DNA of 64,000 nt, from NCBI GenBank assembly GCA_903831805.1, contig CAIKZD010000009.1, positions 145,192 to 209,191 of the forward strand, written 5' to 3'. This DNA is from an uncultured bacterium. Its GTDB lineage: Bacteria > Patescibacteriota > Minisyncoccia > Moranbacterales > UBA2206. The notes under the pieces are model-generated. The model was not told the origin of the DNA, did not search any database, and saw only the letters and a list, made by a program, of their open reading frames with translations. A program made the position numbers and the translations under genes. Shown here one piece after another: positions 1 through 64,000 of this stretch (positions are counted from its first letter, which is position 1; every line of letters begins with the position of its first letter).

Positions 1-983
1 ATCTCGGACCAAGTTTTTTTGACCTGCTGGTATTTATAATGAAAAATTTTTCTAGCCGCTATTCCGTAGGAAAAAAGACAACTGTTTGATCCGAAGGATG
101 ACAAGATATAGGCGTTATTCTCCATGTGGCAATTCAGATCCAGCCCGATCTTTTGCGCCAAGTTCGACTGGTCATTGCCTGACGCACCGTTATGCGTGAT
201 TGAGTAGGCAAAAATCTTCGAATTGGAAAAGCCAGTGTGCAGCTCGCTATAGAGCTGAGGAAAATTCAAAACAAACACCACCGCAAAAACCAAAATAATT
301 TTTTTCCACACTCGCCAATTTTTCTTCAAGAGATAAACAGATACCAAGAAAGAAACTGTTCCAAAAAGCAGCGCCGTGATGATGTGCAACTGCAGCCCGA
401 CTCCGCTGGCCACGCCCAATGCAGCCACCCAACCCCAGGCAGTTTTTTCTCGGTGAAGTAAAAATTCATACAGCGCCAATAAAAATAGTAAAGAAAAGAA
501 TGGCAATGAATTGGGATTCCAAGCAAAACGGGAATATTCGACGGCAAAAAATGAAACGGAAAAAAGACCGGTCAACGCCAATGACAGATTGACACTGAAA
601 ATTCTTTTCATAAAAATATAGAACAGCGGAATGGTCAGGATGGAAAAAAGCAAGTCCGGATAGGCTAGCTTATCCGGATAGTTTCCGAAAATTTTGCCGG
701 AAATGATTTGGAAATAATAGTAAATCGGCCCAAGATGAAACAGGCTATCCATGGCATCCTGCGAGCCGCGCATGGTCGGGCCAAGGAGCGGCCAAGCGGT
801 TTTTCCGGTCAAAACATCACTCGCGAGAATTGCGTCCCGCGATTGATCATTTTCAAAATCCAACCAGGCGTGAAAATTGTAGGTGCGTAGAAAAACCCCG
901 ACAAGCATTATTGCTAAAAAAATCCAAAAGCTTTTTGGCGTGTTCTTCAATCTCTCCTTGATTATGACCGCATAATTTTTCAT
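1..983 (-). CDS. GT-C polytopic membrane glycosyltransferase (ArnT/PMT-like), N-terminal ~327 codons; gene continues beyond window start
   Basis: Minus-strand ATG at 981-983 and a frame that stays open to nt 1. It is absent from the ORF track because there is no in-window stop. Hand translation MKNYAVIIKERLK...DQSRD...EYSRFAWNPNSLPFF is clearly paralogous to CDS 2186..3943. Confidence 0.6.
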   Translation of the reverse strand, partial: MKNYAVIIKERLKNTPKSFWIFLAIMLVGVFLRTYNFHAWLDFENDQSRDAILASDVLTGKTAWPLLGPTMRGSQDAMDSLFHLGPIYYYFQIISGKIFGNYPDKLAYPDLLFSILTIPLFYIFMKRIFSVNLSLALTGLFSVSFFAVEYSRFAWNPNSLPFFSLLFLLALYEFLLHREKTAWGWVAALGVASGVGLQLHIITALLFGTVSFLVSVYLLKKNWRVWKKIILVFAVVFVLNFPQLYSELHTGFSNSKIFAYSITHNGASGNDQSNLAQKIGLDLNCHMENNAYILSSFGSNSCLFSYGIAARKIFHYKYQQVKKTWSE

Positions 984-992
984 CTGTTGTTT

Positions 993-2189
993 TTAAAAAA
1001 ATATTCCAGAATGCAGAAGCATATACACCAAGCCGGACGAGAGTAATAGAAAATAGGTCACTAATACCGCTTCAACTTTAAAACTAAATTCTTTTCGTAA
1101 TAACAAAATTAGGACCAATGGCACAATTGCATAGCGCTGTTCCACGAGCCATGACGGCGCAAGTGCAGCCAGCGCAAACGGAAAAATCATCAGCGCACTT
1201 TTTTCCAGTTTCATGAGAGCTAAAGTTACGCAACCCAAAAAAATCGTGAGCGCATAAGCCCAGGCATATTGATGATAGGCAAAAAATAAAATAATATTTC
1301 GCAAAAATTTCATCTTCATATTATATTCATGCACCGCCGGCGGAAAAAGCAAGAAGGCCGCCGCCAGAATGAGACCGAGGCCCACTCCCCAGCGGATATT
1401 TTTTTCGAGTTTAATTTTTCTGACACTAGCGATAAAAACTGGCAAAAATAACACTCCGACCAAGGCCAAGAAAAAATAAATATTGCCCAAATAGAAACCG
1501 ACTTGCTGGTGGGCTCTGTCCCCGACCGCGACGCCCTTGTTCACAAAAACAAAACCAAGAAACAGAAATGCCACTAGCGCATAGCCGGCGACGCGACGCA
1601 AATGCGCCAGAATTTTTTCCGAAGAAATGACATAGCCGTTTTCTAAAACATAAGTATAGATCCACAGAAAAGCGCCCCAGACGATGTTATTCTGCCGCAC
1701 CAAAAGCGAAATGAACAAAAAAACCGCCGACCAGACATATTTTTTCCGAATGGCGAAATAGAAAGCCAACAGCACCCAGAGCAGTGAAAAAATGTCCGTA
1801 TACATCAACGGGAAATAAAAAAAAGTCACCGGCAGAAAAATATATTGCAGCGTTTTCAATCCTGGATTTTCCGCCTGAAGTTTTCGGGCGGTCAGATAGA
1901 AGATGGGAATGGAAAAAAGCGCCAGGACCAGACTGATAAGACGCAAGTGGGTCGTGCGTAAATTAGGGAAAAAATCAGCGATAGTCGCCACGGTCAAATG
2001 ATAGCCGGGCAGTGTGGTCATTTGAGAGAGCAATTCATAGTTACCTTTCATAAACCGATGAATCTGACGTAAATGATCACTTTCATCCGCATACGAACCA
2101 TCTCCCCAGAAAATCACGCCGACCCAAATGGCGATAGCCACCAGCAAAAAGAAAGCAAATCCCCAGCGTTTTTTATCCATATCTTTCAT
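993..2189 (-). CDS. polytopic membrane protein, putative GT-C glycosyltransferase with DIE2/ALG10-like N-terminal motif
   Basis: The track ORF 993..2216 begins with TTG. The first ATG (2187-2189) overlaps the upstream gene's stop as ATGA. About 10 TM helices are predicted. The motif Y-A-DE-S-D-H-L-RQI near the N-terminus resembles the Y-x-DE-x-F-H-x-PQ motif of the ALG10/DIE2 family. Family assignment is by eye only. Confidence 0.45.
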   Translation of the reverse strand: MKDMDKKRWGFAFFLLVAIAIWVGVIFWGDGSYADESDHLRQIHRFMKGNYELLSQMTTLPGYHLTVATIADFFPNLRTTHLRLISLVLALFSIPIFYLTARKLQAENPGLKTLQYIFLPVTFFYFPLMYTDIFSLLWVLLAFYFAIRKKYVWSAVFLFISLLVRQNNIVWGAFLWIYTYVLENGYVISSEKILAHLRRVAGYALVAFLFLGFVFVNKGVAVGDRAHQQVGFYLGNIYFFLALVGVLFLPVFIASVRKIKLEKNIRWGVGLGLILAAAFLLFPPAVHEYNMKMKFLRNIILFFAYHQYAWAYALTIFLGCVTLALMKLEKSALMIFPFALAALAPSWLVEQRYAIVPLVLILLLRKEFSFKVEAVLVTYFLLLSSGLVYMLLHSGIFF

Positions 2190-3943
2190 TTCTTTACCCC
2201 AAAAATATTTTTCCAATATAACCTATCCGATTCTCCCAGGCTGGAACTTTTTTTCACGTTGAAATCCGGCAGAATAGTTCGGCCTGGAAAAACCAATTCC
2301 CACACTGCAATCTGGCCGAATTGTTTTTCCGACATAACTTGGAAAGGGGCATTGATACCAATTTTATTACCCAAAGAACTGGCTTTGTAATCACTTGGCA
2401 CCACTGCGAAATATTGGGCCTCCGGATCGCCGCTGTCTAATCTAAGCGAGGAATAATAATTCAAGCTCGCATCATGCTTCCCAGAAAATAAATATTCCAA
2501 CGGCCGCACGTGTTCCGGTTTGACATAGAAATAAATTCGACTGCCAGATTGTCTTCGGGCATACATATAATCCGTTGCTCCTTGTAACTGCCCCAGCGTT
2601 ACACCATCTTTTACTTTAAGAATGAGGGTGCGCTTCACAATAGAATGCTTGATTTGAGAAGAGGCTTGTTCTTGGAACCAGGCTCGCGTCCCAACAACAT
2701 TACCGCCAATGACCGCCGCCGCCAAAATGAAAATGGCCATCGGATAGAATTTATGGCGACTCTCTTCCAAGGCTTCAAAAATAAAACCCAGTAGGATAAA
2801 AGGCACGGCGAAAGTGAAGATGAAAAAGCGCGGCCGGATATTATATGACAGCGGAATACACAGCACGAAAAAAACGCTCACCCATAAGAAAATAACCATC
2901 AAAAAATCTTTCTTTTCTTGACTGAGATTACCTCGAATAAATTTTTTAGCAATACAATAAAGACCGCCCAAAAAAATAGCGAGCGTGAACAAGATTGGCA
3001 CATAACTGGTAGACGTAAGATTCTGCGGATAGAGATAGCTAGTAGTAATCATGGTGTAATTACTAAGTTGTTCGTTGAGATTCATCGTAAATTTATCCAA
3101 GAAAGGTTTTTTGACCGGCTTGGAACTGAGGGCCTCGATGAAATCTTTAGTGTTAGCGCCATGCTTGATGGTGTCGCTAATAATGACGGGCGTATAAAAA
3201 ACTAGGAATACTGCCAGGGCCGTGGCGACTGAAAGTAGAATTTTTTTGAGAATATCTTTTTGAAAAATTTTGGCAATATTATTTTTTTGCCAAAGGACAT
3301 AATGATAAATGATTAAAAGACCTGAGACGCCGATGAGACAGAAGAAACCGACAAAATGCAATTGTGATCCGATAGTGAGACCAAGCGACCAGAGAGCCAC
3401 CCACACAACGCGCCATTTTTCCTCTTTGGCATTCAGCAACTTAAGCAGGGCCAAAAAACTCAGAATCGTGAAAAAAGGCAATGAGTTCGGATTCCAAGCG
3501 AAACGAGAATACTCGATAATGATATAGGCGAAGGCATACATCGCAATAATCAGCAGCGACACATAACGCTTGAAATAGTAACGCGCAAAAACATAGAGCA
3601 ATGGCAGGACCATCACCCCGAAGAATAGATCCGGATAGGCAAATACCTCTGGCGAAGTGGAATGGAAAATGACGCCGGACAGATATTGGAAATAGTAGAA
3701 CACTGGCCCAAGATGCAAAAAACCATATTTCACTTTGGTCGCACCGGCGCGCGCCCCGAGGAGCGGCAAATTGCCCGGACCGTTGGTGACCGCACTGGAA
3801 ATGGTGAAGGCATCGCGCGACTGATCCATCTTGAAATAGAGCCAGTCATGAAAATGGTAGAACCGCACCGCAAAAGCCCCTAGCATAATAGCGAGGACAA
3901 TGGCGGGAATGACATATTTTTTCCGGAGGAAATTTTCAAGCAT
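2186..3943 (-). CDS. GT-C polytopic membrane glycosyltransferase (ArnT/PMT-like) with C-terminal extracytoplasmic domain
   Basis: 585 aa. A multi-TM N-terminal ~400 aa region carries an acidic DQSRD loop motif. The C-terminal ~180 aa is soluble. Paralog of the truncated CDS 1..983. Confidence 0.6.
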   Translation of the reverse strand: MLENFLRKKYVIPAIVLAIMLGAFAVRFYHFHDWLYFKMDQSRDAFTISSAVTNGPGNLPLLGARAGATKVKYGFLHLGPVFYYFQYLSGVIFHSTSPEVFAYPDLFFGVMVLPLLYVFARYYFKRYVSLLIIAMYAFAYIIIEYSRFAWNPNSLPFFTILSFLALLKLLNAKEEKWRVVWVALWSLGLTIGSQLHFVGFFCLIGVSGLLIIYHYVLWQKNNIAKIFQKDILKKILLSVATALAVFLVFYTPVIISDTIKHGANTKDFIEALSSKPVKKPFLDKFTMNLNEQLSNYTMITTSYLYPQNLTSTSYVPILFTLAIFLGGLYCIAKKFIRGNLSQEKKDFLMVIFLWVSVFFVLCIPLSYNIRPRFFIFTFAVPFILLGFIFEALEESRHKFYPMAIFILAAAVIGGNVVGTRAWFQEQASSQIKHSIVKRTLILKVKDGVTLGQLQGATDYMYARRQSGSRIYFYVKPEHVRPLEYLFSGKHDASLNYYSSLRLDSGDPEAQYFAVVPSDYKASSLGNKIGINAPFQVMSEKQFGQIAVWELVFPGRTILPDFNVKKSSSLGESDRLYWKNIFGVKK

Positions 3944-4053
3944 ATTCCAATATTATTATAGAAACAAAAAAGACGCAATGCCTGTTTTTCTTTACTGAAA
4001 CTTGAATTATGATATACTTAATCTATCTACATTTAGTCATCTAAACCAATCAT

Positions 4054-4992
4054 ATGAAATCAATTTCCATCATAATTCCGGCTTATAACGAGGAGAAAAA
4101 CATTCCCTTAGTATACCAGGAACTGAAAAAGGTTTTTGTCAAATGCCCAGACTATACTTTTGACATCTTGTTTGTCAACGATGGCAGTGCTGACGGCACC
4201 CTGGCCGCCATTGAAAAATTGGCGGCAGCTGATCAGGCTGTGCACTACCTCGACTTTACACGTAATTTCGGCAAAGAAGTCGCCACCACCGCGGCCTTGA
4301 ACAATTGCCAGGGCGACGCCTGCATATTAGTCGACGCCGATCTGCAGCACCCTGTCGAACTTATCCCAACATTCATCAAAAGTTGGGAAGCTGGTTTTGA
4401 AGTGGTCGTGGGCGTCAGGAATAAAAATAAAAGCGTGGGCATACTGAAAAAAATCGGCTCAGCCATATTCTATAAAATAATTAACCAGATCGCGGAAGTC
4501 AAAGTGGTCCCCAACGCCACGGATTTCCGCTTGCTCGACCGCGCCGTCATCCACGAATTCAATCACTTCACCGAAACCAATCGCATGACACGCGCCCTCA
4601 TTGATTGGCTGGGCTTCCGCAGGGACTATATTCATTTCGACGCCAACGAAAGACTGCACGGTGATGCCAGCTATAGCTTTTGGAAACTTTTCCGCCTAGC
4701 GCTCAACAGCTTCGTATCATTAAGCCTCTTACCCCTGAAACTGGCGGGCAATTTAGGCATCGTCATCACTCTTGTCGCAGGCGTTTCCGGCTTCTACATC
4801 CTGCTGGGGAAATATTTCTTCCATTGGCACTTCGCCGCGACGTTTTCCGATTCAGAAAATTTGGCCATCTTGATCTTATTCCTAGTAGGAATTATCTTGA
4901 TGTCCATCGGGCTCCTAGCGCTCTACATCGCCAATATCCACAGTGAGGTCATCCGTCGACCGATGTATGTGATCCGGAAGAAAAAAGCATAA
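4054..4992 (+). CDS. GT2 polyprenyl-phosphate sugar synthase (GtrB/ArnC/Dpm1-like)
   Basis: 312 aa. IIIPAYNEE...VNDGSAD...VDADLQHP GT-A signature, followed by two C-terminal TM helices typical of GtrB/ArnC. Confidence 0.8.
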   Translation: MKSISIIIPAYNEEKNIPLVYQELKKVFVKCPDYTFDILFVNDGSADGTLAAIEKLAAADQAVHYLDFTRNFGKEVATTAALNNCQGDACILVDADLQHPVELIPTFIKSWEAGFEVVVGVRNKNKSVGILKKIGSAIFYKIINQIAEVKVVPNATDFRLLDRAVIHEFNHFTETNRMTRALIDWLGFRRDYIHFDANERLHGDASYSFWKLFRLALNSFVSLSLLPLKLAGNLGIVITLVAGVSGFYILLGKYFFHWHFAATFSDSENLAILILFLVGIILMSIGLLALYIANIHSEVIRRPMYVIRKKKA

Positions 4993-5017
4993 TCATATTA
5001 AAAATTTTTCAAGTTTT

Positions 5018-6940
5018 ATGTTCCATAAGAAAAACACCCTTGTTTTTGCAGTTATTTCAATCGTCCTGGCTGCCAATCTGTCCTTTGCCTTGCCACGCAT
5101 CGCTAAATATTCCTCTGTGGACGAGCCCTATTGGACTTATGGCCGTATTGCCAAATTCTGGACCGCCGTCTCCCAACAAAACTGGAGAGGCACTAACATC
5201 AATGACAAGCCCGGCATCACCACTGCCATCCTGGCCGGCCCGGGCCTTTTGGCCATTGACCCGATGCCCTACAAATCACTCCGCGAACAAGTCAAAAGTC
5301 CAGCCACCATCGCCGCCATTCGAAAAATAAACTTTTCTTTCCGCCTGCCGATCTATCTCATGAGTTTGATCTTTTTCCTCTTGTTTTATGTTTTTTTGAA
5401 AAAACTTTTCGGCACCGCCATAGCGCTCTTGTCGCTCATCTTCATCGGACTTTCCCCCATCCTCATTGGCATTTCCCTCATTATCAACCCCGACTCACTC
5501 CTTTGGGGCTTTCTGCCGCTCGCCATCCTTGCCTATTTGATCCACCAGAAAGAATCGGCTGAAAACGAAAAAAGCGAAAAGATAAATTTTGCGGACACCC
5601 CGCCAGGAAAAATAATTTGGCGCATCATAAAAGAAAAGAAATATTTACTGATGGCCGGACTATTTTTAGGTCTGTCTATCCTGACCAAATATGTCGCTAA
5701 CATTTTATATGTCTATCTGCTCGGCCTACTTTTCCTGGAATATATCTACAATTTTCACGCTAAAAAAAATCCAGCCGCCTATCTCAAAAAGGCCATATTT
5801 GAATATCTAGCCGTCATAGTCGTGTCCATGCTCGTCTTCTTCCTGCTTTTTCCGGCTTGTTGGCATACGCCCAGCATGGTCCTGGGTGGCACCTTCCTCA
5901 GTCTGGCTTTCAAATCCACCTGGCCGCTTTTTGCCGGATTTCTCGGTTTGATTTTGGCCGATTTGCTACTTCTAAAAAGTTTTTTCGCAGAAGCCGTTCT
6001 GAATTTTTTAGCCAAACACAAAAATCTATTCAAAAAATTATTCAGCACCCTACTTCTCCTTGGCACGATTTTTGTTTTTGTAAATGTCTACAGAGGCATG
6101 CGATTCATAGATTTTGAAGCGACCGTGGCATCGCCCAAAGGTGGCAGCGGACTGGACCCGCTCAGATTTATCTCAGAACTTTCGGCCAATCTCTATGTCC
6201 TCATCTTCAGTCTCACGCCTTTGGTCTTTCTTTTTTTCCTTTGGGCCATTTTCGTCAACGCCTTCCGAAAAGCAGAACTTGCCACCAGAGAATCTACCGT
6301 CGTCTTGTATTTCTCTATTTTCATCGTGCTCTACTATATCGCTTCGGAAGTTAATCATGTCGTGGCCACCACGCGCTACCAGATTGTTATCTTCCCGATG
6401 GCAGGAATCATGGCCGCCATCGGCTTAAAACAATTCCTCTCGCAGTTTCCCTGGGGAAGCCTGACCTTGCCTACGCACCGTTACTGGACTTATGCGACGA
6501 CCATCCTGCTCTCCGTATTCAGCTTGTATCTCATCTCGCCCTTCTTCTTCAACTATGCCAGCCTACTCCTGCCGCAAAAATACGTCCTTAATCTTAAAGA
6601 CATGGGCGACGGCAGTTATGAAGCGGCGCAATTTCTCAACACTTTGCCGGATGCCAAAAACATCACCATTTGGTCAGATAAAGGCGCGGTATGTGAAACT
6701 TTTGCCGGCACTTGCAAAGTCAGTTTCAGCCGGAAAGACACGGAGGGCATTGCTTTTAAATATTTTGTCGTGTCCACCGGCCGAAAAAGTCGTTCCCTCA
6801 AAATGTCCTCCCCCTTCAACAGTTCAGTGGATTTCAAAAAATTATATTCCTCGGAAGAATCGGGAATTTTCCGCATCAACATTGGCGGACGAGCCAACGA
6901 CTTCGTCAAGGTGGTCCCGATTGAACACATAGCAAAATAA
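5018..6940 (+). CDS. GT-C polytopic membrane glycosyltransferase (GT39/PMT-like)
   Basis: 640 aa. Many TM helices. SVDEPYW acidic motif in the first external loop. Large C-terminal soluble domain. Confidence 0.5.
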   Translation: MFHKKNTLVFAVISIVLAANLSFALPRIAKYSSVDEPYWTYGRIAKFWTAVSQQNWRGTNINDKPGITTAILAGPGLLAIDPMPYKSLREQVKSPATIAAIRKINFSFRLPIYLMSLIFFLLFYVFLKKLFGTAIALLSLIFIGLSPILIGISLIINPDSLLWGFLPLAILAYLIHQKESAENEKSEKINFADTPPGKIIWRIIKEKKYLLMAGLFLGLSILTKYVANILYVYLLGLLFLEYIYNFHAKKNPAAYLKKAIFEYLAVIVVSMLVFFLLFPACWHTPSMVLGGTFLSLAFKSTWPLFAGFLGLILADLLLLKSFFAEAVLNFLAKHKNLFKKLFSTLLLLGTIFVFVNVYRGMRFIDFEATVASPKGGSGLDPLRFISELSANLYVLIFSLTPLVFLFFLWAIFVNAFRKAELATRESTVVLYFSIFIVLYYIASEVNHVVATTRYQIVIFPMAGIMAAIGLKQFLSQFPWGSLTLPTHRYWTYATTILLSVFSLYLISPFFFNYASLLLPQKYVLNLKDMGDGSYEAAQFLNTLPDAKNITIWSDKGAVCETFAGTCKVSFSRKDTEGIAFKYFVVSTGRKSRSLKMSSPFNSSVDFKKLYSSEESGIFRINIGGRANDFVKVVPIEHIAK

Positions 6941-6954
6941 CCAATCTGCGGCTT

Positions 6955-8568
6955 ATGGTGCCCTTACGTCATTACAAAAAAATCATCTTCTTCTCGGCCA
7001 TAACTTTAGTCGTGCTGGGTAATTTATTCTTAGTCACAAGAAGTAATCGTGCCATCAGCGTCCCCCAAAAATATCTCTCGCAGGAAGATGGCATCATTCT
7101 TCCGAAAACACTCGTGCCCACGCCTTTCGCTGATTCTTTGAATATAATCGAGACACACTTCCCCGATCGAACCTGCAACATCGCCGATTATGGCGCGGTA
7201 CCGGGAGGGCAAGTTAAAAATACGCAAAGTTTCGCTAAAGCAATTTCCGCTTGCTCGGAGCAGGGCGGAGGAAAAGTCGTGGTTGGCCCAGGCGTTTGGC
7301 TCAGCGGCCCGATAAGGCTTGAAAGTAATATTGATTTAGAAATTCAAAAAGATGCCACACTATTATTCAGCACCGACTTCTCCGATTATTTACCCCCGGT
7401 TTTTTCCCGCTTTGAAGGCGTCGAATATTACAACTATGCCCCACCAATTTACGCCAACAATGCCGAAAATATCGCTATCACCGGAGAGGGAACCTTGAAT
7501 GGCCAAGGCGAGGCGTGGTGGAATTTTTCCGGCAACACTTCCATTGTTAAATTATATGCGATGGGAGAAAGTAATCTACCTGTCGATCATCGCATTTTTG
7601 CGACCGCCAAAGACGGCTTGCGTCCAAGCTTCATCGAATTTGTCAATTGCAACCGGATTTTTCTTTCCGATGTGTCAATCCTAAGAGGTCCGATGTGGAC
7701 TATCCACCCCCTTTACAGCCAAAATATCATCATAAAAAATGTAACCGTCAACACCGCTCCCGGCCCCAGTACGGACGGCATCGTGATCGATTCTTCGCAA
7801 AACGTCCTGGTCGACAATGCCACCCTGTCCACCGGCGACGATGCTATCGTCATCAAATCCGGCCGCGACAATGACGGACGCCGGGTCAACTTGCCTTCAA
7901 AAAATATTGTTTTGCAAAATATCATCATTAATGATGCGCACGGCGCCATCGCCCTCGGCAGTGAAATGTCCGGCAACATAAGCAATGTTTTGGCACAAAA
8001 TTTCACCATTGCCAACGCTCAATATGCTTTTCGCGTCAAATCCAATCAACAACGCGGCGGCACTGCGGAAAATATTTGGATCAAGGATCTGAAAATAAAC
8101 TCCTTGAGTGAGGCGCTCATCCAGCTGGACACCTATTACGAAAGAAGAGTCACCGGCTACACTAATTTCCCACCTGTTTTTCGCAATATCAACATCGACG
8201 GCGTAACTTGCAAAAATACAATCGGTTCCATTAATATTTTCGGACTCTCAGAGAATACTGAGGCTATTAACAATCTTAGCCTAAGGAACATCGCCATTCA
8301 AAAGGCCAGAAGCGGCATGGATATCAATGATGTCCAAGGCATTAATTTTGAAAATGTGTCCATCAATTCTAAATATGGCCCGATTCTCGACGTGAAGGAT
8401 TCGCAAGACGTCACAGTTTCAAATTTCACCTGCCAGAACCCCCGCCTCACCTGTTTCCATATCGGAGGAATAAACACCAAGCACATTATCTTGGACCAAA
8501 AGAATAGCAGTCTGGCTATTGAGAAAGAAGTGTCCAAGAATGAAATAATTACGCCTGCTGCTAACTAG
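6955..8568 (+). CDS. membrane-anchored glycoside hydrolase family 28-like (polygalacturonase-type right-handed beta-helix)
   Basis: 537 aa with an N-terminal TM anchor. Motifs STDGI, TGDDAI, AHGAIALGSE and FRVKS match the GH28 NTD / GDD / G-HG / RIK pattern. Confidence 0.55.
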   Translation: MVPLRHYKKIIFFSAITLVVLGNLFLVTRSNRAISVPQKYLSQEDGIILPKTLVPTPFADSLNIIETHFPDRTCNIADYGAVPGGQVKNTQSFAKAISACSEQGGGKVVVGPGVWLSGPIRLESNIDLEIQKDATLLFSTDFSDYLPPVFSRFEGVEYYNYAPPIYANNAENIAITGEGTLNGQGEAWWNFSGNTSIVKLYAMGESNLPVDHRIFATAKDGLRPSFIEFVNCNRIFLSDVSILRGPMWTIHPLYSQNIIIKNVTVNTAPGPSTDGIVIDSSQNVLVDNATLSTGDDAIVIKSGRDNDGRRVNLPSKNIVLQNIIINDAHGAIALGSEMSGNISNVLAQNFTIANAQYAFRVKSNQQRGGTAENIWIKDLKINSLSEALIQLDTYYERRVTGYTNFPPVFRNINIDGVTCKNTIGSINIFGLSENTEAINNLSLRNIAIQKARSGMDINDVQGINFENVSINSKYGPILDVKDSQDVTVSNFTCQNPRLTCFHIGGINTKHIILDQKNSSLAIEKEVSKNEIITPAAN

Positions 8569-8581
8569 TTGACGCAGTAAA

Positions 8582-9514
8582 TTATTTACGCGCGCGCAGA
8601 TAGACTGGCAGAGCAAAAAAGCTGATAAGCATTTGAACAAAGCGACTGATAATGGCCACGGTCACAGCCGCCGAGGCACTCACCCCGAAAGCGCCAAAAA
8701 AAGCGATGTAGGTCCATTCTTTGATTCCAATATTGTTAATACTGATCGGAATGGAAGAGACAATGCTGATGAGAAAAATGGCTGACAGATAATCCGCCAG
8801 TCCGATTTTTATCCCCAGCGCCGCAAAAAGGATGTAATTAGCCAGAGCCACGCCGATAAAATAAAAAGCGAAAGACAAAACAGTTACTCGTCTCAAGATG
8901 TTGCTATCATTATTATACGTACCCAGATCAATCATAAACGCCACCACTTTGTCCGGGAAATATTTTTTGAAGCGCGCCCAAAAAGACTTTTTGCGCAGTT
9001 TCATAATGAGAATGTCGACCAAAAAAGAAAGGGCCACCAGGAGATTGGCAATGACCAATGTTCGGCTGCCGAGGACGTGGCTAAGATTAAGCACGGTGAA
9101 AAAAATCGTCAAAATAGTGGCCCCGAGAAGACCGGTGATGCGATCCATCATAACAGACGAGGCCGCTTCCAGATATCTATTTTGCGCCTTACCGGTCTCA
9201 TACGCTTTGAAAGTGTCGCCTCCGATAAAAGACGGCATGAAATTATTAATGAACGTCCCGGTCAAATAGTATTTGAAAAAATCGCCGAAAGATAGTTCGA
9301 TTTCTTTGTAGTTGGCCAAGACTTTCCATTTGTAAGCGCAAATAACCATACCCAGAAGAACCGCTAGAATATAGGCCAGCATAAACGGCCATTTGATCGA
9401 TTCAAAATTTTTGAGCACGTTCAACCAATCTACCTTAAAAATCACCCAAAACAAAAAAAAGGCACTGATAATCAGCTTTAGAATTATTTTGATATATTTT
9501 TTAAATATTTTCAT
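8582..9514 (-). CDS. flippase-like membrane protein (LPG-synthase TM / UPF0104-type)
   Basis: 310 aa, 8 TM helices. TFINNFMPSFIGGDTFKAY block typical of the LPG_synthase_TM family, which is commonly paired with GtrB-like GT2 enzymes. Confidence 0.55.
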   Translation of the reverse strand: MKIFKKYIKIILKLIISAFFLFWVIFKVDWLNVLKNFESIKWPFMLAYILAVLLGMVICAYKWKVLANYKEIELSFGDFFKYYLTGTFINNFMPSFIGGDTFKAYETGKAQNRYLEAASSVMMDRITGLLGATILTIFFTVLNLSHVLGSRTLVIANLLVALSFLVDILIMKLRKKSFWARFKKYFPDKVVAFMIDLGTYNNDSNILRRVTVLSFAFYFIGVALANYILFAALGIKIGLADYLSAIFLISIVSSIPISINNIGIKEWTYIAFFGAFGVSASAAVTVAIISRFVQMLISFFALPVYLRARK

Positions 9515-10667
9515 ATAAAGCGTAATATTCTTTCGCTACATTTTGCCAGCTCAACTTGAGAGCGCGCACTCGACTGGCCTCCCCCATTTTTTCCCGCTTT
9601 TCCGGGGAATTGAGCAGTTTTTCAATTTTCGAAGCGATGTCAGTCGCATCTTTCATCTTTATAATATACCCATTCTCGCCGTCCGTCACTAATTCTTTAG
9701 TTCCGCCAGTATCTGTCGCTAAAATAGGAAGTCCGGATGACATTGCCTCAAGAACAGTATTGCTCATACCTTCATTGAGAGACGGCAGAACAAATATCTG
9801 CATACCGCCATAGAAAGCTGGCATCTCGCTATGGCTAAACGATCCTAAAAATTCCACATTGTCGTTGATACCAGATTCTTCAACCTGTCTCTCAAATTTT
9901 AGCCTTGCATTGCCGTCACCAATAATTTTTAATCGCACCTGAGGATATCTTTGCAGTAAAATCGCCGTGGCATCAATCAGATAATTTATCCCTTTCCGGT
10001 CAGTCAGACGAGAAGTGGAAACTATATTAAATTCTCCTTGGGACTCATTATTCTCTTGCGCATCATTAGGTTTGAATTTATCAGTATCAACCCCATTGTA
10101 AATCACCCCGATTTTTTGTTTCGGATTTGTTTTTAAGGCTAGTTCTTTCAGGCCAAGAGAATTGGAAATTACCGCTGCCGCTTGCCGCCAAATTAGTGAG
10201 AAAAGCGGCTTTAGCAAAGCATAAATCAAGGGCCAACGATCGGAATAGCCCGGCACATCCGAACCGCGCAGCGATACGATATAAGGAATCCCAAATTCCC
10301 ACTTGAGCAATATTGAAATGAAGCCACTCGGCAGGGTGAAAAAAGAATGGGACAGGGCATAAGGATGTTTTTCTTTTTGAGCGGTCTTGATCAAACGGCG
10401 CGAAAACCAATAGGCGCGCCAAGTATACATCAGGAGATCTTTGGTTGATTGCAAATGCAGATTGTTGGCATTTTTGCCGATGGGCAAGCGATGAATTTTC
10501 ACGTTCTCGCCAATTTTTTCCAAATGATATTTTTGGTCGACAGAAGAGGTCACCAAATCAACTTGGATATTTTCCATTTTGGCATATTCGCCCAAAATAT
10601 TAGCGGTAGCATTGGCCGCGCCGCCGCCGAGGGGCGGATATTCATAATTTAAAAAAAGAATGCGCAT
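9501..10667 (-). CDS. GT4 family (GT-B) glycosyltransferase
   Basis: EGMSNTVLEAMSSGLPILATDTGG motif. The track ORF starts at TTG 10712. ATG at 10667 gives the classic MRILFLNYEYPPLGGG N-terminus, 4 nt after the upstream stop. Confidence 0.8.
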   Translation of the reverse strand: MRILFLNYEYPPLGGGAANATANILGEYAKMENIQVDLVTSSVDQKYHLEKIGENVKIHRLPIGKNANNLHLQSTKDLLMYTWRAYWFSRRLIKTAQKEKHPYALSHSFFTLPSGFISILLKWEFGIPYIVSLRGSDVPGYSDRWPLIYALLKPLFSLIWRQAAAVISNSLGLKELALKTNPKQKIGVIYNGVDTDKFKPNDAQENNESQGEFNIVSTSRLTDRKGINYLIDATAILLQRYPQVRLKIIGDGNARLKFERQVEESGINDNVEFLGSFSHSEMPAFYGGMQIFVLPSLNEGMSNTVLEAMSSGLPILATDTGGTKELVTDGENGYIIKMKDATDIASKIEKLLNSPEKREKMGEASRVRALKLSWQNVAKEYYALYENI

Positions 10668-10671
10668 AAGC

Positions 10672-12021
10672 CTATTCAAGTTTATCTCCCCTGCCGATGG
10701 CATAATATTCAAAACCAGCTTCCTTCACCACATCCAGATCAAAAAGATTTCTGCCATCGAAGATAATAGGGTTAAGCATTAAGCCTTTGATTTTCTCAAA
10801 ATTAGGCGAGCGGTATTCTTTTGTTTCAGTGGCAATAATGAGAGCTGCACAGCCCTTCAGCATTCCATATTTATCATGCTCCTCATATGATATCCCCTTT
10901 CTTCCTTCAAGATAGATCTCCTTAGCTTCATTAATGGCCAGTGGGTCATAAGCGATAATCTCAGCTCCTTTCTTCAAAAGCTCATCAATAATAACAATGG
11001 AAGCTGATTCTCTCATATCATTAGTATTGGCCTTGAAAGCCAACCCCCAGATGGCGAACTTTTTTCCAGACAGATCTTCTCCGAATCTAGAGATGACCTT
11101 ATTTGAAATAACCGTCTTTTGATAATTATTCACTCCCTCGATAGCTTCCAGTAGATCAAGATAAGGTTGCGGAAGATTTATTTTCTTAGAAGAACTTATT
11201 AAGGCTTTAACATCTTTTGGGAAACAACTGCCACCATAGCCGCAACTGGCATGCAAGAAACTATTGCCGATTCTCGGATCACTACCCATGCCTTCCGCAA
11301 TCTGTTCGACGTCTGAACCCAAAAGTTCTGCAATAGCCGCCACTGTGTTTATATACGATATCTTCATGGCTAAATTAGTATTGGAACTATATTTAGTCAA
11401 CTCAGCTGCCCGCACGCCCATTCTATGAAAACGATCTTCTCTCATCATGAACGGCTTATACAATTTGTGCATTTTAGCCGCCACCTCGTCACTGTCCGTG
11501 CCCAAGACTATTCGACTAGGTTCCATCATATCTTTGACCGCCCGCCCCTCCGCCATAAATTCCGGATTGCTTATGACATGAAATTCAATCTGCTCTCCAC
11601 GCATATCCAATTCACTTTGGATCAAGGCCCTAACTTTTTCAGCGGTCCCGACCGGCACAGTCGATTTATCAGCCACAATGAGAGGGTGTGTCATCCGTCT
11701 TCCAATTTCATGCGCCACACTTTCCACATACCGCATATCGGCACTGCCATCGTCTCCGGGAGGAGTGCCTACGGCTATAAAAACAATTTCCGCTGAAAGA
11801 AGCGTGTCATCATAATCGGATGTAAAATGCAACAGATTTTGATCCATGCCTCTTTTGACCAGCGCTGCTAGTCCTGGCTCTTCTATTGGAAGAATCCCCT
11901 TTTTCAAATTTTCAATTTTTTTCATATCTACGTCAAGGCACCAAATCTCATTTCCCATATCAGCAAAAGCCGCCGCCAGTGGCAACCCGACAAAACCGAT
12001 CCCAACAACTCCAATTTTCAT
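10672..12021 (-). CDS. UDP-glucose/GDP-mannose dehydrogenase family enzyme, most likely UDP-glucose 6-dehydrogenase
   Basis: 449 aa. MKIGVVGIGFVGLPLA Rossmann N-terminus, GYGGSCFPKDV catalytic Cys motif, C-terminal UDP-binding domain. Confidence 0.8.
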   Translation of the reverse strand: MKIGVVGIGFVGLPLAAAFADMGNEIWCLDVDMKKIENLKKGILPIEEPGLAALVKRGMDQNLLHFTSDYDDTLLSAEIVFIAVGTPPGDDGSADMRYVESVAHEIGRRMTHPLIVADKSTVPVGTAEKVRALIQSELDMRGEQIEFHVISNPEFMAEGRAVKDMMEPSRIVLGTDSDEVAAKMHKLYKPFMMREDRFHRMGVRAAELTKYSSNTNLAMKISYINTVAAIAELLGSDVEQIAEGMGSDPRIGNSFLHASCGYGGSCFPKDVKALISSSKKINLPQPYLDLLEAIEGVNNYQKTVISNKVISRFGEDLSGKKFAIWGLAFKANTNDMRESASIVIIDELLKKGAEIIAYDPLAINEAKEIYLEGRKGISYEEHDKYGMLKGCAALIIATETKEYRSPNFEKIKGLMLNPIIFDGRNLFDLDVVKEAGFEYYAIGRGDKLE

Positions 12022-12039
12022 ATTAATAAAAGTGAATTA

Positions 12040-12978
12040 TTAGTGTGTCTCTATTTCTTTGATTGCATAATTCATCCGCCCCTGCTCTTTGTAATAGCCC
12101 CGGATAATAATGTCTGCTAAAAGGCCGAAGATGAAAAGGATGACGCCAATCATAATGAAGAAAACGCCAATGAGCGGCCAAATCTTATCCGCCAGCGAGG
12201 CCTTAAAGAATATTTTTTCCACCGCCATCCAAATGATGATAGCCAAGCCAATGAGCGACAGAACTACGCCGCTGCCACCAAAAAGATGGAGCGGGCGCGA
12301 AGAATATTTCCGCCAGAACCAAATGGAAATCATATCCACCATCCCTTTCATCCCCCGTTTCCAATTATATTTAGTCACGCCGTGCACGCGCGGAAAATGA
12401 TTGACTTTCACTTCGGAAACTTTATAGCCGTCAAACTGCAAAATGGCCGGCATAAAACGATGCATCTCGCCGAACAAATCCACGTCGCGGAAACATTCGC
12501 GTCGATAGGCTTTCAAGGAGCAACCGGAGTCATGGATGTTATCTTCAATCAAGATTTGGCGCACGAGGTTAGCCAGCCGCGAAGACAGTTTTTTCATGAA
12601 CGGATCTTTCCTCTCGGCTCGCCAACCGGCCACCACGTCAAAGCCTTCCGCCATTTTGGCCAGCAGTTTCCCGATATCACTCGGGTCATTTTGCAAATCA
12701 CCGTCCATCGTCACCACCATTTCGCCCGTAGCATTTTTTATCCCCGCGTCAAAACTGGCCGTCTGGCCATAATTCTTGCGAAAACGAATGAGTTTCAACG
12801 GCGCGAGACCCTCGCAATTCTTCACGGTCGCGTCCGTCGACCCGTCATCGATAAAGATAATTTCATATTTTTTTCCCAAAGCTTCGCAAGCATCTTTGAT
12901 GCGGCGATGCAATTCTTTGACATTCCCTTCTTCATTATAAAGTGGCACCACCACCGACAAGTCCATTTTTCCTTCCAT
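12040..12978 (-). CDS. GT2 polyprenyl-phosphate sugar synthase (GtrB/ArnC/Dpm1-like), second copy
   Basis: VVVPLYNEEGN...FIDDGSTD...MDGDLQNDP signature plus two C-terminal TM helices. Confidence 0.8.
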   Translation of the reverse strand: MEGKMDLSVVVPLYNEEGNVKELHRRIKDACEALGKKYEIIFIDDGSTDATVKNCEGLAPLKLIRFRKNYGQTASFDAGIKNATGEMVVTMDGDLQNDPSDIGKLLAKMAEGFDVVAGWRAERKDPFMKKLSSRLANLVRQILIEDNIHDSGCSLKAYRRECFRDVDLFGEMHRFMPAILQFDGYKVSEVKVNHFPRVHGVTKYNWKRGMKGMVDMISIWFWRKYSSRPLHLFGGSGVVLSLIGLAIIIWMAVEKIFFKASLADKIWPLIGVFFIMIGVILFIFGLLADIIIRGYYKEQGRMNYAIKEIETH

Positions 12979-13116
12979 AAGTTTTAAATTTATCCCCCTT
13001 AACTCTTACCCTTCAATAATATTATAATTTAGGCATTATGGCAATTACAAAAAATAGCATATAAAAAAGGCAGCCTTGACGCGACATGACCGCCTTTTCG
13101 TTTCCCCTCCTTACTT

Positions 13117-14166
13117 TTACGAAATGGATCCGACTTTCCATTTCAGTTTTTTCCCTCCGAAGAAAATCCGCACACCATTCACTTCTTCCGGCGCAGTCCA
13201 TTCCTCCTTCACGAGAGTTACTGTGCCTGTGTTAAACGGCAATCCTACAGATCTGGCCCAAGATGCGGACATGAAATTATCCAACTCACGTAGAGCATCA
13301 TGTTCCTCAAAAAGCTCAGCCAAAAGGCAAATATCTGTGAGGCCAGTATACACCCCAGCTGGCGGACTCAGTGGATCTTTCCAGCGATGAGGTGCCTTAT
13401 CAGAACAGTAATGCACTTTATCACTTCCTCCAGTCGCCGCCAAGACCAGAGCCTCCCGGTCCTCTGGATATTTATAGATCGGCATACACCATTCATCGCC
13501 TTTCGGAATATGTGAGCCATCATAAATATCAAAGAAAGTCCGGAAAAGATGATGTGCGGTAATCCCTCCAAATACATTAGATGGAGCTTCATGAAGAACA
13601 TATCTTAAAACCCTCCTGGTTGAAATATGTTCGATACTGAAAACCAGACCAGGAAAAGCTCTGACCAGAACATCAAATTCCGAAAGTGGCAGAAACTCCC
13701 TCCACACGGGTGGAGTTGTGGGATTTCCAGTCACGTCAAACTCCGATTTTTCCAGATGGACTTTTACTGACATGCCCAACTTCTCAGCTTCGAGAAAACA
13801 CGGGTATTTTTCACGGATTTCTCCCCACCTCACTCCAATTCCGGAATTAGTGGAAAAGCAATCCGCTGGCATCCATTTGATTATTCTGGCGCCAGCCGCA
13901 TAAGCCTCTCTTATACTTTGTGCGGTAGTGTTTTTAGTCAGCATGATGCTCCAGACTATCTCAATCTTGCAGCCGAGCCGTTGGAATCTTTTTCGCTCCT
14001 TGTCGATTTGCCAAGCTGTTTCAATCGGAATTTTAAAGTTGAAGATCGGGACTGCCCGTGCAAATCCAGACACGAAAAGATGTTCCAATACCATTTCCGT
14101 AATTTCATCGTCATCCCGCGGATGAAAATGCGCATCGTCCATTCTTCGTAAAGTCAGTTTTTTCAT
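13117..14166 (-). CDS. pyrC: dihydroorotase (E. coli-type class II)
   Basis: DAHFHPRDDD metal-binding N-terminus. IIKWMPADCFSTNSGIGV matches E. coli PyrC AAKLYPANATTNSSHGV. AGGAGG SD 6 nt upstream of the ATG. Confidence 0.8.
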   Translation of the reverse strand: MKKLTLRRMDDAHFHPRDDDEITEMVLEHLFVSGFARAVPIFNFKIPIETAWQIDKERKRFQRLGCKIEIVWSIMLTKNTTAQSIREAYAAGARIIKWMPADCFSTNSGIGVRWGEIREKYPCFLEAEKLGMSVKVHLEKSEFDVTGNPTTPPVWREFLPLSEFDVLVRAFPGLVFSIEHISTRRVLRYVLHEAPSNVFGGITAHHLFRTFFDIYDGSHIPKGDEWCMPIYKYPEDREALVLAATGGSDKVHYCSDKAPHRWKDPLSPPAGVYTGLTDICLLAELFEEHDALRELDNFMSASWARSVGLPFNTGTVTLVKEEWTAPEEVNGVRIFFGGKKLKWKVGSIS

Positions 14167-14179
14167 TCTTCTCCTCCTA

Positions 14180-15934
14180 TTACTCTTTGATCATACACCC
14201 GACCAATTGTCTGGTTGCAGAAAAGCCATTATTAATAGCCACTTCCCCTAATTGTCCAATCGCTTTCTTGAAAATCCGACGATCAGCAAAGCCTGACGTG
14301 CCGAGAGCCGTAGCCGTTGCACCAGCCATCATAAACTCCGCCGCCGTGTACCCATTCTCATTTCCTCCCATACCGATTGTCGGGACACTGACGGTTTCAA
14401 AGACTTGGCGAACCATCCTCATAGCAACCGGTCTGATTGCCGGTCCGGATAACCCGCCAAAGATATTGGCCAGTTTTGGTCTGCAAGTTTTAATATCGAT
14501 AACCAATCCTATCAACGTATTTATCAGCGAAATAATATCCGCCCCAGCATCTTCCACGGCTCTAGCAATAACTCTAATGTCAGAGACATTCGGCGAAAGC
14601 TTTACGATAACGGGCACGTCTGCCACTCTTTTTACTCCAGCAGTAACCTCTCCCGCCATGAGTGGGTCTGTGCCAAAAGCAATACCGCCTTTCTTGACGT
14701 TCGGACAGGAAATATTAACCTCCAAGGCGGCGATGCCTGTGCCTGCTAATCTGACAGCCAGCTCTTGATACTCCGCCTGACTTTCTCCATTGATGTTCAC
14801 TATGATTGGAATGCCAAATTCGAGCAGTCTCGGCAACGCTTCTTTGAGAAAGCGATCAATACCAATATATTCCAATCCGATGGAGTTGAGCATTCCAGAA
14901 GGCGTTTCGCATACTCTCGGCGCTGCATTGCCTCGTCGCTCATAAAGCGAAAGTCCTTTCACAACTATAGCCCCGATGCCTTTGGTGTCCACACTGCCAT
15001 CTTCAAGAGCAGTAAGGTCTAGCGTGCCAGAAGCATTTAAGAATGGATACTTGAGAGTCAAAGGACCCAAGTGGCATGTAAAATCCACTTCAGCTGGTGC
15101 CTCTTTTTCCGTTACGCGAATTAAGCCTGGTAGTGGCGCAAACTTTTCCCAATCTATCCAGTATGCATCGAAAGTCGGCCCATCACTACAAACGTGTTTA
15201 ACCTCTTTCCCGTCTTCGCCGCCAAAAATTGCGCAACCTTTGCAAGCACCCATACCACACGCCATCATTTCTTCAACGATGACTAGGCATGCGTTCCCAT
15301 ACTTCTTACAAATCTCGCTCACTCTCCTTAACATAAACTTCGGACCGCAAGCGATGACCTGGGAAGCGCCTCCATCATTACGTAAAGTTTCCTCCAATAA
15401 GTCAGTAACGAAACCGATTTTCTCAGAATCAGTTTCAGTTATGGTTTTTACATCAACTCCCAATTTGGCAAAAAAACTCATACCTGCGAGCTGGCTCTTC
15501 TTCTTGGCTCCCAAATAAACCATCACTTCCCTGCCTTCACTCTTAGCTTTTTGTACCGGCGCAACTAGAGCAGCTCCGCCAATACCGCCGCCAATGAAGA
15601 TACATTTTTGAATCTTGGGATCGAAAGAAATTCCCATTCCTTGTGGACCGAATACCTGAATTCGATCACCCTCTTCCAATCGCGAATAAGCTTCAGTGTT
15701 TTTACCCGCTACGCGGAAAAGGATTGAGAGTTCAGAACCACTGGCCTCGACGATTGTGAATGGACGGGGCATTACGGAAGTAGCGCTACCCGGAGACAGG
15801 GCAATAAATTGACCCGCATCTGCCAAGAAATCATTCCTGCCCAAATCCAACCTCAAGAGGAACGCCTCTGAGTCACTGTTTTCCGGCCGACATTCCAAAA
15901 CTGCTGCGTCATAGATCTTATCTTGTTTTTTCAT
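14180..15934 (-). CDS. fused dihydroorotate dehydrogenase class 1B: electron-transfer subunit (PyrK) joined to catalytic subunit (PyrD)
   Basis: The N-terminal ~260 aa are an FAD/NAD-binding domain with a C-terminal CGxGxCxGC...C 2Fe-2S motif (PyrK). The remaining ~320 aa are a TIM-barrel DHODH (FLNASGTLD...NISCPN...GG). It is one uninterrupted ORF. The track start is TTG 15940. ATG 15932-15934 has an AGGAGGG SD. Confidence 0.8.
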   Translation of the reverse strand: MKKQDKIYDAAVLECRPENSDSEAFLLRLDLGRNDFLADAGQFIALSPGSATSVMPRPFTIVEASGSELSILFRVAGKNTEAYSRLEEGDRIQVFGPQGMGISFDPKIQKCIFIGGGIGGAALVAPVQKAKSEGREVMVYLGAKKKSQLAGMSFFAKLGVDVKTITETDSEKIGFVTDLLEETLRNDGGASQVIACGPKFMLRRVSEICKKYGNACLVIVEEMMACGMGACKGCAIFGGEDGKEVKHVCSDGPTFDAYWIDWEKFAPLPGLIRVTEKEAPAEVDFTCHLGPLTLKYPFLNASGTLDLTALEDGSVDTKGIGAIVVKGLSLYERRGNAAPRVCETPSGMLNSIGLEYIGIDRFLKEALPRLLEFGIPIIVNINGESQAEYQELAVRLAGTGIAALEVNISCPNVKKGGIAFGTDPLMAGEVTAGVKRVADVPVIVKLSPNVSDIRVIARAVEDAGADIISLINTLIGLVIDIKTCRPKLANIFGGLSGPAIRPVAMRMVRQVFETVSVPTIGMGGNENGYTAAEFMMAGATATALGTSGFADRRIFKKAIGQLGEVAINNGFSATRQLVGCMIKE

Positions 15935-16000
15935 GGCCAATTCCCTCCTGAAATATTTTTAGGCTAATACCTGCCTTTTCACACATTTTCCGTATTTTAA

Positions 16001-16030
16001 ATGAACAAAAAGACATATAAATTTATGTCT
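16001..16030 (-). terminator. hairpin plus U-tract (terminator/attenuator) in the pyr leader
   Basis: Perfect 7-bp inverted repeat agacata/tatgtct (16011-16030), followed on the minus strand by TTTTGTT. Lies about 70 nt upstream of the pyrK-D start codon. Confidence 0.45.
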
Positions 16031-16209
16031 CCTCCTTACCAGAAAACTTAGCGCAAAAGCCGCTAAAAAGCAAGTTTTCAGCGGAAAACAAAAAGCACGC
16101 ACCTGTAGAAGTGCGTACCGAAAATTTCACTATACTCTAAAAAGCTTAGCAAACTATGGTCATAAACAATTTTATTTGCGCAATGGAAGCCGGCTTTCCT
16201 TGCAATGAT

Positions 16210-16239
16210 ATTGTATCAGTGTACCGTCATCACTGTCAA
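16210..16239 (-). promoter_or_regulatory. sigma70-like promoter for the pyr operon (minus strand)
   Basis: Reverse complement reads TTGACA-N18-TACAAT. A near-palindrome centred on GCCGGC (16177-16209) sits just downstream of the -10. Confidence 0.4.
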
Positions 16240-16262
16240 GCACCGTCCTGTGGATAACTTTT

Positions 16263-16305
16263 CTTCCCTACACCCTCACCCTCTCCAAATCTTCCAACAG
16301 AATAT
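16263..16305 (-). repeat. orphan copy of the 3' end of a large LCAT-like protein gene (encodes ...ILLEDLERVRV*)
   Basis: About 42 nt nearly identical to 21353-21395, the true 3' end of CDS 21358..24597 (...ILVEDLERVKV*). It lies downstream of the 133-aa membrane protein gene. Confidence 0.5.
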
Positions 16306-16315
16306 CCATCACTGT

Positions 16316-16717
16316 CTACTCCCGCACACCCCGCCTGGCATCCCAAACAATTTTTACCAGACTCAAAATGACAAAGAGTGAAGCCATCCAGATGGAAATT
16401 TCTTCCTTGCTGGGCCCGCCGAAAGACAGGAGACCCTCATGATGTTCCGGGGTAACGACAATAACAAGTATAGACAACACTATCCAGACCCCGGCAAAGC
16501 GAAGCCATTTGAGGAATAATTTGTCGGTAATGAAGAAGAGGAAAATAGAAATTATCAAAATGGCAGCAAAAATATGAAATGTAGCCATAACCATTTCGTT
16601 ATTACCCCAAAAACATCTGGAAATCTTGTAATTGCACGGTAAAGAATATAGTACAAATAAGACAGAAGCATTAGTAATTGTTAACATAAACCTCCACCAC
16701 CATGTTTTTTTTCCCAT
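16316..16717 (-). CDS. small integral membrane protein (hypothetical)
   Basis: 133 aa, 3-4 TM helices, 10 nt downstream of the large gene. Confidence 0.4.
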   Translation of the reverse strand: MGKKTWWWRFMLTITNASVLFVLYSLPCNYKISRCFWGNNEMVMATFHIFAAILIISIFLFFITDKLFLKWLRFAGVWIVLSILVIVVTPEHHEGLLSFGGPSKEEISIWMASLFVILSLVKIVWDARRGVRE

Positions 16718-16727
16718 TTTTTTATTT

Positions 16728-19700
16728 TTATAAATTATCCTTAATAAACTTCAAATCCTCAATGAGAATATCTTTTATGGCTGGAGCATAATTTTTTTTA
16801 TCTTTTTGGACCAGCTTAATCATAACATCGAATTGATTTTCCAGCTGTCTTTCAATGGCCGCTATGAGAACTTTTTTCGCTCTCCAGTTGATAAAAGGAT
16901 TGGCCTCAATCATCTTCAAAAGTTTATCCGCCTCTTCAATAAGCTTCATGCCGGATAAGAGGACATTTTTTCCCGACTTGCCTTTGATCAGTCCATCTTG
17001 ATAGTATTTTTCCACACTATCGCGAAAAATGGAAGGCGTCATTGCATAGGCTTCTGGTAAAGTTGCTTCTCCATTGACAATCGGTGACACCGTATAGTCA
17101 ATTTTCTCATCTCCATCAAAATCAGCTCTGATTTCTGAAACATTGGAAAGACCATCCTCAGGAATATAGAAAGATACGTTCGTTTTTTCCGACACCGGCA
17201 GATTGGCAAAAGTAGTTTGCGAGAGAGCTTTCTCATTACCCCCGACCAAGGCAATTTCCTCCAGTTTGAGCGTGTAAGCCCCACTGCCATAACCTTCCAT
17301 TTCAATGCGAATATTTTGCCCTTCGGGGAAACCGACATATTTTCGCTCTCCGAATTGCTGATAGTAACTATTGGGAATGTTTTCTTCGAAAATAGTACGC
17401 TCATTTCCATTCTCATCGGTAATTATTTTTGGTCCTGTGTGGTTGTTTTTTTCGTCATACAGATGGATGTCCAGTGGAGAATGGAGAGACATACGAATGC
17501 GTGGCTTAGCATTGGCATAATCTTCAGGGCGAGAAGTTTTTATGTATTCCGGCAGAGAAGCTTGATTTTCGTTTTTAATAATGTCTGAAATAAAGCGATT
17601 AATTGAATCTGATTCAAGAATATTACTATGATCTACGTCAGGATTAACATCATTATATCTATATAAATCCATCCAATACTTTTCTGTGTTACTATTCCCC
17701 GACATCATCAATGCACTGGGGGTGGTGACTATCTCATCTCCATCCACTGTCCACTTCGGTTCATAAATCGGTTCATATTCTCCTATTCCTGTGCACGATG
17801 GGATTTTCGCTCCCGGAGCAGCATAACATTTCACCTTTTCTTTTTCGGCATAGCTTAAACCGCTGATTGTATCCAATCCCCAGCCGGCAATTTGAATTAA
17901 TTTTATGTTTTCCGGCAAATTCCAAGAGTCAAGATTTTGATGCGTCTGATCTGCCTGCTCCAAAAGATTCTTCTTAAGAATGTTTTCTGATTCTATTTCG
18001 TTTTCAGCCGGCTTTACTCGTCCGTCTTTCTCTCCCGTCAAAAAATCCTGAAACTCATCGAATTCGCCTTTTCCAATGGATTCTCCATAATCCTCTTTGA
18101 ATTTTTTGTAACGCGTGTTATGAGCAGGATTAACAGCGGAAAAATCAATCAGCGGTTCTTCCAGACGATTGAAATATTCTCTCGATGGCAGAAGGCCGTA
18201 CGCTCCCGGCATGTTCTCTGCCAATTTCCTGGCTTCCGCGCGGTTCATAAGTGATCCACCAATCATTTCTTCATCATAACCATACAGCAGTGAAAGGACA
18301 CCCTTCGGCGTTCCCATCTGCGGCGTGCCGACCAGAATAATTTTATCAACCATTTCAGTTTTCCCCATCTCTTCCAGTCTTTTCACAATAGCTTTAGCAA
18401 GAAGCCCGCCATTGGAATGCGCCACGATGGTCACTTTTTTGTTTTGAGAATCCTCAGCCAGCTTTTCAAGCTCGCCTACGGCTGATTTTGTTTCTTCTTC
18501 ATAAGGCGTTCCATATCCAGCTACATCCTCAACACTTTGTCGCCAATCATAAGCGAATAAATTATAATCATCGATGGTTAGATTTTCTTTTAAGGAGTTA
18601 AGATTCGCCCTAAATGTCTTGTATATATTGTTGCCAATTACCGGCGCTCCAACTTCTTCGATAATATCTCGCGTATAAACATCATTAATGCTTCCTCCAT
18701 CCTCATCCAAGGCAAGCTCCGACACATCATTGCCAAAATAGTTCGGCGGCCACAATTGATCCTCACTTCCCAATACCCCCTTTTTATACAATTTACTCGC
18801 CTTTATCCCAGGTAAAAACATCACGCTGGAATTTTCAGAGAACAGGTCCCATTTAGTATTATGATAGCCGTTAGTAAGGGCACCATTTATCACCCCTTCT
18901 CCACCAATTGACGAACTAAGATTGAATTTTGGACCGTCCGGACTGTCATACCAATTATTCTCCAACACCAACATATTGAGAAGATTGGAATTGGACGCCA
19001 ATCCCGGACCATAAATATTGGAAATGACCGCCATATCATCAACGTTGTTTTCAAAATTTGACCTTATGATTTTCAAACTATCATTTTGATTCCTACTCCT
19101 GACTCTCAAATCAACGTTGACATCCACCCCTGCGTTATCGGAAAATTGACAACTCTCAAGGCGCAACTTTCCACCATAGAAATCCAGCGCCGCTTGTCCG
19201 TAATCCGTAGCATAAGCAGAATTAATGAAAGAATGTAAGAAATTTTGAAAGACTTGGCAATTTTGGCACGTTCCGCCCCCGCTTTCCGGGCTTTCCCCTC
19301 CACCGGATATTTTCACATATTTCAAACGCGATTCAGGAGAAGATGTTTTACCAGAATTGTCATAATACAGATCATTCCTAAAATATATCAGGCTACCGCG
19401 ATGCTTTGTCTCTTTGCTTGAAATATAGATTGGGTCATCATGAGTTCCTTCGGCGAGGATGCGTCCTCCTAAAATAGAAATACTTGTGTTATCCCCCGAA
19501 CTATCCTTCATGAATTCAATTTTTGCACCAGGTTCAATGGTAAGCGTGGCTCCTCCATATACATGAATTGATTTGTTGAAAACGTATAGGCCTTTTTGCA
19601 ATGTGACATCTTTTTTTATATCACAACCGCTATCCTCGGCATTGGCGCATATGCCCCCATCCGCCACTTCAGCTGCCACAGTCGGATGAGAATAAAAAAT

Positions 19701-19781
19701 AGATACGACCACAAAAGACATGGCAAAAAATGCAATCGATAAAAAAATTATCAGTTTCCTATTTTTATTTTGTTTTCTCAT
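16728..19781 (-). CDS. large secreted protein: signal peptide, parallel beta-helix, LCAT/PGAP1-like alpha/beta-hydrolase (putative lipase/acyltransferase)
   Basis: 1017 aa. N-terminal signal/TM. Repetitive beta-helix region. AYDWRQS and VTIVAHSNGG (GHSxG nucleophile elbow) as in the lecithin:cholesterol acyltransferase family. Confidence 0.6.
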   Translation of the reverse strand: MRKQNKNRKLIIFLSIAFFAMSFVVVSIFYSHPTVAAEVADGGICANAEDSGCDIKKDVTLQKGLYVFNKSIHVYGGATLTIEPGAKIEFMKDSSGDNTSISILGGRILAEGTHDDPIYISSKETKHRGSLIYFRNDLYYDNSGKTSSPESRLKYVKISGGGESPESGGGTCQNCQVFQNFLHSFINSAYATDYGQAALDFYGGKLRLESCQFSDNAGVDVNVDLRVRSRNQNDSLKIIRSNFENNVDDMAVISNIYGPGLASNSNLLNMLVLENNWYDSPDGPKFNLSSSIGGEGVINGALTNGYHNTKWDLFSENSSVMFLPGIKASKLYKKGVLGSEDQLWPPNYFGNDVSELALDEDGGSINDVYTRDIIEEVGAPVIGNNIYKTFRANLNSLKENLTIDDYNLFAYDWRQSVEDVAGYGTPYEEETKSAVGELEKLAEDSQNKKVTIVAHSNGGLLAKAIVKRLEEMGKTEMVDKIILVGTPQMGTPKGVLSLLYGYDEEMIGGSLMNRAEARKLAENMPGAYGLLPSREYFNRLEEPLIDFSAVNPAHNTRYKKFKEDYGESIGKGEFDEFQDFLTGEKDGRVKPAENEIESENILKKNLLEQADQTHQNLDSWNLPENIKLIQIAGWGLDTISGLSYAEKEKVKCYAAPGAKIPSCTGIGEYEPIYEPKWTVDGDEIVTTPSALMMSGNSNTEKYWMDLYRYNDVNPDVDHSNILESDSINRFISDIIKNENQASLPEYIKTSRPEDYANAKPRIRMSLHSPLDIHLYDEKNNHTGPKIITDENGNERTIFEENIPNSYYQQFGERKYVGFPEGQNIRIEMEGYGSGAYTLKLEEIALVGGNEKALSQTTFANLPVSEKTNVSFYIPEDGLSNVSEIRADFDGDEKIDYTVSPIVNGEATLPEAYAMTPSIFRDSVEKYYQDGLIKGKSGKNVLLSGMKLIEEADKLLKMIEANPFINWRAKKVLIAAIERQLENQFDVMIKLVQKDKKNYAPAIKDILIEDLKFIKDNL

Positions 19782-19848
19782 TAGAGTTTATTTTAATTTT
19801 TACCCTAACCATATCATACCACATTCTCCAAAAACAGAAAGTGGTTGC

Positions 19849-19883
19849 GCTGTAGAGGCGCAGCAATGCTGCGCCTCTACAGC
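19849..19883. repeat. GC-rich perfect palindrome (17-bp arms, 1-nt spacer)
   Basis: gctgtagaggcgcagca a tgctgcgcctctacagc. Absent from the paralogous copy at ~25090-25130. Confidence 0.7.
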
Positions 19884-19923
19884 AAGGCTTGAGAAATTTG
19901 GGGATTAGGGTAAGATAGAGAAT

Positions 19924-19992
19924 ATGAGTGAAAGAGATTCAAAAATCTATATTGTCATTCCGACATATAACGAAGCGCTGGGGATAAGGTGA
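19924..19992 (+). pseudogene. truncated N-terminal fragment of a GT2 glycosyltransferase gene (paralog of 25162..25851)
   Basis: MSERDSKIYIVIPTYNEALGIR* versus MSETDPKIYIVIPAYNEGKVIEQ in the intact copy. Stop after 22 codons. Confidence 0.55.
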
Positions 19993-20082
19993 TTGGAGGC
20001 ATATTTCATAACGTCATACTTGACCTTTTGAATGTTTAAGGTATACTTGAAACATAATATAAAATATCATTACCTTTAAGCT

Positions 20083-21342
20083 ATGGATGAAACACTTAAA
20101 AAACTGGAGAAATACAACTATTGGCATAAACAAGCCATAAAAACCGGATTTATCCGAAAATTTTACTTGTCCAAAATAAAAAAATACACCGGCAATTCTT
20201 TGATTAAGGTGCTGCTTGGCCAGCGCCGAGTCGGCAAAAGCTATGTTTTGCGTCAAATTATAGATGCCCTGATCAAACAAGGAGTCAACCCAAAAAATAC
20301 TTTCTATTTCAATAAAGAGCTAGTGGAATTTGATGAGATAAAGACTCACAAACAGCTTTTTGATCTCATCGCTTTATACAAAAAAAATCTGAAAGTTAAA
20401 GGAAAAATATATCTATTGCTTGATGAAATTCAAGAAATCGACCAATGGGAAAAGACGGTAAACTCTCTCTCACAAAATCACAAAGAAGAATATGAGATTT
20501 TCATCACCGGTTCCAATTCCAAAATGCTTTCTTCTGAATTGGCCACTCACTTAAGCGGCCGCTATGTAACTTTTGAAATTTCCCCTTTTTCCTTTGATGA
20601 ATTTATATCTTCGCGAAATCTTCCAAAAAACAAAGCGAGTTTTTTGTCATACATGAAAACTGGCGGGTTGCCGGAACTCTTCAATCTGACCGACGCCGAA
20701 GCGCGCGTCCATTATGTCTCCGCCTTGAAGGATACTGTTATGCTGCATGATATCGTGGAACGGCACGGCGTCAAAGACATTCCTCTTTTGGAAAATGTCT
20801 TTAAATTCATCATGGACAATATCGGCAGTTTGTTTTCGGTCAACTCCGTCGTGAATTATCTTATAAGTCACAAAATCAAGACCAATCACGAAACGATTTC
20901 CAATTATGTAAACTATCTGGTGCAATCTTTCCTGATCCACTCCGCCCAGCGTTATGACATACGCGGCAAGGAAATTTTTTCCACCGGCCAAAAATATTAT
21001 CTGAACGATTTGGCATTCAGAAATTATTTGACATCCGGCTTCAGCTATGGACTAGGCAAGCAACTCGAAAATATTATCTATTTGCATTATAGAAGACTGG
21101 GCTATTCTGTTTGCGCTGGGTCGATTTCAAATGAAGAAGTTGATTTTGTATTGGAAAAAGAAGGCGAAAAAAAATATATCCAAGTCGCCTATACGCTTTC
21201 AGATAAAAAAACAGCCGATCGAGAATTTAGGAGTTTGGAAAAAATCAGAGATGCTTTTGAAAAGATAGTCATCAGCCTGGATGATGCGCCACTTGGAAAC
21301 AAGAATGGCATCCGCCATGTTTGCGCGTGGGAGTTGGAATAG
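20083..21342 (+). CDS. AAA+ ATPase of the COG1373 type (AAA domain plus DUF4143-like C-terminus)
   Basis: 419 aa. LLGQRRVGKSYVL Walker A, LLLDEIQ Walker B. Confidence 0.7.
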   Translation: MDETLKKLEKYNYWHKQAIKTGFIRKFYLSKIKKYTGNSLIKVLLGQRRVGKSYVLRQIIDALIKQGVNPKNTFYFNKELVEFDEIKTHKQLFDLIALYKKNLKVKGKIYLLLDEIQEIDQWEKTVNSLSQNHKEEYEIFITGSNSKMLSSELATHLSGRYVTFEISPFSFDEFISSRNLPKNKASFLSYMKTGGLPELFNLTDAEARVHYVSALKDTVMLHDIVERHGVKDIPLLENVFKFIMDNIGSLFSVNSVVNYLISHKIKTNHETISNYVNYLVQSFLIHSAQRYDIRGKEIFSTGQKYYLNDLAFRNYLTSGFSYGLGKQLENIIYLHYRRLGYSVCAGSISNEEVDFVLEKEGEKKYIQVAYTLSDKKTADREFRSLEKIRDAFEKIVISLDDAPLGNKNGIRHVCAWELE

Positions 21343-21357
21343 AAACCATACTCTTCC

Positions 21358-24300
21358 CTACACCTTCACCCTCTCCAAATCTTCCACCAAAATTGTTTGG
21401 ATTTTTGAATCAATGGTGCGAGCGAAATTTTTGTCTCGCTGAATTTGGTTTTCCAAGTCATTGATTTCGCGGTTGATGTTTTGTTTGAGATTTTCAATCA
21501 CCTTGTCCTTGGCCCACTGCGGTAGCCAGTGAGATTGAAAAGCGTTGAGTAAGACTATCATTTCTTGAATGTTTTTCAATTTAACTTCTAGGACAATTCT
21601 GGTGCTCAGTTTAGAAATGAGACCGAGGTTGAAATAGTGGGAAATGTTAGCGCTCATGGCGTTGAGATTGGTGGTGAGTGTAAACTTTGCTTCTGTTCGG
21701 GCTTGATTGCCCGCGGCGTCGGTCGCGGTGACGGCGACGGTGTGCGTGCCAAGTTTTTCCAGCGACAAATCGATTTGTTTTTTTTCTATGATATTTCCGT
21801 CATAGAAAACTTTTGTGACCAGTTTATCTGCCGCACTTTGATTGTCATTGGCAACATAGGTTATTGGCAACATGCCAGAGTTTTGGTAGTTTATATTTTT
21901 GGGTGAAGTGATTTGAACAGTGGGCACCGCCTGATCGAGCTTGATGGTTATTGTTTTTTCTATTTCAATGTTACCAGCTTTGTCAGTTGAATGATATTTA
22001 ATCTGATGCGTGCCGTCATTTGAAATTGTCAGTGTGTTTCCATTTTGCGCACTGCCACCATCCAGCGTATAGAAAGTTTGGTCTGCCCCGGACAAAGTTT
22101 CAGTGGCGGAAAAATTCAGTGTCACCGCCGATGTGTACCAATCATTCTCCCCTTTCGTGCCGGTGACTTCTGCCGTTGTGATGGGTGGGGTGGTGTCGAT
22201 GTTGATGTTTCCGACTGTCATGCTATTTTTATTGCCAGCATTATCCTCCGCCTCACCGGTCGCAACTTGATTTTGGCCTTCGCTACTCAGTGTCACGTTT
22301 GGCGTAACCGATCCAGCTTTTATACCAGAATCATCTGTGGCAGCAAAATGAATTTTAACATCGGTGTTGTTCCAACCATTCGCATTGGCCACCGGCGTGA
22401 CTGAGGCGGTGATGGTGGGCGGAGTGGTGTCGACAGATTTAATATCTTCAACCGGCGCTTCGTTTTTAGGATCATACGCGACCTCGTATTTTTTAACTTC
22501 CCCGAGTTTAATCTCTCCTTGAACCAAAGAAGAGCTATCATTTTTCATTCCCGTATAATCAGCATAATCCGACCCGATGTGATATTCCCCATTGCCATTG
22601 CCGGTTATTTTGACATCATATTTTCCTTTCTTTGGATTTGGGATAGAAAATATTTTAAACCCATCTGGATTTGATTGACCGGCATATTTGGCTAACGGAA
22701 TATTATTGATATTATCACTAGTAATAATATTCCCCTCAGGATCTTTTATCTCAACATTTACCGGAGATGCAAACCAAACAACCATCTCATCATTAATTTG
22801 TGGAGAATCAACAATATTATCCAGTGTTTCATCCAATCTTTGTGCGATTATTTTTTCTGATTGACTGACAACCTCCTTGTGCCCAAAGCTCAACGAATCG
22901 AAAAATTTACTTTGAATCTGAGCAGATGAAAGCATAACCTCACCGTCTCCGCTAGAATCATTTTTTTGCGGATCTATTGGATCCGGCTTACCATCTTTCC
23001 AAAGATCAGTATTTGAATCATCAGAAACGACAGTAGGAATTGTATTGACAGTTGGCTGATCTTTGCCGGCAATTATACTAACCTTGACTCTTTGATTTAG
23101 CAGGTCAATATTATTATTCAGTCCATCAAGAAAATCATTCTTTTCATTCATTGTCGCATAACCCATTAGACTGTCCGGCGTATTCTTGGGGTAAGTATAG
23201 TTATAACGCGGCATTAGTTCTCCGACAGAAGGCATAAAATCATGAATTGCTTTATAATCATTAGGTGCTTTATTTTTTATCTTCAAATGCGCCTTATATG
23301 CTTCCATCAACAATCTGTTGTCCCAATTTTTTGGTATATATCCGCCTTCCCATGCATCATAAACATCCGACGATCCCTTATTGGGCGTGGCCAACATAAT
23401 TAAATTATCGACATCGTTATTATAACCACTGCCTTCTATATAACTTCTTGCCACCAACCCTCCCATAGAGTGAGCCACAATATTCACTTCAGAAGTTCCA
23501 TTGAGAGAATTGGCTTTTTGAATTAGTGGCTTTAAATAATTTTTTGCAGAATCAGCATTGCTATTCCTCCAATCATAATAGGCGATGAAAAAATCTTTGT
23601 TTTCTACATAGCCCATATCTTTAAAAGATTGGATGATGCCATCATAAGTATGATCCATCATTGTCCAATTACCAGGAAGCGCGCCACCGATCATGATATC
23701 CGGATTGATTGCCGCGGCTATCCCTGGAACAAGGATGACTGGCTCTCTGGTTTTCGATGGATCACTGCCTAGCCATGGTTTGAAAATAACTCCGTCTCCA
23801 ACCTTATTTCCTTTCCCATCAAGATTTTTTTCTGCATTGACCCAAGTCGTATCATAATATGGCCCGCTCTTATCCCCCCACCAATTATTCTGTGCATTCA
23901 AGCTGTAGCTATGTCCGCCAGAAGATGCAGCGCCCATCATATTGCCTTCTATGATATTATTCGTCATAGTAGGACTCTTATATGTAGTGTTGTTATAAAC
24001 TACTACCCCAACTGAATTATTTGTAATGGCATTACCTTCTATAATAGGCAAGGAATCCATTAAATATAAAGCACAAAAACCACTATATTTTATTTCATTA
24101 TTTTTTATTATAGCATTGTCCGAATTGTTTATAGTAAGCGCTCCAGATACATTTCCACTTCTTGTTCCATATAAGAAAATTACATTTTCTATGTCAGCAT
24201 CTGATTTGTACAGATATAACCCTGGCCAATCCCCTGAAGCTGGACTAGTCGCATCGCCATCCCCATTGGTGTCTCCACCAAAAGAATCATCCTTCCAAGA

Positions 24301-24597
24301 AGTGAAAACAATCTTATCATCTTCTGAACCTTTAGCAATTAACTCGTGTGACATTATGCTGATACTAGCACCTGGCTTGACCTTAATGACTGTCCCAGCC
24401 TCTATTGTAAGTTTAGCATTTATTGTAAGATAGTCTGCAATCACATAAGGACTTTCTATTTTCTTCCATATCGTGGGTTCATTTATTGAATAGCCCTTGA
24501 TTATCGTCGGGCCAGCAGCATAAGTGCTTTTTGCACTAGCTAAGAAAGAAATTCCTGAAATAATTATTACTGCCAAACTAACTAATAATCTTTTCAT
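21358..24597 (-). CDS. large secreted protein: signal peptide, beta-helix, LCAT/PGAP1-like alpha/beta-hydrolase, three Ig-like domains, C-terminal coiled coil
   Basis: The track ORF extends to 24678, but the signal peptide MKRLLVSLAVIIISGISFLASA starts at ATG 24595-24597. YYDWRNS and VNIVAHSMGG lipase motifs. Repeated TTPP...T Ig-like modules. Paralog of CDS 16728..19781. Confidence 0.6.
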   Translation of the reverse strand: MKRLLVSLAVIIISGISFLASAKSTYAAGPTIIKGYSINEPTIWKKIESPYVIADYLTINAKLTIEAGTVIKVKPGASISIMSHELIAKGSEDDKIVFTSWKDDSFGGDTNGDGDATSPASGDWPGLYLYKSDADIENVIFLYGTRSGNVSGALTINNSDNAIIKNNEIKYSGFCALYLMDSLPIIEGNAITNNSVGVVVYNNTTYKSPTMTNNIIEGNMMGAASSGGHSYSLNAQNNWWGDKSGPYYDTTWVNAEKNLDGKGNKVGDGVIFKPWLGSDPSKTREPVILVPGIAAAINPDIMIGGALPGNWTMMDHTYDGIIQSFKDMGYVENKDFFIAYYDWRNSNADSAKNYLKPLIQKANSLNGTSEVNIVAHSMGGLVARSYIEGSGYNNDVDNLIMLATPNKGSSDVYDAWEGGYIPKNWDNRLLMEAYKAHLKIKNKAPNDYKAIHDFMPSVGELMPRYNYTYPKNTPDSLMGYATMNEKNDFLDGLNNNIDLLNQRVKVSIIAGKDQPTVNTIPTVVSDDSNTDLWKDGKPDPIDPQKNDSSGDGEVMLSSAQIQSKFFDSLSFGHKEVVSQSEKIIAQRLDETLDNIVDSPQINDEMVVWFASPVNVEIKDPEGNIITSDNINNIPLAKYAGQSNPDGFKIFSIPNPKKGKYDVKITGNGNGEYHIGSDYADYTGMKNDSSSLVQGEIKLGEVKKYEVAYDPKNEAPVEDIKSVDTTPPTITASVTPVANANGWNNTDVKIHFAATDDSGIKAGSVTPNVTLSSEGQNQVATGEAEDNAGNKNSMTVGNINIDTTPPITTAEVTGTKGENDWYTSAVTLNFSATETLSGADQTFYTLDGGSAQNGNTLTISNDGTHQIKYHSTDKAGNIEIEKTITIKLDQAVPTVQITSPKNINYQNSGMLPITYVANDNQSAADKLVTKVFYDGNIIEKKQIDLSLEKLGTHTVAVTATDAAGNQARTEAKFTLTTNLNAMSANISHYFNLGLISKLSTRIVLEVKLKNIQEMIVLLNAFQSHWLPQWAKDKVIENLKQNINREINDLENQIQRDKNFARTIDSKIQTILVEDLERVKV

Positions 24598-24610
24598 ATT
24601 TTGTATGCTA

Positions 24611-25039
24611 CTAATTAAGAGCCTTAAATATTCCCCCGACAGCCATTGGGAAAATGATATAAACAAAAATAAACGCATAGGTTACAATTATTGCAATAGA
24701 AATAATTAGCGAAATAAAAAATGATCTTATATTTATCTTATCATAAATTATTTTTGTGAAAATAAATGGGGATGTAATTATAAGCAATAGCACTATATAT
24801 ATACTCCCCATACTTATTCCATCGAAATAATCAAGCTGATTATAATGATGAATATATTTTAAAATAAAGTCATATATAACTGTTGTTGAAAAATAAAAAA
24901 ATATTAGCGTTAACAGTGAACTTAAACTCACATACCGCCATCTACTTTTTTCCTTCAAAAACCTCAACCAAAAAAACGGCGAGATTATGATGCCGGCAAT
25001 GAGAAATGAACAAATCCAGATAATTAAAGTTTTAATCAT
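24611..25039 (-). CDS. small integral membrane protein (hypothetical)
   Basis: 142 aa, 4 TM helices. Confidence 0.4.
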   Translation of the reverse strand: MIKTLIIWICSFLIAGIIISPFFWLRFLKEKSRWRYVSLSSLLTLIFFYFSTTVIYDFILKYIHHYNQLDYFDGISMGSIYIVLLLIITSPFIFTKIIYDKINIRSFFISLIISIAIIVTYAFIFVYIIFPMAVGGIFKALN

Positions 25040-25161
25040 TTTTAGTTTTTAATTTTTAAACCTAACCATATCATACCACATTCTAAAATAACTGAAAGTG
25101 GTCAGGGAGCTTGCGAAAGCCAAGGCTTGATAAATTTGAGGATTAGGGTAAGATAGAATAT

Positions 25162-25851
25162 ATGAGTGAAACAGACCCAAAAATCTACATCGTTATTCCG
25201 GCGTATAATGAGGGCAAGGTCATTGAGCAAACCATTCTATCGCTTAAGAACGAGAGGTATTCAAATATACTCGTAGTTAATGATGGCAGCTCTGACAAAA
25301 CGAAAGAGAACGCTCACCTCGCCGGTGCAGAGGTAATTGACCATATAATCAATCGCGGGCAAGGCGCGGCGCTGCGCACCGGGATAGAATATCTGCGGGA
25401 AAATTCCGATCCGGATATTATCGTCACCTTTGACGCCGACGGCCAACACCAGGCCAAGGATATACAAAAATTTGTCGAACTGATTTCTAAGGGTGAATGT
25501 GACATTGCCCTAGGCTCCCGTTTTTTAGCAAAAAAATCAAACATCCCAAGATTGAGAAAGATCATTCTCAAGCTCGGTGTGATTTTTACAAGATTCATTT
25601 CGGACATAGCTGTCACTGATACGCATAATGGCTTTAGGGCCCTTGGCAGGAAAGCCATCCAGTCGATAGAAATTACGCAAAGGGGCATGGAGCATGCTTC
25701 GGAGATAATTGATGAGATAAAAAAGAGAAAATTATCTTTCAAAGAAGTCCCCGTAGAAGTTATCTATACTGAATACTCAAAGATAAAGGGACAAAAAAAT
25801 TCTAACTTTGTTAAAATAGGGATCAAAATGATTCTTAAAAAACTTTTATGA
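25162..25851 (+). CDS. GT2 glycosyltransferase (Dpm1-like, soluble)
   Basis: IVIPAYNEG...VNDGSSD...FDADGQHQ. Confidence 0.75.
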   Translation: MSETDPKIYIVIPAYNEGKVIEQTILSLKNERYSNILVVNDGSSDKTKENAHLAGAEVIDHIINRGQGAALRTGIEYLRENSDPDIIVTFDADGQHQAKDIQKFVELISKGECDIALGSRFLAKKSNIPRLRKIILKLGVIFTRFISDIAVTDTHNGFRALGRKAIQSIEITQRGMEHASEIIDEIKKRKLSFKEVPVEVIYTEYSKIKGQKNSNFVKIGIKMILKKLL

Positions 25852-26192
25852 AAATAACCTTCCTAAATCTCATCGTCCTTGTCTTTGGAGCCTTTGCCAT
25901 ATCTAGGGTTTTTTTAAGGTTCCGCGGTAAGGAACTTTCCCTGGCCGGAGCAATTTTTTGGAGCTTTATTTGGTTTACTATTTTCATCGTAGCGATCTTC
26001 CCTAGCTCCAGCGTCGAACTGGCCAAAATCATCGGCATCGGAAGGGGCGCCGATTCAGCCTTTTTCATTTCTATCCTACTTCTTTTTTATCTGATATTCA
26101 GACTCTATATAAAATTAGATAAGATCGATAAAGATTTGACCAAGCTGTCCATAGAAATTTCCAAAAAACTGCATAAAAATAATATTCAATAA
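25848..26192 (+). CDS. small membrane protein (DUF2304-like, GT2-associated)
   Basis: 114 aa, 3 TM helices. ATGA overlap with the upstream GT2 gene. Confidence 0.45.
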   Translation: MKITFLNLIVLVFGAFAISRVFLRFRGKELSLAGAIFWSFIWFTIFIVAIFPSSSVELAKIIGIGRGADSAFFISILLLFYLIFRLYIKLDKIDKDLTKLSIEISKKLHKNNIQ

Positions 26193-26195
26193 GAG

Positions 26196-27308
26196 ATGAA
26201 AATTTGTTTTATCACTGAACACTTCCCGCCTCACATCGGCGGCGTGGAAATTGTTTTTGCGGAATATGCCAAAAGACTTGCGCAAAGAGGCCATCAGGTG
26301 CGAGTCGTCACCAGCAATTCCGGAGGGATAATCGGAGTAAAAAATGAAGGTGGCTTTGAAACGCATTATCTAGATTGCAAATCTTTTTTTGGCCATCCGC
26401 TCATTCCTCAGGACGAAGCAAATAGACACGCCGCCTGGGCAGATATCATCCATACCACCACCTATACGGCCGCCATGCCCGCACTCAAAGCAGCCAAAAA
26501 GTTCAAAAAGCCTTGCATCCTGATGGTGCATGAAATCCTGGAGAAGAAATGGTTTCAAGTAGAAAAAAACCCACTGAAAGCCCTGGGATTTCTTTTTTTT
26601 GAATGGTTCGTAGTGAAAAAAGATTACACCTTTTGGCAAGTCATTTCTCAAGCCACAAAAAAAGATTTATTGAAATACAACGTGCCAGAAAAAAAGATAC
26701 AATTGATCTATCATGGTATCGATTATTCCCTTTGGAATCCACAAGTCCAAGAAAAAAGTCTGACCAAATTATTCGACCTAGAAGATGCTTGCAAGATATT
26801 CTTGTATAACGGCCGCCCAGGACAAACCAAGGGGATTTTCCTTCTTTTGGAAGCCATAAAAAAAATCAGAAATGATTTACCAGAAAATTTCAAATTCGGA
26901 TTCATTCTAAGCCAAAAACCAGTGGCCGGGAAAAAAAGGTTTGAAAAATTGGTCAGCGAATATGGCCTGGAAAATTTAGTGCGAGCAGCCGCCATTCCGG
27001 CTTATTTAGATCTCCCTCCCTACCGCAAAAATGCTTTCGCCTTCATTGTCCCCTCGCTCACGGAAGGCTTTGGATTTTCTGCGGCTGAAACTTGTACACT
27101 TGGAGTTCCGATCATTTCCAGCAACGCCGGTTCTCTTCCTGAAGTTGTCAGTGGAAAAGTTCTATTTTTTGAAAACGGAAACGTAGATGATTTAGCAGAA
27201 AAAATTCTACTAGCGACGAAAAATCAATTCGACACCATTCCCCAGAAAAAATTTGATTGGGAAGAAGCCATCAATAAGGCAGAAGCAATATATAAAGAAC
27301 TTGCATGA
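26196..27308 (+). CDS. GT4 (GT-B) glycosyltransferase
   Basis: 370 aa. MKICFITEHFPPHIGGVE N-terminus. C-terminal EGFGFSAAETCTLGVPIIS motif. Confidence 0.75.
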   Translation: MKICFITEHFPPHIGGVEIVFAEYAKRLAQRGHQVRVVTSNSGGIIGVKNEGGFETHYLDCKSFFGHPLIPQDEANRHAAWADIIHTTTYTAAMPALKAAKKFKKPCILMVHEILEKKWFQVEKNPLKALGFLFFEWFVVKKDYTFWQVISQATKKDLLKYNVPEKKIQLIYHGIDYSLWNPQVQEKSLTKLFDLEDACKIFLYNGRPGQTKGIFLLLEAIKKIRNDLPENFKFGFILSQKPVAGKKRFEKLVSEYGLENLVRAAAIPAYLDLPPYRKNAFAFIVPSLTEGFGFSAAETCTLGVPIISSNAGSLPEVVSGKVLFFENGNVDDLAEKILLATKNQFDTIPQKKFDWEEAINKAEAIYKELA

Positions 27309-28228
27309 ATAAAATAATAATTTGCATTACAACATATAATAGGCCGGAGCAAATCTCGGCATTGCTTCAAGATCTTATCAATCAAGATAACCATAATTTT
27401 TCATTAGTTCTTCTTAATGATGGAGCAAATAAGAAAACTTGCGAGATATTCAATAATATAAACCTACCTTTCCCGCATTATTATTTCGAATCAAAACAAC
27501 CCAGTGGATTACCAGCGGCGCGAAATAAGATCATAGACTACATAGAAGCGCAAAAAATTGCTGATGAAAAAACTTATCTTGCATTTTTGGATGATGATCT
27601 TATTATTGATAAAAATTTTGTTTCCAATATTTCAAAGTATTCAGAAAAATATGATGGGTTCTGCTTTCGCATCATTCAAAAAGGCGCTTCAACAACTTTT
27701 GATTTCACAAAATGTCCAAAAATTCAAAAATTACTTTCTCCCCTTATAGGAAAGATGCTTCCCTTACTCGGCATGTTTTTTGGCGGATTTTACATACCAT
27801 CCAAAAAAATACAACGCGTTGACCATATCAACGGAGGCTGTCTAATTTACAATTTCTCGAAAAACAAAAGCCAACGTTTCGATATGAATCTCAATGAGGG
27901 GAATTTTGTGGCAGAAGACACATGCTTTTCTTATGGCCTTACACGAGTAGGCAATAAATTATACTATATTAGTAATTATAGTTATATTCATAATCCCCCA
28001 AGTCACGGCGGGTGCAAAATTGAAGAAAAGGATAATAGTTTTTTTTGGTATTGGAAGCATAAGTTGTATATTATTGAAAAATATCATGGAAAAACTGTAG
28101 GCAAATTCGCAAAAATATTTTCTTTTTTAGAATCTATTCTACTGTCATTATTTTTCAGAAAAAATTTGACCGCATATTATTTCAAGGCGCTTAGCAGCGA
28201 CTTCTACGACCAAAAACAATGCAAATAA
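27305..28228 (+). CDS. GT2 glycosyltransferase
   Basis: IICITTYNRPE...LLNDGA GT-A N-terminus. Confidence 0.65.
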   Translation: MNKIIICITTYNRPEQISALLQDLINQDNHNFSLVLLNDGANKKTCEIFNNINLPFPHYYFESKQPSGLPAARNKIIDYIEAQKIADEKTYLAFLDDDLIIDKNFVSNISKYSEKYDGFCFRIIQKGASTTFDFTKCPKIQKLLSPLIGKMLPLLGMFFGGFYIPSKKIQRVDHINGGCLIYNFSKNKSQRFDMNLNEGNFVAEDTCFSYGLTRVGNKLYYISNYSYIHNPPSHGGCKIEEKDNSFFWYWKHKLYIIEKYHGKTVGKFAKIFSFLESILLSLFFRKNLTAYYFKALSSDFYDQKQCK

Positions 28229-29820
28229 CAACAGACAAAATAAGAAGATTTTTATCAGAAAATAAATGGGTAATCCTTGCCTCTGTATTTTTTATCGTAT
28301 GGAAATTTTTTCTAATAGGGATACTTTGGCAAGGCCGCATTGCCCCTCCAGAACCAGATGATTCTTACATATACACTGGATATATAAATTCCGTAGTGCA
28401 ATGCCCCACCTTCCTTTGCAACTATCCCTATATTAATTTTAATTCATATGAGGGTTTTACCTATCTTTCATATCGCATTATTTTTGGAGGAATTGCAAAA
28501 ATCGCACATTTAAATCCGATCCAGATGTTCCACATTAGTTTTTATATGGGGACTATATTGCTTCTCCCTATCTTGATTTTTCTGTTAACAAAATTCACAA
28601 AAAATAAATCCCTTATCGCCCTATCCATTTTTTTTCTCGCGCTTTTTCATGGGAGTGGGTCCTATCATGGTTTTTATTGGGTTGTTCCAAGTTTTTTTGC
28701 TACAGCTCTTTTTTTCCTAATATTCTCTCTTATTTTTAGCAAGAATTATTATAGATATATATATCTCTTTATTCTTGTGCCCATCTACATCTTTATGCAC
28801 CCTATTTCAATATATACCATAGCAATATTCCCATTGTTTTTTATATTTTATAGCATATGCGAAAAAAATATAAACACAGCTATATTAAAAAATGTTTTTT
28901 TTATAATTTTTGTTTCTTTATTGACTTATATTCCTTTTTCGATATACGAAAGCCATGCCATCATTAGAAATCCACTCAGCATTGAGCAAACACTTTCCAC
29001 AACAACTACCACCATACAAAAAGAAGCAACAGGAGCCAATCAAAAAAAAATATCTCAACCAACTCTCTCCGCGCAAATTTTCCCTGGCATGGATGGCATC
29101 ATCACTAGCTATATCAAGTGGCTTTTCCCACATTGGATCGGAATGATACTTTTCATATTGTTTTTATCATTGATAATTTACCATAAAAACGTAAAGCTTC
29201 TTTCTCTATACTTTTCAACTTTACTTTTCGTATTTTTGTCTTCGCTAAATGAATTTGGCTATCGTTCGCTAGTATTGCTTTGGCCTATAACTTTTATCTT
29301 TTATGCATTCGGAACGTATTATTTATTCATATTTATTGATGATAAAATAAAAAATAGAAGATTAAGGGCGTTGATGTTCGTCCTCGTATCAATTGGAATT
29401 TTCCTCTTCGCAACTCTGAACATATTCTATTCCATTGCAATCAACAGAAATACTAATGCAAGAAACGATATCGCCTTAAATGAAACCTTTACCACATATT
29501 TATTTAATCACACTGACAAAACAAGCGAAATATCATATAGCGAAAAATTGCTGAGTTCATACAGTCTAAACACACAATTATTATCTAGAGGTTACGCCAA
29601 CACCATCCCAGACGCAACTTATTATGTTCAACTTAAAAATACAAATCCAGAAATTTATGAATCACAAGATTTGAGTAACTTTTTCAATTTTTTCTCTAAA
29701 TTACTTGGGGCATCAAGGACTAAACCTACAAACAAAACTCAGGAGCAAAACATCCCAAACTTCATTCTCGAAAAAACATTTAATAACATCTCTATATACA
29801 AAAATTCTAAATATTTATGA
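28219..29820 (+). CDS. polytopic membrane protein, possible Wzy-like polymerase
   Basis: 533 aa, more than 10 TM helices, no soluble catalytic motif. Sits in a Wzx-containing cluster. Confidence 0.35.
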   Translation: MQITTDKIRRFLSENKWVILASVFFIVWKFFLIGILWQGRIAPPEPDDSYIYTGYINSVVQCPTFLCNYPYINFNSYEGFTYLSYRIIFGGIAKIAHLNPIQMFHISFYMGTILLLPILIFLLTKFTKNKSLIALSIFFLALFHGSGSYHGFYWVVPSFFATALFFLIFSLIFSKNYYRYIYLFILVPIYIFMHPISIYTIAIFPLFFIFYSICEKNINTAILKNVFFIIFVSLLTYIPFSIYESHAIIRNPLSIEQTLSTTTTTIQKEATGANQKKISQPTLSAQIFPGMDGIITSYIKWLFPHWIGMILFILFLSLIIYHKNVKLLSLYFSTLLFVFLSSLNEFGYRSLVLLWPITFIFYAFGTYYLFIFIDDKIKNRRLRALMFVLVSIGIFLFATLNIFYSIAINRNTNARNDIALNETFTTYLFNHTDKTSEISYSEKLLSSYSLNTQLLSRGYANTIPDATYYVQLKNTNPEIYESQDLSNFFNFFSKLLGASRTKPTNKTQEQNIPNFILEKTFNNISIYKNSKYL

Positions 29821-30632
29821 CGACAAAGGCCAATAACAATCCCACCACCTCCGTCATCATGACCGTTTTCAATCAAGAAAAACGCTTATTGAAAGCCGCC
29901 ATTGATAGTATTTTAAACCAGCAAGAAAGTGATTTAGAATTATTGATTGTTGATGATGGTTCAACTGAAATCGATTGTCTTGAAATATTGGACGTATATA
30001 AAAAAAATGATTCCAGGGTCAAAATCATTAGGAATAATAAAAACGAAGGTATCACTCACTCGCTAAATAAGGCAATCCTGCTAACAAAGGGTGTGTACAT
30101 CGCCAGAATGGACAGCGATGATATTTCACTACCGGATAGATTTGCGAAACAGCTATCCTACCTAAAAAAATACAACCTTGATTTAATAGGTTCGAATTGT
30201 TTCTTCATTGATATAAATGATAATATGATTGGGGGAAAAAATGTTACCGCCCCAAAATCATTTCAAAGAAAATTAATGTACGGCAATTTTTTCACGCATA
30301 GTACTTTTTTTGGTACACGCAAAATTTTTCTAGAAATGTACAATAAAAAATTCACACGATCACAAGACTATGAATTTCTCCTGAGGGTTGCTAGTAAAAA
30401 ATATAAACTGGGATATCTTCAAGATCAAGTTTTAAAATACAGATTTTCCGCCAAAAGCATCTCTTCGAAAAAAGCAAAGAGCCAAGAATGGTTTGCCATA
30501 AAGGCTCGTTGGTATGCCATAAGGTACTATAATTACAATCCATTTTATCTGCTATATTTGTTAAGGGCCCTTCTTATTTTTCTCGTACCATACAAGATGA
30601 AGGTTTTCATTATCAATAATATAATCCAATGA
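29817..30632 (+). CDS. GT2 glycosyltransferase
   Basis: SVIMTVFNQEKRL...VDDGSTE. Confidence 0.75.
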   Translation: MTTKANNNPTTSVIMTVFNQEKRLLKAAIDSILNQQESDLELLIVDDGSTEIDCLEILDVYKKNDSRVKIIRNNKNEGITHSLNKAILLTKGVYIARMDSDDISLPDRFAKQLSYLKKYNLDLIGSNCFFIDINDNMIGGKNVTAPKSFQRKLMYGNFFTHSTFFGTRKIFLEMYNKKFTRSQDYEFLLRVASKKYKLGYLQDQVLKYRFSAKSISSKKAKSQEWFAIKARWYAIRYYNYNPFYLLYLLRALLIFLVPYKMKVFIINNIIQ

Positions 30633-31726
30633 AAATTTTAACCTTGTTTTTCACATATGGGACATCTCTTGAAGACTGGTCAAAAAACGGGAGTCTTGAC
30701 CGTGAGATAAACATTTACAAAAAATTTCTAAACTATTTTGACAAAATATATTTCATAACCTATGGAATGAATGATTTGAGATATGCAAGCAAACTACCTG
30801 AAAACATAATCATTCTGCCAAAAAAAATAGCTACCAATAATTTTCTCTATTCCCTATTGATCCCTATCCTATACAGAAAAGAGATCACTGAATCGACTTG
30901 GCTGAAAACAAATCAGATGCTCGGGAGTTGGACAGCTGTTTTAGCAAAATTATTTTTCCGAAAAAAATTTGCCCTCCGAACCGGCTACACTGAAAGCCTC
31001 TCCGTTGTAGGAAAGAATTTCTTCAGAAAAAAACTCATAGCTTTTATAGAATTATTAGCCTACAAGTCCGCTAATTTCTCAATCGTCACCAGCATTCATC
31101 AAAAAGATTATGTTGCTAAGAAATACAATATTACTAATATACACGTTATTCCAAATGGCATAGACACAGAAATATTTAAGCCGCTTGAAAAGAAAGATGC
31201 GTCAACAAAAACAAAACTTCTTTTTGTCGGCCGACTTCACCCAGAAAAAAATCTCCTCAACCTCATCGCGGCCATCAAGGATTTAAAGAATACAAAATTA
31301 ACGATTATCGGTAAAGGAGAATTGAAAAACGACATTTTAGCACTTAAAGGTAAATTCTCGCTAGATCTGGAAATAATCGAAAGCGTTCCGAACTCCGAAC
31401 TTCCTAAGATATATAATGACGCTGACATCTATATACAGCCATCATTATATGAAGGCAATCCCAAAACCATATTAGAAGCAATGAGTTGCGGACTCCCTGT
31501 TATTGCAACAGACGTGAGTGGCATAAATACCATAATCAACCACAAAAAAAATGGCTACTTATGCAAAATAGATACGCCTTCAATAATAAATGCGATATTA
31601 GAGGTTGTTAATAATATTGCATTAAGAAAATCCATTGGGATAGCGGCTAGGAAATATATAGAAAATAATTACGCCATTGACCAAATTATTAATAATGAAA
31701 TAAATTCATACAAAAAATATTTATGA
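30629..31726 (+). CDS. GT4 glycosyltransferase
   Basis: EGNPKTILEAMSCGLPVIATDVSG. Confidence 0.8.
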   Translation: MKILTLFFTYGTSLEDWSKNGSLDREINIYKKFLNYFDKIYFITYGMNDLRYASKLPENIIILPKKIATNNFLYSLLIPILYRKEITESTWLKTNQMLGSWTAVLAKLFFRKKFALRTGYTESLSVVGKNFFRKKLIAFIELLAYKSANFSIVTSIHQKDYVAKKYNITNIHVIPNGIDTEIFKPLEKKDASTKTKLLFVGRLHPEKNLLNLIAAIKDLKNTKLTIIGKGELKNDILALKGKFSLDLEIIESVPNSELPKIYNDADIYIQPSLYEGNPKTILEAMSCGLPVIATDVSGINTIINHKKNGYLCKIDTPSIINAILEVVNNIALRKSIGIAARKYIENNYAIDQIINNEINSYKKYL

Positions 31727-32526
31727 AATATTTTGATAAAAAAAATAACCGTCTAGTTTTTGAAAATGTCAAAGCCTCTGCTGAGTTTTGGGATGTTCAT
31801 TGGAACGTTGCTGATTTCAAAAATTCGATATTATCAGGAAAGAATGATCGATTCGTTTCGAAATATACAAAAAAATACATCCCACCAAATAGATCTAAAA
31901 AAATACTCGAGGGTGGCTGCGGGAAGGGAAATTTTGTTTATTCTCTTTATCACCAAGGGTACGACGCGTACGGAATAGATTATGCTGAGGAAACAATTAA
32001 AAAAATAAATGGAAGTCTTCCAGATCTTAAAATTTCATATGGGGACGTCCGGAATATTTCTTATCCGGATGATTTTTTTGACGGGTATTGGTCTCTAGGT
32101 GTAATAGAACATTTTTTTGAAGGGTATGATAAAATAATAGATGAAGCGTCCAGAATCATAAAAAAGGACGGTTTATTTTTTGTCACCTTCCCAAATCTAT
32201 CGCCCCTGAGAAAATTAAAAGCCTTTTTCAGTTGCTACCCAAAATTCAATGAAGAAACATTCAATCAAGAACTTTTTTACCAATTTGCGCTAGACAGCAA
32301 ATCCGTACAGCAAGCCATGGAAAAAAGAGGGTTTTCATTAGTATTCAGAAAACCATTCGATGGAACAAAGGGACTCAAGGATGAAATTTCCTTCCTAAAG
32401 CCCCTGCTTCAAAAAGTATATGGCAGCAAAAATATTATCTGCAGAATAATTTCGTACGCAATTTCTATGATTTCCTCATTTTTTGCAGGACATGCTATAT
32501 TACTAATTTTTAAAAAGAACGACTAA
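31723..32526 (+). CDS. class I SAM-dependent methyltransferase
   Basis: ILEGGCGKGNF glycine-rich motif I. Methyltransf_11-like layout. Confidence 0.65.
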   Translation: MKYFDKKNNRLVFENVKASAEFWDVHWNVADFKNSILSGKNDRFVSKYTKKYIPPNRSKKILEGGCGKGNFVYSLYHQGYDAYGIDYAEETIKKINGSLPDLKISYGDVRNISYPDDFFDGYWSLGVIEHFFEGYDKIIDEASRIIKKDGLFFVTFPNLSPLRKLKAFFSCYPKFNEETFNQELFYQFALDSKSVQQAMEKRGFSLVFRKPFDGTKGLKDEISFLKPLLQKVYGSKNIICRIISYAISMISSFFAGHAILLIFKKND

Positions 32527-32543
32527 ATTCTTCAATCAGTTTC

Positions 32544-32572
32544 TTGACCGAGGCTATTTTACCAAGTATTAT
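32544..32572 (+). promoter_or_regulatory. sigma70-like promoter TTGACC-N17-TATTAT
   Basis: Sits 94 nt upstream of the ATG at 32666, in the only sizeable gap of the glycan operon. Confidence 0.4.
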
Positions 32573-32665
32573 AAAGAAGTATTTGAAGAAAATACAGTGA
32601 AATAATCAAGAATGGATGGTATTCTTTCTTTAAACTTAGTAAACCATGTGCTGTTATAAAAAATT

Positions 32666-33727
32666 ATGAAAACTAAATTTATTTATCTCCTAGATATCAT
32701 CTTAAATGTTTTTTTTAGTAAAAAATACCAGCTTATATACATAGTTGAATCTGCTGATTGGTCAATCAGATGGGATGGAAAATATATAACTAAAAATATC
32801 AATGAATCGACCCCGATTAAGTCAAGAATTTCTACGACTAGCATAGGCCTAAGAAAAAAAATTATTCATTTTGGATCGGTAAACACATTCATATCTGAAA
32901 ATGGCATCAAGAATATACATAAATCAAATAAGATCGTATTGACATGGTTTCATGTTAGTCCTAATGACCCCAGGGTTAAATTTATTCCTGAGTTAAATAA
33001 AAAGATTGATATCGCCCACACTTCTTGCACAACAACAAAAGCCAAGTTAATTAACTTTGGATTGAGCGAAGAAAAAATAACAGTTGTACCACTGGGCGTA
33101 GATTTGGATCTTTTTAAGCCCGCTATTGATAATGATGCTAGGAAGAAAGTAAGAAAAGAACATAATATACCGGAAAATAAAATATTAATTGGGTCATTTC
33201 AAAAAGATGGTGTGGGATGGAGCGATGGGAATGTGCCGAAGTTGATAAAGGGACCAGATATCTTTTGTGATGTAATAGAAAAAATTGCAACCAAATTTCC
33301 ACTACATATTCTGTTAACTGGACCAGCGAGAGGATATGTTATCAATAGACTAGATAAAGCTAACATCGCATTTAATCATATATTTTTTAAAAAATACACT
33401 GATATTGTTCATTTTTATCAAATTTTAGATTATTATTTAATATGCTCCAGGGAAGAGGGTGGACCAAAAGCACTCTTAGAATCAATGGCTTGCGGAATTC
33501 CCGTGATATCAACGCCTGTCGGCATGGTTCCTGATGTGGTAATTAATGGCTTTAACGGATATGTGGTGGGAAATGATGATATTGAAAATAAAATAATAGA
33601 TATTATTGAAAATAACAATAATCAAAAAGTTATTGAAAATGCCTTTGGCGATATTAAGCAATATGACTGGAAAATTATCGCGAAACGCTATTATACCGAA
33701 TTGTATGAAAAAATATTATCATCATAA
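32666..33727 (+). CDS. GT4 glycosyltransferase
   Basis: EEGGPKALLESMACGIPVISTPVG. Confidence 0.75.
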   Translation: MKTKFIYLLDIILNVFFSKKYQLIYIVESADWSIRWDGKYITKNINESTPIKSRISTTSIGLRKKIIHFGSVNTFISENGIKNIHKSNKIVLTWFHVSPNDPRVKFIPELNKKIDIAHTSCTTTKAKLINFGLSEEKITVVPLGVDLDLFKPAIDNDARKKVRKEHNIPENKILIGSFQKDGVGWSDGNVPKLIKGPDIFCDVIEKIATKFPLHILLTGPARGYVINRLDKANIAFNHIFFKKYTDIVHFYQILDYYLICSREEGGPKALLESMACGIPVISTPVGMVPDVVINGFNGYVVGNDDIENKIIDIIENNNNQKVIENAFGDIKQYDWKIIAKRYYTELYEKILSS

Positions 33728-33741
33728 AAGCATTTAAAAAC

Positions 33742-34707
33742 ATGAATGAAAACAAATTAGTTTTACGCATAAATGAATTGTTCCATGATTTGGAGCAGAC
33801 AGATTATGACAAGAAGCATAAAGATATTTTTGTGGGAGAAGTAGGGCGATGGAAAAATGCAAGCGCCTTTCTCTTGGAAAATAACAGGAATCCAGTCACA
33901 ATCCTAGACATCGGATCTGGAACGGGGTTTGTGCCTATGCAAATATGCGGAAAGATGAGCGAGCGAGATACTTTCATCTGTTCTGACATATCCGAAAAAA
34001 TGTTAAGTGTTTGCAAGAAAAAAATTGCGGAACATAACTTCAACTGTAACTTCAGCTTTGTAAAATCGGATGGTTTTTCATTAAATTTACAAGATGGATC
34101 TGTAAATGTTATAACGATCAACTCAGTTCTTCATCATATTCCAGATTTCAATACATTCTTCAAAGAAATAAGCAGGATTTTGAAAGTAAACGGTCTTCTT
34201 ATCATTGGACACGAACCAAATTCCCTATTCTATAGGGATAAGTTCCTTTGGTATAATTATAGATTTTTTTTCTTTATGATGAATCCTGCTCAAATAATTC
34301 TAGCTATAACAAAAAAAATTGGGTTATTTGAGATAGCTAGTCATATTTTTCACAAGGTTCACAGAGATAAATCTGATAACCAAAAAATTATATCAAGAAT
34401 AAATGAACAGTTGATAAATGAGCGCCTCATTCAAAAACCACTTTCATATGGCAGGATTATGGAGCTGATTGATGTCCAATCCCCCACGGCTGGCAAGATA
34501 CGTAAAGATAAAAAAGGTATTGATATCTCATCTATATTAGCAAACCATTTGAGCAATTTTAAAATTGAAAAAATTGAAACTTACAATCACCTACCGAGAT
34601 TAAACACAAATGGATTTTTTATGAAAAAATATTCTGAATTATTAAGCAATACTTTTCCCCAAAAAGGTGCGACCTTTTTTGTTATTTTTAAAAAATATGA
34701 ACAGTGA
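33742..34707 (+). CDS. class I SAM-dependent methyltransferase
   Basis: ILDIGSGTGF motif I. Confidence 0.65.
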   Translation: MNENKLVLRINELFHDLEQTDYDKKHKDIFVGEVGRWKNASAFLLENNRNPVTILDIGSGTGFVPMQICGKMSERDTFICSDISEKMLSVCKKKIAEHNFNCNFSFVKSDGFSLNLQDGSVNVITINSVLHHIPDFNTFFKEISRILKVNGLLIIGHEPNSLFYRDKFLWYNYRFFFFMMNPAQIILAITKKIGLFEIASHIFHKVHRDKSDNQKIISRINEQLINERLIQKPLSYGRIMELIDVQSPTAGKIRKDKKGIDISSILANHLSNFKIEKIETYNHLPRLNTNGFFMKKYSELLSNTFPQKGATFFVIFKKYEQ

Positions 34708-35704
34708 GATGAAAATTAATATTTTGTTAGAACTCAAAGAGGGAGCTTGGGGAGGAGCAAACCAATATTTAAAATTGCTCAAAAAAGAATTATCCAATAG
34801 AGGCATATACGAAGAAAATGCCAATAGAGCAGATGTGATAATATTCAATAGCTACCACAATATCACAAAGGCAATCTTAATGAAAATCCTATTTCCCAAG
34901 AAAGTTTTAGTACACAGACTTGGTCCGTATTTTTATTTACACAGAAATCCAAAATGGAAAATTATTGACTCATTGATTATTGAAATTTCAAATTCGATTT
35001 CAGATTTAATAGTTTTTCAATCAGACTGGTCATACCGAAAAGCAATTTCTAAGTTTGATTTAAATAAAAGCAAAAAGTGTTCGATTATAGGAAACTCTTC
35101 GGATAGAAATATTTTTTATCCAAAAGATAATACTCACATGGAAGGAAAAATTAAATTAATCACAGCCAGCTGGTCTTCCAACATTAAAAAAGGCGCTAAA
35201 TATTATGAGTTTTTGGATAATAATTTAGATTTCTCTAAATATGATATGACTTTTGTAGGAAATTCGAAAATTAAATTCAAAAACATAAAGATAATCGATC
35301 CATTACCAAGCAACAAACTTGCTGATGAAATGAGAAAAAATGATATTTTTATATCAGCAGTGGAAGATGATGCCTGCTCAAATACCATAGTTGAAGCACT
35401 TTCTTGCGGCTTGCCACTGGTGGCATTGGCAAGTGGTGGAAATGCAGAAATCATTAAAAAGGGCGGAGAATTATTCAGCACTAACCATGAGATGCTTGAA
35501 AAAATTGAATTGGTAAAAAATAATTATTTACATTATAAGAATAATATTGAAGTAAATTCGATAGAAAATTCAGCTGATCAATATTTGAATTCAATCAAGG
35601 AAGTGCGCGTCCAGGGTAGAGGTGGCGTAATTAAAAAATTCAAGCTATGCTATTTATATGTAAAAACTTGTCTAATATTACTCCTATTCAAAATAATCAG
35701 ATGA
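34667..35704 (+). CDS. GT4-like (GT-B) glycosyltransferase
   Basis: EDDACSNTIVEALSCGLPLVALASGG. The true start may be an internal ATG (34697 or 34709), since the track ORF overlaps the upstream gene. Confidence 0.6.
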   Translation: MRPFLLFLKNMNSEMKINILLELKEGAWGGANQYLKLLKKELSNRGIYEENANRADVIIFNSYHNITKAILMKILFPKKVLVHRLGPYFYLHRNPKWKIIDSLIIEISNSISDLIVFQSDWSYRKAISKFDLNKSKKCSIIGNSSDRNIFYPKDNTHMEGKIKLITASWSSNIKKGAKYYEFLDNNLDFSKYDMTFVGNSKIKFKNIKIIDPLPSNKLADEMRKNDIFISAVEDDACSNTIVEALSCGLPLVALASGGNAEIIKKGGELFSTNHEMLEKIELVKNNYLHYKNNIEVNSIENSADQYLNSIKEVRVQGRGGVIKKFKLCYLYVKTCLILLLFKIIR

Positions 35705-36459
35705 TCATTCGAATTGATGACATAGGCGCATCAACAAAAAAATTCAATCAGCACGGAAAAAAACTCTTTAAATGGAAAGATTTTCCTGTATTTTACTTTC
35801 CATTAGCTAATTTTTGGTTTTTTAAAAGAATATGGCCATTTAAAGAGTGGGCACCTTATGGTGAACTCACAAAGGGAGAATGGGAAGTTTTATTAAAAAT
35901 ATTCAAAGAGAGCAATATGAAACCCATTATCGCCATAACCGCCTGCTGGGTTGATGAAAAAAATAATCTAATCCCCTTCCCTGAAAAATTTCCAGAAGAA
36001 GCTGACATCTTAAAAAGGGCTTTTAAGAATGATGAAATAATTATTGCTAATCATGGTCTAACTCACTGTGTCGTCGGTAAACATCTGCCAAATTTTTGGA
36101 AATCAAATAGACAATTCCATCGTGAATTCTGGCCATACCTTGACGAAAAAATTCATAATGAGCATATTATGAAATCACAAGAGATTTTAGAGAAATATTT
36201 CGAAAAGCCGATTGAAGTGTTTGTTCCACCTGGAAATGTTTGGAGCAAAAAAACTTATGAAGCCCTCAAAGAAACAAACATCAAGAAAGTTATGTCAAAA
36301 AATTATATGTTGGACTCAAATGAAAAAATGGAAACTATTGATTTTATTGATGATAAAAAGGATTTTTTCAATCTCCATGATATGGAGCTAAAAGTATATG
36401 GACCAAAGTGGCTCAAGGAAAAAATAGCTATATTAATTCAAAAAGACAATAATCAATAA
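35701..36459 (+). CDS. polysaccharide deacetylase-like protein (DUF2334/NodB-like), tentative
   Basis: MIIRIDDIGAS start (ATGA overlap with the upstream stop). Conserved His/Asp positions compatible with the CE4 fold. Weak call. Confidence 0.4.
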   Translation: MIIRIDDIGASTKKFNQHGKKLFKWKDFPVFYFPLANFWFFKRIWPFKEWAPYGELTKGEWEVLLKIFKESNMKPIIAITACWVDEKNNLIPFPEKFPEEADILKRAFKNDEIIIANHGLTHCVVGKHLPNFWKSNRQFHREFWPYLDEKIHNEHIMKSQEILEKYFEKPIEVFVPPGNVWSKKTYEALKETNIKKVMSKNYMLDSNEKMETIDFIDDKKDFFNLHDMELKVYGPKWLKEKIAILIQKDNNQ

Positions 36460-36464
36460 ACTGG

Positions 36465-37133
36465 ATGAAAATTATTAAGGACATACAATATTACTACTGG
36501 GCAAGCTTCAGAAGAAAGCTACTAGATGAATATCAAGAGACATACAAATCCACTTATAAAGGTGTCGTTTTGGATATAGGAGGCAGGGATCGTGGAAAAT
36601 TTGAAAAACCAAAAAATGCAGTGACCAAATGGATTTTTGCTGATATTTCGCCCGACAACAAACCCGACATCGTTTTAGATATAACAAAAATGAATATGAT
36701 AGAAAATAACAGTATTGATGTGATATCAGCTATGGAGGTTTTTGAATATGTAGAAAGAATTGGTGATGCGCTAGCAGAGTGTCATAGAGTTTTAAAAAAG
36801 AATGGAAAAATAATCCTCTCCATCCCCTTTTTGCATCCGATAGCCGACGATCCGTGCGATTTGCAAAGATGGACAAAGTCTATGTGGAAAAAACAACTAG
36901 TCAAAGCTGGTTTCGAAATAGAAATAATCCATGAAATGGGATATTTTTTCACAGTATTGGCTGAATTAATAAAGTTAGGAAATAAATCCTTTAAATATGG
37001 CAAGTATTTAGGCTATCCATTCTATCCAGTACTTTCGATTATGGCAAAATTAGATAAGCTAAATATAATTAAGAAAAATAAATCACTAAAATTATTTACG
37101 ACCGGATATTTTATGATAGCAAAGAATAGCTAA
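36465..37133 (+). CDS. class I SAM-dependent methyltransferase
   Basis: VVLDIGGRDRG motif I, LKKNGKIILSIPF. Confidence 0.65.
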   Translation: MKIIKDIQYYYWASFRRKLLDEYQETYKSTYKGVVLDIGGRDRGKFEKPKNAVTKWIFADISPDNKPDIVLDITKMNMIENNSIDVISAMEVFEYVERIGDALAECHRVLKKNGKIILSIPFLHPIADDPCDLQRWTKSMWKKQLVKAGFEIEIIHEMGYFFTVLAELIKLGNKSFKYGKYLGYPFYPVLSIMAKLDKLNIIKKNKSLKLFTTGYFMIAKNS

Positions 37134-37167
37134 ATCATTGATTCTAAATACTTAAACTATACGTAAA

Positions 37168-38322
37168 ATGAAAAAAATAATTAAAAAACAAGCCTCCATA
37201 AAACCATTCCCTAATCCAATCTATGTAACTAGGCCATTGATGCCAAACATTAATGATTTTTATAAAAAAATTAGTGATATTTTTGATGCAAAGTGGCTAA
37301 CAAACTCCGGAAATCAGCATGCAGAATTTAAGAAATGTTTATTGAAATTTTTAAACGCCAAAAATATTAATTTATTCTGCAACGGAACACTTGCACTAGA
37401 TATAGCAATAAAGGCGCTAGACATTAAAGGCGAAGTTATAACAACCCCATTCACGTTTGCAGCAACTCCGCATGTTTTATCTTTGAATAATATCAGACCT
37501 GTATTTTGTGATATAGATGAAAAAACATTAAACATCGACGTTGAAAAAATTGAAGCGCTCATAACGCCAAAAACATCTGCCATTTTAGCAGTTCATGTTT
37601 TTGGAAATCCGTGCGATATAGAAAAACTAGACAAAATATGTAAAAAATATAAGTTAAAATTAATTTTTGATGCTGCTCACGCTTTTGGGGTGAAAATCAA
37701 TGAAAAATCAATTGGTAGTTTTGGTGATATAAGCATGTTTAGCTTTCACGCAACTAAAGCCTTCAATTCTATTGAAGGAGGATGCTTGATGTACAATGAT
37801 TCCCAACTAAATGAAAAGATACAACTTTTAAAAAATTTCGGCATAAAAAATGAGAACGAAATTGCCATGATAGGCACTAATGCAAAACTAAACGAATTAC
37901 AGGCAGCATTTGGTATATTAAATTTAAAAATATTCCCGAAGGAAATAGAGAAAAGGCAAAAAATAGCTCGTCTGTACAGAAAAATATCAGAGAAAACAAA
38001 GGGAATAAAGGTTATGCAGGATATTAAAAATGTAAAACACAACTATTCGTATTTTCCAATTTTAATAAACAAAGAGGAGTTTGGCATATCAAGAGATGAT
38101 CTTTATTTGAAATTAAAAAAATATAATATTTTCTCTAGAAAATATTTCTATCCACTGTGTAGTAACTTTTCATGTTACGCAAAAAATAATAAGCCTGCTG
38201 ACCTGCCTATTGCAAATAAAATAGCAGATTCAGTACTGTGCCTGCCCATACATGGTGACTTAAAAACAAGCGACGTCGAAAAAATATGTAAAATAATAAC
38301 TATAATAAAAAATGAAAAATAG
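37168..38322 (+). CDS. DegT/DnrJ/EryC1/StrS-family PLP-dependent sugar aminotransferase
   Basis: 384 aa. SFHATKAF PLP-lysine motif. Whole-length architecture of PglE/WecE/ArnB-type enzymes. Confidence 0.8.
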   Translation: MKKIIKKQASIKPFPNPIYVTRPLMPNINDFYKKISDIFDAKWLTNSGNQHAEFKKCLLKFLNAKNINLFCNGTLALDIAIKALDIKGEVITTPFTFAATPHVLSLNNIRPVFCDIDEKTLNIDVEKIEALITPKTSAILAVHVFGNPCDIEKLDKICKKYKLKLIFDAAHAFGVKINEKSIGSFGDISMFSFHATKAFNSIEGGCLMYNDSQLNEKIQLLKNFGIKNENEIAMIGTNAKLNELQAAFGILNLKIFPKEIEKRQKIARLYRKISEKTKGIKVMQDIKNVKHNYSYFPILINKEEFGISRDDLYLKLKKYNIFSRKYFYPLCSNFSCYAKNNKPADLPIANKIADSVLCLPIHGDLKTSDVEKICKIITIIKNEK

Positions 38323-38977
38323 TTTTAAAAATATATACATTTTGGGCGCTGGAAGCATGGCAAGGGAAGTGCTGGAAATTTATCGAGATTTAAATAAAGC
38401 CTCTGCAGTCAGTGGATTTTTGGAGGAAAATTCAACGCGAGAGAACCAATACATCAAGGAAATTCCAATACTCAACACATCGAAAAAAGATGCGCTAATC
38501 AATGACAATATCTTCATAGGAGCAATAGGATCACCAAAAAGAAAAATTATAATAAAAAAAATAAAAGAGAATGGCGCTAAATTTGATACACTAATCCATC
38601 CCTCAGTTTTAATTGGAAATGATGCAAAAATTCACGAAGGGGTTATTATATGCGCTGGAAGCATATTGACGTGCAACATTGAAATAAATAGCCATTCAAT
38701 AATAAATATAGGGTGCACCATAAGTCACGATGTAAAAATAGGAGAATTTGCAACCATAGCCCCGGGGGTAAATATAGGTGGTAATGTAACCATTGGAAAT
38801 AATAGTTGGATAGGCATTGGAACTAAAATAATTCATGGCGTACGAATTGGCAATAATGTTTTCTTAGGAGCCGGATCGGTTGTTGTCAATGATATTCCGG
38901 ACAATTCGTTAGCCTATGGCGTTCCCGCTAAGGTAGTGAGAAAATTAACAAAAGATGATTGGGATAATTTAATATAA
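38312..38977 (+). CDS. hexapeptide-repeat sugar N-acetyltransferase (PglD/NeuD-like)
   Basis: YILGAGSMAREV N-terminus typical of NeuD/PglD, followed by left-handed beta-helix hexapeptide repeats. 11-nt overlap with the aminotransferase gene. Confidence 0.7.
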   Translation: MKNSFKNIYILGAGSMAREVLEIYRDLNKASAVSGFLEENSTRENQYIKEIPILNTSKKDALINDNIFIGAIGSPKRKIIIKKIKENGAKFDTLIHPSVLIGNDAKIHEGVIICAGSILTCNIEINSHSIINIGCTISHDVKIGEFATIAPGVNIGGNVTIGNNSWIGIGTKIIHGVRIGNNVFLGAGSVVVNDIPDNSLAYGVPAKVVRKLTKDDWDNLI

Positions 38978-38991
38978 ATAACATAAAAGCA

Positions 38992-39906
38992 ATGAAAATT
39001 GGGATAATTCTACCTATCGGAGACCTAAATAAATATGGCTACCAATATAATTCTGATCTAGTTATAAAAAACTTAGAAAATTTTGCCGACAAGCTTGTCA
39101 TAATTTCTTCATCACCGAATAATGATGCCAAATTATTCCAAGACAATAAAAAAATAATATACATATCAAATGACAAAACATGGTTTGATAAAGAAAATGA
39201 TACTGAAATTTTTTCCTATACAAAATTACTCCTCAATATAAATCTGGGGCTGGACATTCTAAAAAAAGAAGGTGTTGACGCAGTCGTTCAAATACATATC
39301 AATCAATTCATTCCATCACTATCATGGAAAAACATATTGGAGAAAATAACAAAAATGATAAATAAGGGAGAACATTATTCTTGGTTGCACAAAAAATACC
39401 AGTGTGGAGAAATGCTTTTCAACTCAGATGTTAAGGTCCCCTGGATAATAAACACTTCCATAAAAAACAACCCATATATTTATGGACCAGACGCCATAAT
39501 AAATACGCTAACACAAAAGGAAATAAGAATAGGAAATGGTAATTTTAAAAAATTCAATAATGAATCTATTGTTGATGTTTTTGGCGAATACACAAAAAAA
39601 GATGCAGAGGATCTTTATGAATTTACCCAGCTGCAAACAACTAAACTTGCAGACAAAGAGGTTACCGCAATACCACATTTTGATTATTCCAATTGGCTAA
39701 AATACTATATGCACAAATTCAACAATAAAACTTTATTAAAAGAAACAATGGATCAAACAAGTGAGCAGATATTATCCAGAAGAAAGGCTAATTTTGTATC
39801 ATTTGAAATTGAAAAAAAATACTCACCAAACAAAATAAGCCTCCCATCTAAAGTGCTGCGCTATATCAAATTTATGTTTATTCATAAATATTTAACCAAA
39901 AAATAA
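38992..39906 (+). CDS. hypothetical protein (no recognisable motif)
   Basis: 304 aa, soluble, embedded in the glycan operon. Confidence 0.4.
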   Translation: MKIGIILPIGDLNKYGYQYNSDLVIKNLENFADKLVIISSSPNNDAKLFQDNKKIIYISNDKTWFDKENDTEIFSYTKLLLNINLGLDILKKEGVDAVVQIHINQFIPSLSWKNILEKITKMINKGEHYSWLHKKYQCGEMLFNSDVKVPWIINTSIKNNPYIYGPDAIINTLTQKEIRIGNGNFKKFNNESIVDVFGEYTKKDAEDLYEFTQLQTTKLADKEVTAIPHFDYSNWLKYYMHKFNNKTLLKETMDQTSEQILSRRKANFVSFEIEKKYSPNKISLPSKVLRYIKFMFIHKYLTKK

Positions 39907-40710
39907 ATGTATTCAAAAGAGTTAACGGAAAAAATAAAAAAACACTACACCAAGTACTATAAAGATGAGTGCTGCCTAGCGGACTATGACTCCAGAGTGA
40001 AAAACAAGATAGCCAATGAAGAAGCTGTTGAATTGATGAAAATGAATAATCTTCAGCACATATTAGGATTGAATTTTAATGGGCAGAAGCATTTTATATT
40101 TGGAGCTGGTACTGGAGGTCTAGCCATTGCTTTAAATAAAAATTTCAATTGTGATGTATATGGCATAGAACCTGATGAGTGCGGGTTTGAAATTATTCAG
40201 AATAAATGTGAAGAAGCGGGAATAGACAAAAATAATTTTAAAATGGAGTACGGAGAAAAATTAAGCTTCGAGAGTGAAAAATTTGACTTTATTCATTGCT
40301 ATACAGTACTTGAACATGTTCAAAATATTGAAAAATGTATCGATGAAATGGTGCGACTAATTAAACCAGGAGGAAAAATATATATCAATACTCCAAATTA
40401 TTCTTTTCCCTACGATGGGCATTATAAAATATTTCTTCCAACATTTCTTCCTAAAATTTTTGGCTATCTATATTTAATTATTCTTAGAAAATCATATAAA
40501 TTCCTTAAAACTATTAACTACGTCACAGAGAAAGAACTAAATAAAATTTTAGTAAGAAAAAATAATATAACTTGGCTTAGAGTTTATAAACCAAAAAATG
40601 AGTCTTCTAATAATCTTGCTGGATTATTATGCAACTGGCTTATATTTAAAAATTTTATTTATAATGCACAGGAGATTATTATAATAAAAAATAACAACAT
40701 CCAGGAATAA
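39907..40710 (+). CDS. class I SAM-dependent methyltransferase
   Basis: FIFGAGTGGLA motif I, LIKPGGKIYINTPN. Confidence 0.6.
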   Translation: MYSKELTEKIKKHYTKYYKDECCLADYDSRVKNKIANEEAVELMKMNNLQHILGLNFNGQKHFIFGAGTGGLAIALNKNFNCDVYGIEPDECGFEIIQNKCEEAGIDKNNFKMEYGEKLSFESEKFDFIHCYTVLEHVQNIEKCIDEMVRLIKPGGKIYINTPNYSFPYDGHYKIFLPTFLPKIFGYLYLIILRKSYKFLKTINYVTEKELNKILVRKNNITWLRVYKPKNESSNNLAGLLCNWLIFKNFIYNAQEIIIIKNNNIQE

Positions 40711-40768
40711 GTCCCCTTACAATTTATTTCCTAAAATTTCACAAGAGACAATAAATAGAGTAGCCCAT

Positions 40769-42049
40769 TTAATGGATGGCCTTGAGATCTTTATTTGATG
40801 GATAGCAAAATGATCCCCTGTCCAACGAATAAAGTACGACAAAAATAATAAAGTATTGAAATCCAAATAAAAAAGCCAGCCCATTAATTCCAAATAAGGG
40901 CAACAATATAATCGTCAATATTATCTTTACAATAGGGCTAATTATTGATTCCCTGAAAAGAATATCTTTTTTATTCGAAAACAAAATTTGATTTTTGAAA
41001 ATCAATGCAAGAATAAAAAATGGATAAAATGCGATTGATATTTGCGATATATATATTGCAGAGATATATTTTTCTGAAAATAATAGGGGTAATATAAACT
41101 TGATTGCAACCAGACCAATAATAGCGATAGTAGCTCCTAAAAGAAATAAATATAAATAATGTTTTAGTGGCAAAGAGTTATATTTAACCTGTTTTGGAGC
41201 GAATATAGATAAGATTGATTTTGTATTATCCTGCAATTGCTTTGTCATAAGAATACCAATACTATATATCGCTAGAGATGTTGGGGATAATAAAATTCCG
41301 ATTAAAATTTTATCTATATTCCCCGAAATGAAACCTAGCACACTTAGTTTTGTCAAAAACCATCCGTATTTTATCGTATCCTTATCGCTTTTTTCATTTT
41401 CAACATATTGTAAACTCTTGTAGTAATAATACCCATTAAAAAAAGAAAATGATATTAAGTATATGGCAACAATTGCAACTAAATTATCCCTGTAAAAAAA
41501 TATAACCCCTATTGTAGCTATGGTGTTTATCAGTGATTGGATTGAGCTGTATTTTGCAGAAATATCAAATCTACTCTTGCCTTGTAAAAAGCTATCCCAA
41601 GTATTAGGCGCATAGAAAAAAGGAAAGAAAATTGAGGATAGCATAAACGCAATGCCCAGCGAATGATTCTGGAATGCATAATAATACATTCCAACGATTA
41701 AGAGTATTGGCACCCCCAGAAGACTCCATAAAAAACTAGCCCTGACCACTTTCTTATAATCACCGTCGTATCCCTTAGCCGCTGACTGAATGATGGACGT
41801 ATTCAGGCCTGGGATAGAAAGGATTGAAACAATCGAAAGAATGGACAGGATAAATTGATATTGCCCAAAAACTTCCTGCGTCGCAAGCCGCGCAAACGAC
41901 ACTGAAAGAGCCAGGCCACCCACTGTTCCAATTCCCTGACGAAACACCACCCAGAAGCCATTTTTGACGAAATACGGCAAATCTAGACCAATCTTATTGC
42001 CCCATTTTTTGGAAATTTGATAAATTTTTTCTTGGGTTCTTTTGATCAT
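40769..42049 (-). CDS. Wzx-type oligosaccharide flippase (MOP superfamily)
   Basis: 426 aa, 12-14 TM helices, polysaccharide-biosynthesis-protein layout. Confidence 0.65.
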   Translation of the reverse strand: MIKRTQEKIYQISKKWGNKIGLDLPYFVKNGFWVVFRQGIGTVGGLALSVSFARLATQEVFGQYQFILSILSIVSILSIPGLNTSIIQSAAKGYDGDYKKVVRASFLWSLLGVPILLIVGMYYYAFQNHSLGIAFMLSSIFFPFFYAPNTWDSFLQGKSRFDISAKYSSIQSLINTIATIGVIFFYRDNLVAIVAIYLISFSFFNGYYYYKSLQYVENEKSDKDTIKYGWFLTKLSVLGFISGNIDKILIGILLSPTSLAIYSIGILMTKQLQDNTKSILSIFAPKQVKYNSLPLKHYLYLFLLGATIAIIGLVAIKFILPLLFSEKYISAIYISQISIAFYPFFILALIFKNQILFSNKKDILFRESIISPIVKIILTIILLPLFGINGLAFLFGFQYFIIFVVLYSLDRGSFCYPSNKDLKAIH

Positions 42050-42065
42050 TTATAATGTCACTTTC

Positions 42066-42140
42066 TTATCGTTTATACCCCTCCGGCTTCCCATTATACC
42101 ACTTCCGGAGGCTTTCAATGCTGTCCCGCAAAGTTTTTTT
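42066..42140 (-). pseudogene. relic of a galE 3' end (encodes ...KKTLRDSIESLRKWYNGKPEGYKR*)
   Basis: Nucleotide and peptide match to the true galE C-terminus at 47665-47740 (...KKTLRDSIESLRKWYERRPEGYRK*). Confidence 0.65.
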
Positions 42141-42334
42141 GGATTTCTATGGGAGGATTTTTTCGTTTTTCGCGCTTTTAGCCATTCTTTGCAACTATCA
42201 ACCACCCCGTCATTCTACCATTTTTCAATCCTATGTTCAAATACTTATCTCCTACCACTCTCTGCGATTACCTCCAAGCAAAAAAGCAACTCCCGAAGGA
42301 GTCGCCTAATCTTTGTTATGAGCGAAGGATAAGA

Positions 42335-42715
42335 TTAACAATTTTTGCAGGCTATCAGGGAATTTATATCAACCATTTCCGGCTTAATCCTCACATCTTC
42401 TTTTTTCGGAAGAGCCCGGTTGGCAGCGACTATTCTAAGCATTTTTTCTATATCATCATTAGTATTGATAAAGGATATTTCTTTTTTATTTCTCGCTTTC
42501 CTTAGAAAATCTTCCTTCATAACTAGAAGTGCGTGAGCAGCCGAACGAGAAACGAATTCTACTTTTTTAAAATCCAAATCAACCAGATTAGTTTTGGCAG
42601 TTGAAATAATCTTCTCCAAAGAATAGACCAAATCCCTTGATCCAATAATCGGAGCGATTTCTTTATATAAATTTATTGTGGCTTTTTTGATGTTTTCCAT
42701 ATATTTTTCTAACAT
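42335..42715 (-). CDS. STAS-like / DUF4325-like small protein
   Basis: 126 aa. The LDFKKVEFVSRSAAHALL block resembles the DUF4325 STAS-like signature. Sits 33 nt downstream of the GHKL ATPase gene. Confidence 0.45.
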   Translation of the reverse strand: MLEKYMENIKKATINLYKEIAPIIGSRDLVYSLEKIISTAKTNLVDLDFKKVEFVSRSAAHALLVMKEDFLRKARNKKEISFINTNDDIEKMLRIVAANRALPKKEDVRIKPEMVDINSLIACKNC

Positions 42716-42748
42716 ATCACTATACTATATTATAACTGAGAAGTCAAT

Positions 42749-43603
42749 TTATTCCAAATATCCATTTTTATAGATATCCACAGGCCCTGTTGGTTTTGGT
42801 ATCCTGTAGGCGATGATGACACCTTGCCAATAAAAATCTGGAAGTGTGAATAATTTCTCGCTTTTCCCGGAAGAAACAAGAGCGGCAGAGCCGGATAAAA
42901 AGATAAATTCACCATTCATAGCATTGCAGACCACATTTCTAGAGGTTCTCACGCCATATCCCCTTTCTTTACTTGCCTTAGTAGAATTCCCCTTCATAGA
43001 TCGCAAGATTGCTTCACTATCCGTAAGCATTAAACCACCCTCTTCTTTGTAGGTTTCAGCAAGTCCCCTTCCACAATCCACGATACAAATATCGAGATAA
43101 TCTTTACTAGGATAAAATTGTCCGAATAAATATCCCTTGTCTTGCAAACTGTGTTCAAATATATTAGTGACCAATTCACTGATTGGGTAAAGGATAGCAC
43201 TGCGCGTCCCAGGAACAGAACCCACTACTTTTAAAATTAAATTTGCAAAAAGAGATTCTAACCGCTCTCTATCTGGATTTTTCTCTTTTCTGAGAATACT
43301 GATTGGGATATAATTCTTTTTTAATTGAATTTCTTTTTGAAAGGAAAGTACAGAATCAATGCCTTCGGGGAATTTTACCGCATCCAAATATGACTTGACC
43401 GATCCAGCCGCGGTATAAGAACTTTTTGTAGAATTTATATACGCGCTTAATGGTAATATCAAAAACGGATAAGCCCAATCAATTTTTGACAAGTTGAAAT
43501 TAAGTTTTTTGCTTTCTCCCTGATCCTTCAGCGCCAAATATAGAGAAACTAATTGTCCTTGTAAAAAGCTATTTTTTGGTTTTAAAACAGTAACCTCTTT
43601 CAT
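42749..43603 (-). CDS. GHKL-family ATPase (histidine-kinase-like ATPase domain) with an unknown N-terminal ~130-aa domain
   Basis: 284 aa. N-box ELVTNIFEHS, G1 box DCGRGL, G2-like GYGVRTS. No HisKA/DHp domain. Confidence 0.6.
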   Translation of the reverse strand: MKEVTVLKPKNSFLQGQLVSLYLALKDQGESKKLNFNLSKIDWAYPFLILPLSAYINSTKSSYTAAGSVKSYLDAVKFPEGIDSVLSFQKEIQLKKNYIPISILRKEKNPDRERLESLFANLILKVVGSVPGTRSAILYPISELVTNIFEHSLQDKGYLFGQFYPSKDYLDICIVDCGRGLAETYKEEGGLMLTDSEAILRSMKGNSTKASKERGYGVRTSRNVVCNAMNGEFIFLSGSAALVSSGKSEKLFTLPDFYWQGVIIAYRIPKPTGPVDIYKNGYLE

Positions 43604-43639
43604 TTTTTTGTATTCATTGTTTATAACTTAACAATATAA

Positions 43640-43720
43640 ATATCACTTTCTCACCAAATACCCCTCCCGGCCTTCTCTCATACCACTTTCGGAGACTTTC
43701 AATGCTTTTTGGATTTCCAT
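43640..43720 (-). pseudogene. second relic of a galE 3' end (...GNPKSIESLRKWYERRPGG...)
   Basis: Core 43661-43706 nearly identical to the galE 3' coding sequence. Frame is disrupted. Confidence 0.6.
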
Positions 43721-43764
43721 TGGATATTTTTTTCGCTTCTTCGATCCGTTGAAACTATCCCCGC

Positions 43765-45156
43765 TTATTTCTGAATTATTTTCCAATACCCGCCTTTATC
43801 TGGACCAACTCGTTCAATCAATCTTTTTTCTTTCAATTTTCGCAGATTGTTTTCAACATTTTTCTCAGCCATATCTATCTGATGAGCAATTTCAACAATT
43901 GATATTTTTTCATCCCCCCTTATTAAAGAAATGATTTTATTTTGATTCTCTGTCACCTTTTCACCCACCTTTTCACCCACCTTTTCACCCACCTTTTCAC
44001 CCACCTTTTCACCCACCTTTTCACCCACCTTTTCACCCACCTTTTCTTGTTCCCTTTTCTTAAAAGAAATCACAAAAGCGCCTGCTTTTTCAGAAAATTC
44101 AGGTAACTTATTGCCATTTTTTTTGCATTCCTCAACTATTCGCTGAAAACCAGTTCCCCAGCTTTCCACCAAGTTAACTTGATGGAAAATTTCCACCAGT
44201 TTTTTATTTCTCGGAATAGAACGGTTTTCTGAAAAAATACTTTTTATATCAATCTCTTTCGGCAAAACCCCCGGACTCCAAATCTCTAGAGAGTTATCGA
44301 ATATCCTGATTTGAATATTTCCCGAATCATTATAATCTCGGTGAATCAATGCGTTAATGACCGCCTCTCGCAGTGCCAAGAGAGGATAGTCCCAAATTTC
44401 ATCCCGCTCCGGCTTTCCTGTAATAACAAATTCCGTGTTGATATGCCTCTTGATAAAATTCATTGCTTGATCTACGCAATGAATAATACTTCCGTCGAAT
44501 TCTTTTTCATCCAAAAATTTAACCACACTTTGACCTTTAAATCTGGCTGCTTTTACGATAGCCTGGTAGATATCAGTATTGTTTTTCACAAAGCAAAGAT
44601 ATCCGGCGTTTGTAATTTTATTTTTAGATATCAACCCAAGCTTTTTTAAAAAATCGATTTCGGAGCTAATTCTAAATTTATAGTATTTATTGTTTATTTT
44701 TTTAATAAGATCAGCGTCAAATTCTATTTTTTTAATTTCTTTTTCTAGATACATTTTATCAAAATCAGACAAGGCATATCTCTTTATAAGCTCTCGCACT
44801 TCAGTTTGAGACATTTTTTGATTAGTTTTTCCAACTCTAATATACGCCCTTTCAAAGGCAAAGACCGGCTTATTATCTGATTCTGAAACTTCAATTTCCA
44901 CAATTTCGCCAAGGCCGAAGGTTTTCACGTTTATGGAAGGATATAATATTGGATCAGTATTGTTTTTTATTTTATTTGCAAAGTCTTCTATCGTACTTTT
45001 TCCAACTTGCAGCCCAGTTGCAACCCCGCCATCATCCATCCCAACAATAACCTTGCCGCCTTTTTTGTTGGCAAAAGCGCAAAGAGAAATTATCGCCTCT
45101 TTCCATTCGGAGAACGAAGATTTTAATTCGATTTTTTCAGATTCTTTTAATTGCAT
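43765..45156 (-). CDS. COG2865-type Schlafen-like ATPase / putative transcriptional regulator (AlbA_2-like N-domain, HATPase_c_4-like core, C-terminal wHTH)
   Basis: 463 aa. A C-terminal wHTH follows an (EKVG)x7 linker. Confidence 0.6.
   Translation of the reverse strand: MQLKESEKIELKSSFSEWKEAIISLCAFANKKGGKVIVGMDDGGVATGLQVGKSTIEDFANKIKNNTDPILYPSINVKTFGLGEIVEIEVSESDNKPVFAFERAYIRVGKTNQKMSQTEVRELIKRYALSDFDKMYLEKEIKKIEFDADLIKKINNKYYKFRISSEIDFLKKLGLISKNKITNAGYLCFVKNNTDIYQAIVKAARFKGQSVVKFLDEKEFDGSIIHCVDQAMNFIKRHINTEFVITGKPERDEIWDYPLLALREAVINALIHRDYNDSGNIQIRIFDNSLEIWSPGVLPKEIDIKSIFSENRSIPRNKKLVEIFHQVNLVESWGTGFQRIVEECKKNGNKLPEFSEKAGAFVISFKKREQEKVGEKVGEKVGEKVGEKVGEKVGEKVGEKVTENQNKIISLIRGDEKISIVEIAHQIDMAEKNVENNLRKLKEKRLIERVGPDKGGYWKIIQK
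43954..44046. repeat. in-frame 12-nt tandem repeat (ttttcacccacc x ~7.5) encoding (EKVG)n
   Basis: Perfect tandem copies seen directly. They lie inside CDS 43765..45156, between the ATPase core and the HTH. Confidence 0.85.
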
Positions 45157-45195
45157 ATTTGATATTGTTTTTTAACTATGGCAGATTCGCCATAA

Positions 45196-46074
45196 TTAAA
45201 TTTTGACATTTAATTTATTTAGTGCCACATTCACATTCGTCAATTTATTGAAATCCTTCCACTCAATCAAAGCAGTCCTTGAGATGATTTCTTCAATTTC
45301 CTCGTACTTCAAATGATAATTAGAGCCGATATCATACCTAGGAACAGTCAGTGAAGAAAATTCTTTGATAAAATAAAGCACGTTGTCACTTCCATACAAA
45401 AACAAATATGATTTTATTGGTTTTATGTTATTAATCACGCTAAAACCAAGAATAAATTTGGAATTTATTTCTCGCCCTCCTGATGATCCGCTGCCACCTT
45501 TTCGAAAAACTTTCTTGCCATTTTCCTCCCAAACAAAAATATTGTCATACGGATTTCTCCAATCCACATGATTTAACGACTGGGGCAAATTATAATATCT
45601 ATACCGCTTAACTTCTATCCGTGGCGCAAACAGCTTGTCGTGATTTTTATATTTTTTCAGTATTTTTTCTTTATACCGAGGTTCTAATTCATTTTTGATA
45701 ATATAATCATCAATTTCTTTTTTCATTTTTTCCTTCTTCCATACAAGTCTGTATTTATCAAGCCACTTTGCATATAATTCATTGCCGGCGCGATTATCAA
45801 ATTCGACAAAAAAATACTCATACAAAAGTTCTCTATAGAGAGCTTGCTTTGGCAATTGAGTTTTCTCTACATATTTTTTATTATTCCAAAATTTAGAATT
45901 AAGATTATCAATAATAATGGTTACGGTATAAGGATTTTTACTCTGTAATTTTTTGGCAATCTCCTTGTGAGTAGAAAAAGAATCGTGATAATAATCGTCC
46001 ACTGCCAAAATCTCAGCATCATATTCCTGAGTTAAATTAAATTTATCAATTTTAATAATTTCATTCGTTGACAT
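45196..46074 (-). CDS. hypothetical protein (defence-island resident, no motif recognised)
   Basis: The track ORF starts at TTG 46110. The first ATG, at 46072-46074, gives a 292-aa protein. It lies 39 nt downstream of the COG2865 gene. Confidence 0.4.
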   Translation of the reverse strand: MSTNEIIKIDKFNLTQEYDAEILAVDDYYHDSFSTHKEIAKKLQSKNPYTVTIIIDNLNSKFWNNKKYVEKTQLPKQALYRELLYEYFFVEFDNRAGNELYAKWLDKYRLVWKKEKMKKEIDDYIIKNELEPRYKEKILKKYKNHDKLFAPRIEVKRYRYYNLPQSLNHVDWRNPYDNIFVWEENGKKVFRKGGSGSSGGREINSKFILGFSVINNIKPIKSYLFLYGSDNVLYFIKEFSSLTVPRYDIGSNYHLKYEEIEEIISRTALIEWKDFNKLTNVNVALNKLNVKI

Positions 46075-46099
46075 ATAAGCATTATAGCTTATTTCTTGA

Positions 46100-46169
46100 C
46101 TATTTCCCAATATCCGCCTTTGTCGGGGGCCGACTTTTTTCAGATTCTTTTATCTGTATATTTGATATC
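46100..46169 (-). pseudogene. collapsed relic of a second COG2865 gene: 5' end (..IQIKESEK) fused directly to 3' end (..GPxxGGYWK..*)
   Basis: 46139-46166 matches 45138-45165 (the start of CDS 43765..45156). 46100-46134 matches 43768-43806 (its 3' end). Everything between has been deleted. Confidence 0.55.
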
Positions 46170-46173
46170 TTAC

Positions 46174-46965
46174 CTAGTTTTCAAAACTCTTCAAATACTC
46201 CGGTAATTTCAAGATCCACTCGGCCTGCTGCGGATAGAAAAGAAATCTTTCCACATCTTTGGCAGCTTGCTTCAAGTCACTTTTCCGGACTTGCGCCTGC
46301 AGGAAATCAATCAGCTCTTGCCGATTGATGATGGCAATTTTTTTCTCTTTAAAAATTTCATAATTCGGCTCAATATTTTTCTGACTCAGGAACCAAACCA
46401 AGTCGTAGAAGTCGCGGCCCTTTTGGTAGGGGCGAAAAATAATGGCCAAGATTTTCTGGGCGAAAAGTGTTTCCAGAGTATTGGAGATGATATTAAAACT
46501 CTTACCGTACGCAAAAATTTGCCTTGCTTCATAACGGATGCTCTTATATGGCGTCGGGTCAATTTCAAATTTAATTTTCAATTTTTGATTCGAAAAATCA
46601 GTCAATGCCATTTCTCTCATAACCTCCGAAAATTTTACATTGATAATGATAATATTTTCCGTTTTTTTAACAGTTGTGTCGGTTGGAAATCCCAATTCTC
46701 TCAGTTTCTTTCCGATAAATCCGGCTAATTCTTCGTAATCCAGCCCGTCTTGGATCAAATCGAAATCCAAATCTTCGGAAAATCTTTCGATTTTATGGAT
46801 AAAACGCAAGCAAGTTCCGCCTAAAAATGACACGTACGGCCCAAACTTAGAATTGAAAACCACGGCTAAAATTTCCGTTTGCAAATATTCGGTCAAAATG
46901 CGCCGCGGAATATTTGGAATACTATTTCTTTTGACGTAATCTTCCAAGAAAAACTTATCTAACAT
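46174..46965 (-). CDS. abiEii: AbiEii/AbiGii-family nucleotidyltransferase toxin (DUF1814)
   Basis: FLGGTCLRF...ERFSEDLDFDL signature of AbiEii nucleotidyltransferases. Confidence 0.65.
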   Translation of the reverse strand: MLDKFFLEDYVKRNSIPNIPRRILTEYLQTEILAVVFNSKFGPYVSFLGGTCLRFIHKIERFSEDLDFDLIQDGLDYEELAGFIGKKLRELGFPTDTTVKKTENIIIINVKFSEVMREMALTDFSNQKLKIKFEIDPTPYKSIRYEARQIFAYGKSFNIISNTLETLFAQKILAIIFRPYQKGRDFYDLVWFLSQKNIEPNYEIFKEKKIAIINRQELIDFLQAQVRKSDLKQAAKDVERFLFYPQQAEWILKLPEYLKSFEN

Positions 46966-47575
46966 TTTTTTGATAGTTTAAAACACTTTCGATTAATTTG
47001 TTGACTTTTCTATTGTTGAGCAGGTTTTTGTATAAGTCCAATTTTTTCTTTTTAAATTTAAACTCCTCATCAATTCTCATTTCTTTCCAAAAATCGATAT
47101 CATCTTTAATTTTGTTCTTATTCAGATAGATATAATCAATAAGTGCTTTTTCAGGAGTGGCAATATTAAAGGAAACATTTTTTTCCATCCGAGCTTCATA
47201 TCCGGTGAAAAATTCAGGCTTAATTTTTTGATATGTAAAATTTCCGAAGGGATTCTTGAAATACTTCGTAGTTTTTGAAGTCACTGAGGTATAAGTTCCG
47301 GGGATATCAGGGATAATCCCATAATAATTCAATGCGAATTCCAAGCTCAAATATGATGGCTCGTAAATTTTTTCTGCAAAAACTTTTGGATCAAGTTCAC
47401 TTTTTACTTTGGCAAGAATATACAAACCATCTTTTATCTTATTTAAGTAGCCTTTTTTCAACCAAAATGAAATCTGAACCATAATATTTTTTTGATCAAA
47501 AAAAATACTTTTTACCTCGGAAGCGGTAAAAACTGGATAATTTTTAACTTTTTCTTCAAAGTCGTAAAATTGCAT
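46955..47575 (-). CDS. abiEi: AbiEi-like antitoxin / transcriptional regulator (type IV TA)
   Basis: 206 aa. 11-nt overlap with the abiEii start. N-terminal wHTH-like region. Size and context fit AbiEi. Confidence 0.55.
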   Translation of the reverse strand: MQFYDFEEKVKNYPVFTASEVKSIFFDQKNIMVQISFWLKKGYLNKIKDGLYILAKVKSELDPKVFAEKIYEPSYLSLEFALNYYGIIPDIPGTYTSVTSKTTKYFKNPFGNFTYQKIKPEFFTGYEARMEKNVSFNIATPEKALIDYIYLNKNKIKDDIDFWKEMRIDEEFKFKKKKLDLYKNLLNNRKVNKLIESVLNYQKNVR

Positions 47576-47664
47576 ATATAAGCCTATTGTTAACTATGTA
47601 CGTTTATGTGTATTATTATATATCATAACTAAAAGAAACGCAAGCCATTTAATCTATGCCCGCT

Positions 47665-48678
47665 TCATTTCCTATATCCCTCCGGTCTCCTCTCATACCA
47701 CTTCCGAAGACTCTCAATGCTATCGCGCAAAGTTTTCTTAGCTTTCCATCGGAGAACTCTTTGGGCTTTTTTCGGATTGGCGAAAATCTCGGCGTATTCG
47801 CCTTTGCGGGCCGGAGCTTTTTGTTTTTTCATTTTTATCCCAAAAACTTTTTCCACTTCGCTCACGATCTCTTTCACCGAAAATCCGCGGCCGTTGCCCA
47901 AATTGAGAATCTGATTTTGACCGCCATGTTTCAAATAATCCAGAGCGAAAAAATGTGCTTCGACCAGATCTTCCACGTCGATGTAATCACGAATAGGCGT
48001 CTTGTCAGGCGTTTTGACGGTGGGACAAGTGTAGAAAAACGGTTCAATGTTCATGGCGCCACGCACGGCATTTTGCATAAGCAGCAAAGACGGTTTTTTG
48101 CTGTCGCCAATTGTGCCGTCGCTGGCCGCGCCGCAAACATTAAAATAGCGTAGGATGACATATTTAAAATTATGCAGTTCGCCATACCATTTGAGCATCC
48201 TTTCCACTAACATTTTTGATTCGCCGTAAGGATTGGCCGGATCTTGCGGATGCAATTCGTCCACCGGCAAATATTTGGTTTCGCCGTAAGTGGCGCAGGT
48301 GGAAGAAAAAATGATTTTTTTGACATTGGCTTTTCGCATCGCTTCCAAAAGGTTGAAACTGCCCAAAACATTATTTTCAAAATATAGTTCCGGTTGTTCC
48401 ATCGATTCATTAACGGAACACAAGGCGGCAAAATGCAAGACCGCCTCAATTTCATATTTGGCAAAAACTTTTTCAATGTCTGATTTTTTCCGCAAATCAC
48501 CTTTCACAAATTCCAGCGGCCCAAGTTTTTGCAAAATTTCCAAAACTTCGCGATAGCCATGCAAAAGATTATCAAAAACCACTACCTTAAATCCTCTTTC
48601 TAAAAAAAGTTTCACGGCGTGGCTGCCGATATAGCCCGCCCCACCGGTGACTAAAATCGTTGGCTTTTTATTTGGCAT
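47665..48678 (-). CDS. galE: UDP-glucose 4-epimerase
   Basis: 337 aa. ILVTGGAGYIGSH, YxxxK, full-length GalE architecture. Confidence 0.85.
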   Translation of the reverse strand: MPNKKPTILVTGGAGYIGSHAVKLFLERGFKVVVFDNLLHGYREVLEILQKLGPLEFVKGDLRKKSDIEKVFAKYEIEAVLHFAALCSVNESMEQPELYFENNVLGSFNLLEAMRKANVKKIIFSSTCATYGETKYLPVDELHPQDPANPYGESKMLVERMLKWYGELHNFKYVILRYFNVCGAASDGTIGDSKKPSLLLMQNAVRGAMNIEPFFYTCPTVKTPDKTPIRDYIDVEDLVEAHFFALDYLKHGGQNQILNLGNGRGFSVKEIVSEVEKVFGIKMKKQKAPARKGEYAEIFANPKKAQRVLRWKAKKTLRDSIESLRKWYERRPEGYRK

Positions 48679-48724
48679 AATTTTTATTCATCATTATTAC
48701 ATTCCCATTCTACCATCTACTCAA

Positions 48725-48753
48725 TTGACATTCAAGCGCTGTGGTTTTATAAT
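48725..48753 (+). promoter_or_regulatory. consensus sigma70 promoter TTGACA-N17-TATAAT giving a leaderless transcript
   Basis: The -10 ends 6 nt before the ATG at 48760. No SD is possible. Confidence 0.6.
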
Positions 48754-48759
48754 TGGGTT

Positions 48760-49035
48760 ATGAATAACAGTGAAAATACAAAAAAAGAAATAACCCTCGA
48801 TGATTTGGCGCTAATGGTAGCCAAGGGTTTTAACGAAATAAATGAAAAGATGGATAAGCGGTTTAGGGAAGTAGCTGTGAAGATTGAGGAAACGAATGAA
48901 AAGATGGACAGAGGTTTCCGTGAAGCAAAAACCGAAAGAGAAGACATCGGAGCTGATATTAATAAGAAAGTTGACAAAATAGAACATAACACACTCACCT
49001 ATCGCGTCGAAAAACTGGAAAAGAAGTTTGCTTAA
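48760..49035 (+). CDS. small coiled-coil protein (hypothetical) with internal duplication
   Basis: 91 aa. NEKMDKRFREVAVKIEE / NEKMDRGFREAKTERED repeat. Perfect promoter upstream and a terminator downstream. Confidence 0.5.
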   Translation: MNNSENTKKEITLDDLALMVAKGFNEINEKMDKRFREVAVKIEETNEKMDRGFREAKTEREDIGADINKKVDKIEHNTLTYRVEKLEKKFA

Positions 49036-49061
49036 GGTGAGAGTTGGATTATCCAAAATAT

Positions 49062-49090
49062 GAACAGGCACCCAGTCTGTTCTTTTTTTT
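49062..49090 (+). terminator. rho-independent terminator
   Basis: gaacag-N9-ctgttc stem followed by T8. Confidence 0.65.
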
Positions 49091-49204
49091 AAAAACTTCT
49101 TAGAATTCAAGTAATAATCCTTTACAAAATCAAAATATTGTGCTAGGATGAGGTCAAATTGAACGGTGCATTTTGCACAAAAAGCCACCCAGGAGGAAAT
49201 AGCC

Positions 49205-49522
49205 ATGCCGTTAGATATGTCTGTGCTAAAAAAACACTCGTTTCAAGTGCCAATGATTGAAACATTAGCTGAGGCGATTAATGCATTAACTTTCAGCGAT
49301 AATCTGCAAAAAATCGCCGAAGCAAAAGCATTTATCATCGGCCCAAAGGGGCTTGAGAGCAATAATAAAAATATACAACTCGACACCCTAGTGCAAATCA
49401 AGCGTCTCGATAGGCTGGGCGAACATCTTCGCCACGCCATTGCCGTTTTTGAAAATAATCCGGCAAATACAGAAGTCATAGCCGAAGCCAAAAAACACCC
49501 TCCCCTTCATGTCTGTACATGA
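49205..49522 (+). CDS. hypothetical small protein
   Basis: The track ORF starts at 49166. ATG 49205 has an AGGAGG SD 8 nt upstream (MPLDMSVLKK...). Confidence 0.4.
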   Translation: MPLDMSVLKKHSFQVPMIETLAEAINALTFSDNLQKIAEAKAFIIGPKGLESNNKNIQLDTLVQIKRLDRLGEHLRHAIAVFENNPANTEVIAEAKKHPPLHVCT

Positions 49523-49541
49523 CTTGCGAAGACACGCCGAA

Positions 49542-49579
49542 AGGTATCACCGAACAATCGGGATACCTTTCTTTTTTTA
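49542..49579 (+). terminator. rho-independent terminator (plus strand)
   Basis: aggtatc-N13-gatacct followed by TTCTTTTTTT. Confidence 0.6.
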
Positions 49580-49592
49580 TCTGAAATATTTT

Positions 49593-49630
49593 GAATAAAA
49601 AACAGGCAGATAAATCAAGAGCTGCCTGTC
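49593..49630 (-). terminator. rho-independent terminator (minus strand) for the epimerase gene
   Basis: acaggcag-N12-ctgcctgt stem with a T-run on the minus strand (plus-strand aataaaaaa). Confidence 0.6.
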
Positions 49631-49656
49631 GCACTGTCATTTGACATTTGAAATTC

Positions 49657-50613
49657 CTACTTTGACATTTTATAGTATTCCTTGTACCACTCCACCCAAT
49701 TCCCAATTCCCTTTTCAATTCTGGTAGTTGGCTTCCACCCAAGCTTGCGAAGTTTCTTGATGTCCGCCACGGTGGTTGGCACGTCGCCCGGTTGCATCGG
49801 GAGCATTTTCTTCTTGGCCTTTTTGCCCATATTCTCTTCCAGCACTTCGATGTAGCGCATGAGCGTCTCTTCTTTGTCGCCGCCGATGTTCATCACACCA
49901 TAACCCTTGCACTTATCGAGCACCGTGAGCGTACCTGAGACTATATCATCAATGTACGAGAAGTTGCGGCTCATTTTGCCACGATTGAAAACATTGATCG
50001 GTTTGTCATGCGCAATGGCATCAGTAAACAGGAACAGGGCCATATCCGGTCGGCCCCAAGGACCATAAACGGTAAAGAAACGCAGGGCGGTGATATTCAG
50101 GCCGTAGATGTGATGATAGACATGGGCGATGAGCTCATCAGCTTTCTTGGACGCGGCGTAGGGCGAAATTTGCGTGTCTACGGGGTCAGTTTCGGAGAAA
50201 GGCGTCTTAGTATTATTGCCATAGACCGAAGAAGAAGACGCAAACACAAAATTTTTGATCTTATATTTCACCGCCGCTTGGAGCAGATTAAGACTGCCCA
50301 TCACATTCACGTCGAAATATAATTTGGGATTGAGCAAAGAATTGCGGACGCCCGCCATGGCGGCCAGATGGATGACTTTATCAATTTTTTCATGCTTGAA
50401 AATCTTCTCGATCAATTTCTCATCCCGAATGTCTCCGCGGTAGAGTTTGAATTTGTAACCTTTCAAAAACTTTTTGATGCGTGCTTCTTTCAGGGTCGAA
50501 TCATAATAATCGTTGAAATTATCAATGATAACCACTCGATCCCCCCGGTCCATTAATTTTTTGGCGCAAGCGCTGCCGATAAACCCCGCCCCGCCGGTAA
50601 TGAGTACTTTCAT
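49657..50613 (-). CDS. NAD-dependent epimerase/dehydratase, UDP-glucuronate 4-epimerase-like
   Basis: 318 aa. MKVLITGGAGFIGS...DNFNDYYD...YAASK. Length and motifs resemble Cap1J/GAE-type UDP-GlcA epimerases. Confidence 0.65.
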   Translation of the reverse strand: MKVLITGGAGFIGSACAKKLMDRGDRVVIIDNFNDYYDSTLKEARIKKFLKGYKFKLYRGDIRDEKLIEKIFKHEKIDKVIHLAAMAGVRNSLLNPKLYFDVNVMGSLNLLQAAVKYKIKNFVFASSSSVYGNNTKTPFSETDPVDTQISPYAASKKADELIAHVYHHIYGLNITALRFFTVYGPWGRPDMALFLFTDAIAHDKPINVFNRGKMSRNFSYIDDIVSGTLTVLDKCKGYGVMNIGGDKEETLMRYIEVLEENMGKKAKKKMLPMQPGDVPTTVADIKKLRKLGWKPTTRIEKGIGNWVEWYKEYYKMSK

Positions 50614-50654
50614 ATTAGTTTCTTAGTTGATTAGTTTCTTCGTTAATTAGGTAA

Positions 50655-50782
50655 AAAGCCGAGCTTTAAGCGGTGGACTTTTTTATGTAATCGAAAAGCT
50701 TGGCTTTAAATGCTAACCGCCCCCAGTCCCAAAGTTGAACTTTTCACTCGCACTGAAACACACGTCGTCTAAAGTTCAACTT
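50655..50782. promoter_or_regulatory. array of four palindromic operator-like sites spaced ~40 nt apart
   Basis: AAAGC-N3-GCTTT at 50655-50667 and 50695-50707. AAGTT-N-AACTT at 50732-50742 and 50772-50782. An outer inverted repeat gccgagctt/aagctcgg also flanks the array. Confidence 0.5.
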
Positions 50783-50799
50783 TTTGAATAAGCTCGGAC

Positions 50800-50828
50800 T
50801 TGTTATACCTCAATTTTATTAGTATAAT
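50800..50828 (+). promoter_or_regulatory. sigma70-like promoter TTGTTA-N17-TATAAT, leaderless
   Basis: The -10 ends 6 nt before the ATG at 50835. Confidence 0.5.
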
Positions 50829-50834
50829 AGATTT

Positions 50835-52286
50835 ATGTCAAAGACCGTTTTTATGCAAAAATTGCGTACGAATCCGAGCCTGCTTTTGGGGCTGATTTTG
50901 GCTGCCTTCTTTTTGAAAGAAGTCTTTTTGGCTGACATTTTTCCAATGTTCACCGGGCAAGATGAAGCACGGCACTATAACACTGTTCAATATTTGGCCT
51001 ATCCTCACGTGATAATGGAAAAACCGACGGCGGAACAGAATAAAGATCTGCTGGAAACTTATAATTTTTCCACTGAGATAAAAAATACTATTGTGGCGGC
51101 GGGATTGGACGCCAATCGGGACAATGCTTTTGATAAGATGAATTTCGCCCCGGACAGTTTCATCGGCCAAAATGAAAATGAGATTAATGGGCGTATTTGG
51201 GCTCCCGTCAATCAAATCAATCCACCGGACATCGCCGGCACCACTTCGCTCTATCATAAACTGGCGGCTTTCATTGAAAAAGCTTTGGCCGGCCAAAGTA
51301 TCTTAATTAGATTCTACGCCGCGCGAATTTTTTCTATCCTGCTTGGCACCTTGGCCCTATTTTTTTTCTATCTGATTATCAAAAATTGCGGCTTTGTAGA
51401 TAAGACCGCCCTCGCTATGACCACTCTCATTTCTTTCCAACCGCGCTTTTCCATTTATTATGTTTCCGTCAACTATGACGCCCTACTCATTTTGGCCTTT
51501 GCTGTTTTTGCCTGGGCCGGCACGTTGCTCCTAAAAAACGGCGCTTCGTGGAAAAATCTCAGTCTCCTCGCCGCGTCCGCGCTGCTCGGATATTTTGATA
51601 AGGGCACCGGTATCGTCCTGATTGTGATTTTTATTTTTATCATGGCCTGGCTTTTCTGGCAACGCTTCAGCGCTAAGGGGAAAAATTTCCAATATTTATC
51701 TTTAGCGGTTTTTGCCTTGGCCGCCGCCCTCATTCTTTATGCCTTTGGCAGTTACTTGCCGCTCAATGGCGGCCAAGATCCATTGGGCATCCTTGGTTCA
51801 TTGTGGCAATATTTTTCCAAAACCCTAACCCTCGGAAGATTGTCTTTGACCTCACGAACATACTGGGGCTCACTCGGTTGGACGGACAGTGCCCTCTTGG
51901 ACTACGCCGTCAATTTCATCTGGCTCATTGAAGCGGCCGCGCTCGGCGGCTTGCTTTGGTTCCTATTCTCCAAAAACCCACCGAAGCATCTGCCTCAGAA
52001 AAAATACATTCTCTTCGCCCTCACCATGGTTGTCGCTCTGCAGCTCGGCATCCGCTTGGCTGATTGGAAATATGTCGCTGGGACTGGAAAAATTGCCCTA
52101 GGCGCGCCCGGCCGCTATTTCATTCCCAATCTCGTATCGCATATCATCCTAGTGTTCACCGGTCTCGGGATGCTGCTGCGCAAAAAAGAATATTTGGAAG
52201 ACGCCCTGGTGCTCGGGGCTGTGTTGATGTTTTCTTTCTCGGCCTATTTGATTTTTAACGTCATAATTTTCCGTTTCTATCTATAA
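50835..52286 (+). CDS. polytopic membrane protein (DUF2142-like / putative GT-C-fold)
   Basis: 483 aa, about 11 TM helices, large first external loop. Confidence 0.4.
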   Translation: MSKTVFMQKLRTNPSLLLGLILAAFFLKEVFLADIFPMFTGQDEARHYNTVQYLAYPHVIMEKPTAEQNKDLLETYNFSTEIKNTIVAAGLDANRDNAFDKMNFAPDSFIGQNENEINGRIWAPVNQINPPDIAGTTSLYHKLAAFIEKALAGQSILIRFYAARIFSILLGTLALFFFYLIIKNCGFVDKTALAMTTLISFQPRFSIYYVSVNYDALLILAFAVFAWAGTLLLKNGASWKNLSLLAASALLGYFDKGTGIVLIVIFIFIMAWLFWQRFSAKGKNFQYLSLAVFALAAALILYAFGSYLPLNGGQDPLGILGSLWQYFSKTLTLGRLSLTSRTYWGSLGWTDSALLDYAVNFIWLIEAAALGGLLWFLFSKNPPKHLPQKKYILFALTMVVALQLGIRLADWKYVAGTGKIALGAPGRYFIPNLVSHIILVFTGLGMLLRKKEYLEDALVLGAVLMFSFSAYLIFNVIIFRFYL

Positions 52287-52289
52287 CCT

Positions 52290-52958
52290 ATGCTGCCACA
52301 TTCCAAAAAAATTATTCTCGCCATCCTTGCCCTGTTTTTGTTAGGCCTCTTTTGGCGCTTCTCTACCCTGCTCTATTTCCCCGCTTCCGGCAGTTTCTTG
52401 GAGAAAGGCGATCTGGCCAAGCTTCATCCGAAAGAAACCCTGCAGCAAAATTTTACCGTCGAAAATAACGACTTAGCTAAGGTGGAAATCATTCTGCGCA
52501 GTCCAGGCATCGCGCCAGGTGACCGGGCTGAAGCTAAATTGCTGGACGGAAATTGTCAAAAAACTTTACGGACCGGCTTTTTGGAAAACTCTTTTTTGAG
52601 TTCCAATAATCTGTACGACTTCACTTTTCCTATCATTCCTAATTCTAAAAATCAAACTTACTGTCTGGCGTTAACCTTCCTGTCACAAAAATCCACCAGC
52701 CACAGTTTGCTCTTCTTTTCGCACCCGGAAGCGGGCAGCCAGTTTGAAAATACCACCACCAAAGAAGTTTTTCCTGACCAAACCCTGTCCTTCCGCTTGG
52801 TCTACAAAAATTCTTCTTTCTGGAAAAATCTGGACGAACTCAATCAGCGGATTTCCCAATATAAACCGCTCCTGCTGAAATCGATTTATCTCGATCTGAT
52901 TGCCGGCGGATTCTTGCTTCTTTCTCTGCTTTTGCTCATTGCTCTGCTTTTTTTGTAA
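52290..52958 (+). CDS. bitopic membrane protein (hypothetical)
   Basis: 222 aa. TM helices at both the N- and C-termini. Confidence 0.4.
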   Translation: MLPHSKKIILAILALFLLGLFWRFSTLLYFPASGSFLEKGDLAKLHPKETLQQNFTVENNDLAKVEIILRSPGIAPGDRAEAKLLDGNCQKTLRTGFLENSFLSSNNLYDFTFPIIPNSKNQTYCLALTFLSQKSTSHSLLFFSHPEAGSQFENTTTKEVFPDQTLSFRLVYKNSSFWKNLDELNQRISQYKPLLLKSIYLDLIAGGFLLLSLLLLIALLFL

Positions 52959-52982
52959 TTTCCCTAGTCGTTTTTTCACTCT

Positions 52983-53010
52983 TGCGAACAAAATACGAGT
53001 GATATATAAT
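52983..53010 (+). promoter_or_regulatory. sigma70-like promoter TTGCGA-N16-TATAAT
   Basis: Sits 35 nt upstream of the ATG at 53045. Confidence 0.5.
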
Positions 53011-53044
53011 GGCATAGATAAGTAATTTAATTAAACGAAAAAAT

Positions 53045-53611
53045 ATGGATCCAAAAACCATGAATCTTGAAGGAAAAGTCCTGGGCTATGAAAAGAAAAC
53101 CTTGGCGGTCATAGCTATCGCAGTTATCGGCGCCGCTGTATTCTTTTATGCCGGAGCTAAATATGAGAAGCATAAACTGTCCGCCTTAGGACTTTTAGCC
53201 AATTCCAAATCATCTTCCAGCGCTTCCAAAAAGGCTGCTGCAGCCAATTCTTTGAAAGGCACGGTGACTGCGAAAGATGACAAGAGCGTCACAATCAAAC
53301 TGGCAGACGACACCGAAAAAACTATCCAGTTCGGAAATGGAATGACCTTTGGAAAATCCGGCACACTCACTGCAGCCGAAATCAGCGTAGGTGGAATCGT
53401 GGTAATTACCGGAGAAAATAATGCTGACGGAACTTTTGTCGCGACCAACATCCGCGCTTCTAAAAAATCGCTCGCGGCTCCCGCAACAACCGCTCCCAAT
53501 GGCACAACCACTGTTCCCGGTGCTACAATCGCACCCGACAAGACTGCTACTCCCGGCACTGCGGCGCCCGTGGCCCCAAAATCCACTACTCCTGCTCCAA
53601 CCGCTTACTAG
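53045..53611 (+). CDS. membrane-anchored secreted protein with Ala/Thr/Pro-rich tail (DUF5666-like), hypothetical
   Basis: 188 aa. N-terminal TM, beta-rich middle, low-complexity C-terminus. Confidence 0.45.
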   Translation: MDPKTMNLEGKVLGYEKKTLAVIAIAVIGAAVFFYAGAKYEKHKLSALGLLANSKSSSSASKKAAAANSLKGTVTAKDDKSVTIKLADDTEKTIQFGNGMTFGKSGTLTAAEISVGGIVVITGENNADGTFVATNIRASKKSLAAPATTAPNGTTTVPGATIAPDKTATPGTAAPVAPKSTTPAPTAY

Positions 53612-53633
53612 AAAACTTCTCAGGATTGAAAAA

Positions 53634-53669
53634 ATCACCCCGACATAGCGTTGGGGTGATTTTTTATTT
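53634..53669. terminator. bidirectional rho-independent terminator
   Basis: atcacccc-N11-ggggtgat stem flanked by A6 upstream and T5ATTT downstream. Lies between convergent genes. Confidence 0.7.
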
Positions 53670-53716
53670 GCATTGTTCTTATTCGTATATTCGTACACAT
53701 TCGTAATTCGTAAAGA

Positions 53717-55138
53717 CTACTGGAATTCGAATTTCAAATCGTTATTCAAAGTTTGTATTTGCTGATAGGTCTTGCCATCCTTGGTTTTGAGGTTGACCGT
53801 CACCGGCACACCTTCCACACCGGATTGTTTCTGGATGAGTAGGCTATAATTATTCACATCAAAGCCTGGCGGCAATTGATAGACAACTGTCCCATCAGTC
53901 TCCCCGCCGATCAGAACATCGCATTTGAAACCGAAATAGGTCTTGCCAAATTCATCCCCTTCGGCGATCTTACTGACCATATGATTACTGACAAAAGTTG
54001 AGCCGAGCGGTGCGTAGACCCGCACATAAGAATGATAGTCACTAGTGCGCCAATCGCCCTGCGTGGCTGTGTTGGCATATTTAAGATTAAGTGTCACTGT
54101 CGGACGATCAGTCGTCAAATCGATGTTATATTCCACTGTCCGCTTCATATAATAGTCAGTTTTGAGTGCGCCCATATTGGCGTCCACCATCATCAGATAA
54201 TCCGCCTTCCAATCTTGACTGACTTTGCCATCCCAGTGCACACTTTCCACGGCCGCTTGCAGAGCAGTATCTTTAAAATTAACCATGACATTCCTATTTT
54301 GAAATTCTTTATGGGCCAGGTCGGCCAACTTGGAAATATTGCCTAGACTGAAAAGTTTATCAACGAGCGCCGGCGCTAAATCTTTCATAATGTTTTTCCG
54401 GTTCTGCGTATCCACGCCCGGATTGGCCAGATAATATTTTTCCACGTATTCTTCCAGCTTGAGTGCGCCGTCTGTTCCGGCAAAAGTAATGTTATACCCG
54501 GGCACCGTGATCGGACCGGTCAGATTCAAAATATCATTGAAAACATCCGTGTCCACCGCAATCACCCCGTCAAAATCGCCTCCTCGCCCTGAGAGGTGAT
54601 AAAAATATTGCGCCTTAGCCACGTTAGTCGGAAAGTCCGGCGAGAAATTGGAGTCGCGAAATTTCCAATTCTTGAGCCCGAGCATCCGCACTATCGGACC
54701 CGGCGGCGTAACTTTCGCCGTAATTCTTTGATCTAGCAGATTGGCGTCCTCCACAAAAGTAGACACTACTTTCCCGTTCTGGATTTTAATGATGGCATAT
54801 TGACCTAAAAATCCTCCGCCCGGCCTGAGCTCCATATTATTTTGCAACATGACCATAAAAGTTCTGGTCTGATTGTTATTCTCCGTGAAGGCTTGAACCA
54901 AAGTGTTCATGACATCCAATTCTTTTTTTTCATCCGCCGGAATCGGCAAGAATTTGGAAAGACCATTTAGGGCTGCGAGCGATTTTATACCGATAAGGGT
55001 TTTATTAGATTTAGCGAAGTTAAATAAATAAAAAGATCCCCCGAGAAAAATCATGACTAGGGTGGTAATGATGGTTTTCTTCCGGGTCCAATTATTGACC
55101 AGTGTGGAGAAAATGCTTTTTATTTTAGCTATATTCAT
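53717..55138 (-). CDS. DUF4012-family membrane-anchored extracytoplasmic protein
   Basis: 473 aa. N-terminal TM. ELRPGGGFLGQYAII signature. Confidence 0.55.
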   Translation of the reverse strand: MNIAKIKSIFSTLVNNWTRKKTIITTLVMIFLGGSFYLFNFAKSNKTLIGIKSLAALNGLSKFLPIPADEKKELDVMNTLVQAFTENNNQTRTFMVMLQNNMELRPGGGFLGQYAIIKIQNGKVVSTFVEDANLLDQRITAKVTPPGPIVRMLGLKNWKFRDSNFSPDFPTNVAKAQYFYHLSGRGGDFDGVIAVDTDVFNDILNLTGPITVPGYNITFAGTDGALKLEEYVEKYYLANPGVDTQNRKNIMKDLAPALVDKLFSLGNISKLADLAHKEFQNRNVMVNFKDTALQAAVESVHWDGKVSQDWKADYLMMVDANMGALKTDYYMKRTVEYNIDLTTDRPTVTLNLKYANTATQGDWRTSDYHSYVRVYAPLGSTFVSNHMVSKIAEGDEFGKTYFGFKCDVLIGGETDGTVVYQLPPGFDVNNYSLLIQKQSGVEGVPVTVNLKTKDGKTYQQIQTLNNDLKFEFQ

Positions 55139-55207
55139 AAAAAATAATTACTTTTTTAGATTAGATATTTATCCCATATCTTTATATTCTAGATTAAGAT
55201 TTCGATA

Positions 55208-55236
55208 TTGGCAAAGGGCCGTTTTGGGGTTATAAT
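55208..55236 (+). promoter_or_regulatory. sigma70-like promoter TTGGCA-N17-TATAAT, leaderless
   Basis: The track ORF start (TTG 55208) is the -35 box itself. The ATG at 55244 lies 7 nt after the -10. Confidence 0.5.
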
Positions 55237-55243
55237 GGCTATA

Positions 55244-57037
55244 ATGAAAAAGATGAGTGTTATGAAAAAAATCGACAATATTACGCCCTTTTCCTGCATG
55301 GGCATCGCTTTGGTGGCTTTTTCTTGGCTGGCTTTTTTCTTGGCTGTTTTTGGACTATTTCGAGCCTGGATTATTATCCTGTTGGCCATCGGCCTACTGG
55401 CCGCTTTTGGTTATGCCATCTTCCGCTGGCAGAAGAAAGCCCGTCTCAGTTGGGATTTTTCCCTGGTCCTTATCGCTTCACTCTTAGCCGTACTTATTTT
55501 TTCTCATTTCACAAGCCCCACAATTTTCACCGGACGCGATCAGGGTTCCCTCTCCAATGCCGCCATCAGCCTGGCGGAAAACCATAAACTCACCTCTAGT
55601 TTTCCAGCGGAAAAAGAATTCTTCAAAATCTACGGCGCGGGCGAGGCCCTCAATTTTCCCGGCTTCTACTATACGAGAAGCGGAGATTTAATTTCACAAT
55701 TTCCCATCGGCTACACTGCCTACTTGGCCGCCTTCTACGCCATGTTCGGACTCACCGGACTGATTGTCGCCAACGCTTGCGCTTTCTTTCTTTTCCTGCT
55801 CTCTTTCTATACTATAGCCAAAAAATATCTCGAGCCGAAACCGGCCTTAGTCGCCTTGGCCGCCATCGTCACCTCTTTCGTTTTTTCTTGGTTTTTCAAA
55901 TTCACCTTAAGCGAAAATTTGGCCCTCGCTCTTCTGTGGTTCGGACTTTCTCAATTCTTGATTTTCCTGGAAGAAGAGGATTGGAAAAACCTCCTCGTCT
56001 CCTTACTTTCTTTCGGACTACTGCTGTTCGTCCGAGTCGAAACAATTGCTTTTTTGGCAGTCATGGCTCTTATGCTCTTTTTGAAATACAAGAAGCATAA
56101 ACCAACATTTAAAAAAATTTTTTTGCGCCGAGAAATCCTAGCGGCGGCGTCTCTCATTGTTCTGGCTTTTTTGATCAGCCTCGTTGCCAGTAGCGCTTTC
56201 TACATCACCTTTTTCAAAGGCTTTCTTAATTCTTTCTTGGACAAAGGCGACCCATCCGGAGTGGCCCATCCCCTTATAACCAGCACGCTCTATATCCTGC
56301 GCGTTTTTGCTACGTATGCTATTTTGACATACCTCCTGCTCGCCCTCGCAGCGCTCTTCTATTTTTTAAAGAAAAAAGAATTCGAAAAACTCACTCCCTA
56401 TTTCATCCTATTGCCGGCGTTTGTCTACCTTATCCATCCGAGTGTTTCCCTGGATCATCCCTGGATGCTCAGACGTTTTGTTTTTGCCGTCATTCCGACC
56501 TGCATCCTCTATTCCATCATTTTCCTGAAAGACCTGCTGAAAAAAGATGTAATTTTTTATATCTTCTCATTTTTTCTACTGTTGACCAATCTAATGATCT
56601 TTTCGCCCCTTCTCGGCGTCCAAGAAAATCCCACTCTCCTGCCGCAACTTGGGGCTCTGAGCCGGAACTTCCAGGATAATGATCTAATCCTGGTGGATCG
56701 CGGTGCCACGGGCAATCCGTGGGCAATGATGGCCGGCCCCCTAAATCTAATCTTTAAAAAACAAGCCGTCTATTTTTTCAATCCGGAGGACTTGAAAAAA
56801 ATCGACCTGACCAAATTCAATAAAGTCTATCTTATTATTCCTGACGACAATCTTAACGCCTATGAAAAAAGCGGCCTTTTGGCCAATCTAATCACCACTA
56901 AAAGCTACTCCTTGGAAAATTTAGCCCTGAACGAAACCGATCGAACCAGGAAAGAAATCTATACCAGTCCCGTCATTGTGCCGTCTTATCTCAAAAATTA
57001 TATCTATGGTAAAATATATCTATTAAGACAGCCATAA
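55244..57037 (+). CDS. polytopic membrane protein (putative GT-C-like / DUF2142-like)
   Basis: About 597 aa, more than 12 TM helices. Start revised from the track ORF 55208. Confidence 0.45.
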   Translation: MKKMSVMKKIDNITPFSCMGIALVAFSWLAFFLAVFGLFRAWIIILLAIGLLAAFGYAIFRWQKKARLSWDFSLVLIASLLAVLIFSHFTSPTIFTGRDQGSLSNAAISLAENHKLTSSFPAEKEFFKIYGAGEALNFPGFYYTRSGDLISQFPIGYTAYLAAFYAMFGLTGLIVANACAFFLFLLSFYTIAKKYLEPKPALVALAAIVTSFVFSWFFKFTLSENLALALLWFGLSQFLIFLEEEDWKNLLVSLLSFGLLLFVRVETIAFLAVMALMLFLKYKKHKPTFKKIFLRREILAAASLIVLAFLISLVASSAFYITFFKGFLNSFLDKGDPSGVAHPLITSTLYILRVFATYAILTYLLLALAALFYFLKKKEFEKLTPYFILLPAFVYLIHPSVSLDHPWMLRRFVFAVIPTCILYSIIFLKDLLKKDVIFYIFSFFLLLTNLMIFSPLLGVQENPTLLPQLGALSRNFQDNDLILVDRGATGNPWAMMAGPLNLIFKKQAVYFFNPEDLKKIDLTKFNKVYLIIPDDNLNAYEKSGLLANLITTKSYSLENLALNETDRTRKEIYTSPVIVPSYLKNYIYGKIYLLRQP

Positions 57038-57050
57038 TCGATTCAGAGCT

Positions 57051-58391
57051 ATGTTTGACTTCACCCAAGAAATTCCGCTTGAAGCAACTGACAAAAAATT
57101 ATACCGAAAACTTCAAGCTTCCCTTTACCTAGTCGCTTTTCTTTTGGCGCTTTATTTGAGTTACTTAATCATCTTTCCGCATAAATATTTTGTTTTTTCT
57201 TTCCTCAATCCCGCTTCCGGACAAAATAACATCGCCCCGCCGCTCCTAACGGACGCTAGCAATGTTCAAAATGGAAAATTATCCGGCGGCACTGGTTTAT
57301 TTTTTGACACCGACATCAGCGGTGATTATTCAAAAGCACTCATCACGCTCAATTTGAACAATACCTCTGCCAAACCCGACGCGGCCACTGTCTCAATCCG
57401 CAGATCTTATCAAGCTTTTATGTATAAACTAGGCGATCCTGTCGGGTTTCGCAATGGCTCGCTGCTCAAAAGCGACGGAGCCTATTACATTATTTCCGAT
57501 TCCAATTTACGAAAATTTTCCACGCCGGACGTGCCCTTTTCCCTAGGTTATACCGCAGAAAATTTCCAGGCTGTCTCGCCAGTCGAATTGACCTACAACT
57601 CACGCGGGGCGGAAATTACGCTCAAGGATGGCTACCCCAATGGTGCGCTTTTTCACATCGCCGACAACTATTACATTTTGACTGACCAGAAGCTCCAAAA
57701 ATTCGTGAGCGACCAGGCCTATTTGTCGAAATACACACCGCTGCAAGCCCTTACTAAAGACTCCAGTTTTCTCAATAACTATTCCGTGGCGGACGATCTG
57801 GCGGGCTTTTCTGATGGTACGCTAATCGCCAATGGCGGTTCCGTTTTTGCAATCAGCGACGGAAAAATTCTACCTATCGACAATGTCCAAACTTTCGCCA
57901 GTAAGGGATATGATTGGAACGATGTTCTGAATGTCGGCGAAGACGAAATAGCCATCTACCAAAAAGATAAGTTATTTAATATAAAAACTCCGCACCCGGA
58001 CGGCACGATTTTTAAAACTGCCGAAGATGAGAAATATTACATCGTAGAAAACAATCAAAAACATCTACTGCCCAGTGCTAGCATTGCCGCTTCTTGGCTC
58101 AAAAAGACCCCCGTGGCGGTTTCAGAAAAAGCGCTCACCATTTATGCAGAGTGCACTCCCAAAAAGACTTTTTGGAACAGCGGAAACTATGCCTGTGAAA
58201 TTCCGCTTGATCAGTTCTCTGGTTTTGTCGGTTTCAATTATGAATTCAATCTCGTCTCCAACTCCAACATCCAGTTGAACACACTGAGTGTCGATTATAA
58301 AAAGAATATCAATAAAACAAATTTGAAAGCTTTCATCGTCGGTTTATATAATTCAATCATCGGAACTTATGCGCCAACTAGCACTAGCTAA
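57051..58391 (+). CDS. membrane-anchored extracytoplasmic protein (hypothetical)
   Basis: 446 aa, single N-terminal TM. Confidence 0.4.
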   Translation: MFDFTQEIPLEATDKKLYRKLQASLYLVAFLLALYLSYLIIFPHKYFVFSFLNPASGQNNIAPPLLTDASNVQNGKLSGGTGLFFDTDISGDYSKALITLNLNNTSAKPDAATVSIRRSYQAFMYKLGDPVGFRNGSLLKSDGAYYIISDSNLRKFSTPDVPFSLGYTAENFQAVSPVELTYNSRGAEITLKDGYPNGALFHIADNYYILTDQKLQKFVSDQAYLSKYTPLQALTKDSSFLNNYSVADDLAGFSDGTLIANGGSVFAISDGKILPIDNVQTFASKGYDWNDVLNVGEDEIAIYQKDKLFNIKTPHPDGTIFKTAEDEKYYIVENNQKHLLPSASIAASWLKKTPVAVSEKALTIYAECTPKKTFWNSGNYACEIPLDQFSGFVGFNYEFNLVSNSNIQLNTLSVDYKKNINKTNLKAFIVGLYNSIIGTYAPTSTS

Positions 58392-58755
58392 AAATAAATT
58401 GCTCATCCTGTATAAATTGCTGGGAGACTTGCTCTTTTTGCTCCTGGCTTTTTTCAGCCTTGCCCTTATCGCGGACGGCCTTCTCTCCGGCCTCGTGTCT
58501 TCACACATCAGTTTCTTAAAAATAATCTGCCTAATCACACTTAATCTGATCGCGCTTTATGCTGTCGGACGTGCGGCCGACGTCAAAATCACGGAAGACC
58601 GCGGAAACAGAAAAACCACCATCTTTCTGGTGCTGTTGGCGGCGCTCTTAATTGGAAACAGTCTTTTCCAACTCAACCATTATCTGGCCCTTTTCATCTT
58701 GGCCATCACTTTGCTTTGCAGCTTCTTTCTTTACCGACTTTTTTTCGAGAAGTAA
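58369..58755 (+). CDS. small membrane protein (hypothetical)
   Basis: 128 aa, 4 TM helices. Confidence 0.35.
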   Translation: MRQLALAKNKLLILYKLLGDLLFLLLAFFSLALIADGLLSGLVSSHISFLKIICLITLNLIALYAVGRAADVKITEDRGNRKTTIFLVLLAALLIGNSLFQLNHYLALFILAITLLCSFFLYRLFFEK

Positions 58756-58757
58756 CC

Positions 58758-59879
58758 CTACGCATTCTTCAGGCATTCCAAGGTTTCACGCGCGCACTTT
58801 TCCCAAGAAAATTTAGCGGCTTGTTGTTTGCCCTTGGCAATCAAACTATTTCGCAAATCCTGGTCTACTAATATATTTTTTAAATTTTTCGTCAATTGGG
58901 TCACGTCTTCTCCGGAAAAATATAGCGCGGCCTCCCCGGCCACTTCCGGCAAAGAGGAATTGTCAGTACACACCACCGGCACGCCGGCTGCAAATGCTTC
59001 CAGCACCGGAATACCAAAACCTTCATAGAGCGACGGGAAGCAAAAAATTTCCGCGCCGCGCATCAGATGCCCGATGCTCTCAAACTTTATCCGCCCCGGC
59101 GTCAGGATATCTTTTCGGTACGGACTTTTTTCTATTTGTTTAAAAACATCTTTCCATAGCCAAGCTTTTTCGCCAGCCAAGACCAATTTTAAATCAGCCG
59201 CTTTCTCATCCGCTTTTATCTTTTCAAAAGCCGAAATAAGCACAGCTAAATTCTTCCTCGGCTGAATGGCGCCCAAATACAAGATATACTTCCCGAATAT
59301 TTTTAAATCTTTTTTAAGCTTCTTTTCTTCTAGCAAGCTCCGTTCACAAGCAAACATTTCCTGATCAAAACCGTGATAGATAACTGCAATCTTATCCTCA
59401 GAAACATCGGGATAAAATTTTAAGATGTCTTTCTTGGAAGACTGTGAAATAGTAATGATCTTATCGCAGCGGCTAATGGCCATCCTCGCCAAAAAATTCA
59501 GCTTCCAGAGCTCCACCTTAGTAAACATTTCCGGAAAATATTTGAATGCCAGGTCATGGATGGTCACTACCGTTTTCAATTTTCCCGACCGTAAAAGCGG
59601 GATGTTGTGCATCGGCATCCATAAGACATCCGGTTTTTCGCGCCAGAGGGCGGAAGACAAACGGATCTGCGTCCAAAAAAGCGGCCAGGATTTTTTGATG
59701 GTTTTATAGTTGGGAAAATTCGGCGGCGCCAATTCCGGATTGAATTCATTTTTGTGATAAATCAAAAAATCATCCGCAGGATCCAAGGCCCCGAAATGTT
59801 TCAACAAATTTTTGATATAAACGCGCGTACCGTCAATTCTGGCGTGATCCAGATCGGCTGCTTGAATAGCAATCTTCAT
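58758..59879 (-). CDS. GT4 glycosyltransferase
   Basis: FCFPSLYEGFGIPVLEAFAAGVPVV. Confidence 0.8.
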   Translation of the reverse strand: MKIAIQAADLDHARIDGTRVYIKNLLKHFGALDPADDFLIYHKNEFNPELAPPNFPNYKTIKKSWPLFWTQIRLSSALWREKPDVLWMPMHNIPLLRSGKLKTVVTIHDLAFKYFPEMFTKVELWKLNFLARMAISRCDKIITISQSSKKDILKFYPDVSEDKIAVIYHGFDQEMFACERSLLEEKKLKKDLKIFGKYILYLGAIQPRKNLAVLISAFEKIKADEKAADLKLVLAGEKAWLWKDVFKQIEKSPYRKDILTPGRIKFESIGHLMRGAEIFCFPSLYEGFGIPVLEAFAAGVPVVCTDNSSLPEVAGEAALYFSGEDVTQLTKNLKNILVDQDLRNSLIAKGKQQAAKFSWEKCARETLECLKNA

Positions 59880-59882
59880 GTT

Positions 59883-60740
59883 CTATTTTTGAGATTTAAT
59901 AAAGTCGCCCAGAACATCTTTCAAATCTTCTCTATCTGAAGCATAAGCTAGAATAGTTTTCAAATAATTGGCTGGATCGCCAGTTGTTAGCCATTGACCG
60001 TCCTTAATTTCTTTAGCCAGGAAAACTCCTCCTCTTCTTATATATTCCTTTATCGCATCAGTCACCCAAAGTTCATTGCCTTTTCCGAGACTGGTGTTTC
60101 TTAGAATATCAATTATTTCCTGGTTTAATATATATCTTCCAAATCCAGCTAAGCGAGAAGGGGCTTCTTCAATGGATGGTTTCTCAATAATGTCTTCCAT
60201 CTGATTGGTCCCCTCTTTCAATTTAACTATGCCATATCTAACCACATCCTTTTGCTCCACTTCCTGCACGCCCATAATCAAATTACCTGTTTTTTCATAA
60301 TCTTCCACCATTTGTTTAGTGAAAGAAGTTTTTGATTTCACCAGATCATCTCCAAAGCAAAAAATGAAAGGTTCATCATCGACGAGACTGGCCGCTGACA
60401 AGATAGGTACGCCGTTCCCATAGGGACCTTTTTGCCTAACGTGCACAAAATTAGCCATCTCGGCTATGCCCTCAATCATCTCAGCCAGATTATCTTTGCC
60501 ATTTTTTCGCAGATCAGCTTCCAATGCCACGCTATGATCGAAATGATCTTCCAGCGGTTTTTTATCCCACCGAGTGACAAAAATTATGTCCTCTATCCCC
60601 GCTTCGACCAATTCTTCCACTACTAATTGAATGATGGGTTTGTCCACAATGGGCAACATTTCTTTGGGCATTGATTTGGTGGCTGGCAGAAGCCGTGTGC
60701 CTGAACCCGCCACCGCGATAATCGCTTTTTTGATCTTCAT
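59883..60740 (-). CDS. galU: UTP--glucose-1-phosphate uridylyltransferase
   Basis: 285 aa. AIIAVAGSGTRLLPATKSMPKEMLPIVDKP. Confidence 0.85.
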   Translation of the reverse strand: MKIKKAIIAVAGSGTRLLPATKSMPKEMLPIVDKPIIQLVVEELVEAGIEDIIFVTRWDKKPLEDHFDHSVALEADLRKNGKDNLAEMIEGIAEMANFVHVRQKGPYGNGVPILSAASLVDDEPFIFCFGDDLVKSKTSFTKQMVEDYEKTGNLIMGVQEVEQKDVVRYGIVKLKEGTNQMEDIIEKPSIEEAPSRLAGFGRYILNQEIIDILRNTSLGKGNELWVTDAIKEYIRRGGVFLAKEIKDGQWLTTGDPANYLKTILAYASDREDLKDVLGDFIKSQK

Positions 60741-60796
60741 ATTTTTATAATTACATCTTATGATTAACTTGACCTTTATCCAAATTATACTCCAAA

Positions 60797-61642
60797 TCAG
60801 GCAAAAAACAACTTCCTGAGCACTTTCACCACGGCAAATTCCAAGCCGGAACGGTGTTTTTGGAAATAGTAAAGCAAGGAATCATAATAGTGCCTGTTTT
60901 GATTGTGCTTGTTTTTTTCACCGTAACTGCCGCCACACTTGTGCAGTACCCTGAATTCCGGAAAATACACGATCCGCTTACCGGCCATTCTTATGCGGGC
61001 GCATAAATCCACGTCCTCAAAATACATGAAAATATTTTCGTCAAACCCGCCTAACTCGAGAAAAAGTTTCCGCGGCACAAATAGCGCCGTCCCGGACACC
61101 CAAGCAGCCTCTGTCTTTTTTTCCTTTTCCCAAATCAAGCGGCTGGAAAGGATGCCCAAATTATTTTTTATCAGATCCCATAAGGAAACTTCGCTGCCGG
61201 CACTCCAAGGTTGCGCCTGCTGTTTTTCCGTAATGAGGCCACTGCCCACCACACCCGTTTCAGGATTAAGTTTAAATTCGGCAATCACTTTAGTCAGTGA
61301 GTCACTCAAAATTTCCGTATCCGGATTGAGCAAAAGCAACAGTTCTCCCGTGGCCACACGCGCCCCGATATTATTCCCGTGGCCGAAGCCGCCATTTTGA
61401 GCATTGACGATTATTCTTATCTCCGGAAAAGTTTTTTTTATTCCTTCCAGCGTCTCTAGCGGATAATTATTAACTATGATAACTTCCGCGGAAACTCGCC
61501 CTTCTGCCGCACGATAAAAAGAATCAAGACAACGCGAAAGATAATGTTCACTCTTATAATTAACGATTATGACCGACAGTTTTTTATTGTTTTCTTTTTG
61601 CGAAATCATAGTAAGCTTTTTGGACAACGCGCGCATTATCAT
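60797..61642 (-). CDS. GT2 glycosyltransferase
   Basis: LSVIIVNYKSEHYL. The start is uncertain (ATG at 61609 or 61642), since it overlaps the upstream gene. Confidence 0.7.
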   Translation of the reverse strand: MIMRALSKKLTMISQKENNKKLSVIIVNYKSEHYLSRCLDSFYRAAEGRVSAEVIIVNNYPLETLEGIKKTFPEIRIIVNAQNGGFGHGNNIGARVATGELLLLLNPDTEILSDSLTKVIAEFKLNPETGVVGSGLITEKQQAQPWSAGSEVSLWDLIKNNLGILSSRLIWEKEKKTEAAWVSGTALFVPRKLFLELGGFDENIFMYFEDVDLCARIRMAGKRIVYFPEFRVLHKCGGSYGEKNKHNQNRHYYDSLLYYFQKHRSGLEFAVVKVLRKLFFA

Positions 61643-62456
61643 TGGGGCGCAAAGTCATATCCATCCTATTTTTTAATTTTCTTAATGCATAATAAAAACT
61701 GATCCAGATTTTCACGCCCACGGAAGAGTTTTTTTCAAAAAATCGCAACCCGGAAAAAACCAGATGATATAATTTGTCTCCGACCGCCGGCCCACTGGTT
61801 TCAAAATGATAAATGTGACTGGAAGGCTCGACAACTGTGAGAAACCCGGCGCGCCGGACACGACAACTGAAATCAGCATCTTCATAATACAAAAAGAAAT
61901 TATCATCCAAGGGCCCTATTTTTTCCACAACAGTTCTTTTAATCAACATGGAACAACCGGTGATAAAACCACTGGCGTAATATTTTCCGCTTCTCATTTC
62001 ATTCTCATTTATCGCTTTCATAGTCAGCCATTTGATCTTTCCGCCGGAAAACCAAACTTGCTTGGTTTTTTTCCAAAAAATGAGCGGCGAGATAATGCCA
62101 ATTTTGGGATTATTCTCGGCTGTCTCTATCAGTTTTTCCAAAAAATCACTCTCCACCTCCGTATCCTGATTAAGCAGTAAGATATAATCGGCTTGGCGCG
62201 CCATGGCACAAGTTATCCCAACGTTATTGCCGCCGGCAAAACCCAAATTTTGCCGGTTGGCTATGGCTATTGCGTCAGGGAAATTTTTTTGTACTTGCCG
62301 GAAAGAATCATCCGTTGAAGCGTTGTCCACCACCACGACCGAAAAATTAGGATAAGTGATGCCAAAAACACTTGCCAGACAATTTCTGAGCCGTTCTCCT
62401 CCGTTATAGTTCAGAATGATAATAAAAACTTTTGGTTGGATTTTCTCGCTAGCCAT
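61584..62456 (-). CDS. GT2 glycosyltransferase
   Basis: VFIIILNYNGGERL...VVVDNASTD. Confidence 0.75.
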   Translation of the reverse strand: MASEKIQPKVFIIILNYNGGERLRNCLASVFGITYPNFSVVVVDNASTDDSFRQVQKNFPDAIAIANRQNLGFAGGNNVGITCAMARQADYILLLNQDTEVESDFLEKLIETAENNPKIGIISPLIFWKKTKQVWFSGGKIKWLTMKAINENEMRSGKYYASGFITGCSMLIKRTVVEKIGPLDDNFFLYYEDADFSCRVRRAGFLTVVEPSSHIYHFETSGPAVGDKLYHLVFSGLRFFEKNSSVGVKIWISFYYALRKLKNRMDMTLRPNDNARVVQKAYYDFAKRKQ

Positions 62457-62460
62457 GATT

Positions 62461-63654
62461 TTAATCCGTTATGATATGCCTTAAATAGCTGTAATAATCT
62501 TCCGTATGACTATTTTTATTCGTGTAGTCATATAGCACCTTTTCCCTGGCTTTTTCTCCCATGGCCCGGCGCAAATCAGCGTCTTCAATGAGTCGGCCGA
62601 TTTTTTCCGCCCATTCAGCCATATCGCCAGCCAAAAATCCGTCCACGCCATCCGCGATTGCTTCGGAAAAAGTTTGATTTTTGACGGCCACGGTCGGAAT
62701 TTTCAGTAAGCCCGCCTCGGTGAATTTGATGGCTGATTTAGATTCACAAAACTGATCGCCCGTGATCAAAGGCGCCAAAGCGACATCTACCTGCCAAATA
62801 TTTTCGTAATACTTATCACGCGGCACAAATGGCAGCACGACAATTCGCTCTTTAAATCGGTTTAATTTATTTTCAGTGTCCAATGGACCGGCCAGAAAAA
62901 GTTTTACATTAACATATTTTTCCATCACTTGCATAAGGGCATCAGCAATAGAGGCGAAATCTTGATTGTGACTAGCGGTACCACTGAAATAGCCGAGGCG
63001 CACCGCCGCATCTTTTGCTTTGGGAATATTGTCCAAAATATTTTGCGTCACCTCCAAATCATGATTGGAAAATTTATTCGTCACAATAAAAACTTTCTTG
63101 CCATAACTTCCCAAAATTTTCGCGAGATATGTCGTCGTAGTGGTGCAGACTTTCACATACGGATCTTGCATCAGTTCTGCGCCCACCCCTTTTTGATATT
63201 GCAATTTTTCTGCCGCGTTCATTTTGTTCCGGTATAAATCCGTGGCCCGGATGAACTTGGCGTCAAAAACTAAATCATCCGTTTCAAAAATGATTTCCTT
63301 GTTCTGAGCCTTGATATTTTCAATTAATTTCGCCACTATTGGCGTCACCAAGGTCCGCTGAAAAATAAAAACTTTACATTTATTGGCATATCTCGACAAA
63401 AATGGATTGCCGGCCATCATCACAGAAGTTTTGATGCCGTGCAGATTCAATTCTTCAGCCTGATTGAAAGCTCGGTAATGCGCACTGTCGCCCACTCCGC
63501 CGGTAATGATCAGTACGTCCCCGGTGACGGGAGAAAAAATAGTTTTGAGATACAAAAACAAATAACGGGAAAAAATAGTTTTCATGCCCGCCCAAAAACC
63601 GTCCCGCCGCAAAACGCCGCTGATTTTCCCGAATTTAATGAGAATGTTTTTCAT
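62461..63654 (-). CDS. GT-B fold glycosyltransferase (GT1/GT4-like)
   Basis: The track ORF extends to 63732. ATG 63654 (MKNILIKF) avoids overlap with the upstream gene. C-terminal E-x7-E-like region. Confidence 0.5.
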   Translation of the reverse strand: MKNILIKFGKISGVLRRDGFWAGMKTIFSRYLFLYLKTIFSPVTGDVLIITGGVGDSAHYRAFNQAEELNLHGIKTSVMMAGNPFLSRYANKCKVFIFQRTLVTPIVAKLIENIKAQNKEIIFETDDLVFDAKFIRATDLYRNKMNAAEKLQYQKGVGAELMQDPYVKVCTTTTTYLAKILGSYGKKVFIVTNKFSNHDLEVTQNILDNIPKAKDAAVRLGYFSGTASHNQDFASIADALMQVMEKYVNVKLFLAGPLDTENKLNRFKERIVVLPFVPRDKYYENIWQVDVALAPLITGDQFCESKSAIKFTEAGLLKIPTVAVKNQTFSEAIADGVDGFLAGDMAEWAEKIGRLIEDADLRRAMGEKAREKVLYDYTNKNSHTEDYYSYLRHIITD

Positions 63655-64000
63655 AATATTTTTTTCTAGGATCGGGCGAAAAAAGATGTTTGAGATTATA
63701 TCGGAGAGAATCTTTGACGTGTTGTCTGACAAAGCGACTCTTGAAAAACATCCTGAATCCGCCCGCGCTTAATCTTTTGCCGTCCGCATACACGCGCACT
63801 TCCGGATAATACACTACCCGGTAGCCCATTTCCCAAGCTCGGAGACACATTTCCGTATCGGCCATAAAAAGAAAATATGACTCGTTGTAACCGCCGACTT
63901 TTTCCCAAAAATCGCGCCGCACGATCACACAAGATGACTGCAGCCAATCAACATCTTGAATTTTGGAATAATCCAAATGATTCATTTCGTCATATAAGAC
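63635..64000 (-). CDS. GT2 glycosyltransferase, C-terminal part; gene continues beyond window end
   Basis: GGYNESYFLFMADTEMCLRAWEMGY is typical of the GT2 C-terminal region. The frame is open to the window edge. Confidence 0.5.
   Translation of the reverse strand, partial: VLYDEMNHLDYSKIQDVDWLQSSCVIVRRDFWEKVGGYNESYFLFMADTEMCLRAWEMGYRVVYYPEVRVYADGKRLSAGGFRMFFKSRFVRQHVKDSLRYNLKHLFSPDPRKKYYEKHSH

Follow-up and report, generated by a model that had tools for sequence, protein, structure and literature searches.

Copies of the galE 3' end between galE and wzx in an uncultured patescibacterium as probable scars of insertion with long target duplication

Integrase islands at the 3' ends of genes accrete in tandem, as exemplified by tRNA and tmRNA islands, SCCmec at rlmH and the tycheposons, while the minimal mobile elements of Neisseria rely on transformation and homologous recombination to exchange the cassettes that lie between conserved flanking genes. 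The interval described here, between galE and wzx in a 64-kb window (the whole stretch of DNA analysed) from an uncultured, ultra-small CPR/Patescibacteria bacterium, resembles both. As in integrase islands, its elements are edged by directly repeated 3' ends of a gene, the target gene is not disrupted and successive elements leave repeated partial gene ends, but here neither an integrase nor a conserved att core was found, the target varies by context and includes 5' ends, and the repeats are long and variable. As in minimal mobile elements, a single intergenic site between conserved genes holds cassettes that differ by genome, mobility genes are absent and exchange via flanking homology is likely; those elements, however, are not known to have duplicated gene ends at their borders or to form arrays, and in this the island differs. 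Integron arrays also contain small co-oriented cassettes, mostly of defence or toxin-antitoxin genes, separated by a recurring element (~60-130 nt) beside a fixed entry point, and the same cassettes occur in different order across genomes. Unlike integrons, the island has no IntI, its AbiE cassette has its own promoter, and its recurring element, a pseudogene fragment, has no potential for attC-type hairpins.

Among known kinds of event the closest is insertion with long target duplication, most descriptions of which concern restriction-modification (RM) genes (Nobusato et al. 2000, Gene 259:99; Furuta, Abe & Kobayashi 2010, NAR, PMC2853133). There, as here, inserts of selfish or defence genes (<20 kb) without integrase or transposase lie between direct repeats (>30 bp) that duplicate the target sequence at the site, in many cases overlap the 3' end of a gene and vary in length (46-423 bp there, 41-185 nt here); the RM cases lack mobility genes, come mostly from naturally competent species and have an unexplained mechanism (PMC2853133). 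Whereas those cases carry RM genes, the cargo here is AbiE, COG2865/Schlafen-like, GHKL/STAS, AAA_14/DUF4143 and Fic, so the role proposed for RM-made double-strand breaks is not general. The present case also differs in its serial, nested events at one junction (arrays of up to three to four copies), in its CPR/Patescibacteria host and in that the empty site was not recovered. IS1634 and IS1549 likewise generate long direct repeats of the target, which vary in length (8-514 bp) and whose origin is unexplained (PMC2266710), but those elements come with a DDE transposase gene and terminal inverted repeats, and neither was found here. The island, with every gene from 40769 to 48678 on the minus strand, comprises the following features.

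47665-48678, minus: intact galE, UDP-glucose 4-epimerase (Pfam Epimerase, E 9e-59)
47665-47795, minus: copy C, the live galE 3' end (last ~130 nt of galE; copy alignment, self-BLASTN)
46174-47644, minus: AbiE cassette (boundaries by comparison with L038, L039 and L041)
46955-47575, minus: abiEi (PADLOC AbiEi, E 2e-53)
46174-46965, minus: abiEii (PADLOC AbiEii, E 1e-50)
46087-46168, minus: ghost of a second COG2865-type gene (91% to 45132-45165, 83% to 43763-43803)
45196-46074, minus: gene for a 292-aa protein (called as 292 aa on public contigs)
43765-45156, minus: Schlafen-AlbA_2/HATPase_c_4/winged-HTH protein of COG2865 type (PF04326, E 6e-18; PF13749, E 1e-22)
43643-43750, minus: copy B, galE 3' pseudo-copy (translation, alignment, self-BLASTN)
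42210-43664, minus: GHKL/STAS cassette (nucleotide identity to the L042 and L047 cassettes, Pfam and PHROG matches)
42749-43603, minus: GHKL-like ATPase gene of that cassette
42335-42715, minus: STAS-like protein gene of that cassette
42284-42307: terminator-like hairpin of that cassette, followed by a ~70-nt tail
42066-42190, minus: copy A, galE 3' pseudo-copy (translation, alignment, self-BLASTN)
40769-42049, minus: wzx flippase (Pfam Polysacc_synt, E 1e-16)

Pfam, PADLOC and PHROG searches confirmed this gene order and content. The closest homologues of galE (86-77% identical) are GalE by name, and wzx is the first gene of a low-GC polysaccharide cluster; it shares 67% nucleotide identity with the wzx of L042, the first ~115 nt being conserved between them and acting in L042 as the duplicated target. 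The AbiE cassette, 78% identical in nucleotides to L038 4731-6202, opens at 47644 with a promoter/operator (CTTGCGTTTCTT) containing a 9-bp inverted repeat and has sharp edges on both sides, at which the boundary comparison with L038, L039 and L041 revealed no terminal repeats. The 292-aa protein has no match in Pfam, NCBIfam, PHROG, PADLOC or PDB, and its single-sequence AF2 model (pLDDT 32.6) is unusable. The COG2865-type gene holds eight tandem copies of a 12-nt repeat (43954-44046), polymorphic in L054, and the GHKL-like/STAS-like pair gives weak Pfam matches and matches phrog_3364 (E 2e-37). The island occurs on 17-18 independent public contigs (JGI, ENA, NCBI, Logan), which excludes an assembly artefact. 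Five of these, when compared, are 100% identical over 40700-48700 save one 12-nt repeat unit, so the island is fixed within the species and gives no direct sign of ongoing insertion or excision. As the preliminary description had it, no integrase is present: neither a scan of 40 large window ORFs nor the precomputed Pfam matches for the genes at 32.6-40.7 kb turned up an integrase, transposase or recombinase domain.

The three galE ends reported there are real. In a self-BLASTN of 40001-49500, A and C match over 42074-42172 and 47673-47774 (77%/102 nt, E 9e-17), A and B over 42054-42172 and 43639-43743 (70%/121 nt, E 4e-11), and B and C over 43658-43706 and 47674-47721 (86%/49 nt, E 1e-7). A self-search of the whole window again gives significant matches for all three pairs, and a repeat search returns the same families. 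The coordinates first given were right to within ~10-50 nt, although the copies reach somewhat further 5'. The live C-terminus reads ...WKAKKTLRDSIESLRKWYERRPEGYRK and stops at 47665. Copy A reads ...KILP, stop, KSKKTLRDSIESLRKWYNGKPEGYKR, stop, an in-frame TAG replacing Trp, and its stop-equivalent (42068..42066) precedes the wzx ATG (42049) by 16 nt. Copy B reads ...NIQWKSKK, a 14-nt deletion, SIESLRKWYERRPGG, +1 nt, then YLVRK and its stop-equivalent (43645..43643); its last ~20 nt, from 43664, accompany the GHKL/STAS cassette in other genomes. A and B are thus pseudogenised galE ends, and each galE-end copy is placed at a cassette boundary. The site patterns are unequal: A and B agree against C at 23 sites, versus 10 and 11 for the other groupings (chi-square P 0.028). 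Judged by these shared states, A and B are sisters, both derived from one earlier remnant and not from two regenerations of the live end, so the GHKL/STAS insertion duplicated a pre-existing remnant beside wzx rather than the live galE end.

Between AbiE and the COG2865 block no galE-end copy is present. Instead there is the ghost gene, built from 9 nt of upstream sequence and the first 25 nt of a COG2865-type gene, its start codon now ATA, joined to the last ~48 nt; it is 81% identical to a remnant in L047. Either this junction arose by an event without duplication or its scar was later deleted. The sequence upstream of copy A also resembles the COG2865 3' end, a similarity that alone is not significant.

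Among related genomes the interval varies in content, which supports reading the copies as serial insertion scars at a hot spot. In L026 and L033, galE is followed by AAA_14, an 84-nt galE-end copy (93%), 20 nt and wzx; this AAA_14 gene is the only one in the L026 interval. L036 has the galE end, AbiE, a copy, AAA_14 and another copy, three copies in all, plus a further ORF, and its copy distances are additive (5, 4 and 9 mismatches). L042 contains Fic, GHKL/STAS and a 136-aa ORF, and L045-47 contain AbiE and GHKL/STAS. No related locus had galE directly against wzx with a single copy. The remnant-spacer-wzx junction of copy A recurs in L026, and its conservation in these two species suggests that galE and wzx were ancestrally adjacent.

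Other cassettes in related genomes are bounded likewise, and the same cassettes occur elsewhere between duplicates of whichever gene end adjoins them. In L038, AbiE lies between 83-nt copies of the 3' end of another epimerase (epi2), and in L007 AAA_14 lies between 41-nt copies of the ugd 3' end plus spacer; in L008, L039 and L041 no duplicate was detected flanking AbiE. The GHKL/STAS cassette of the window is 89.6% identical in nucleotides to L042 4117-5490 and 78.9% to L047 2107-3556, and in both genomes it is flanked by wzx 5'-end copies. Because the galE of the L042 MAG is only 80% identical to that of the window in amino acids, I count this cassette identity as evidence of horizontal transfer. 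L042 has four wzx-5' copies, which divide its three cassettes; c2 is 90% identical to the live wzx despite the intervening c3 and another cassette, whereas c3 is 74% identical (Fisher P 0.012), a pattern that fits import of a donor wzx 5' anchor and not copying in situ. In L047 GHKL/STAS comes after a wzx-5' remnant joined to 'GATAAGAAAGTG', the galE stop with its spacer. The onset of homology in this cassette also varies, from 43664 of the window against L042 to 43658 against L047, where the cassette begins 4 nt ahead of the remnant's stop; fragments with random ends that retain some former context would be expected to differ in this way. The window itself holds a second long duplication, whose left copy is listed here.

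19791-19973, plus: promoter and first ~75 nt of a GT2 gene (75%/185 nt, E 2e-28)

With its intact counterpart (25047-25211, gene 25162-25851) it brackets a ~5-kb insert containing an AAA_14/DUF4143 gene (20083-21342, Pfam E 3e-33) and the gene for a 1106-aa surface protein (21358-24678). Across loci the duplicates span 41-185 nt, those of galE, epi2, ugd, wzx-5' and GT2-5' share no core, and the cassettes are always oriented as the duplicated gene.

These observations bear unequally on the possible origins of the copies. In the preliminary description, cassettes integrated repeatedly at an attachment site in the galE 3' end and regenerated it each time; an integrase encoded elsewhere would insert cassettes bearing a galE-3' mimic of attP into attB in galE, and they would accrete in tandem. 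Direct repeats of gene 3' ends around inserts are a classic tyrosine-integrase signature, two genomes have three-copy arrays, and both L026 copies end in galE-like tails (AGYGR-stop and GGYKK-stop) around a near-identical 84-nt core. The claim nevertheless lacks support on several counts, and I consider such integration distinctly improbable: AbiE, AAA_14 and GHKL/STAS families are also bounded by epi2, ugd, wzx-5' and GT2-5' duplicates, the repeats have no common core, cassettes simply begin with a promoter and finish at a stop codon, with no conserved arms, A and B are sister copies, the AbiE/COG2865 junction has no copy, no integrase lies in the 64 kb or beside the arrays of related loci, and IMG/VR contigs yielded no galE-end sequence. 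Its secondary suggestion, cassette exchange through flanking homology, is nearer to the data. Duplication in situ, by an unrecognised enzyme whose cuts, staggered by 40-190 nt, are filled in after insertion, is unlikely but less so. It would account for duplicates of local sequence that vary in length and are 90-93% identical in L026, L036, L038 and L007; possible variants are transposition like that of IS1634/IS1549, whose long repeats provide a precedent, and break repair or template switching, possibly involving the AAA_14/DUF4143 ATPase encoded in four flanked inserts. Yet transposase and terminal inverted repeats are absent, inserts of AbiE and GHKL/STAS are built alike yet contain no AAA_14 gene, strict co-orientation is unexpected of random insertion, and both the L042 identities and the cassette ends with old galE context favour import with a homologous anchor.

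The copies might instead be unrelated to the cassettes, as residues of additional full-length galE paralogues that arrived through exchange of the polysaccharide locus and then lost all but their 3' ends to deletion. The glycan cluster here is indeed low in GC and exchangeable (its wzx is just 21% identical in amino acids to that of L026), and the COG2865 ghost attests to local decay by deletion. This is very unlikely, however: the remnants are always just the terminal 41-130 nt, exactly at the distal cassette boundary, 5' ends (wzx, GT2) show the same pattern, and the ~93% identity of remnant to resident gene end in L026, L036 and L038 implies copying from the resident gene, not from a foreign allele. 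I give least credence, very little indeed, to the repeats being primarily functional, a regulatory RNA or promoter/terminator module under selection rather than insertion scars. Copy A does carry TGGTATAAT (42101..42093), a perfect extended -10 motif 43 nt ahead of the wzx ATG, TATAAT in the L038 remnant precedes galE, and the 3' part of the COG2865 ghost places TTGGGA-18-TATAAT (promoter-like site 46110..46081) just ahead of the 292-aa gene, so that a decaying copy may provide the promoter of the gene that follows it. Such use accounts for the retention of a copy, not its origin; no Rfam family matches at E<0.1, fold z-scores of -1.6 to +0.9 are not significant, and the frameshifts, stops and indels are typical of pseudogenes.

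At this point, I think it rather probable that the galE-end copies are scars of insertion with long target duplication, the mechanism of which I infer. The events involve neither a mobility gene nor a terminal repeat nor a structured site, and junction anatomy points to homology-anchored, RecA-type integration of DNA from related genomes as the most likely route. DNA of related CPR bacteria would be taken up, probably by natural transformation, and a fragment would bring a cassette together with 40-190 nt of a conserved neighbouring gene; recombination through this single anchor (Campbell, ends-in or HFIR-like) would then duplicate the anchor. In transformation, DNA normally enters as single strands and double-crossover replacement is favoured, which counts against the model, as does the shortness of 41-nt anchors for RecA. 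Natural competence is documented in the CPR Saccharibacteria (PMC10633639). Between copies, unequal recombination, gene conversion and deletion would let arrays grow, shuffle and erode. The L026 copies have near-identical cores and divergent edges, which could equally come from gene conversion.

Insertion with long target duplication would thus have begun from a tight galE/wzx junction, into which came accessory defence-type cassettes: AbiE, the COG2865-type gene with the 292-aa gene, and the GHKL/STAS pair. Each insertion would have duplicated the neighbouring gene end so that direct copies bracket the inserted DNA, one of them preserving an intact galE while the other decayed, and the result would be a small defence island assembled at galE/wzx.

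The DNA comes from a CPR/Patescibacteria genome, Paceibacterota-like, and is a cell-envelope glycan region almost throughout; the closest species-representative galE (80% identical) belongs to a Candidatus Paceibacterota MAG. Over the profiled 30-60 kb, GC content is about 26-38% in the polysaccharide cluster and the island between galE and wzx (26000-47600), with a local peak of 41.5% at about 41.6-42.2 kb, and about 38-50%, mostly 42-50%, from 47.6 kb onward. The first ~400 nt of wzx are richer in GC than the remaining gene and are conserved with the wzx of a related contig, L042. The minus strand holds every gene from 40769 to 48678.

Features of the interval, from galE to wzx
48678..47665, minus strand, galE, ending in the live copy of its own 3' end (copy C)
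47575..46174, minus strand, abiEi-abiEii (PADLOC AbiEi E 2e-53, AbiEii E 1e-50; Pfam PF08843 E 1.5e-21)
46168..46087, minus strand, 82-nt ghost of a COG2865-type gene
46074..45196, minus strand, gene for a 292-aa protein without assigned function
45156..43765, minus strand, Schlafen-AlbA_2/HATPase_c_4/wHTH gene
43750..43643, minus strand, galE-end copy B
43603..42335, minus strand, GHKL-like ATPase and STAS-like protein, with a terminator-like hairpin
42190..42066, minus strand, galE-end copy A
42049..40769, minus strand, wzx, 16 nt beyond copy A

The AbiEi antitoxin and AbiEii nucleotidyltransferase genes are adjacent, overlap by 11 nt, and are predicted to form an AbiE (type IV toxin-antitoxin / abortive infection) system. 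Searches of Pfam, NCBIfam, PHROGs, PADLOC and PDB sequences gave no match to the 292-aa protein, whose single-sequence AlphaFold model, at pLDDT 32.6, cannot be used. Within the Schlafen gene, a 12-nt repeat in eight tandem units (43954-44046) codes for (VGEK)n; one public contig, L054, is short by one unit, and several public contigs start no more than about 300 nt downstream of the repeat.

The preliminary description took the galE-end copies to be serial insertion scars, and this is supported. Conceptual translation identifies both A and B as pseudogenised C-termini of galE: A contains an in-frame stop, and B a frameshift and a 14-nt deletion. Self-BLAST pairs them significantly (A-C, E 9e-17; A-B, E 4e-11; B-C, E 1e-7), and the same pairs are still among the top matches when the whole window is compared with itself. 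Direct repeats of more than 30 bp flank the inserts: A, B and C align over 49-121 nt, the repeats in relatives measure 41-87 nt at 79-93% identity, and a second case in the window reaches 185 nt. Inserts are 1.2-5.1 kb, and every repeat is a copy of the adjoining gene end. Because 17-18 independent public contigs carry the three-copy structure and the five compared are identical, the structure is real, yet fixed and clonal in the species; samples with this clone include JGI 3300022555 and ENA ERZ27245625. These five contigs show no strain-level presence/absence variation, and informative comparison is therefore only between species. Only one galE end is present in each of the relatives L006 and L027-L030; a true empty site, with galE directly abutting wzx, was not found in the relatives examined.

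The nearest galE (86%) is that of L026, the same locus as L033. There, galE is succeeded by a single AAA_14/DUF4143 ATPase gene, then by an 84-nt galE-end copy (93% identical), a spacer of 20 nt, and wzx. The wzx of L026 is just 21% identical to that of the window, yet the junction of remnant, spacer and ATG can be aligned, which points to an ancestrally tight galE/wzx junction that would have bordered an exchangeable glycan cluster. Scanning metagenome contigs by DNA pattern for the conserved SIESLRKWY-coding motif returned six loci, two of them with multiple copies: L033 and L036. In L036, three galE-end copies set AbiE, AAA_14 and one more ORF apart from each other. Since these two loci hold different cassettes, the content of the junction varies between genomes, as the preliminary description anticipated, and a gene-end copy comes after each cassette.

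The finding is also more general than the preliminary description could show. L038 carries an AbiE cassette 78% identical in nucleotides to that of the window (AbiEii, 82% aa), flanked by the 3' end of a different epimerase gene (epi2) and an 83-nt copy of it at 93% identity, directly upstream of galE. In L007 an AAA_14 gene is flanked on one side by the ugd end and on the other, just 5' of galE, by 41 nt duplicated from the ugd end plus spacer. L042 belongs to the MAG that also contains L006. Its wzx 5' end is present in four copies, which separate Fic, GHKL/STAS and an ORF of 136 aa, and its GHKL/STAS cassette is 89.6% identical in nucleotides to 43664..42280 of the window. Finally, L045-L047 have a GHKL/STAS cassette (79% nt) after a wzx-5' remnant fused to GATAAGAAAGTG, 12 nt identical to the end of remnant A plus A's spacer; a COG2865 3' remnant comes after the cassette. 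Counting the window, cassettes of five or more families lie between duplicates (41-185 nt) of five or more gene ends, some of them 3' and some 5', and duplication is not restricted to galE. A weak galE C-terminus-like stretch in L042 (2496-2543, RKALKRLFWKPKKMLE, E 0.03) lies at the end of an 812-aa TPR ORF, directly ahead of the first wzx-5' copy, the live galE of that genome being on L006; it may be a relic of the ancestral galE/wzx junction. Related AbiE cassettes also occur between wzm and wzt (L008, 2819-4194), after a NUDIX gene (L039, 7391-8792) and beside an IS200-like gene (L041, 7391-8798), with no detectable flanking duplicate at these three sites; the called NUDIX ORF of L039 seems to extend about 30 nt into the cassette promoter.

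The window itself holds another long direct duplication, 19791-19973 versus 25047-25211 (75% over 185 nt), in which the promoter of the GT2 gene at 25162 is repeated together with the initial ~75 nt of that gene. These GT2-end copies bracket an AAA_14/DUF4143 gene (20083-21342) and a gene for a 1106-aa OmpL47-like surface protein (21358-24678). A long palindrome is formed in the left copy by 19 nt that the right copy lacks. A 42-nt direct repeat (93%) has one copy at 21352-21393, across the 3' ends of the genes for AAA_14 and the 1106-aa protein, and the other at 16262-16303, about 13 nt downstream of a 133-aa ORF that comes after a 1017-aa lipase-like gene; the two may represent a shared terminator or a further scar. 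A similarity of 60% over about 500 nt links 423-923, in sequence ahead of the first listed ORF, to 3395-3901, inside a 585-aa ORF (2186-3943).

The copies suggest a likely order of events. Over the galE-homologous part aligned in all three, 23 sites unite A and B to the exclusion of C, with 10 and 11 sites for the other two groupings (chi-square P 0.028). The galE of L026, as outgroup, agrees with C at 11 of these 23 sites, so A and B share the derived state and are sisters. The GHKL/STAS insertion thus duplicated a pre-existing remnant beside wzx, without a second regeneration of the live galE end. In the likely order, an insertion containing COG2865 at the galE end would have made one remnant, GHKL/STAS would then have entered beside wzx and duplicated it, and AbiE would have come in beside galE without a surviving scar. 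The distances among the three copies of L036 are additive (5, 4 and 9 mismatches), compatible with the same chain-like growth. Deletion is also eroding the array, as the ghost of a second COG2865 gene shows. In that ghost (46087-46168) the 5' 34 nt are joined to the last ~48 nt, a near-complete internal deletion, and the start codon is now ATA. The A/B duplication may also reach into the COG2865 3' end, with indirect support from L047; alone, that alignment is not significant, 524 and 111 of 2000 shuffles scoring as well.

The limits of the AbiE unit are sharp in four genomes: it begins at CTTGCGTTTCTT, 66-68 nt ahead of the ATG of abiEi, and finishes at the stop codon of abiEii. Comparison of the four reveals neither conserved sequence beyond these limits nor terminal repeats. 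The segment ahead of abiEi is a promoter in which the arms of a 9-bp inverted repeat, GCGTTTCTT ... AAGAAACGC, flank a TATAAT box (47590-47644 in the window, conserved upstream of abiEi in L038, L039 and L041), presumably the AbiEi operator. I found no integrase, transposase or recombinase domain in the 64-kb window (Pfam scans of 40 ORFs directly, precomputed Pfam for the remainder and the related loci), nor in or beside the arrays of L026, L036, L038, L042 and L045. There is likewise no constant attachment core, because the sequence that borders closely related AbiE and GHKL/STAS cassettes is galE-3', epi2-3' or wzx-5', according to the genome, and visual inspection of the alignments revealed no motif common to the various duplicated targets. 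The proposal that cassettes entered a galE attachment site, restored at every insertion, is not supported, in view of these boundaries and of the sister relationship of A and B; its fallback, exchange through flanking homology, comes nearer to the data. Conserved regulatory RNA does not account for the repeats: an Rfam scan of 41800-47900 (E<=1) placed no family over any of them, its lone match being a sub-threshold sbrA (22.9 bits versus a gathering score of 45) over the STAS terminator. A phage or viral carrier was also rejected, as the galE-end motif, GHKL and AbiEii had no confirmed relatives on IMG/VR contigs.

The defining features of three known kinds of element were tested and are absent here. 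An integrase-mediated island at a gene 3' end has a recombinase and a constant att core, neither of which was found. An integron has intI with an adjacent attI, whereas the window lacks a Phage_integrase-type domain, and attC sites are imperfect palindromes that fold as single-stranded hairpins, unlike the eight copies folded here on both strands (z -1.6 to +0.9 versus shuffles, with no common hairpin). IS1634-type transposons carry a DDE transposase and terminal inverted repeats, whereas the AbiE cassette has neither and ends at a promoter and a stop codon. Judged from sequence, the architecture matches "insertion with long target duplication", reportedly described by Nobusato et al. in 2000: the two share direct repeats of more than 30 bp, inserts below 20 kb, and no integrase, transposase or other mobile element. 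Furuta et al. (2010) found restriction-modification genes inserted without any mobility gene and flanked by 46-423-bp target copies, often overlapping a gene 3' end, mostly in naturally competent bacteria, and speculated that insertion depends on restriction-made breaks (PMC2853133). The cargo in published screens is a restriction-modification system, which was their search criterion rather than a mechanistic requirement; here it is AbiE, COG2865-type, GHKL/STAS, AAA_14 and Fic genes. Also unlike the published cases, the events here are serial and nested, forming arrays, and the host belongs to the CPR.

How such duplications arise can be approached from the cassette ends. The left end of GHKL/STAS holds pieces of a former galE context, joined to internal wzx positions at breakpoints that differ between L042 and L047, as expected of circularised or one-end-anchored random fragments from a window-like donor. 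Furthermore, the copy left of GHKL/STAS in L042 matches the live wzx at 90% identity, even with an older copy (74%) and another cassette in between (P 0.012), a pattern hard to obtain by copying of a local target. All cassettes are co-oriented with the duplicated gene. For these three reasons I think it more likely that foreign DNA integrated through a single homologous anchor, duplicating it in the process (Campbell / ends-in / HFIR-like), than that an enzyme cut the target with a long stagger. Long target duplication in situ by an unrecognised activity may nevertheless occur: long variable target repeats can also come from transposases, as with IS1634/IS1549 (PMC2266710), and the recurrent AAA_14/DUF4143 genes are a lead, but the end pieces, copy identities and co-orientation fit the homologous anchor better. 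The literature searches on CPR genomic islands and DUF4143 mobility found nothing relevant. Natural competence is known in the CPR Saccharibacteria (PMC10633639), and recent horizontal transfer is implied because the GHKL/STAS cassette is 90% identical in nucleotides between genomes versus 80% aa for the housekeeping galE of the same MAG (L042/L006). Once integrated through its anchor, a copy-bracketed cassette can move or stack by ordinary or unequal homologous recombination. It is a rather unlikely further step that these loci represent an integrase-free CPR cassette array, an "integron run by homologous recombination" whose duplicated gene ends would be portable sites for the capture, stacking, shuffling and export of defence cassettes, or else the work of an unrecognised enzyme, for example the AAA_14/DUF4143 ATPase, that might actively make long variable target duplications.

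The remnants may persist because they supply promoters to displaced downstream genes. By consensus match only, TGGTATAAT in remnant A (42101..42093), 43 nt before the wzx start codon, is a perfect extended -10 motif; the L038 remnant has TATAAT ahead of galE; and the COG2865 ghost has TTGGGA-18-TATAAT, 6 nt before the ATG of the 292-aa gene. In remnant A the galE codons TGG TAT GAG have become TGG TAT AAT.

Nearly all documented cases of insertion with long target duplication have so far involved restriction-modification genes. That the same architecture here carries toxin-antitoxin/Abi and other defence-island genes argues against a mechanism requiring restriction cuts. Cassette ends that keep bits of their prior neighbourhood are unusually direct evidence on the kind of DNA integrated, and the proposed one-sided-homology integration is directly testable because Saccharibacteria are now transformable. 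Arrays stacked at one junction, with the order of acquisitions recorded in nested scars, are a way in which a tiny, integrase-poor genome can build a defence island.

Follow-up and report, generated by a model that had tools for sequence, protein, structure and literature searches.

A conserved kinase and STAS-protein gene pair of Patescibacteria, a remote relative of the CapKS and VapKSC switches

The gene pair and its transcription unit

The window, i.e. the whole stretch of 64,000 nucleotides that was analysed, carries on its minus strand two adjacent genes, here called K and S, together with a conserved upstream region and a downstream hairpin:

43604..43664, minus strand: conserved leader/promoter region 5' of K, where nucleotide similarity to relatives begins
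42749..43603, minus strand: K gene, encoding a STAS-like and GHKL serine kinase protein of 284 residues, a remote VapK/CapK homologue
[quoted passage not shown]
42274..42307, minus strand: terminator-like hairpin with T tract (10-bp stem, 5 G-C pairs), 28 nt past the S stop

Both ORFs could be verified at these lengths and with a spacing of 33 nt. More than 100 homologues were found for each of the two proteins, at 45–94% identity, and neither ORF can therefore be a chance occurrence. The homologues of the small protein begin at the second methionine of the S ORF (MENIKK...), so that ATG 42700 is probably the true start of S and the gap between K and S would be 48 nt. An earlier reading of this DNA, made from the letters alone (the sequence-only reading), had placed a STAS-like ORF of 126 residues 33 nt downstream of K; the ORF, the spacing and the STAS fold have stood, and the start is the part that probably needs amending.

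Nucleotide conservation with a 94% relative spans window positions 43664 to 42280 and so runs into the hairpin after S. In a promoter scan of the region 5' of K, consensus sites were no commoner than expected by chance. S directly follows K in 68 of the 70 species loci; the gap has a median of 27 nt, and both exceptions are contig ends. When 1,892 flanking ORFs were clustered all against all and inspected for tight coupling, no conserved third gene emerged. The two genes make up a bicistronic transcription unit of their own, closed by the terminator-like hairpin, and the description of the pair as a self-contained cassette of an RsbW/RsbV-like kinase and a STAS protein was borne out. In the clustering of flanking ORFs, cluster 2 corresponds to the antisense ORF of S.

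Domain structure of K and S, and their relation to CapKS and VapKSC

The following features were delineated within the two genes:

43289..43603, minus strand: N-terminal STAS-like domain of K (residues 1–105), presumed sensor, with the order beta-alpha-beta-alpha-beta-alpha-alpha-beta
43475..43477, minus strand: codon of W43 of K (W-x-x-P46), placed opposite F54 of VapK (F-L-R-P57) in the alignment with the VapK family
42794..43207, minus strand: GHKL ATP-binding/kinase domain of K (residues 133–270)
42542..42550, minus strand: S56-R57-S58 of S, candidate phospho-acceptor at the N-terminus of STAS helix alpha2, invariant in 58 sequences

K is a GHKL serine kinase with the fold of SpoIIAB and RsbW, its closest structural matches, and it combines complete ATP-binding motifs with a degenerate N-terminal STAS-like domain. 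The sequence motifs are an N box (ELVTNIFEHS), a G1 box (DCGRG) and a lid/G2 region (GNSTK..KERGYGVRTS). In 40 homologues the N, G1 and G2 boxes are invariant (E143/N147/H151, D176xG178xG180 and G215xG217, respectively), and a DHp/HisKA domain is absent from K, both as the sequence-only reading had it. Also invariant in the K family is K167, which aligns with K239 of CapK. The Pfam profile HATPase_c stays below threshold on the window K alone (E=1e-3) and matches 31 of the 40 family members; HATPase_c_2 matches 21 of the 40.

The N-terminal 105–130 residues or so of K, previously taken for a novel domain of about 130 residues, are in fact a degenerate form of the STAS-like sensor domain of CapK/VapK kinases, homologous to the STAS domain of VapK. 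There is no conserved serine at the STAS phospho-site position of this domain. Residue W43 is more than 90% conserved, is located three residues ahead of a conserved proline, and aligns with the VapK phenylalanine.

S is composed of a STAS domain and a tail of about 25 residues only, with no wHTH or other DNA-binding domain. It matches Pfam STAS/STAS_2, by which the earlier STAS-like call was upheld, and structurally resembles RsbV, RsbS and SpoIIAA. S adopts a genuine STAS fold, and the site that commonly accepts the phosphate in such proteins is occupied by an invariant Ser-Arg-Ser, within the motif F-x-S-R-S-A-A-H; according to DSSP, helix alpha2 starts at residue 57. S56 is found opposite the phosphoserine S48 of VapS in the hhalign alignment, and S58 opposite S54 of CapS in an ungapped register, the register varying with the reference such that S56, R57 or S58 comes to stand opposite the known phosphoserine. 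In CapS and VapS, too, an absolutely conserved Ser/Thr (S54 and S48, respectively) stands where STAS helix alpha2 begins.

Pfam DUF4325 (PF14213) proteins also occur in pairs with 'ATP-binding proteins', but the window S and most CPR members are STAS/STAS_2 proteins instead. The window S has no DUF4325 match at E<=0.1, and five of the 34 S family members match at E<=0.01. The gathering threshold is passed by two distant S relatives, from the Bacteroidales locus L079 and ORFC of psiM100, and gp42 of phage BF1-TP2 carries DUF4325 in its record but remained below the Pfam threshold here. A literature search on DUF4325 returned nothing informative. A LAGLIDADG_WhiA match on S (E=2e-4, under the cut-off) was discarded as spurious, as it occurs in only two of 34 members and the fold is that of STAS.

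PADLOC-DB v2 contains no system model for either protein, K giving only a weak DrmA match (E=7e-5, 18 bits) and S none, and nothing useful was obtained from NCBIfam for K or S. JGI labels the K and S homologues as anti-sigma and anti-anti-sigma factors.

The CapKS and VapKSC systems (Chambers et al., EMBO J 2026, PMC13373217) have shown that rewiring can turn a kinase of the anti-sigma type and its STAS substrate into an ssDNA sensor that switches on immune operons or a toxin. VapKSC consists of the kinase VapK, the STAS antitoxin VapS and the PIN toxin VapC, and VapK is the ssDNA-sensing STAS-GHKL kinase of these systems (PMC13373217). CapK has an HTH-STAS-GHKL architecture, is activated by ssDNA and phosphorylates S54 of CapS, a STAS-wHTH repressor over CBASS, Bub and other immune operons; in VapKSC, the phosphomimetic S48E change in VapS frees VapC (PMC13373217). 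A conserved aromatic residue in the STAS domain of the kinase (CapK W68, VapK F54) is required for ssDNA activation. VapK F54A loses phage protection, F54 being predicted to stack on ssDNA, and CapK K239 is a predicted DNA-contacting lysine (PMC13373217). Both systems target adjacent genes, and in both the kinase is a sensor and not a toxin, the effector being separate (PMC13373217).

Alignment of K with the VapK family by hhalign gave a probability of 97.0% (E=1e-10) over 251 columns, residues 2–267 of K against 8–279, albeit at an identity of only about 21%. The probability was 92.9% against a single VapK sequence and 72.6% against CapK, and when VapK and CapK were compared by BLASTP with 4,693 ORFs, the K genes were the sole matches. 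On these profile alignments, K is a full-length remote homologue of VapK. The S family reached a probability of 6% against the VapS family and below 1% against CapS, and S shares no detectable homology with VapS or CapS beyond the STAS motif LDFxxV. BLAST searches with VapC, VapS and CapS gave no match in any K-S locus, and a VapC homologue was found in none of 86 (85 loci and the window) or, in another count, in none of 68 loci, whereas VapS and VapC follow VapK in all 61 VapK loci with room downstream.

The likeness to VapKSC thus comprises a kinase of about 290 residues with STAS-like and GHKL domains and no HTH, an aromatic residue ahead of a conserved proline, and a STAS protein of about 120 residues with a short C-terminal tail encoded directly 3' of the kinase, together with strong conservation over distant lineages and a moderate association with defence genes. 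It differs in that the K-S family lacks VapC or any conserved third gene, that S has Ser-Arg-Ser where VapS has A-S-P, and that K-S occurs mainly in Patescibacteria, its distant branches being found in Bacteroidales and further relatives on mobile elements of archaea. With CapK/CapS the pair shares the STAS-GHKL core, the N box and the next strand including the lysine opposite CapK K239, the order of kinase and then STAS protein, and a position beside immune or TA genes. However, K has no N-terminal HTH and S no wHTH, so that a function as transcriptional repressor cannot be inferred, and there is no conserved downstream operon.

By sequence relationship, K-S belongs with the DNA-damage-sensing switches CapK/CapS and VapK/VapS as an effector-less and remote relative, and is not a new type of system. 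Of the earlier proposal of a novel defence or partner-switching system, the two-gene unit is real, but its type was already published in 2026 as CapKS and VapKSC. The K-S locus represents a third, separate branch, in which sensor and substrate occur without a linked output.

Distribution and genomic neighbourhood

Clustering at 50% identity divides the K-S branch into 236 representative clusters, mainly in Patescibacteria, including lineages with recoded UGA, with distant relatives in Bacteroidales. K-S identity across CPR classes amounts to 55–60%, a high conservation that would also fit housekeeping regulation. The distribution is sporadic, as only 76 pattern matches were found among 185,579 species genomes. 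For this reason, and because distant relatives are found on mobile elements, the idea that K-S might be a core housekeeping gene of CPR bacteria was set aside.

These distant relatives are encoded by Bacteroides phage BF1-TP2, by an inserted fragment of the archaeal prophage psiM100 and by a plasmid of the haloarchaeon Halobaculum, and retain both the SRS and the (W/F)xxP motifs. One relative is a fusion to a DEAD/ResIII helicase. Scanning of the IMG/VR viral contigs with the CPR-family patterns revealed no relative. The psiM100 insert has, besides the pair, a third gene, ORFD; a PIN domain guessed for its product from the N-terminal ILVDTNILI was not supported by Pfam (E<=0.01) or by a PDB sequence search.

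In the window, the neighbours of the pair are a protein with Schlafen/AlbA_2, HATPase_c_4 and wHTH domains, AbiEii and AbiEi, and they are bracketed by direct repeats:

43667..43706, no strand assigned: direct-repeat copy 1, a remnant of the 3' end of an epimerase gene, right border of the insertion of about 4 kb
47682..47721, no strand assigned: direct-repeat copy 2, within the 3' end of the epimerase gene (47665–48678), left border

Between the repeats lie the Schlafen gene, a gene for a 304-residue protein, AbiEii and AbiEi, about 4 kb in all, with K-S just outside. In close relatives this place is taken by other cargo (Fic, or a different allele of AbiE), K-S itself remaining 80–90% identical at the nucleotide level; AbiE alleles share only about 30% identity at a K identity of 85%. 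The locus is thus a clean example of a stable module beside a cargo hot spot.

AbiEi-AbiEii is located upstream on the same strand in six out of 47 CPR loci, these six representing three lineages or more. Among the immediate neighbours (148 genes), AbiEi, AbiEii, SoFic and PDC-S04 occur three times each, against none in 148 control genes 5–10 kb away, and Gabija adjoins the non-CPR relatives in two loci. Housekeeping genes flank most K-S loci, and about three quarters have no recognisable TA or defence neighbour. The association of K-S with defence islands is real but moderate. In the sequence-only reading the pair lay in a defence-type island beside AbiE and Schlafen; these neighbours are correct and the enrichment is moderate, but the pair is outside the separate, repeat-bracketed insertion. 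K-S behaves as conserved accessory cargo bordering hot spots of TA and defence genes, with distant relatives on phages and a plasmid.

Proposed function and alternatives

We lean towards the view that K-S works on its own as a switch of the CapK/VapK type, made up of a kinase and its substrate. The signal would be a nucleic acid, most likely ssDNA from DNA damage or phage replication, which would bind K in the groove between its STAS-like and kinase domains, including W43 and K167. The bound kinase would become active and phosphorylate S at S56 or S58, and this may alter the binding partners of S. In this proposal, both ssDNA activation and phosphorylation are transferred from homologues that are only about 21% identical. 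Because VapC is missing and S carries no DNA-binding domain, the output would have to run through a partner of S whose gene lies at another site, or through the variable cargo next door, for instance AbiE; otherwise the pair would be a bare signalling node. It is plausible that K-S serves as a sensing switch in connection with phage or stress conflict. If the mechanism transfers, K-S would be a portable sensor of damage or infection, and would join the small number of candidate signalling modules known from CPR bacteria.

The classical comparison is with SpoIIAB/SpoIIAA and RsbW/RsbV, the best structural matches for K and S, where a GHKL serine kinase likewise acts on a STAS substrate. A switch of this type, with K sequestering a remotely encoded sigma factor that is released by unphosphorylated S, could be a housekeeping control of stress or growth in the reduced genomes of CPR bacteria, similar to the Rsb system of Chlamydia, and would agree with the HATPase_c_2 matches of K, the STAS/STAS_2 matches of S, the JGI labels, the high identity across CPR classes and the many housekeeping neighbourhoods. 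We nevertheless consider it quite improbable. Searches of the K and S family profiles against all PDB chains gave no relevant match at E<=1, SpoIIAB, RsbW, SpoIIAA and RsbV included, whereas the match of K to the VapK family extends over the whole protein; hhalign comparison of S with SpoIIAA and RsbV was likewise not significant, these two reference sequences serving for the motif register only. K has an additional N-terminal STAS-like domain, which RsbW and SpoIIAB are not known to have, and the canonical D-S-(S/T)-G phospho-acceptor is replaced by SRS in S. The cognate sigma factor of RsbW/RsbV and SpoIIAB/SpoIIAA is usually encoded in the same operon, yet in the 246 flanking genes of 66 loci no recurrent sigma factor or PP2C phosphatase was found, and no PP2C phosphatase was found among the seven window neighbours scanned. 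As the sequence-only reading had remarked, the window pair has no adjacent sigma factor, response regulator or phosphatase, and the flanking-gene survey placed the homologues away from sigma-B-type regulons. Relatives also occur in archaea, on a prophage insert and a plasmid, and on a phage; archaea are not known to have sigma factors. The sporadic distribution argues in the same direction. A search of the literature on partner switching in Patescibacteria returned nothing.

The neighbourhood itself raises two further alternatives. K-S might be a cis-acting sensor and regulator of adjacent TA or defence cargo, here AbiE, with S restraining the toxin or its expression until K is active, in the manner in which VapS restrains VapC. 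The same-strand AbiE genes upstream, the occurrence of AbiE, SoFic and PDC-S04 in immediate but not in distal positions, the Gabija neighbours, the third gene ORFD in the psiM100 insert and the adjacent targets of CapKS and VapKSC are all consistent with this. It seems unlikely, however, as some three quarters of the loci have no such neighbour, the AbiE block of the window was inserted separately, between direct repeats of its own, and S has no domain for binding DNA. Moreover, the cargo varies among close relatives and AbiE diverges while K-S is conserved, which argues against a co-evolving protein interface. Alternatively, the pair might be a self-contained TA or abortive-infection system, K being toxic because it phosphorylates essential proteins of the host or drains ATP, with S as its antidote or decoy substrate. 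The strict two-gene composition, the relatives on phages, prophage insert and plasmid, and the site beside TA and defence cargo would fit, but we give this little credence: the two relatives that have been characterised use the kinase for sensing and have a separate effector, no features of a kinase toxin were found in K, and a presumed toxin gene in first position, together with high conservation, is untypical of TA pairs. Nothing was found in support of the earlier suggestion of an ATPase toxin with a STAS antidote.

Next to the stand-alone switch of the CapK/VapK type, we tentatively consider a further reading, possible though on balance doubtful, in which K-S is a minimal, effector-less alarm for nucleic acids or DNA damage, conserved in the ultra-small Patescibacteria, and S acts in trans, in either its phosphorylated or its unphosphorylated form, on a conserved host target. 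Candidate targets are RNA polymerase, the ribosome and unlinked toxins. The invariant S-R-D / S-R-S / H polar patch of S would then be a new STAS interaction or ligand site, and the pair would provide a global stress or phage response for symbionts with reduced genomes, which may lack a classical SOS system.

The K-S transcription unit and its products

The two minus-strand ORFs described in the sequence-only reading were recovered unchanged, and are followed by a hairpin:

42749-43603, minus strand: K, kinase gene, ORF of 284 residues
42335-42715, minus strand: S, STAS gene, ORF of 126 residues, 33 nt from K
28 nt past the S stop codon: terminator-like hairpin (10-bp stem and T tract)

S homologues start at the second Met of the window ORF (leaving 121 residues), which makes the ATG at 42700 the probable true start of S, with a K-S gap of 48 nt. 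Nucleotide similarity to the closest relatives sets in about 55 nt upstream of K and ends just beyond the hairpin; these boundaries and the hairpin after S therefore identify K-S as a discrete bicistronic unit, with predicted transcription-unit signals of its own. When 1,892 flanking ORFs were clustered, nothing recurred except K (in 68 loci) and S (in 65), and the closely following ORFs found in 18 of 60 loci all fell in different clusters, hence there is no shared third gene. The suggestion that the pair forms its own cassette thus holds.

Window K matches Pfam HATPase_c under the gathering score (E=1e-3). Across the K family the call holds, with matches to this profile in 31 of 40 members and to the SpoIIAB/RsbW-type HATPase_c_2 in 21 of 40. 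The histidine-kinase-like ATPase boxes noticed in the sequence are invariant in the K family alignment: the N box (E143..N147..H151), the G1 box (D176xG178xG180) and the lid/G2 region (G205-S207-K209...R214-G215-x-G217). The AlphaFold2 model is confident (pLDDT 87.7, pTM 0.89), and the architecture, fold and ATP-binding motifs of K are firmly established. Window S matches STAS under the gathering score (E=6.8e-3) and does not match DUF4325 in Pfam. In its family STAS is found in 31 of 34 members, STAS_2 in 20 and DUF4325 in five, so the STAS-like assignment is supported; the DUF4325-like label fits some relatives, with no hit for the window protein. Invariant in the S family are S26-R27-D28, LDF..V.F followed by S56-R57-S58-A-A-H61, and M92.R.VAANR; the AlphaFold2 model is again confident (pLDDT 86). 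K and S each have more than 100 homologues (45-94% identity), which come almost exclusively from Patescibacteria/CPR metagenome-assembled genomes. Searches of PADLOC and NCBIfam identified neither of the window proteins.

Comparison with VapKSC and CapKS

In the CapKS system, ssDNA activates the HTH-STAS-GHKL kinase CapK, which phosphorylates S54 of the STAS-wHTH repressor CapS, leading to de-repression of adjacent immune operons (Chambers et al., EMBO J 2026, PMC13373217). VapK shares the STAS-GHKL core but lacks the HTH, and phage protection is abolished by each of VapK F54A, VapS S48A and VapC D28A (PMC13373217). Reference protein sequences were taken from the Appendix of that paper, and VapK numbering from its AlphaFold file.

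With hhalign, the K family matches VapK alone across the GHKL domain (92.9%, E=3.8e-7), sharing the distinctive stretch N.FEHSKS..G.F..GQ.F..KN.L...VD.G.G. Against a 30-member VapK family alignment the match covers the full length (97.0%, E=1e-10, 251 columns, residues 2-267 versus 8-279), including the STAS-like domain. By alignment K is a full-length homologue of VapK, and its N-terminal domain, at first considered novel, proves to be already known. The match to CapK is weaker (72.6%). The VapK family alignment pairs the near-invariant W43 of K (W-x-x-P46) with the essential VapK Phe (F54-L-R-P57), and the CapK alignment pairs the invariant K167 with CapK K239, a predicted ssDNA contact; judged from these alignments, K conserves two residues that line the groove predicted to hold ssDNA in its homologues. 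S has no kinship to VapS or CapS detectable by hhalign apart from an LDFxxV motif. The invariant Ser-Arg-Ser is nevertheless placed by alignment at the STAS phospho-site: S56 lies opposite VapS S48 (hhalign), and in ungapped register S58 lies opposite CapS S54 and R57 opposite SpoIIAA S58 (SpoIIAA used only to check the motif register). Because these registers differ, either of the two invariant serines, S56 or S58, is the candidate phospho-acceptor.

Of 80 VapK loci from metagenomes, 61 extend far enough downstream to be judged, and every one of these has both VapS and VapC, whereas no VapC homologue was found in 85 K-S loci or the window; unlike CapS, S has no DNA-binding domain. Lacking VapC, a recurring third gene and a DNA-binding domain in S, K-S is therefore an orphan two-gene branch, a sensor kinase with its substrate but without linked output, and represents a remote, effector-less branch of the system type published in 2026 (PMC13373217). 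We propose that a nucleic-acid signal, probably ssDNA, is detected by K, which would phosphorylate S at S56 or S58 and may thereby alter partner binding by S.

Distribution and mobile relatives

Scanning one genome from each of 185,579 species with sequence patterns turned up 70 loci, some 46 in Patescibacteria (36-94% identity) and some 24 in Bacteroidales, Alistipes, Clostridia or Anaerolineae (roughly 30% identity). S directly follows K in 68 of these, both exceptions being contig ends, and the pairing is obligatory. When 1.84 billion representative proteins were searched exhaustively with an HMM, 236 clusters passed E<=1e-30. Almost all of them are 270-310 residues long and matched over their full length; fusions are rare (two). 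In protein P0298 (1266 residues) the K module is fused to an N-terminal DEAD/Helicase_C/ResIII helicase, and in P0306 (527 residues) it has an unassigned 233-residue N-terminal extension. In two CPR loci K is broken under code 11 and intact only with UGA as sense (code 25/4); these contigs probably belong to Gracilibacteria or Absconditabacteria, despite the labels Saccharibacteria (L057) and Patescibacteria group (L059) in their records.

L057, about 10000-10860: UGA-recoded K ORF, 289 residues
L059, about 10000-10860: UGA-recoded K ORF, 286 residues

Distant K-S relatives are carried by phages, a prophage insert and a plasmid, and keep F-x-SRS-x-A-(H/D) in S and (W/F)-x-x-P in K:

Bacteroides phage BF1-TP2: gp43 (K) and gp42 (S, annotated DUF4325)
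"Inserted fragment IFa" of Methanothermobacter prophage psiM100: ORFB (K) and ORFC (S)
Halobaculum plasmid NZ_CP119990 (L168): S gene unannotated

IFa (L167 3619-6411) comprises these two homologues and a 492-residue ORFD (5066-6544), which could be a linked effector. Its start is PIN-like (MKILVDTNILIYRED), but a PIN assignment was rejected as Pfam and PDB sequence searches were negative. On the plasmid, the ORF straight after the K homologue (about 5800-6100) encodes an S-type protein (...IDLINVEFVSRSVADEL...) absent from the RefSeq annotation. One CPR contig with K-S (L001/L002) has a second, different pair at 11194-12226, a 245-residue MerR-type HTH protein (weak K-profile match, E=2e-6) followed directly by a 97-residue DUF4325 protein, which is possibly CapK/CapS-like or related in some other way.

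Neighbourhoods and the adjacent Schlafen-AbiE block

K-S neighbourhoods are variable and often housekeeping (DnaG/RpoD, RNase Y/HU, CysS/DnaX, CTP synthase/RecJ, IF3/L35/L20), with at most three occurrences of any Pfam family among the 148 genes immediately flanking CPR pairs. AbiEi, AbiEii, SoFic and PDC-S04 are each seen three times in this set, and never in a control set of 148 genes from the same loci but 5-10 kb distant. Six of 47 CPR loci, spread over at least three lineages, have AbiEi-AbiEii upstream of K-S on the same strand; restriction enzymes, MzaA and reverse transcriptase are further immediate neighbours, and Gabija adjoins two non-CPR relatives. The association with defence-type genes is suggestive only, because the counts are small and phylogenetically non-independent. 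Polysaccharide-synthesis genes adjoin K-S in close relatives and some Bacteroidales loci.

A classical partner switch acting on a sigma factor is improbable, as neither a sigma factor nor a PP2C phosphatase recurs among the genes immediately flanking the CPR pairs. The earlier idea of a kinase/STAS switch repurposed away from such control agrees with this and with the conflict-system associations, but a system of this type is already in the literature (2026). Control of adjacent cargo in cis by K-S, with the variable neighbours just described, is rather unlikely, and K as toxin with S as antidote, the other option raised from sequence, is slightly more so. The reading of K-S as an effector-less sensor-substrate pair is preferred.

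In the window, K-S adjoins a block of about 4.0 kb with a Schlafen-like gene, a 304-residue ORF, AbiEii and AbiEi:

43707-47681: Schlafen-AbiE block
43667-43706 and 47682-47721: imperfect direct repeats (88% over 40 nt, alignable to about 75 nt)
43765-45156: Schlafen-like gene
45196-46110, minus strand: 304-residue ORF, between the Schlafen-like gene and AbiEii
46135-46168: 5' start remnant of a second Schlafen-like gene, ATG mutated to ATA
46087-46127: 3'-end remnant of the same, encoding PDKGGYWEIVKK and a stop

The repeats are the duplicated 3' end of an epimerase gene (47665-48678), the signature of a discrete insertion. K-S lies just outside, so its placement in a defence island by AbiE and Schlafen stands as adjacency but not as membership of the repeat-bracketed block. 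In the closest relative (94% protein identity) Fic occupies the position of the block, and in Moranbacteria relatives K is 85% identical while the AbiE alleles are only about 30% identical; K-S is therefore a stable element beside a slot that turns over.

The 304-residue ORF has no Pfam, PADLOC or NCBIfam match, and none of the loci compared holds a homologue. Within the Schlafen-like gene, about nine copies of a perfect 12-nt tandem repeat (43930-44070) encode (GEKV)n, which separates the HATPase_c_4 domain from the C-terminal wHTH and could be a length-variable linker. The second Schlafen-like gene survives only as a "ghost" (46087-46168), of which the same 3'-end remnant (27-46 nt) is found at gene-cassette borders near K-S in Moranbacteria relatives (L018 9792-9818, 11399-11443 and 12353-12394; L017 11411-11462), a pattern suggestive of recurrent recombination among paralogous genes that encode a wHTH. 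The G+C content is low from about 24000 to 48000 (0.28-0.37, versus about 0.43 in the flanks), and this region carries a long polysaccharide/glycosyltransferase cluster that ends at a flippase gene (40769-42049) beside K-S.

Follow-up and report, generated by a model that had tools for sequence, protein, structure and literature searches.

The intergenic array and its promoters

The window, i.e., the whole 64 kb stretch of DNA that was analysed, contains a 221-nt gap (50614-50834) separating two divergent genes. To the left lies a gene for an NAD-dependent sugar epimerase/dehydratase (49657-50613, minus strand), which has no obvious Shine-Dalgarno sequence upstream of its start, and to the right a gene for a GT39/PMT_2-type membrane glycosyltransferase (P0001; 50835-52286, plus strand), assigned from its domain matches and homologues. 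An earlier note on this DNA had called the latter gene DUF2142-like, and some homologues of its product do also match DUF2142. Protein homologues assign the organism to Moranbacteria (Patescibacteria).

The gap holds four palindromic boxes, each of 13 nt and of the form AAAG-N5-CTTT. Box 1 (alpha; AAAGCCGAGCTTT; 50655-50667) and box 2 (beta; AAAGCTTGGCTTT; 50695-50707) are the 5' and 3' arms of module A and enclose a loop of 27 nt (50668-50694). Box 3 (gamma; AAAGTTGAACTTT; 50731-50743) and box 4 (gamma'; AAAGTTCAACTTT; 50771-50783) are the corresponding arms of module B, whose loop, also of 27 nt (50744-50770), differs among genomes. A module, i.e., a box, a 27-nt loop and an inverted partner box, therefore spans 53 nt, and the array consists of two separable modules joined by a variable spacer of 23 nt (50708-50730) that is missing in the relative L248. 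Boxes 3 and 4 are exact reverse complements of each other (13/13 positions complementary), and box 2 matches inverted box 1 at 12 of 13 positions, the odd position giving a G.U wobble on the plus strand. The boxes are flanked by GGTAA/AAGC, TCGA/AAAT, TCCC/TCAC and GTCT/TTGA, and runs of T5 or A5 border the array at both ends.

All four palindromes were found with the centres given in the earlier note (50661, 50701, 50737 and 50777), and its distinction of two classes of site, each present as a pair, also stands (boxes 1/2 and 3/4). The periodicity of about 40 nt that it described holds within each pair (40 nt), but the middle step is 36 nt, and the end of box 4 lies 16 nt, not 18 nt, from the -35 hexamer TTGTTA (50800-05). 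The outer inverted repeat that it saw bracketing the array, CCGAGCTT (50659-66) and AAGCTCGG (50790-97), is real; judged from its sequence, it is best read as a decayed fifth box, because a degenerate 13-mer, TAAGCTCGGACTT (50789-50801), agrees with inverted box 1 at 10 of 13 positions and shares bases with the -35 hexamer. Neither the fifth box nor the outer repeat is conserved in the relatives L006 or L057, and in L248 an intact inverted module A occupies the equivalent position. Beside the epimerase start is a tandem 16-nt direct repeat (50614-50645; copies ATTAGTTTCTTAGTTG and ATTAGTTTCTTCGTTA), which is not a box element; an AT-rich TTAGTT/ATTAG sequence related to the ATTAGTTTCTTAGTTG repeat is present in L006 and L248.

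The GT39 gene is preceded by a promoter-like site, TTGTTA-17-TATAAT (50800-50828, plus strand), and its ATG (50835) lies 6 nt past the -10 box. This geometry is identical in six related loci, which supports the view, already put forward in the earlier note, that the gene is leaderless; CTTGTTAC...TATAAT and the 6 nt to the ATG are kept in L005, L006, L246, L248 and L249, whether boxes are present or not. A second site, TTGACA-17-TAAAAT (50813-50841), matching 11 of 12 consensus positions, is predicted on the minus strand, where it reads 50841-50813, so that the two promoter-like sites overlap and face each other. The minus-strand -35 hexamer, kept in relatives, comes from the opening codons of the GT39 gene (ATGTCAA). 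If used, this minus-strand promoter would place the whole array within an epimerase mRNA leader of about 190 nt; a promoter scan called no further minus-strand promoter between the array and the epimerase ATG.

A stretch of low GC content (about 24000-48000; 0.31-0.36 vs 0.42-0.47 on either side) stops just to the left of the array. It looks like a defence or mobile island, and carries an AbiEii toxin gene (46174-46965), its likely AbiEi partner (46955-47575) and a gene for a Schlafen/AlbA_2-HATPase-winged-helix protein with a (VGEK)n repeat (43765-45156). A Pfam scan of the ten ORFs neighbouring the array revealed no linked gene for a DNA-binding regulator, the sole helix-turn-helix domain among them being that of a Schlafen/HATPase protein 5.5 kb away in the defence-like island.

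Conservation and pairing of the boxes

The pattern AAAG-N5-CTTT occurs at five sites in the 64 kb window, and the fact that four of the five fall within 129 nt represents a clustering far beyond chance. There are no exact copies of either motif elsewhere in the window, which contains this single array locus, and matches with up to two mismatches, like the one-mismatch matches to each motif taken separately, occur there at the chance rate. That last result, together with the abundance in the window of short palindromes of the 5-N(1-3)-5 type (5.5 per kb), is what might be said for a fortuitous cluster of AT-rich palindromes with no biological meaning. Besides the clustering itself, the conservation described below already refutes that idea, to which we attach a negligible probability: the boxes are exactly kept in several genomes while their loops diverge, and the same boxes are found in other genera.

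Orthologous promoter loci were fetched through the GT39 protein and are unbiased with respect to the boxes. In L006 (67% identity in the GT39 protein) all four boxes are unchanged and the loops have diverged, and in L248 (68%) the promoter has boxes 1 and 2 only, with module A abutting it. In L005 (73%), L246 (64%) and L249 (55%) the GT39 promoter has no boxes, and unrelated hairpins take their place. Since the same conserved promoter can carry modules A and B, module A alone, or neither, the array is modular, and the promoter is independent of it.

The array also occurs at the other end of the epimerase gene. L057 has the full A+B array at the epimerase 3' end, between the stop codon and a canonical bidirectional terminator, the epimerase gene being convergent with the GT39 operon in that genome. 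In L246, whose promoter has no boxes, the same 3' position is occupied by a partly decayed array. The short contig of L248 (2.8 kb) contains three arrays; that after the epimerase gene consists of module B and an extra box, and that after the GT39 gene of module B with an unrelated 28-nt loop, followed by inverted module A. This contig both starts and ends inside boxes, as expected where repeats break an assembly. The five copies of the window family all fall within the predicted transcription unit of the epimerase and share one orientation, which could reflect a function specific to the epimerase.

Comparison of the window with L006 and L057 showed that none of the 52 box columns varies, vs 28 of 77 non-box columns (36%; P of about 6e-11 under equal rates), L057 having been retrieved through boxes 3 and 4 and being biased for those two boxes only. 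Box 1 is unchanged in L006, L057, L248 and L246, and box 3 in L006, L057 and L248. Across four genomes, 13 of the 27 loop columns of module A vary between constant boxes. This invariance, a sign of strong constraint on the sites, implies recognition of the boxes by some sequence-specific factor, and to that extent agrees with the earlier note, which saw them as binding sites. A purely selfish element would not predict strict conservation of orthologous copies, which points to a function at the level of the host.

Each module folds as predicted on both strands, with RNA z scores of -2.7 to -4.4. Module A forms a stem of 13 bp (-21.7 kcal/mol, z = -4.4), and module B gives z scores of -3.0 to -3.1 on either strand. 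For a test of covariation we aligned ten non-identical box pairs, using the boxes only, joined by an artificial linker; this is a small set of related sequences. When the two boxes were paired with each other, 96.2% of positions were paired, five pairs had changed on both sides, and the covariation score was 0.26 (shuffled, 0.115), a value reached by 0 of 500 shuffled sets. When each palindrome was folded on itself, 93.3% of positions were paired, two pairs had changed on both sides, and the score was 0.109 (shuffled, 0.101), with 200 of 500 sets as high. A box with C..A at its centre is always partnered with one having T..G, and T..A with T..A. Judged from these alignments, the two boxes of a module co-vary as a single 13-bp stem and not as separate palindromes, a signal that inverted duplication would mimic. 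The suggestion in the earlier note that the region could fold as a structure is borne out to that extent, with the self-folded palindromes behaving like shuffled controls. The strand with the G.T wobble is the C-rich strand at 7 vs 2 independent loci, a bias that is suggestive and not significant.

A scan with Rfam 15, as the note had proposed, gave no match at the gathering threshold in the window, with one chance-level match (E ≤ 10) outside the array. Intrinsic termination was rejected as an explanation, since a terminator scan called no module, and the stems are AT-rich with 27-nt loops. Canonical terminators do lie immediately beside the element in L057, L246, L208 and L215.

Copies at unrelated sites and within genes

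One genome per species was scanned for pairs of AAAGC-N3-GCTTT, with the centre triplets left free. Among the matches listed were Moranbacteria contigs with exactly the 13-mers of the window, and these 13-mers are shared across genera. At least five copies, most of them a four-box element of about 150 nt, occur in 24 kb of the metagenome-assembled genome (MAG) SO_2017_GW1_11. They lie between divergent genes, between convergent genes and directly past a stop codon, and their neighbours encode RecA, a RodZ-like protein, NusA, a DHH phosphoesterase, an AP endonuclease and a DUF192 protein. These are functionally unrelated, and the copies thus mark no coherent regulon. In this sister family 24 to 49 nt separate the paired boxes, whereas the centres within a module are 39-40 nt apart in four genomes of the window family; helical phasing thus appears not to be a property of the family. 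We considered homology between the whole window array and the SO_2017_GW1_11 element and rejected it, the likeness being limited to the boxes and 2-4 flanking bases (17-nt). An Rfam scan of the sister element yielded nothing credible.

Nested at differing points within the four-box element of SO_2017_GW1_11 is a 20-nt GC palindrome, CCTGCCTGCCGGCAGGCAGG, i.e., a repeat within a repeat (L136, 5172-5325; L208, 5072-5232; L230, 2232-2405). The element can also keep the same gene and swap ends between genomes, as at the DHH phosphoesterase gene (L215, 3197-3330, vs L230, 2232-2405); the epimerase gene likewise has the array at opposite ends in the window and L057. This end-swapping suggests rearrangements with breakpoints at the repeats.

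Copies of the box module are also found in frame within two genes, encoding a MurE ligase (L154) and a Wzy_C-type (O-antigen-ligase-like) membrane protein (L238). Moranbacteria MurE proteins have 428-429 residues without the insert and 454-476 with it, the module encoding an insert of 28-30 residues, FPKARLFPSSSEALRIPQSQALEN. Among four insert-bearing orthologues, nucleotide identity is 69-76% in the gene outside the element and 82-99% in the 74-nt element; in each of the six pairwise comparisons the boxes agree at 26 of 26 positions. The L251 copy has exchanged its inner loop for another one, which forms a perfect hairpin of 9 bp. Constraint on the boxes thus exceeds that on the coding DNA of an essential gene, and the fold between them is kept. 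The contigs L251 and L252 (21 kb each) contain the MurE copy only.

The sequences flanking the MurE insert, ATTTTCC and GGAAAAT, are inverted and not direct repeats. The same surface loop of MurE hosts other inserts in other Moranbacteria, where protein lengths range from 420 to 525 residues. In the MurE gene of L253 (4001-5398) the insert is a tandem repeat of four copies of AATTTCCA, translated as PNFQFPISNFQ. It had been a candidate for a second hairpin element at this site, and was rejected because it is that tandem repeat and not a box element; with the AATTTCCA insert at hand, the loop appears simply insertion-tolerant and adds no support for mobility. The contig of L154 (DATGZC010000078.1) is filed as 'Candidatus Bathyarchaeia archaeon', but its MurE is 75-82% identical to Moranbacteria proteins and it has the Moranbacteria box module; the contig is probably misbinned. 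For the Wzy_C-type protein (L238, 1625-2986; P0241), a sister MAG encodes an identical protein whose start is placed 160 residues too late in the public annotation, about 25 residues before the box module, giving 291 residues instead of the 450 of the ORF. More distant homologues of this protein retain only 'KAELW' at the position of the module, which could represent a lone box, AAAGCCGAGCTTTGG.

Two other classes of palindrome were also noted. In Prevotella and Bacteroides from rumen and gut there are intergenic arrays of three to six AAAG-N5-CTTT palindromes with a strict period of 22 nt (e.g., AAAGTTSAACTTT, AAAGCATAGCTTT and AAAGTGCCACTTT). The 13-mers differ from one array to another, there are several arrays per contig, and the flanks are conserved (...GCTTTCCA and TTGGAAAGC). 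Loci listed are L008, L014, L020, L058, L100, L131, L135, L163, L195 and L212, with at least about 150 others; their link to the Moranbacteria boxes may reflect only the search pattern. A 58-nt class from marine sediment, AAAGTTCAACTTTT-N30-AAAAGTTGAACTTT (L013, L021, L044, L059, L067, L085, L094 and others), is part of a longer hairpin, CTGAAAAAA...TTTTTCAG, whose inner CTCGACAGGATTT is conserved. Its box order (RYYYAAC, then GTTRRRY) is that of integron attC sites, and it is separate from the window modules. In module B itself the order is opposite to that of attC sites (RYYYAAC 5', GTTRRRY 3'), with GTTGAAC first and GTTCAAC second on both strands, so attC was rejected as an identity for the modules.

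Relation to known repeats and likely role

The earlier note had read the array as a set of operators bound cooperatively by one or two dimeric regulators of the GT39 gene cluster. In the form weighed here, a dimeric regulator would bind each palindrome on double-stranded DNA, and the pairs 40 nt apart would act cooperatively in controlling the divergent GT39 and epimerase promoters. Boxes that are palindromic and invariant, including their centre bases, are what recognition by a protein predicts. The position of the array 16 nt upstream of a -35 hexamer would also suit an operator, as would the near-constant spacing within modules in the four window-family genomes and the promoter-like sites that likewise adjoin L230 copy 1 and L179. 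Known paired operators, such as tandem NrdR and LexA boxes, are likewise conserved palindromes of 13-16 bp, paired and near promoters. The sites here differ from them in that they are not confined to promoters, their spacing is not conserved across the family, and partner sites co-vary as reverse complements. We know of no operator consensus, considering those of LexA, CIRCE, NrdR, Fur and CRP/FNR, that the boxes resemble. The operator model fails on genomic context: the same array is found at the epimerase 3' end in L057 and L246, modules lie between convergent genes and within ORFs, the promoter is intact in relatives without boxes, the genes beside the copies are functionally unrelated, and no regulator gene is nearby. 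Moreover, separate sites on duplex DNA would leave both the covariation between boxes and the compensatory inner hairpins unexplained. The note had named random occurrence of the motifs and the lack of any bias toward promoters as signs against its own proposal; the motifs are not random, but the promoter bias is indeed absent. We consider control of the GT39 cluster by such operators very unlikely.

An alternative is a cis-acting structured RNA of the epimerase transcript, present as leader hairpins in the window, L006 and L248 or in the 3' UTR in L057 and L246, which would determine mRNA stability, processing or attenuation, perhaps via an RNase or an RNA-binding protein. The stability of the hairpins, the shared relative orientation of the window-family copies within the predicted epimerase transcription unit and the presence of other hairpins in the same leader in relatives without boxes are all consistent with this, and REP hairpins are known to stabilise upstream mRNA (PMC3733652). 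However, in the epimerase sense module A has a C.A mismatch and not the G.U wobble, and orientation is inconsistent elsewhere, the MurE mRNA having C.A and the L238 ORF mRNA G.U. A pure RNA-element model fails on this inconsistency. An epimerase-specific device does not accord with copies beside unrelated genes and within ORFs, the minus-strand promoter is a consensus match only, and the modules match no Rfam family. Such a cis-acting element of the epimerase transcript seems to us unlikely.

We think it probable, on balance, that the array is a local copy of a REPIN/BIME-like family of palindromic hairpin repeats distributed across Moranbacteria, and not a gene-specific operator. In the REP, REPIN and BIME sequences of Proteobacteria (PMC3116915, PMC2817692, PMC3733652), as here, short palindromes form inverted doublets 20-100 nt apart. 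REP doublets fold separately or as one long hairpin, and the modules here also fold as one hairpin. Further likenesses are the mosaic clusters, their location mostly downstream of genes and also within them, copy numbers that are very different between related genomes, and spacers that vary between constant units. Unlike REP sequences, the boxes have no GTAG or CGTC tag (PMC3733652), the CGTC beside box 4 not being kept in L006 or L248. The 13 nt of each box form a complete palindrome with AT-rich ends, whereas REP sequences have a GC-rich stem with a loop of 2-20 nt; the boxes cross genera, whereas REP sequences are usually species-specific; and the copy number observed here is low. Patescibacteria are not among the REP-bearing phyla listed in PMC3733652. 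A crude scan for a HUH...Y motif among 656 ORF segments (217 kb) found no RAYT-like ORF, a weak negative.

The in-frame copies recall Rickettsia palindromic elements (RPEs) and other intragenic REPs, which are likewise retained across species within coding sequences, including those of essential genes, and add a short peptide in a tolerant loop. The pattern by which RPEs are recognised, an in-frame insert present in some orthologues and absent from others, is seen for MurE in relatives and not in the window. The elements differ in that their sequences are unrelated and come from another phylum, that the element here is about 74 nt long vs about 100-150 nt, and that conservation here is stronger in the boxes than in the host gene. 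MITEs such as the Correia elements of Neisseria are also small, non-coding and intergenic, with inverted-repeat ends, and are often found by promoters or terminators, so that a change in expression is possible as a side effect of location. Here, by contrast, the terminal repeats are themselves palindromes, and we identified neither a target-site duplication (the MurE flanks being inverted) nor a parent insertion sequence with matching ends. CRISPR was rejected because there are two types of box with only two copies each, and a DNA-uptake sequence because the boxes are far too sparse. Pattern scans of viral contigs and blastn searches of phage and plasmid collections gave no match that would indicate a phage or plasmid origin. 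A literature search by sequence returned unrelated matches only, and for Moranbacteria or the candidate phyla radiation we found no literature that describes repeats of this kind.

If the REPIN/BIME-like reading is correct, the inverted 13-nt boxes, with a loop free to vary between them, would form a hairpin module on either strand, in DNA or RNA, and the window array would be a BIME-like mosaic of REPIN-like doublets, comprising module A, module B and a decayed fifth box. The boxes would be read by a putative sequence-specific protein, such as a transposase-like enzyme, a nuclease, or a host protein that binds DNA or RNA. From their distribution, we infer that the modules spread by copy-and-paste or by recombination; no transposase, target-site duplication or DNA-level pair of empty and filled sites was found with them. 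At this locus the element is most simply regarded as a passenger between the face-to-face promoters, upstream of the GT39 -35 hexamer, and it probably belongs to the leader of the epimerase mRNA, whose stability its hairpins could influence.

More tentatively, Moranbacteria, which have small, streamlined genomes, may maintain a long-lived system of box hairpins together with a conserved protein that reads the 13-mer, a counterpart of REPIN-RAYT without the GTAG tag; this is a possibility that we would not rate as likely. If it were true, the boxes would serve the cell, e.g., in DNA topology, in replication or recombination, or in the processing of RNA, and would not be simply parasitic, a role suggested by their being kept more strictly than the coding sequence of an essential host gene.

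Repeats of the REP, REPIN, RPE and MITE types shape genome rearrangement, mRNA stability and even protein sequences. Conserved palindromes by promoters in these genomes should not be annotated as operators before their other occurrences have been checked. The sharing of the same boxes across genera, their invariance inside an essential gene and the covariation of their stems provide a handle on a nucleic-acid-binding activity in this uncultured lineage.
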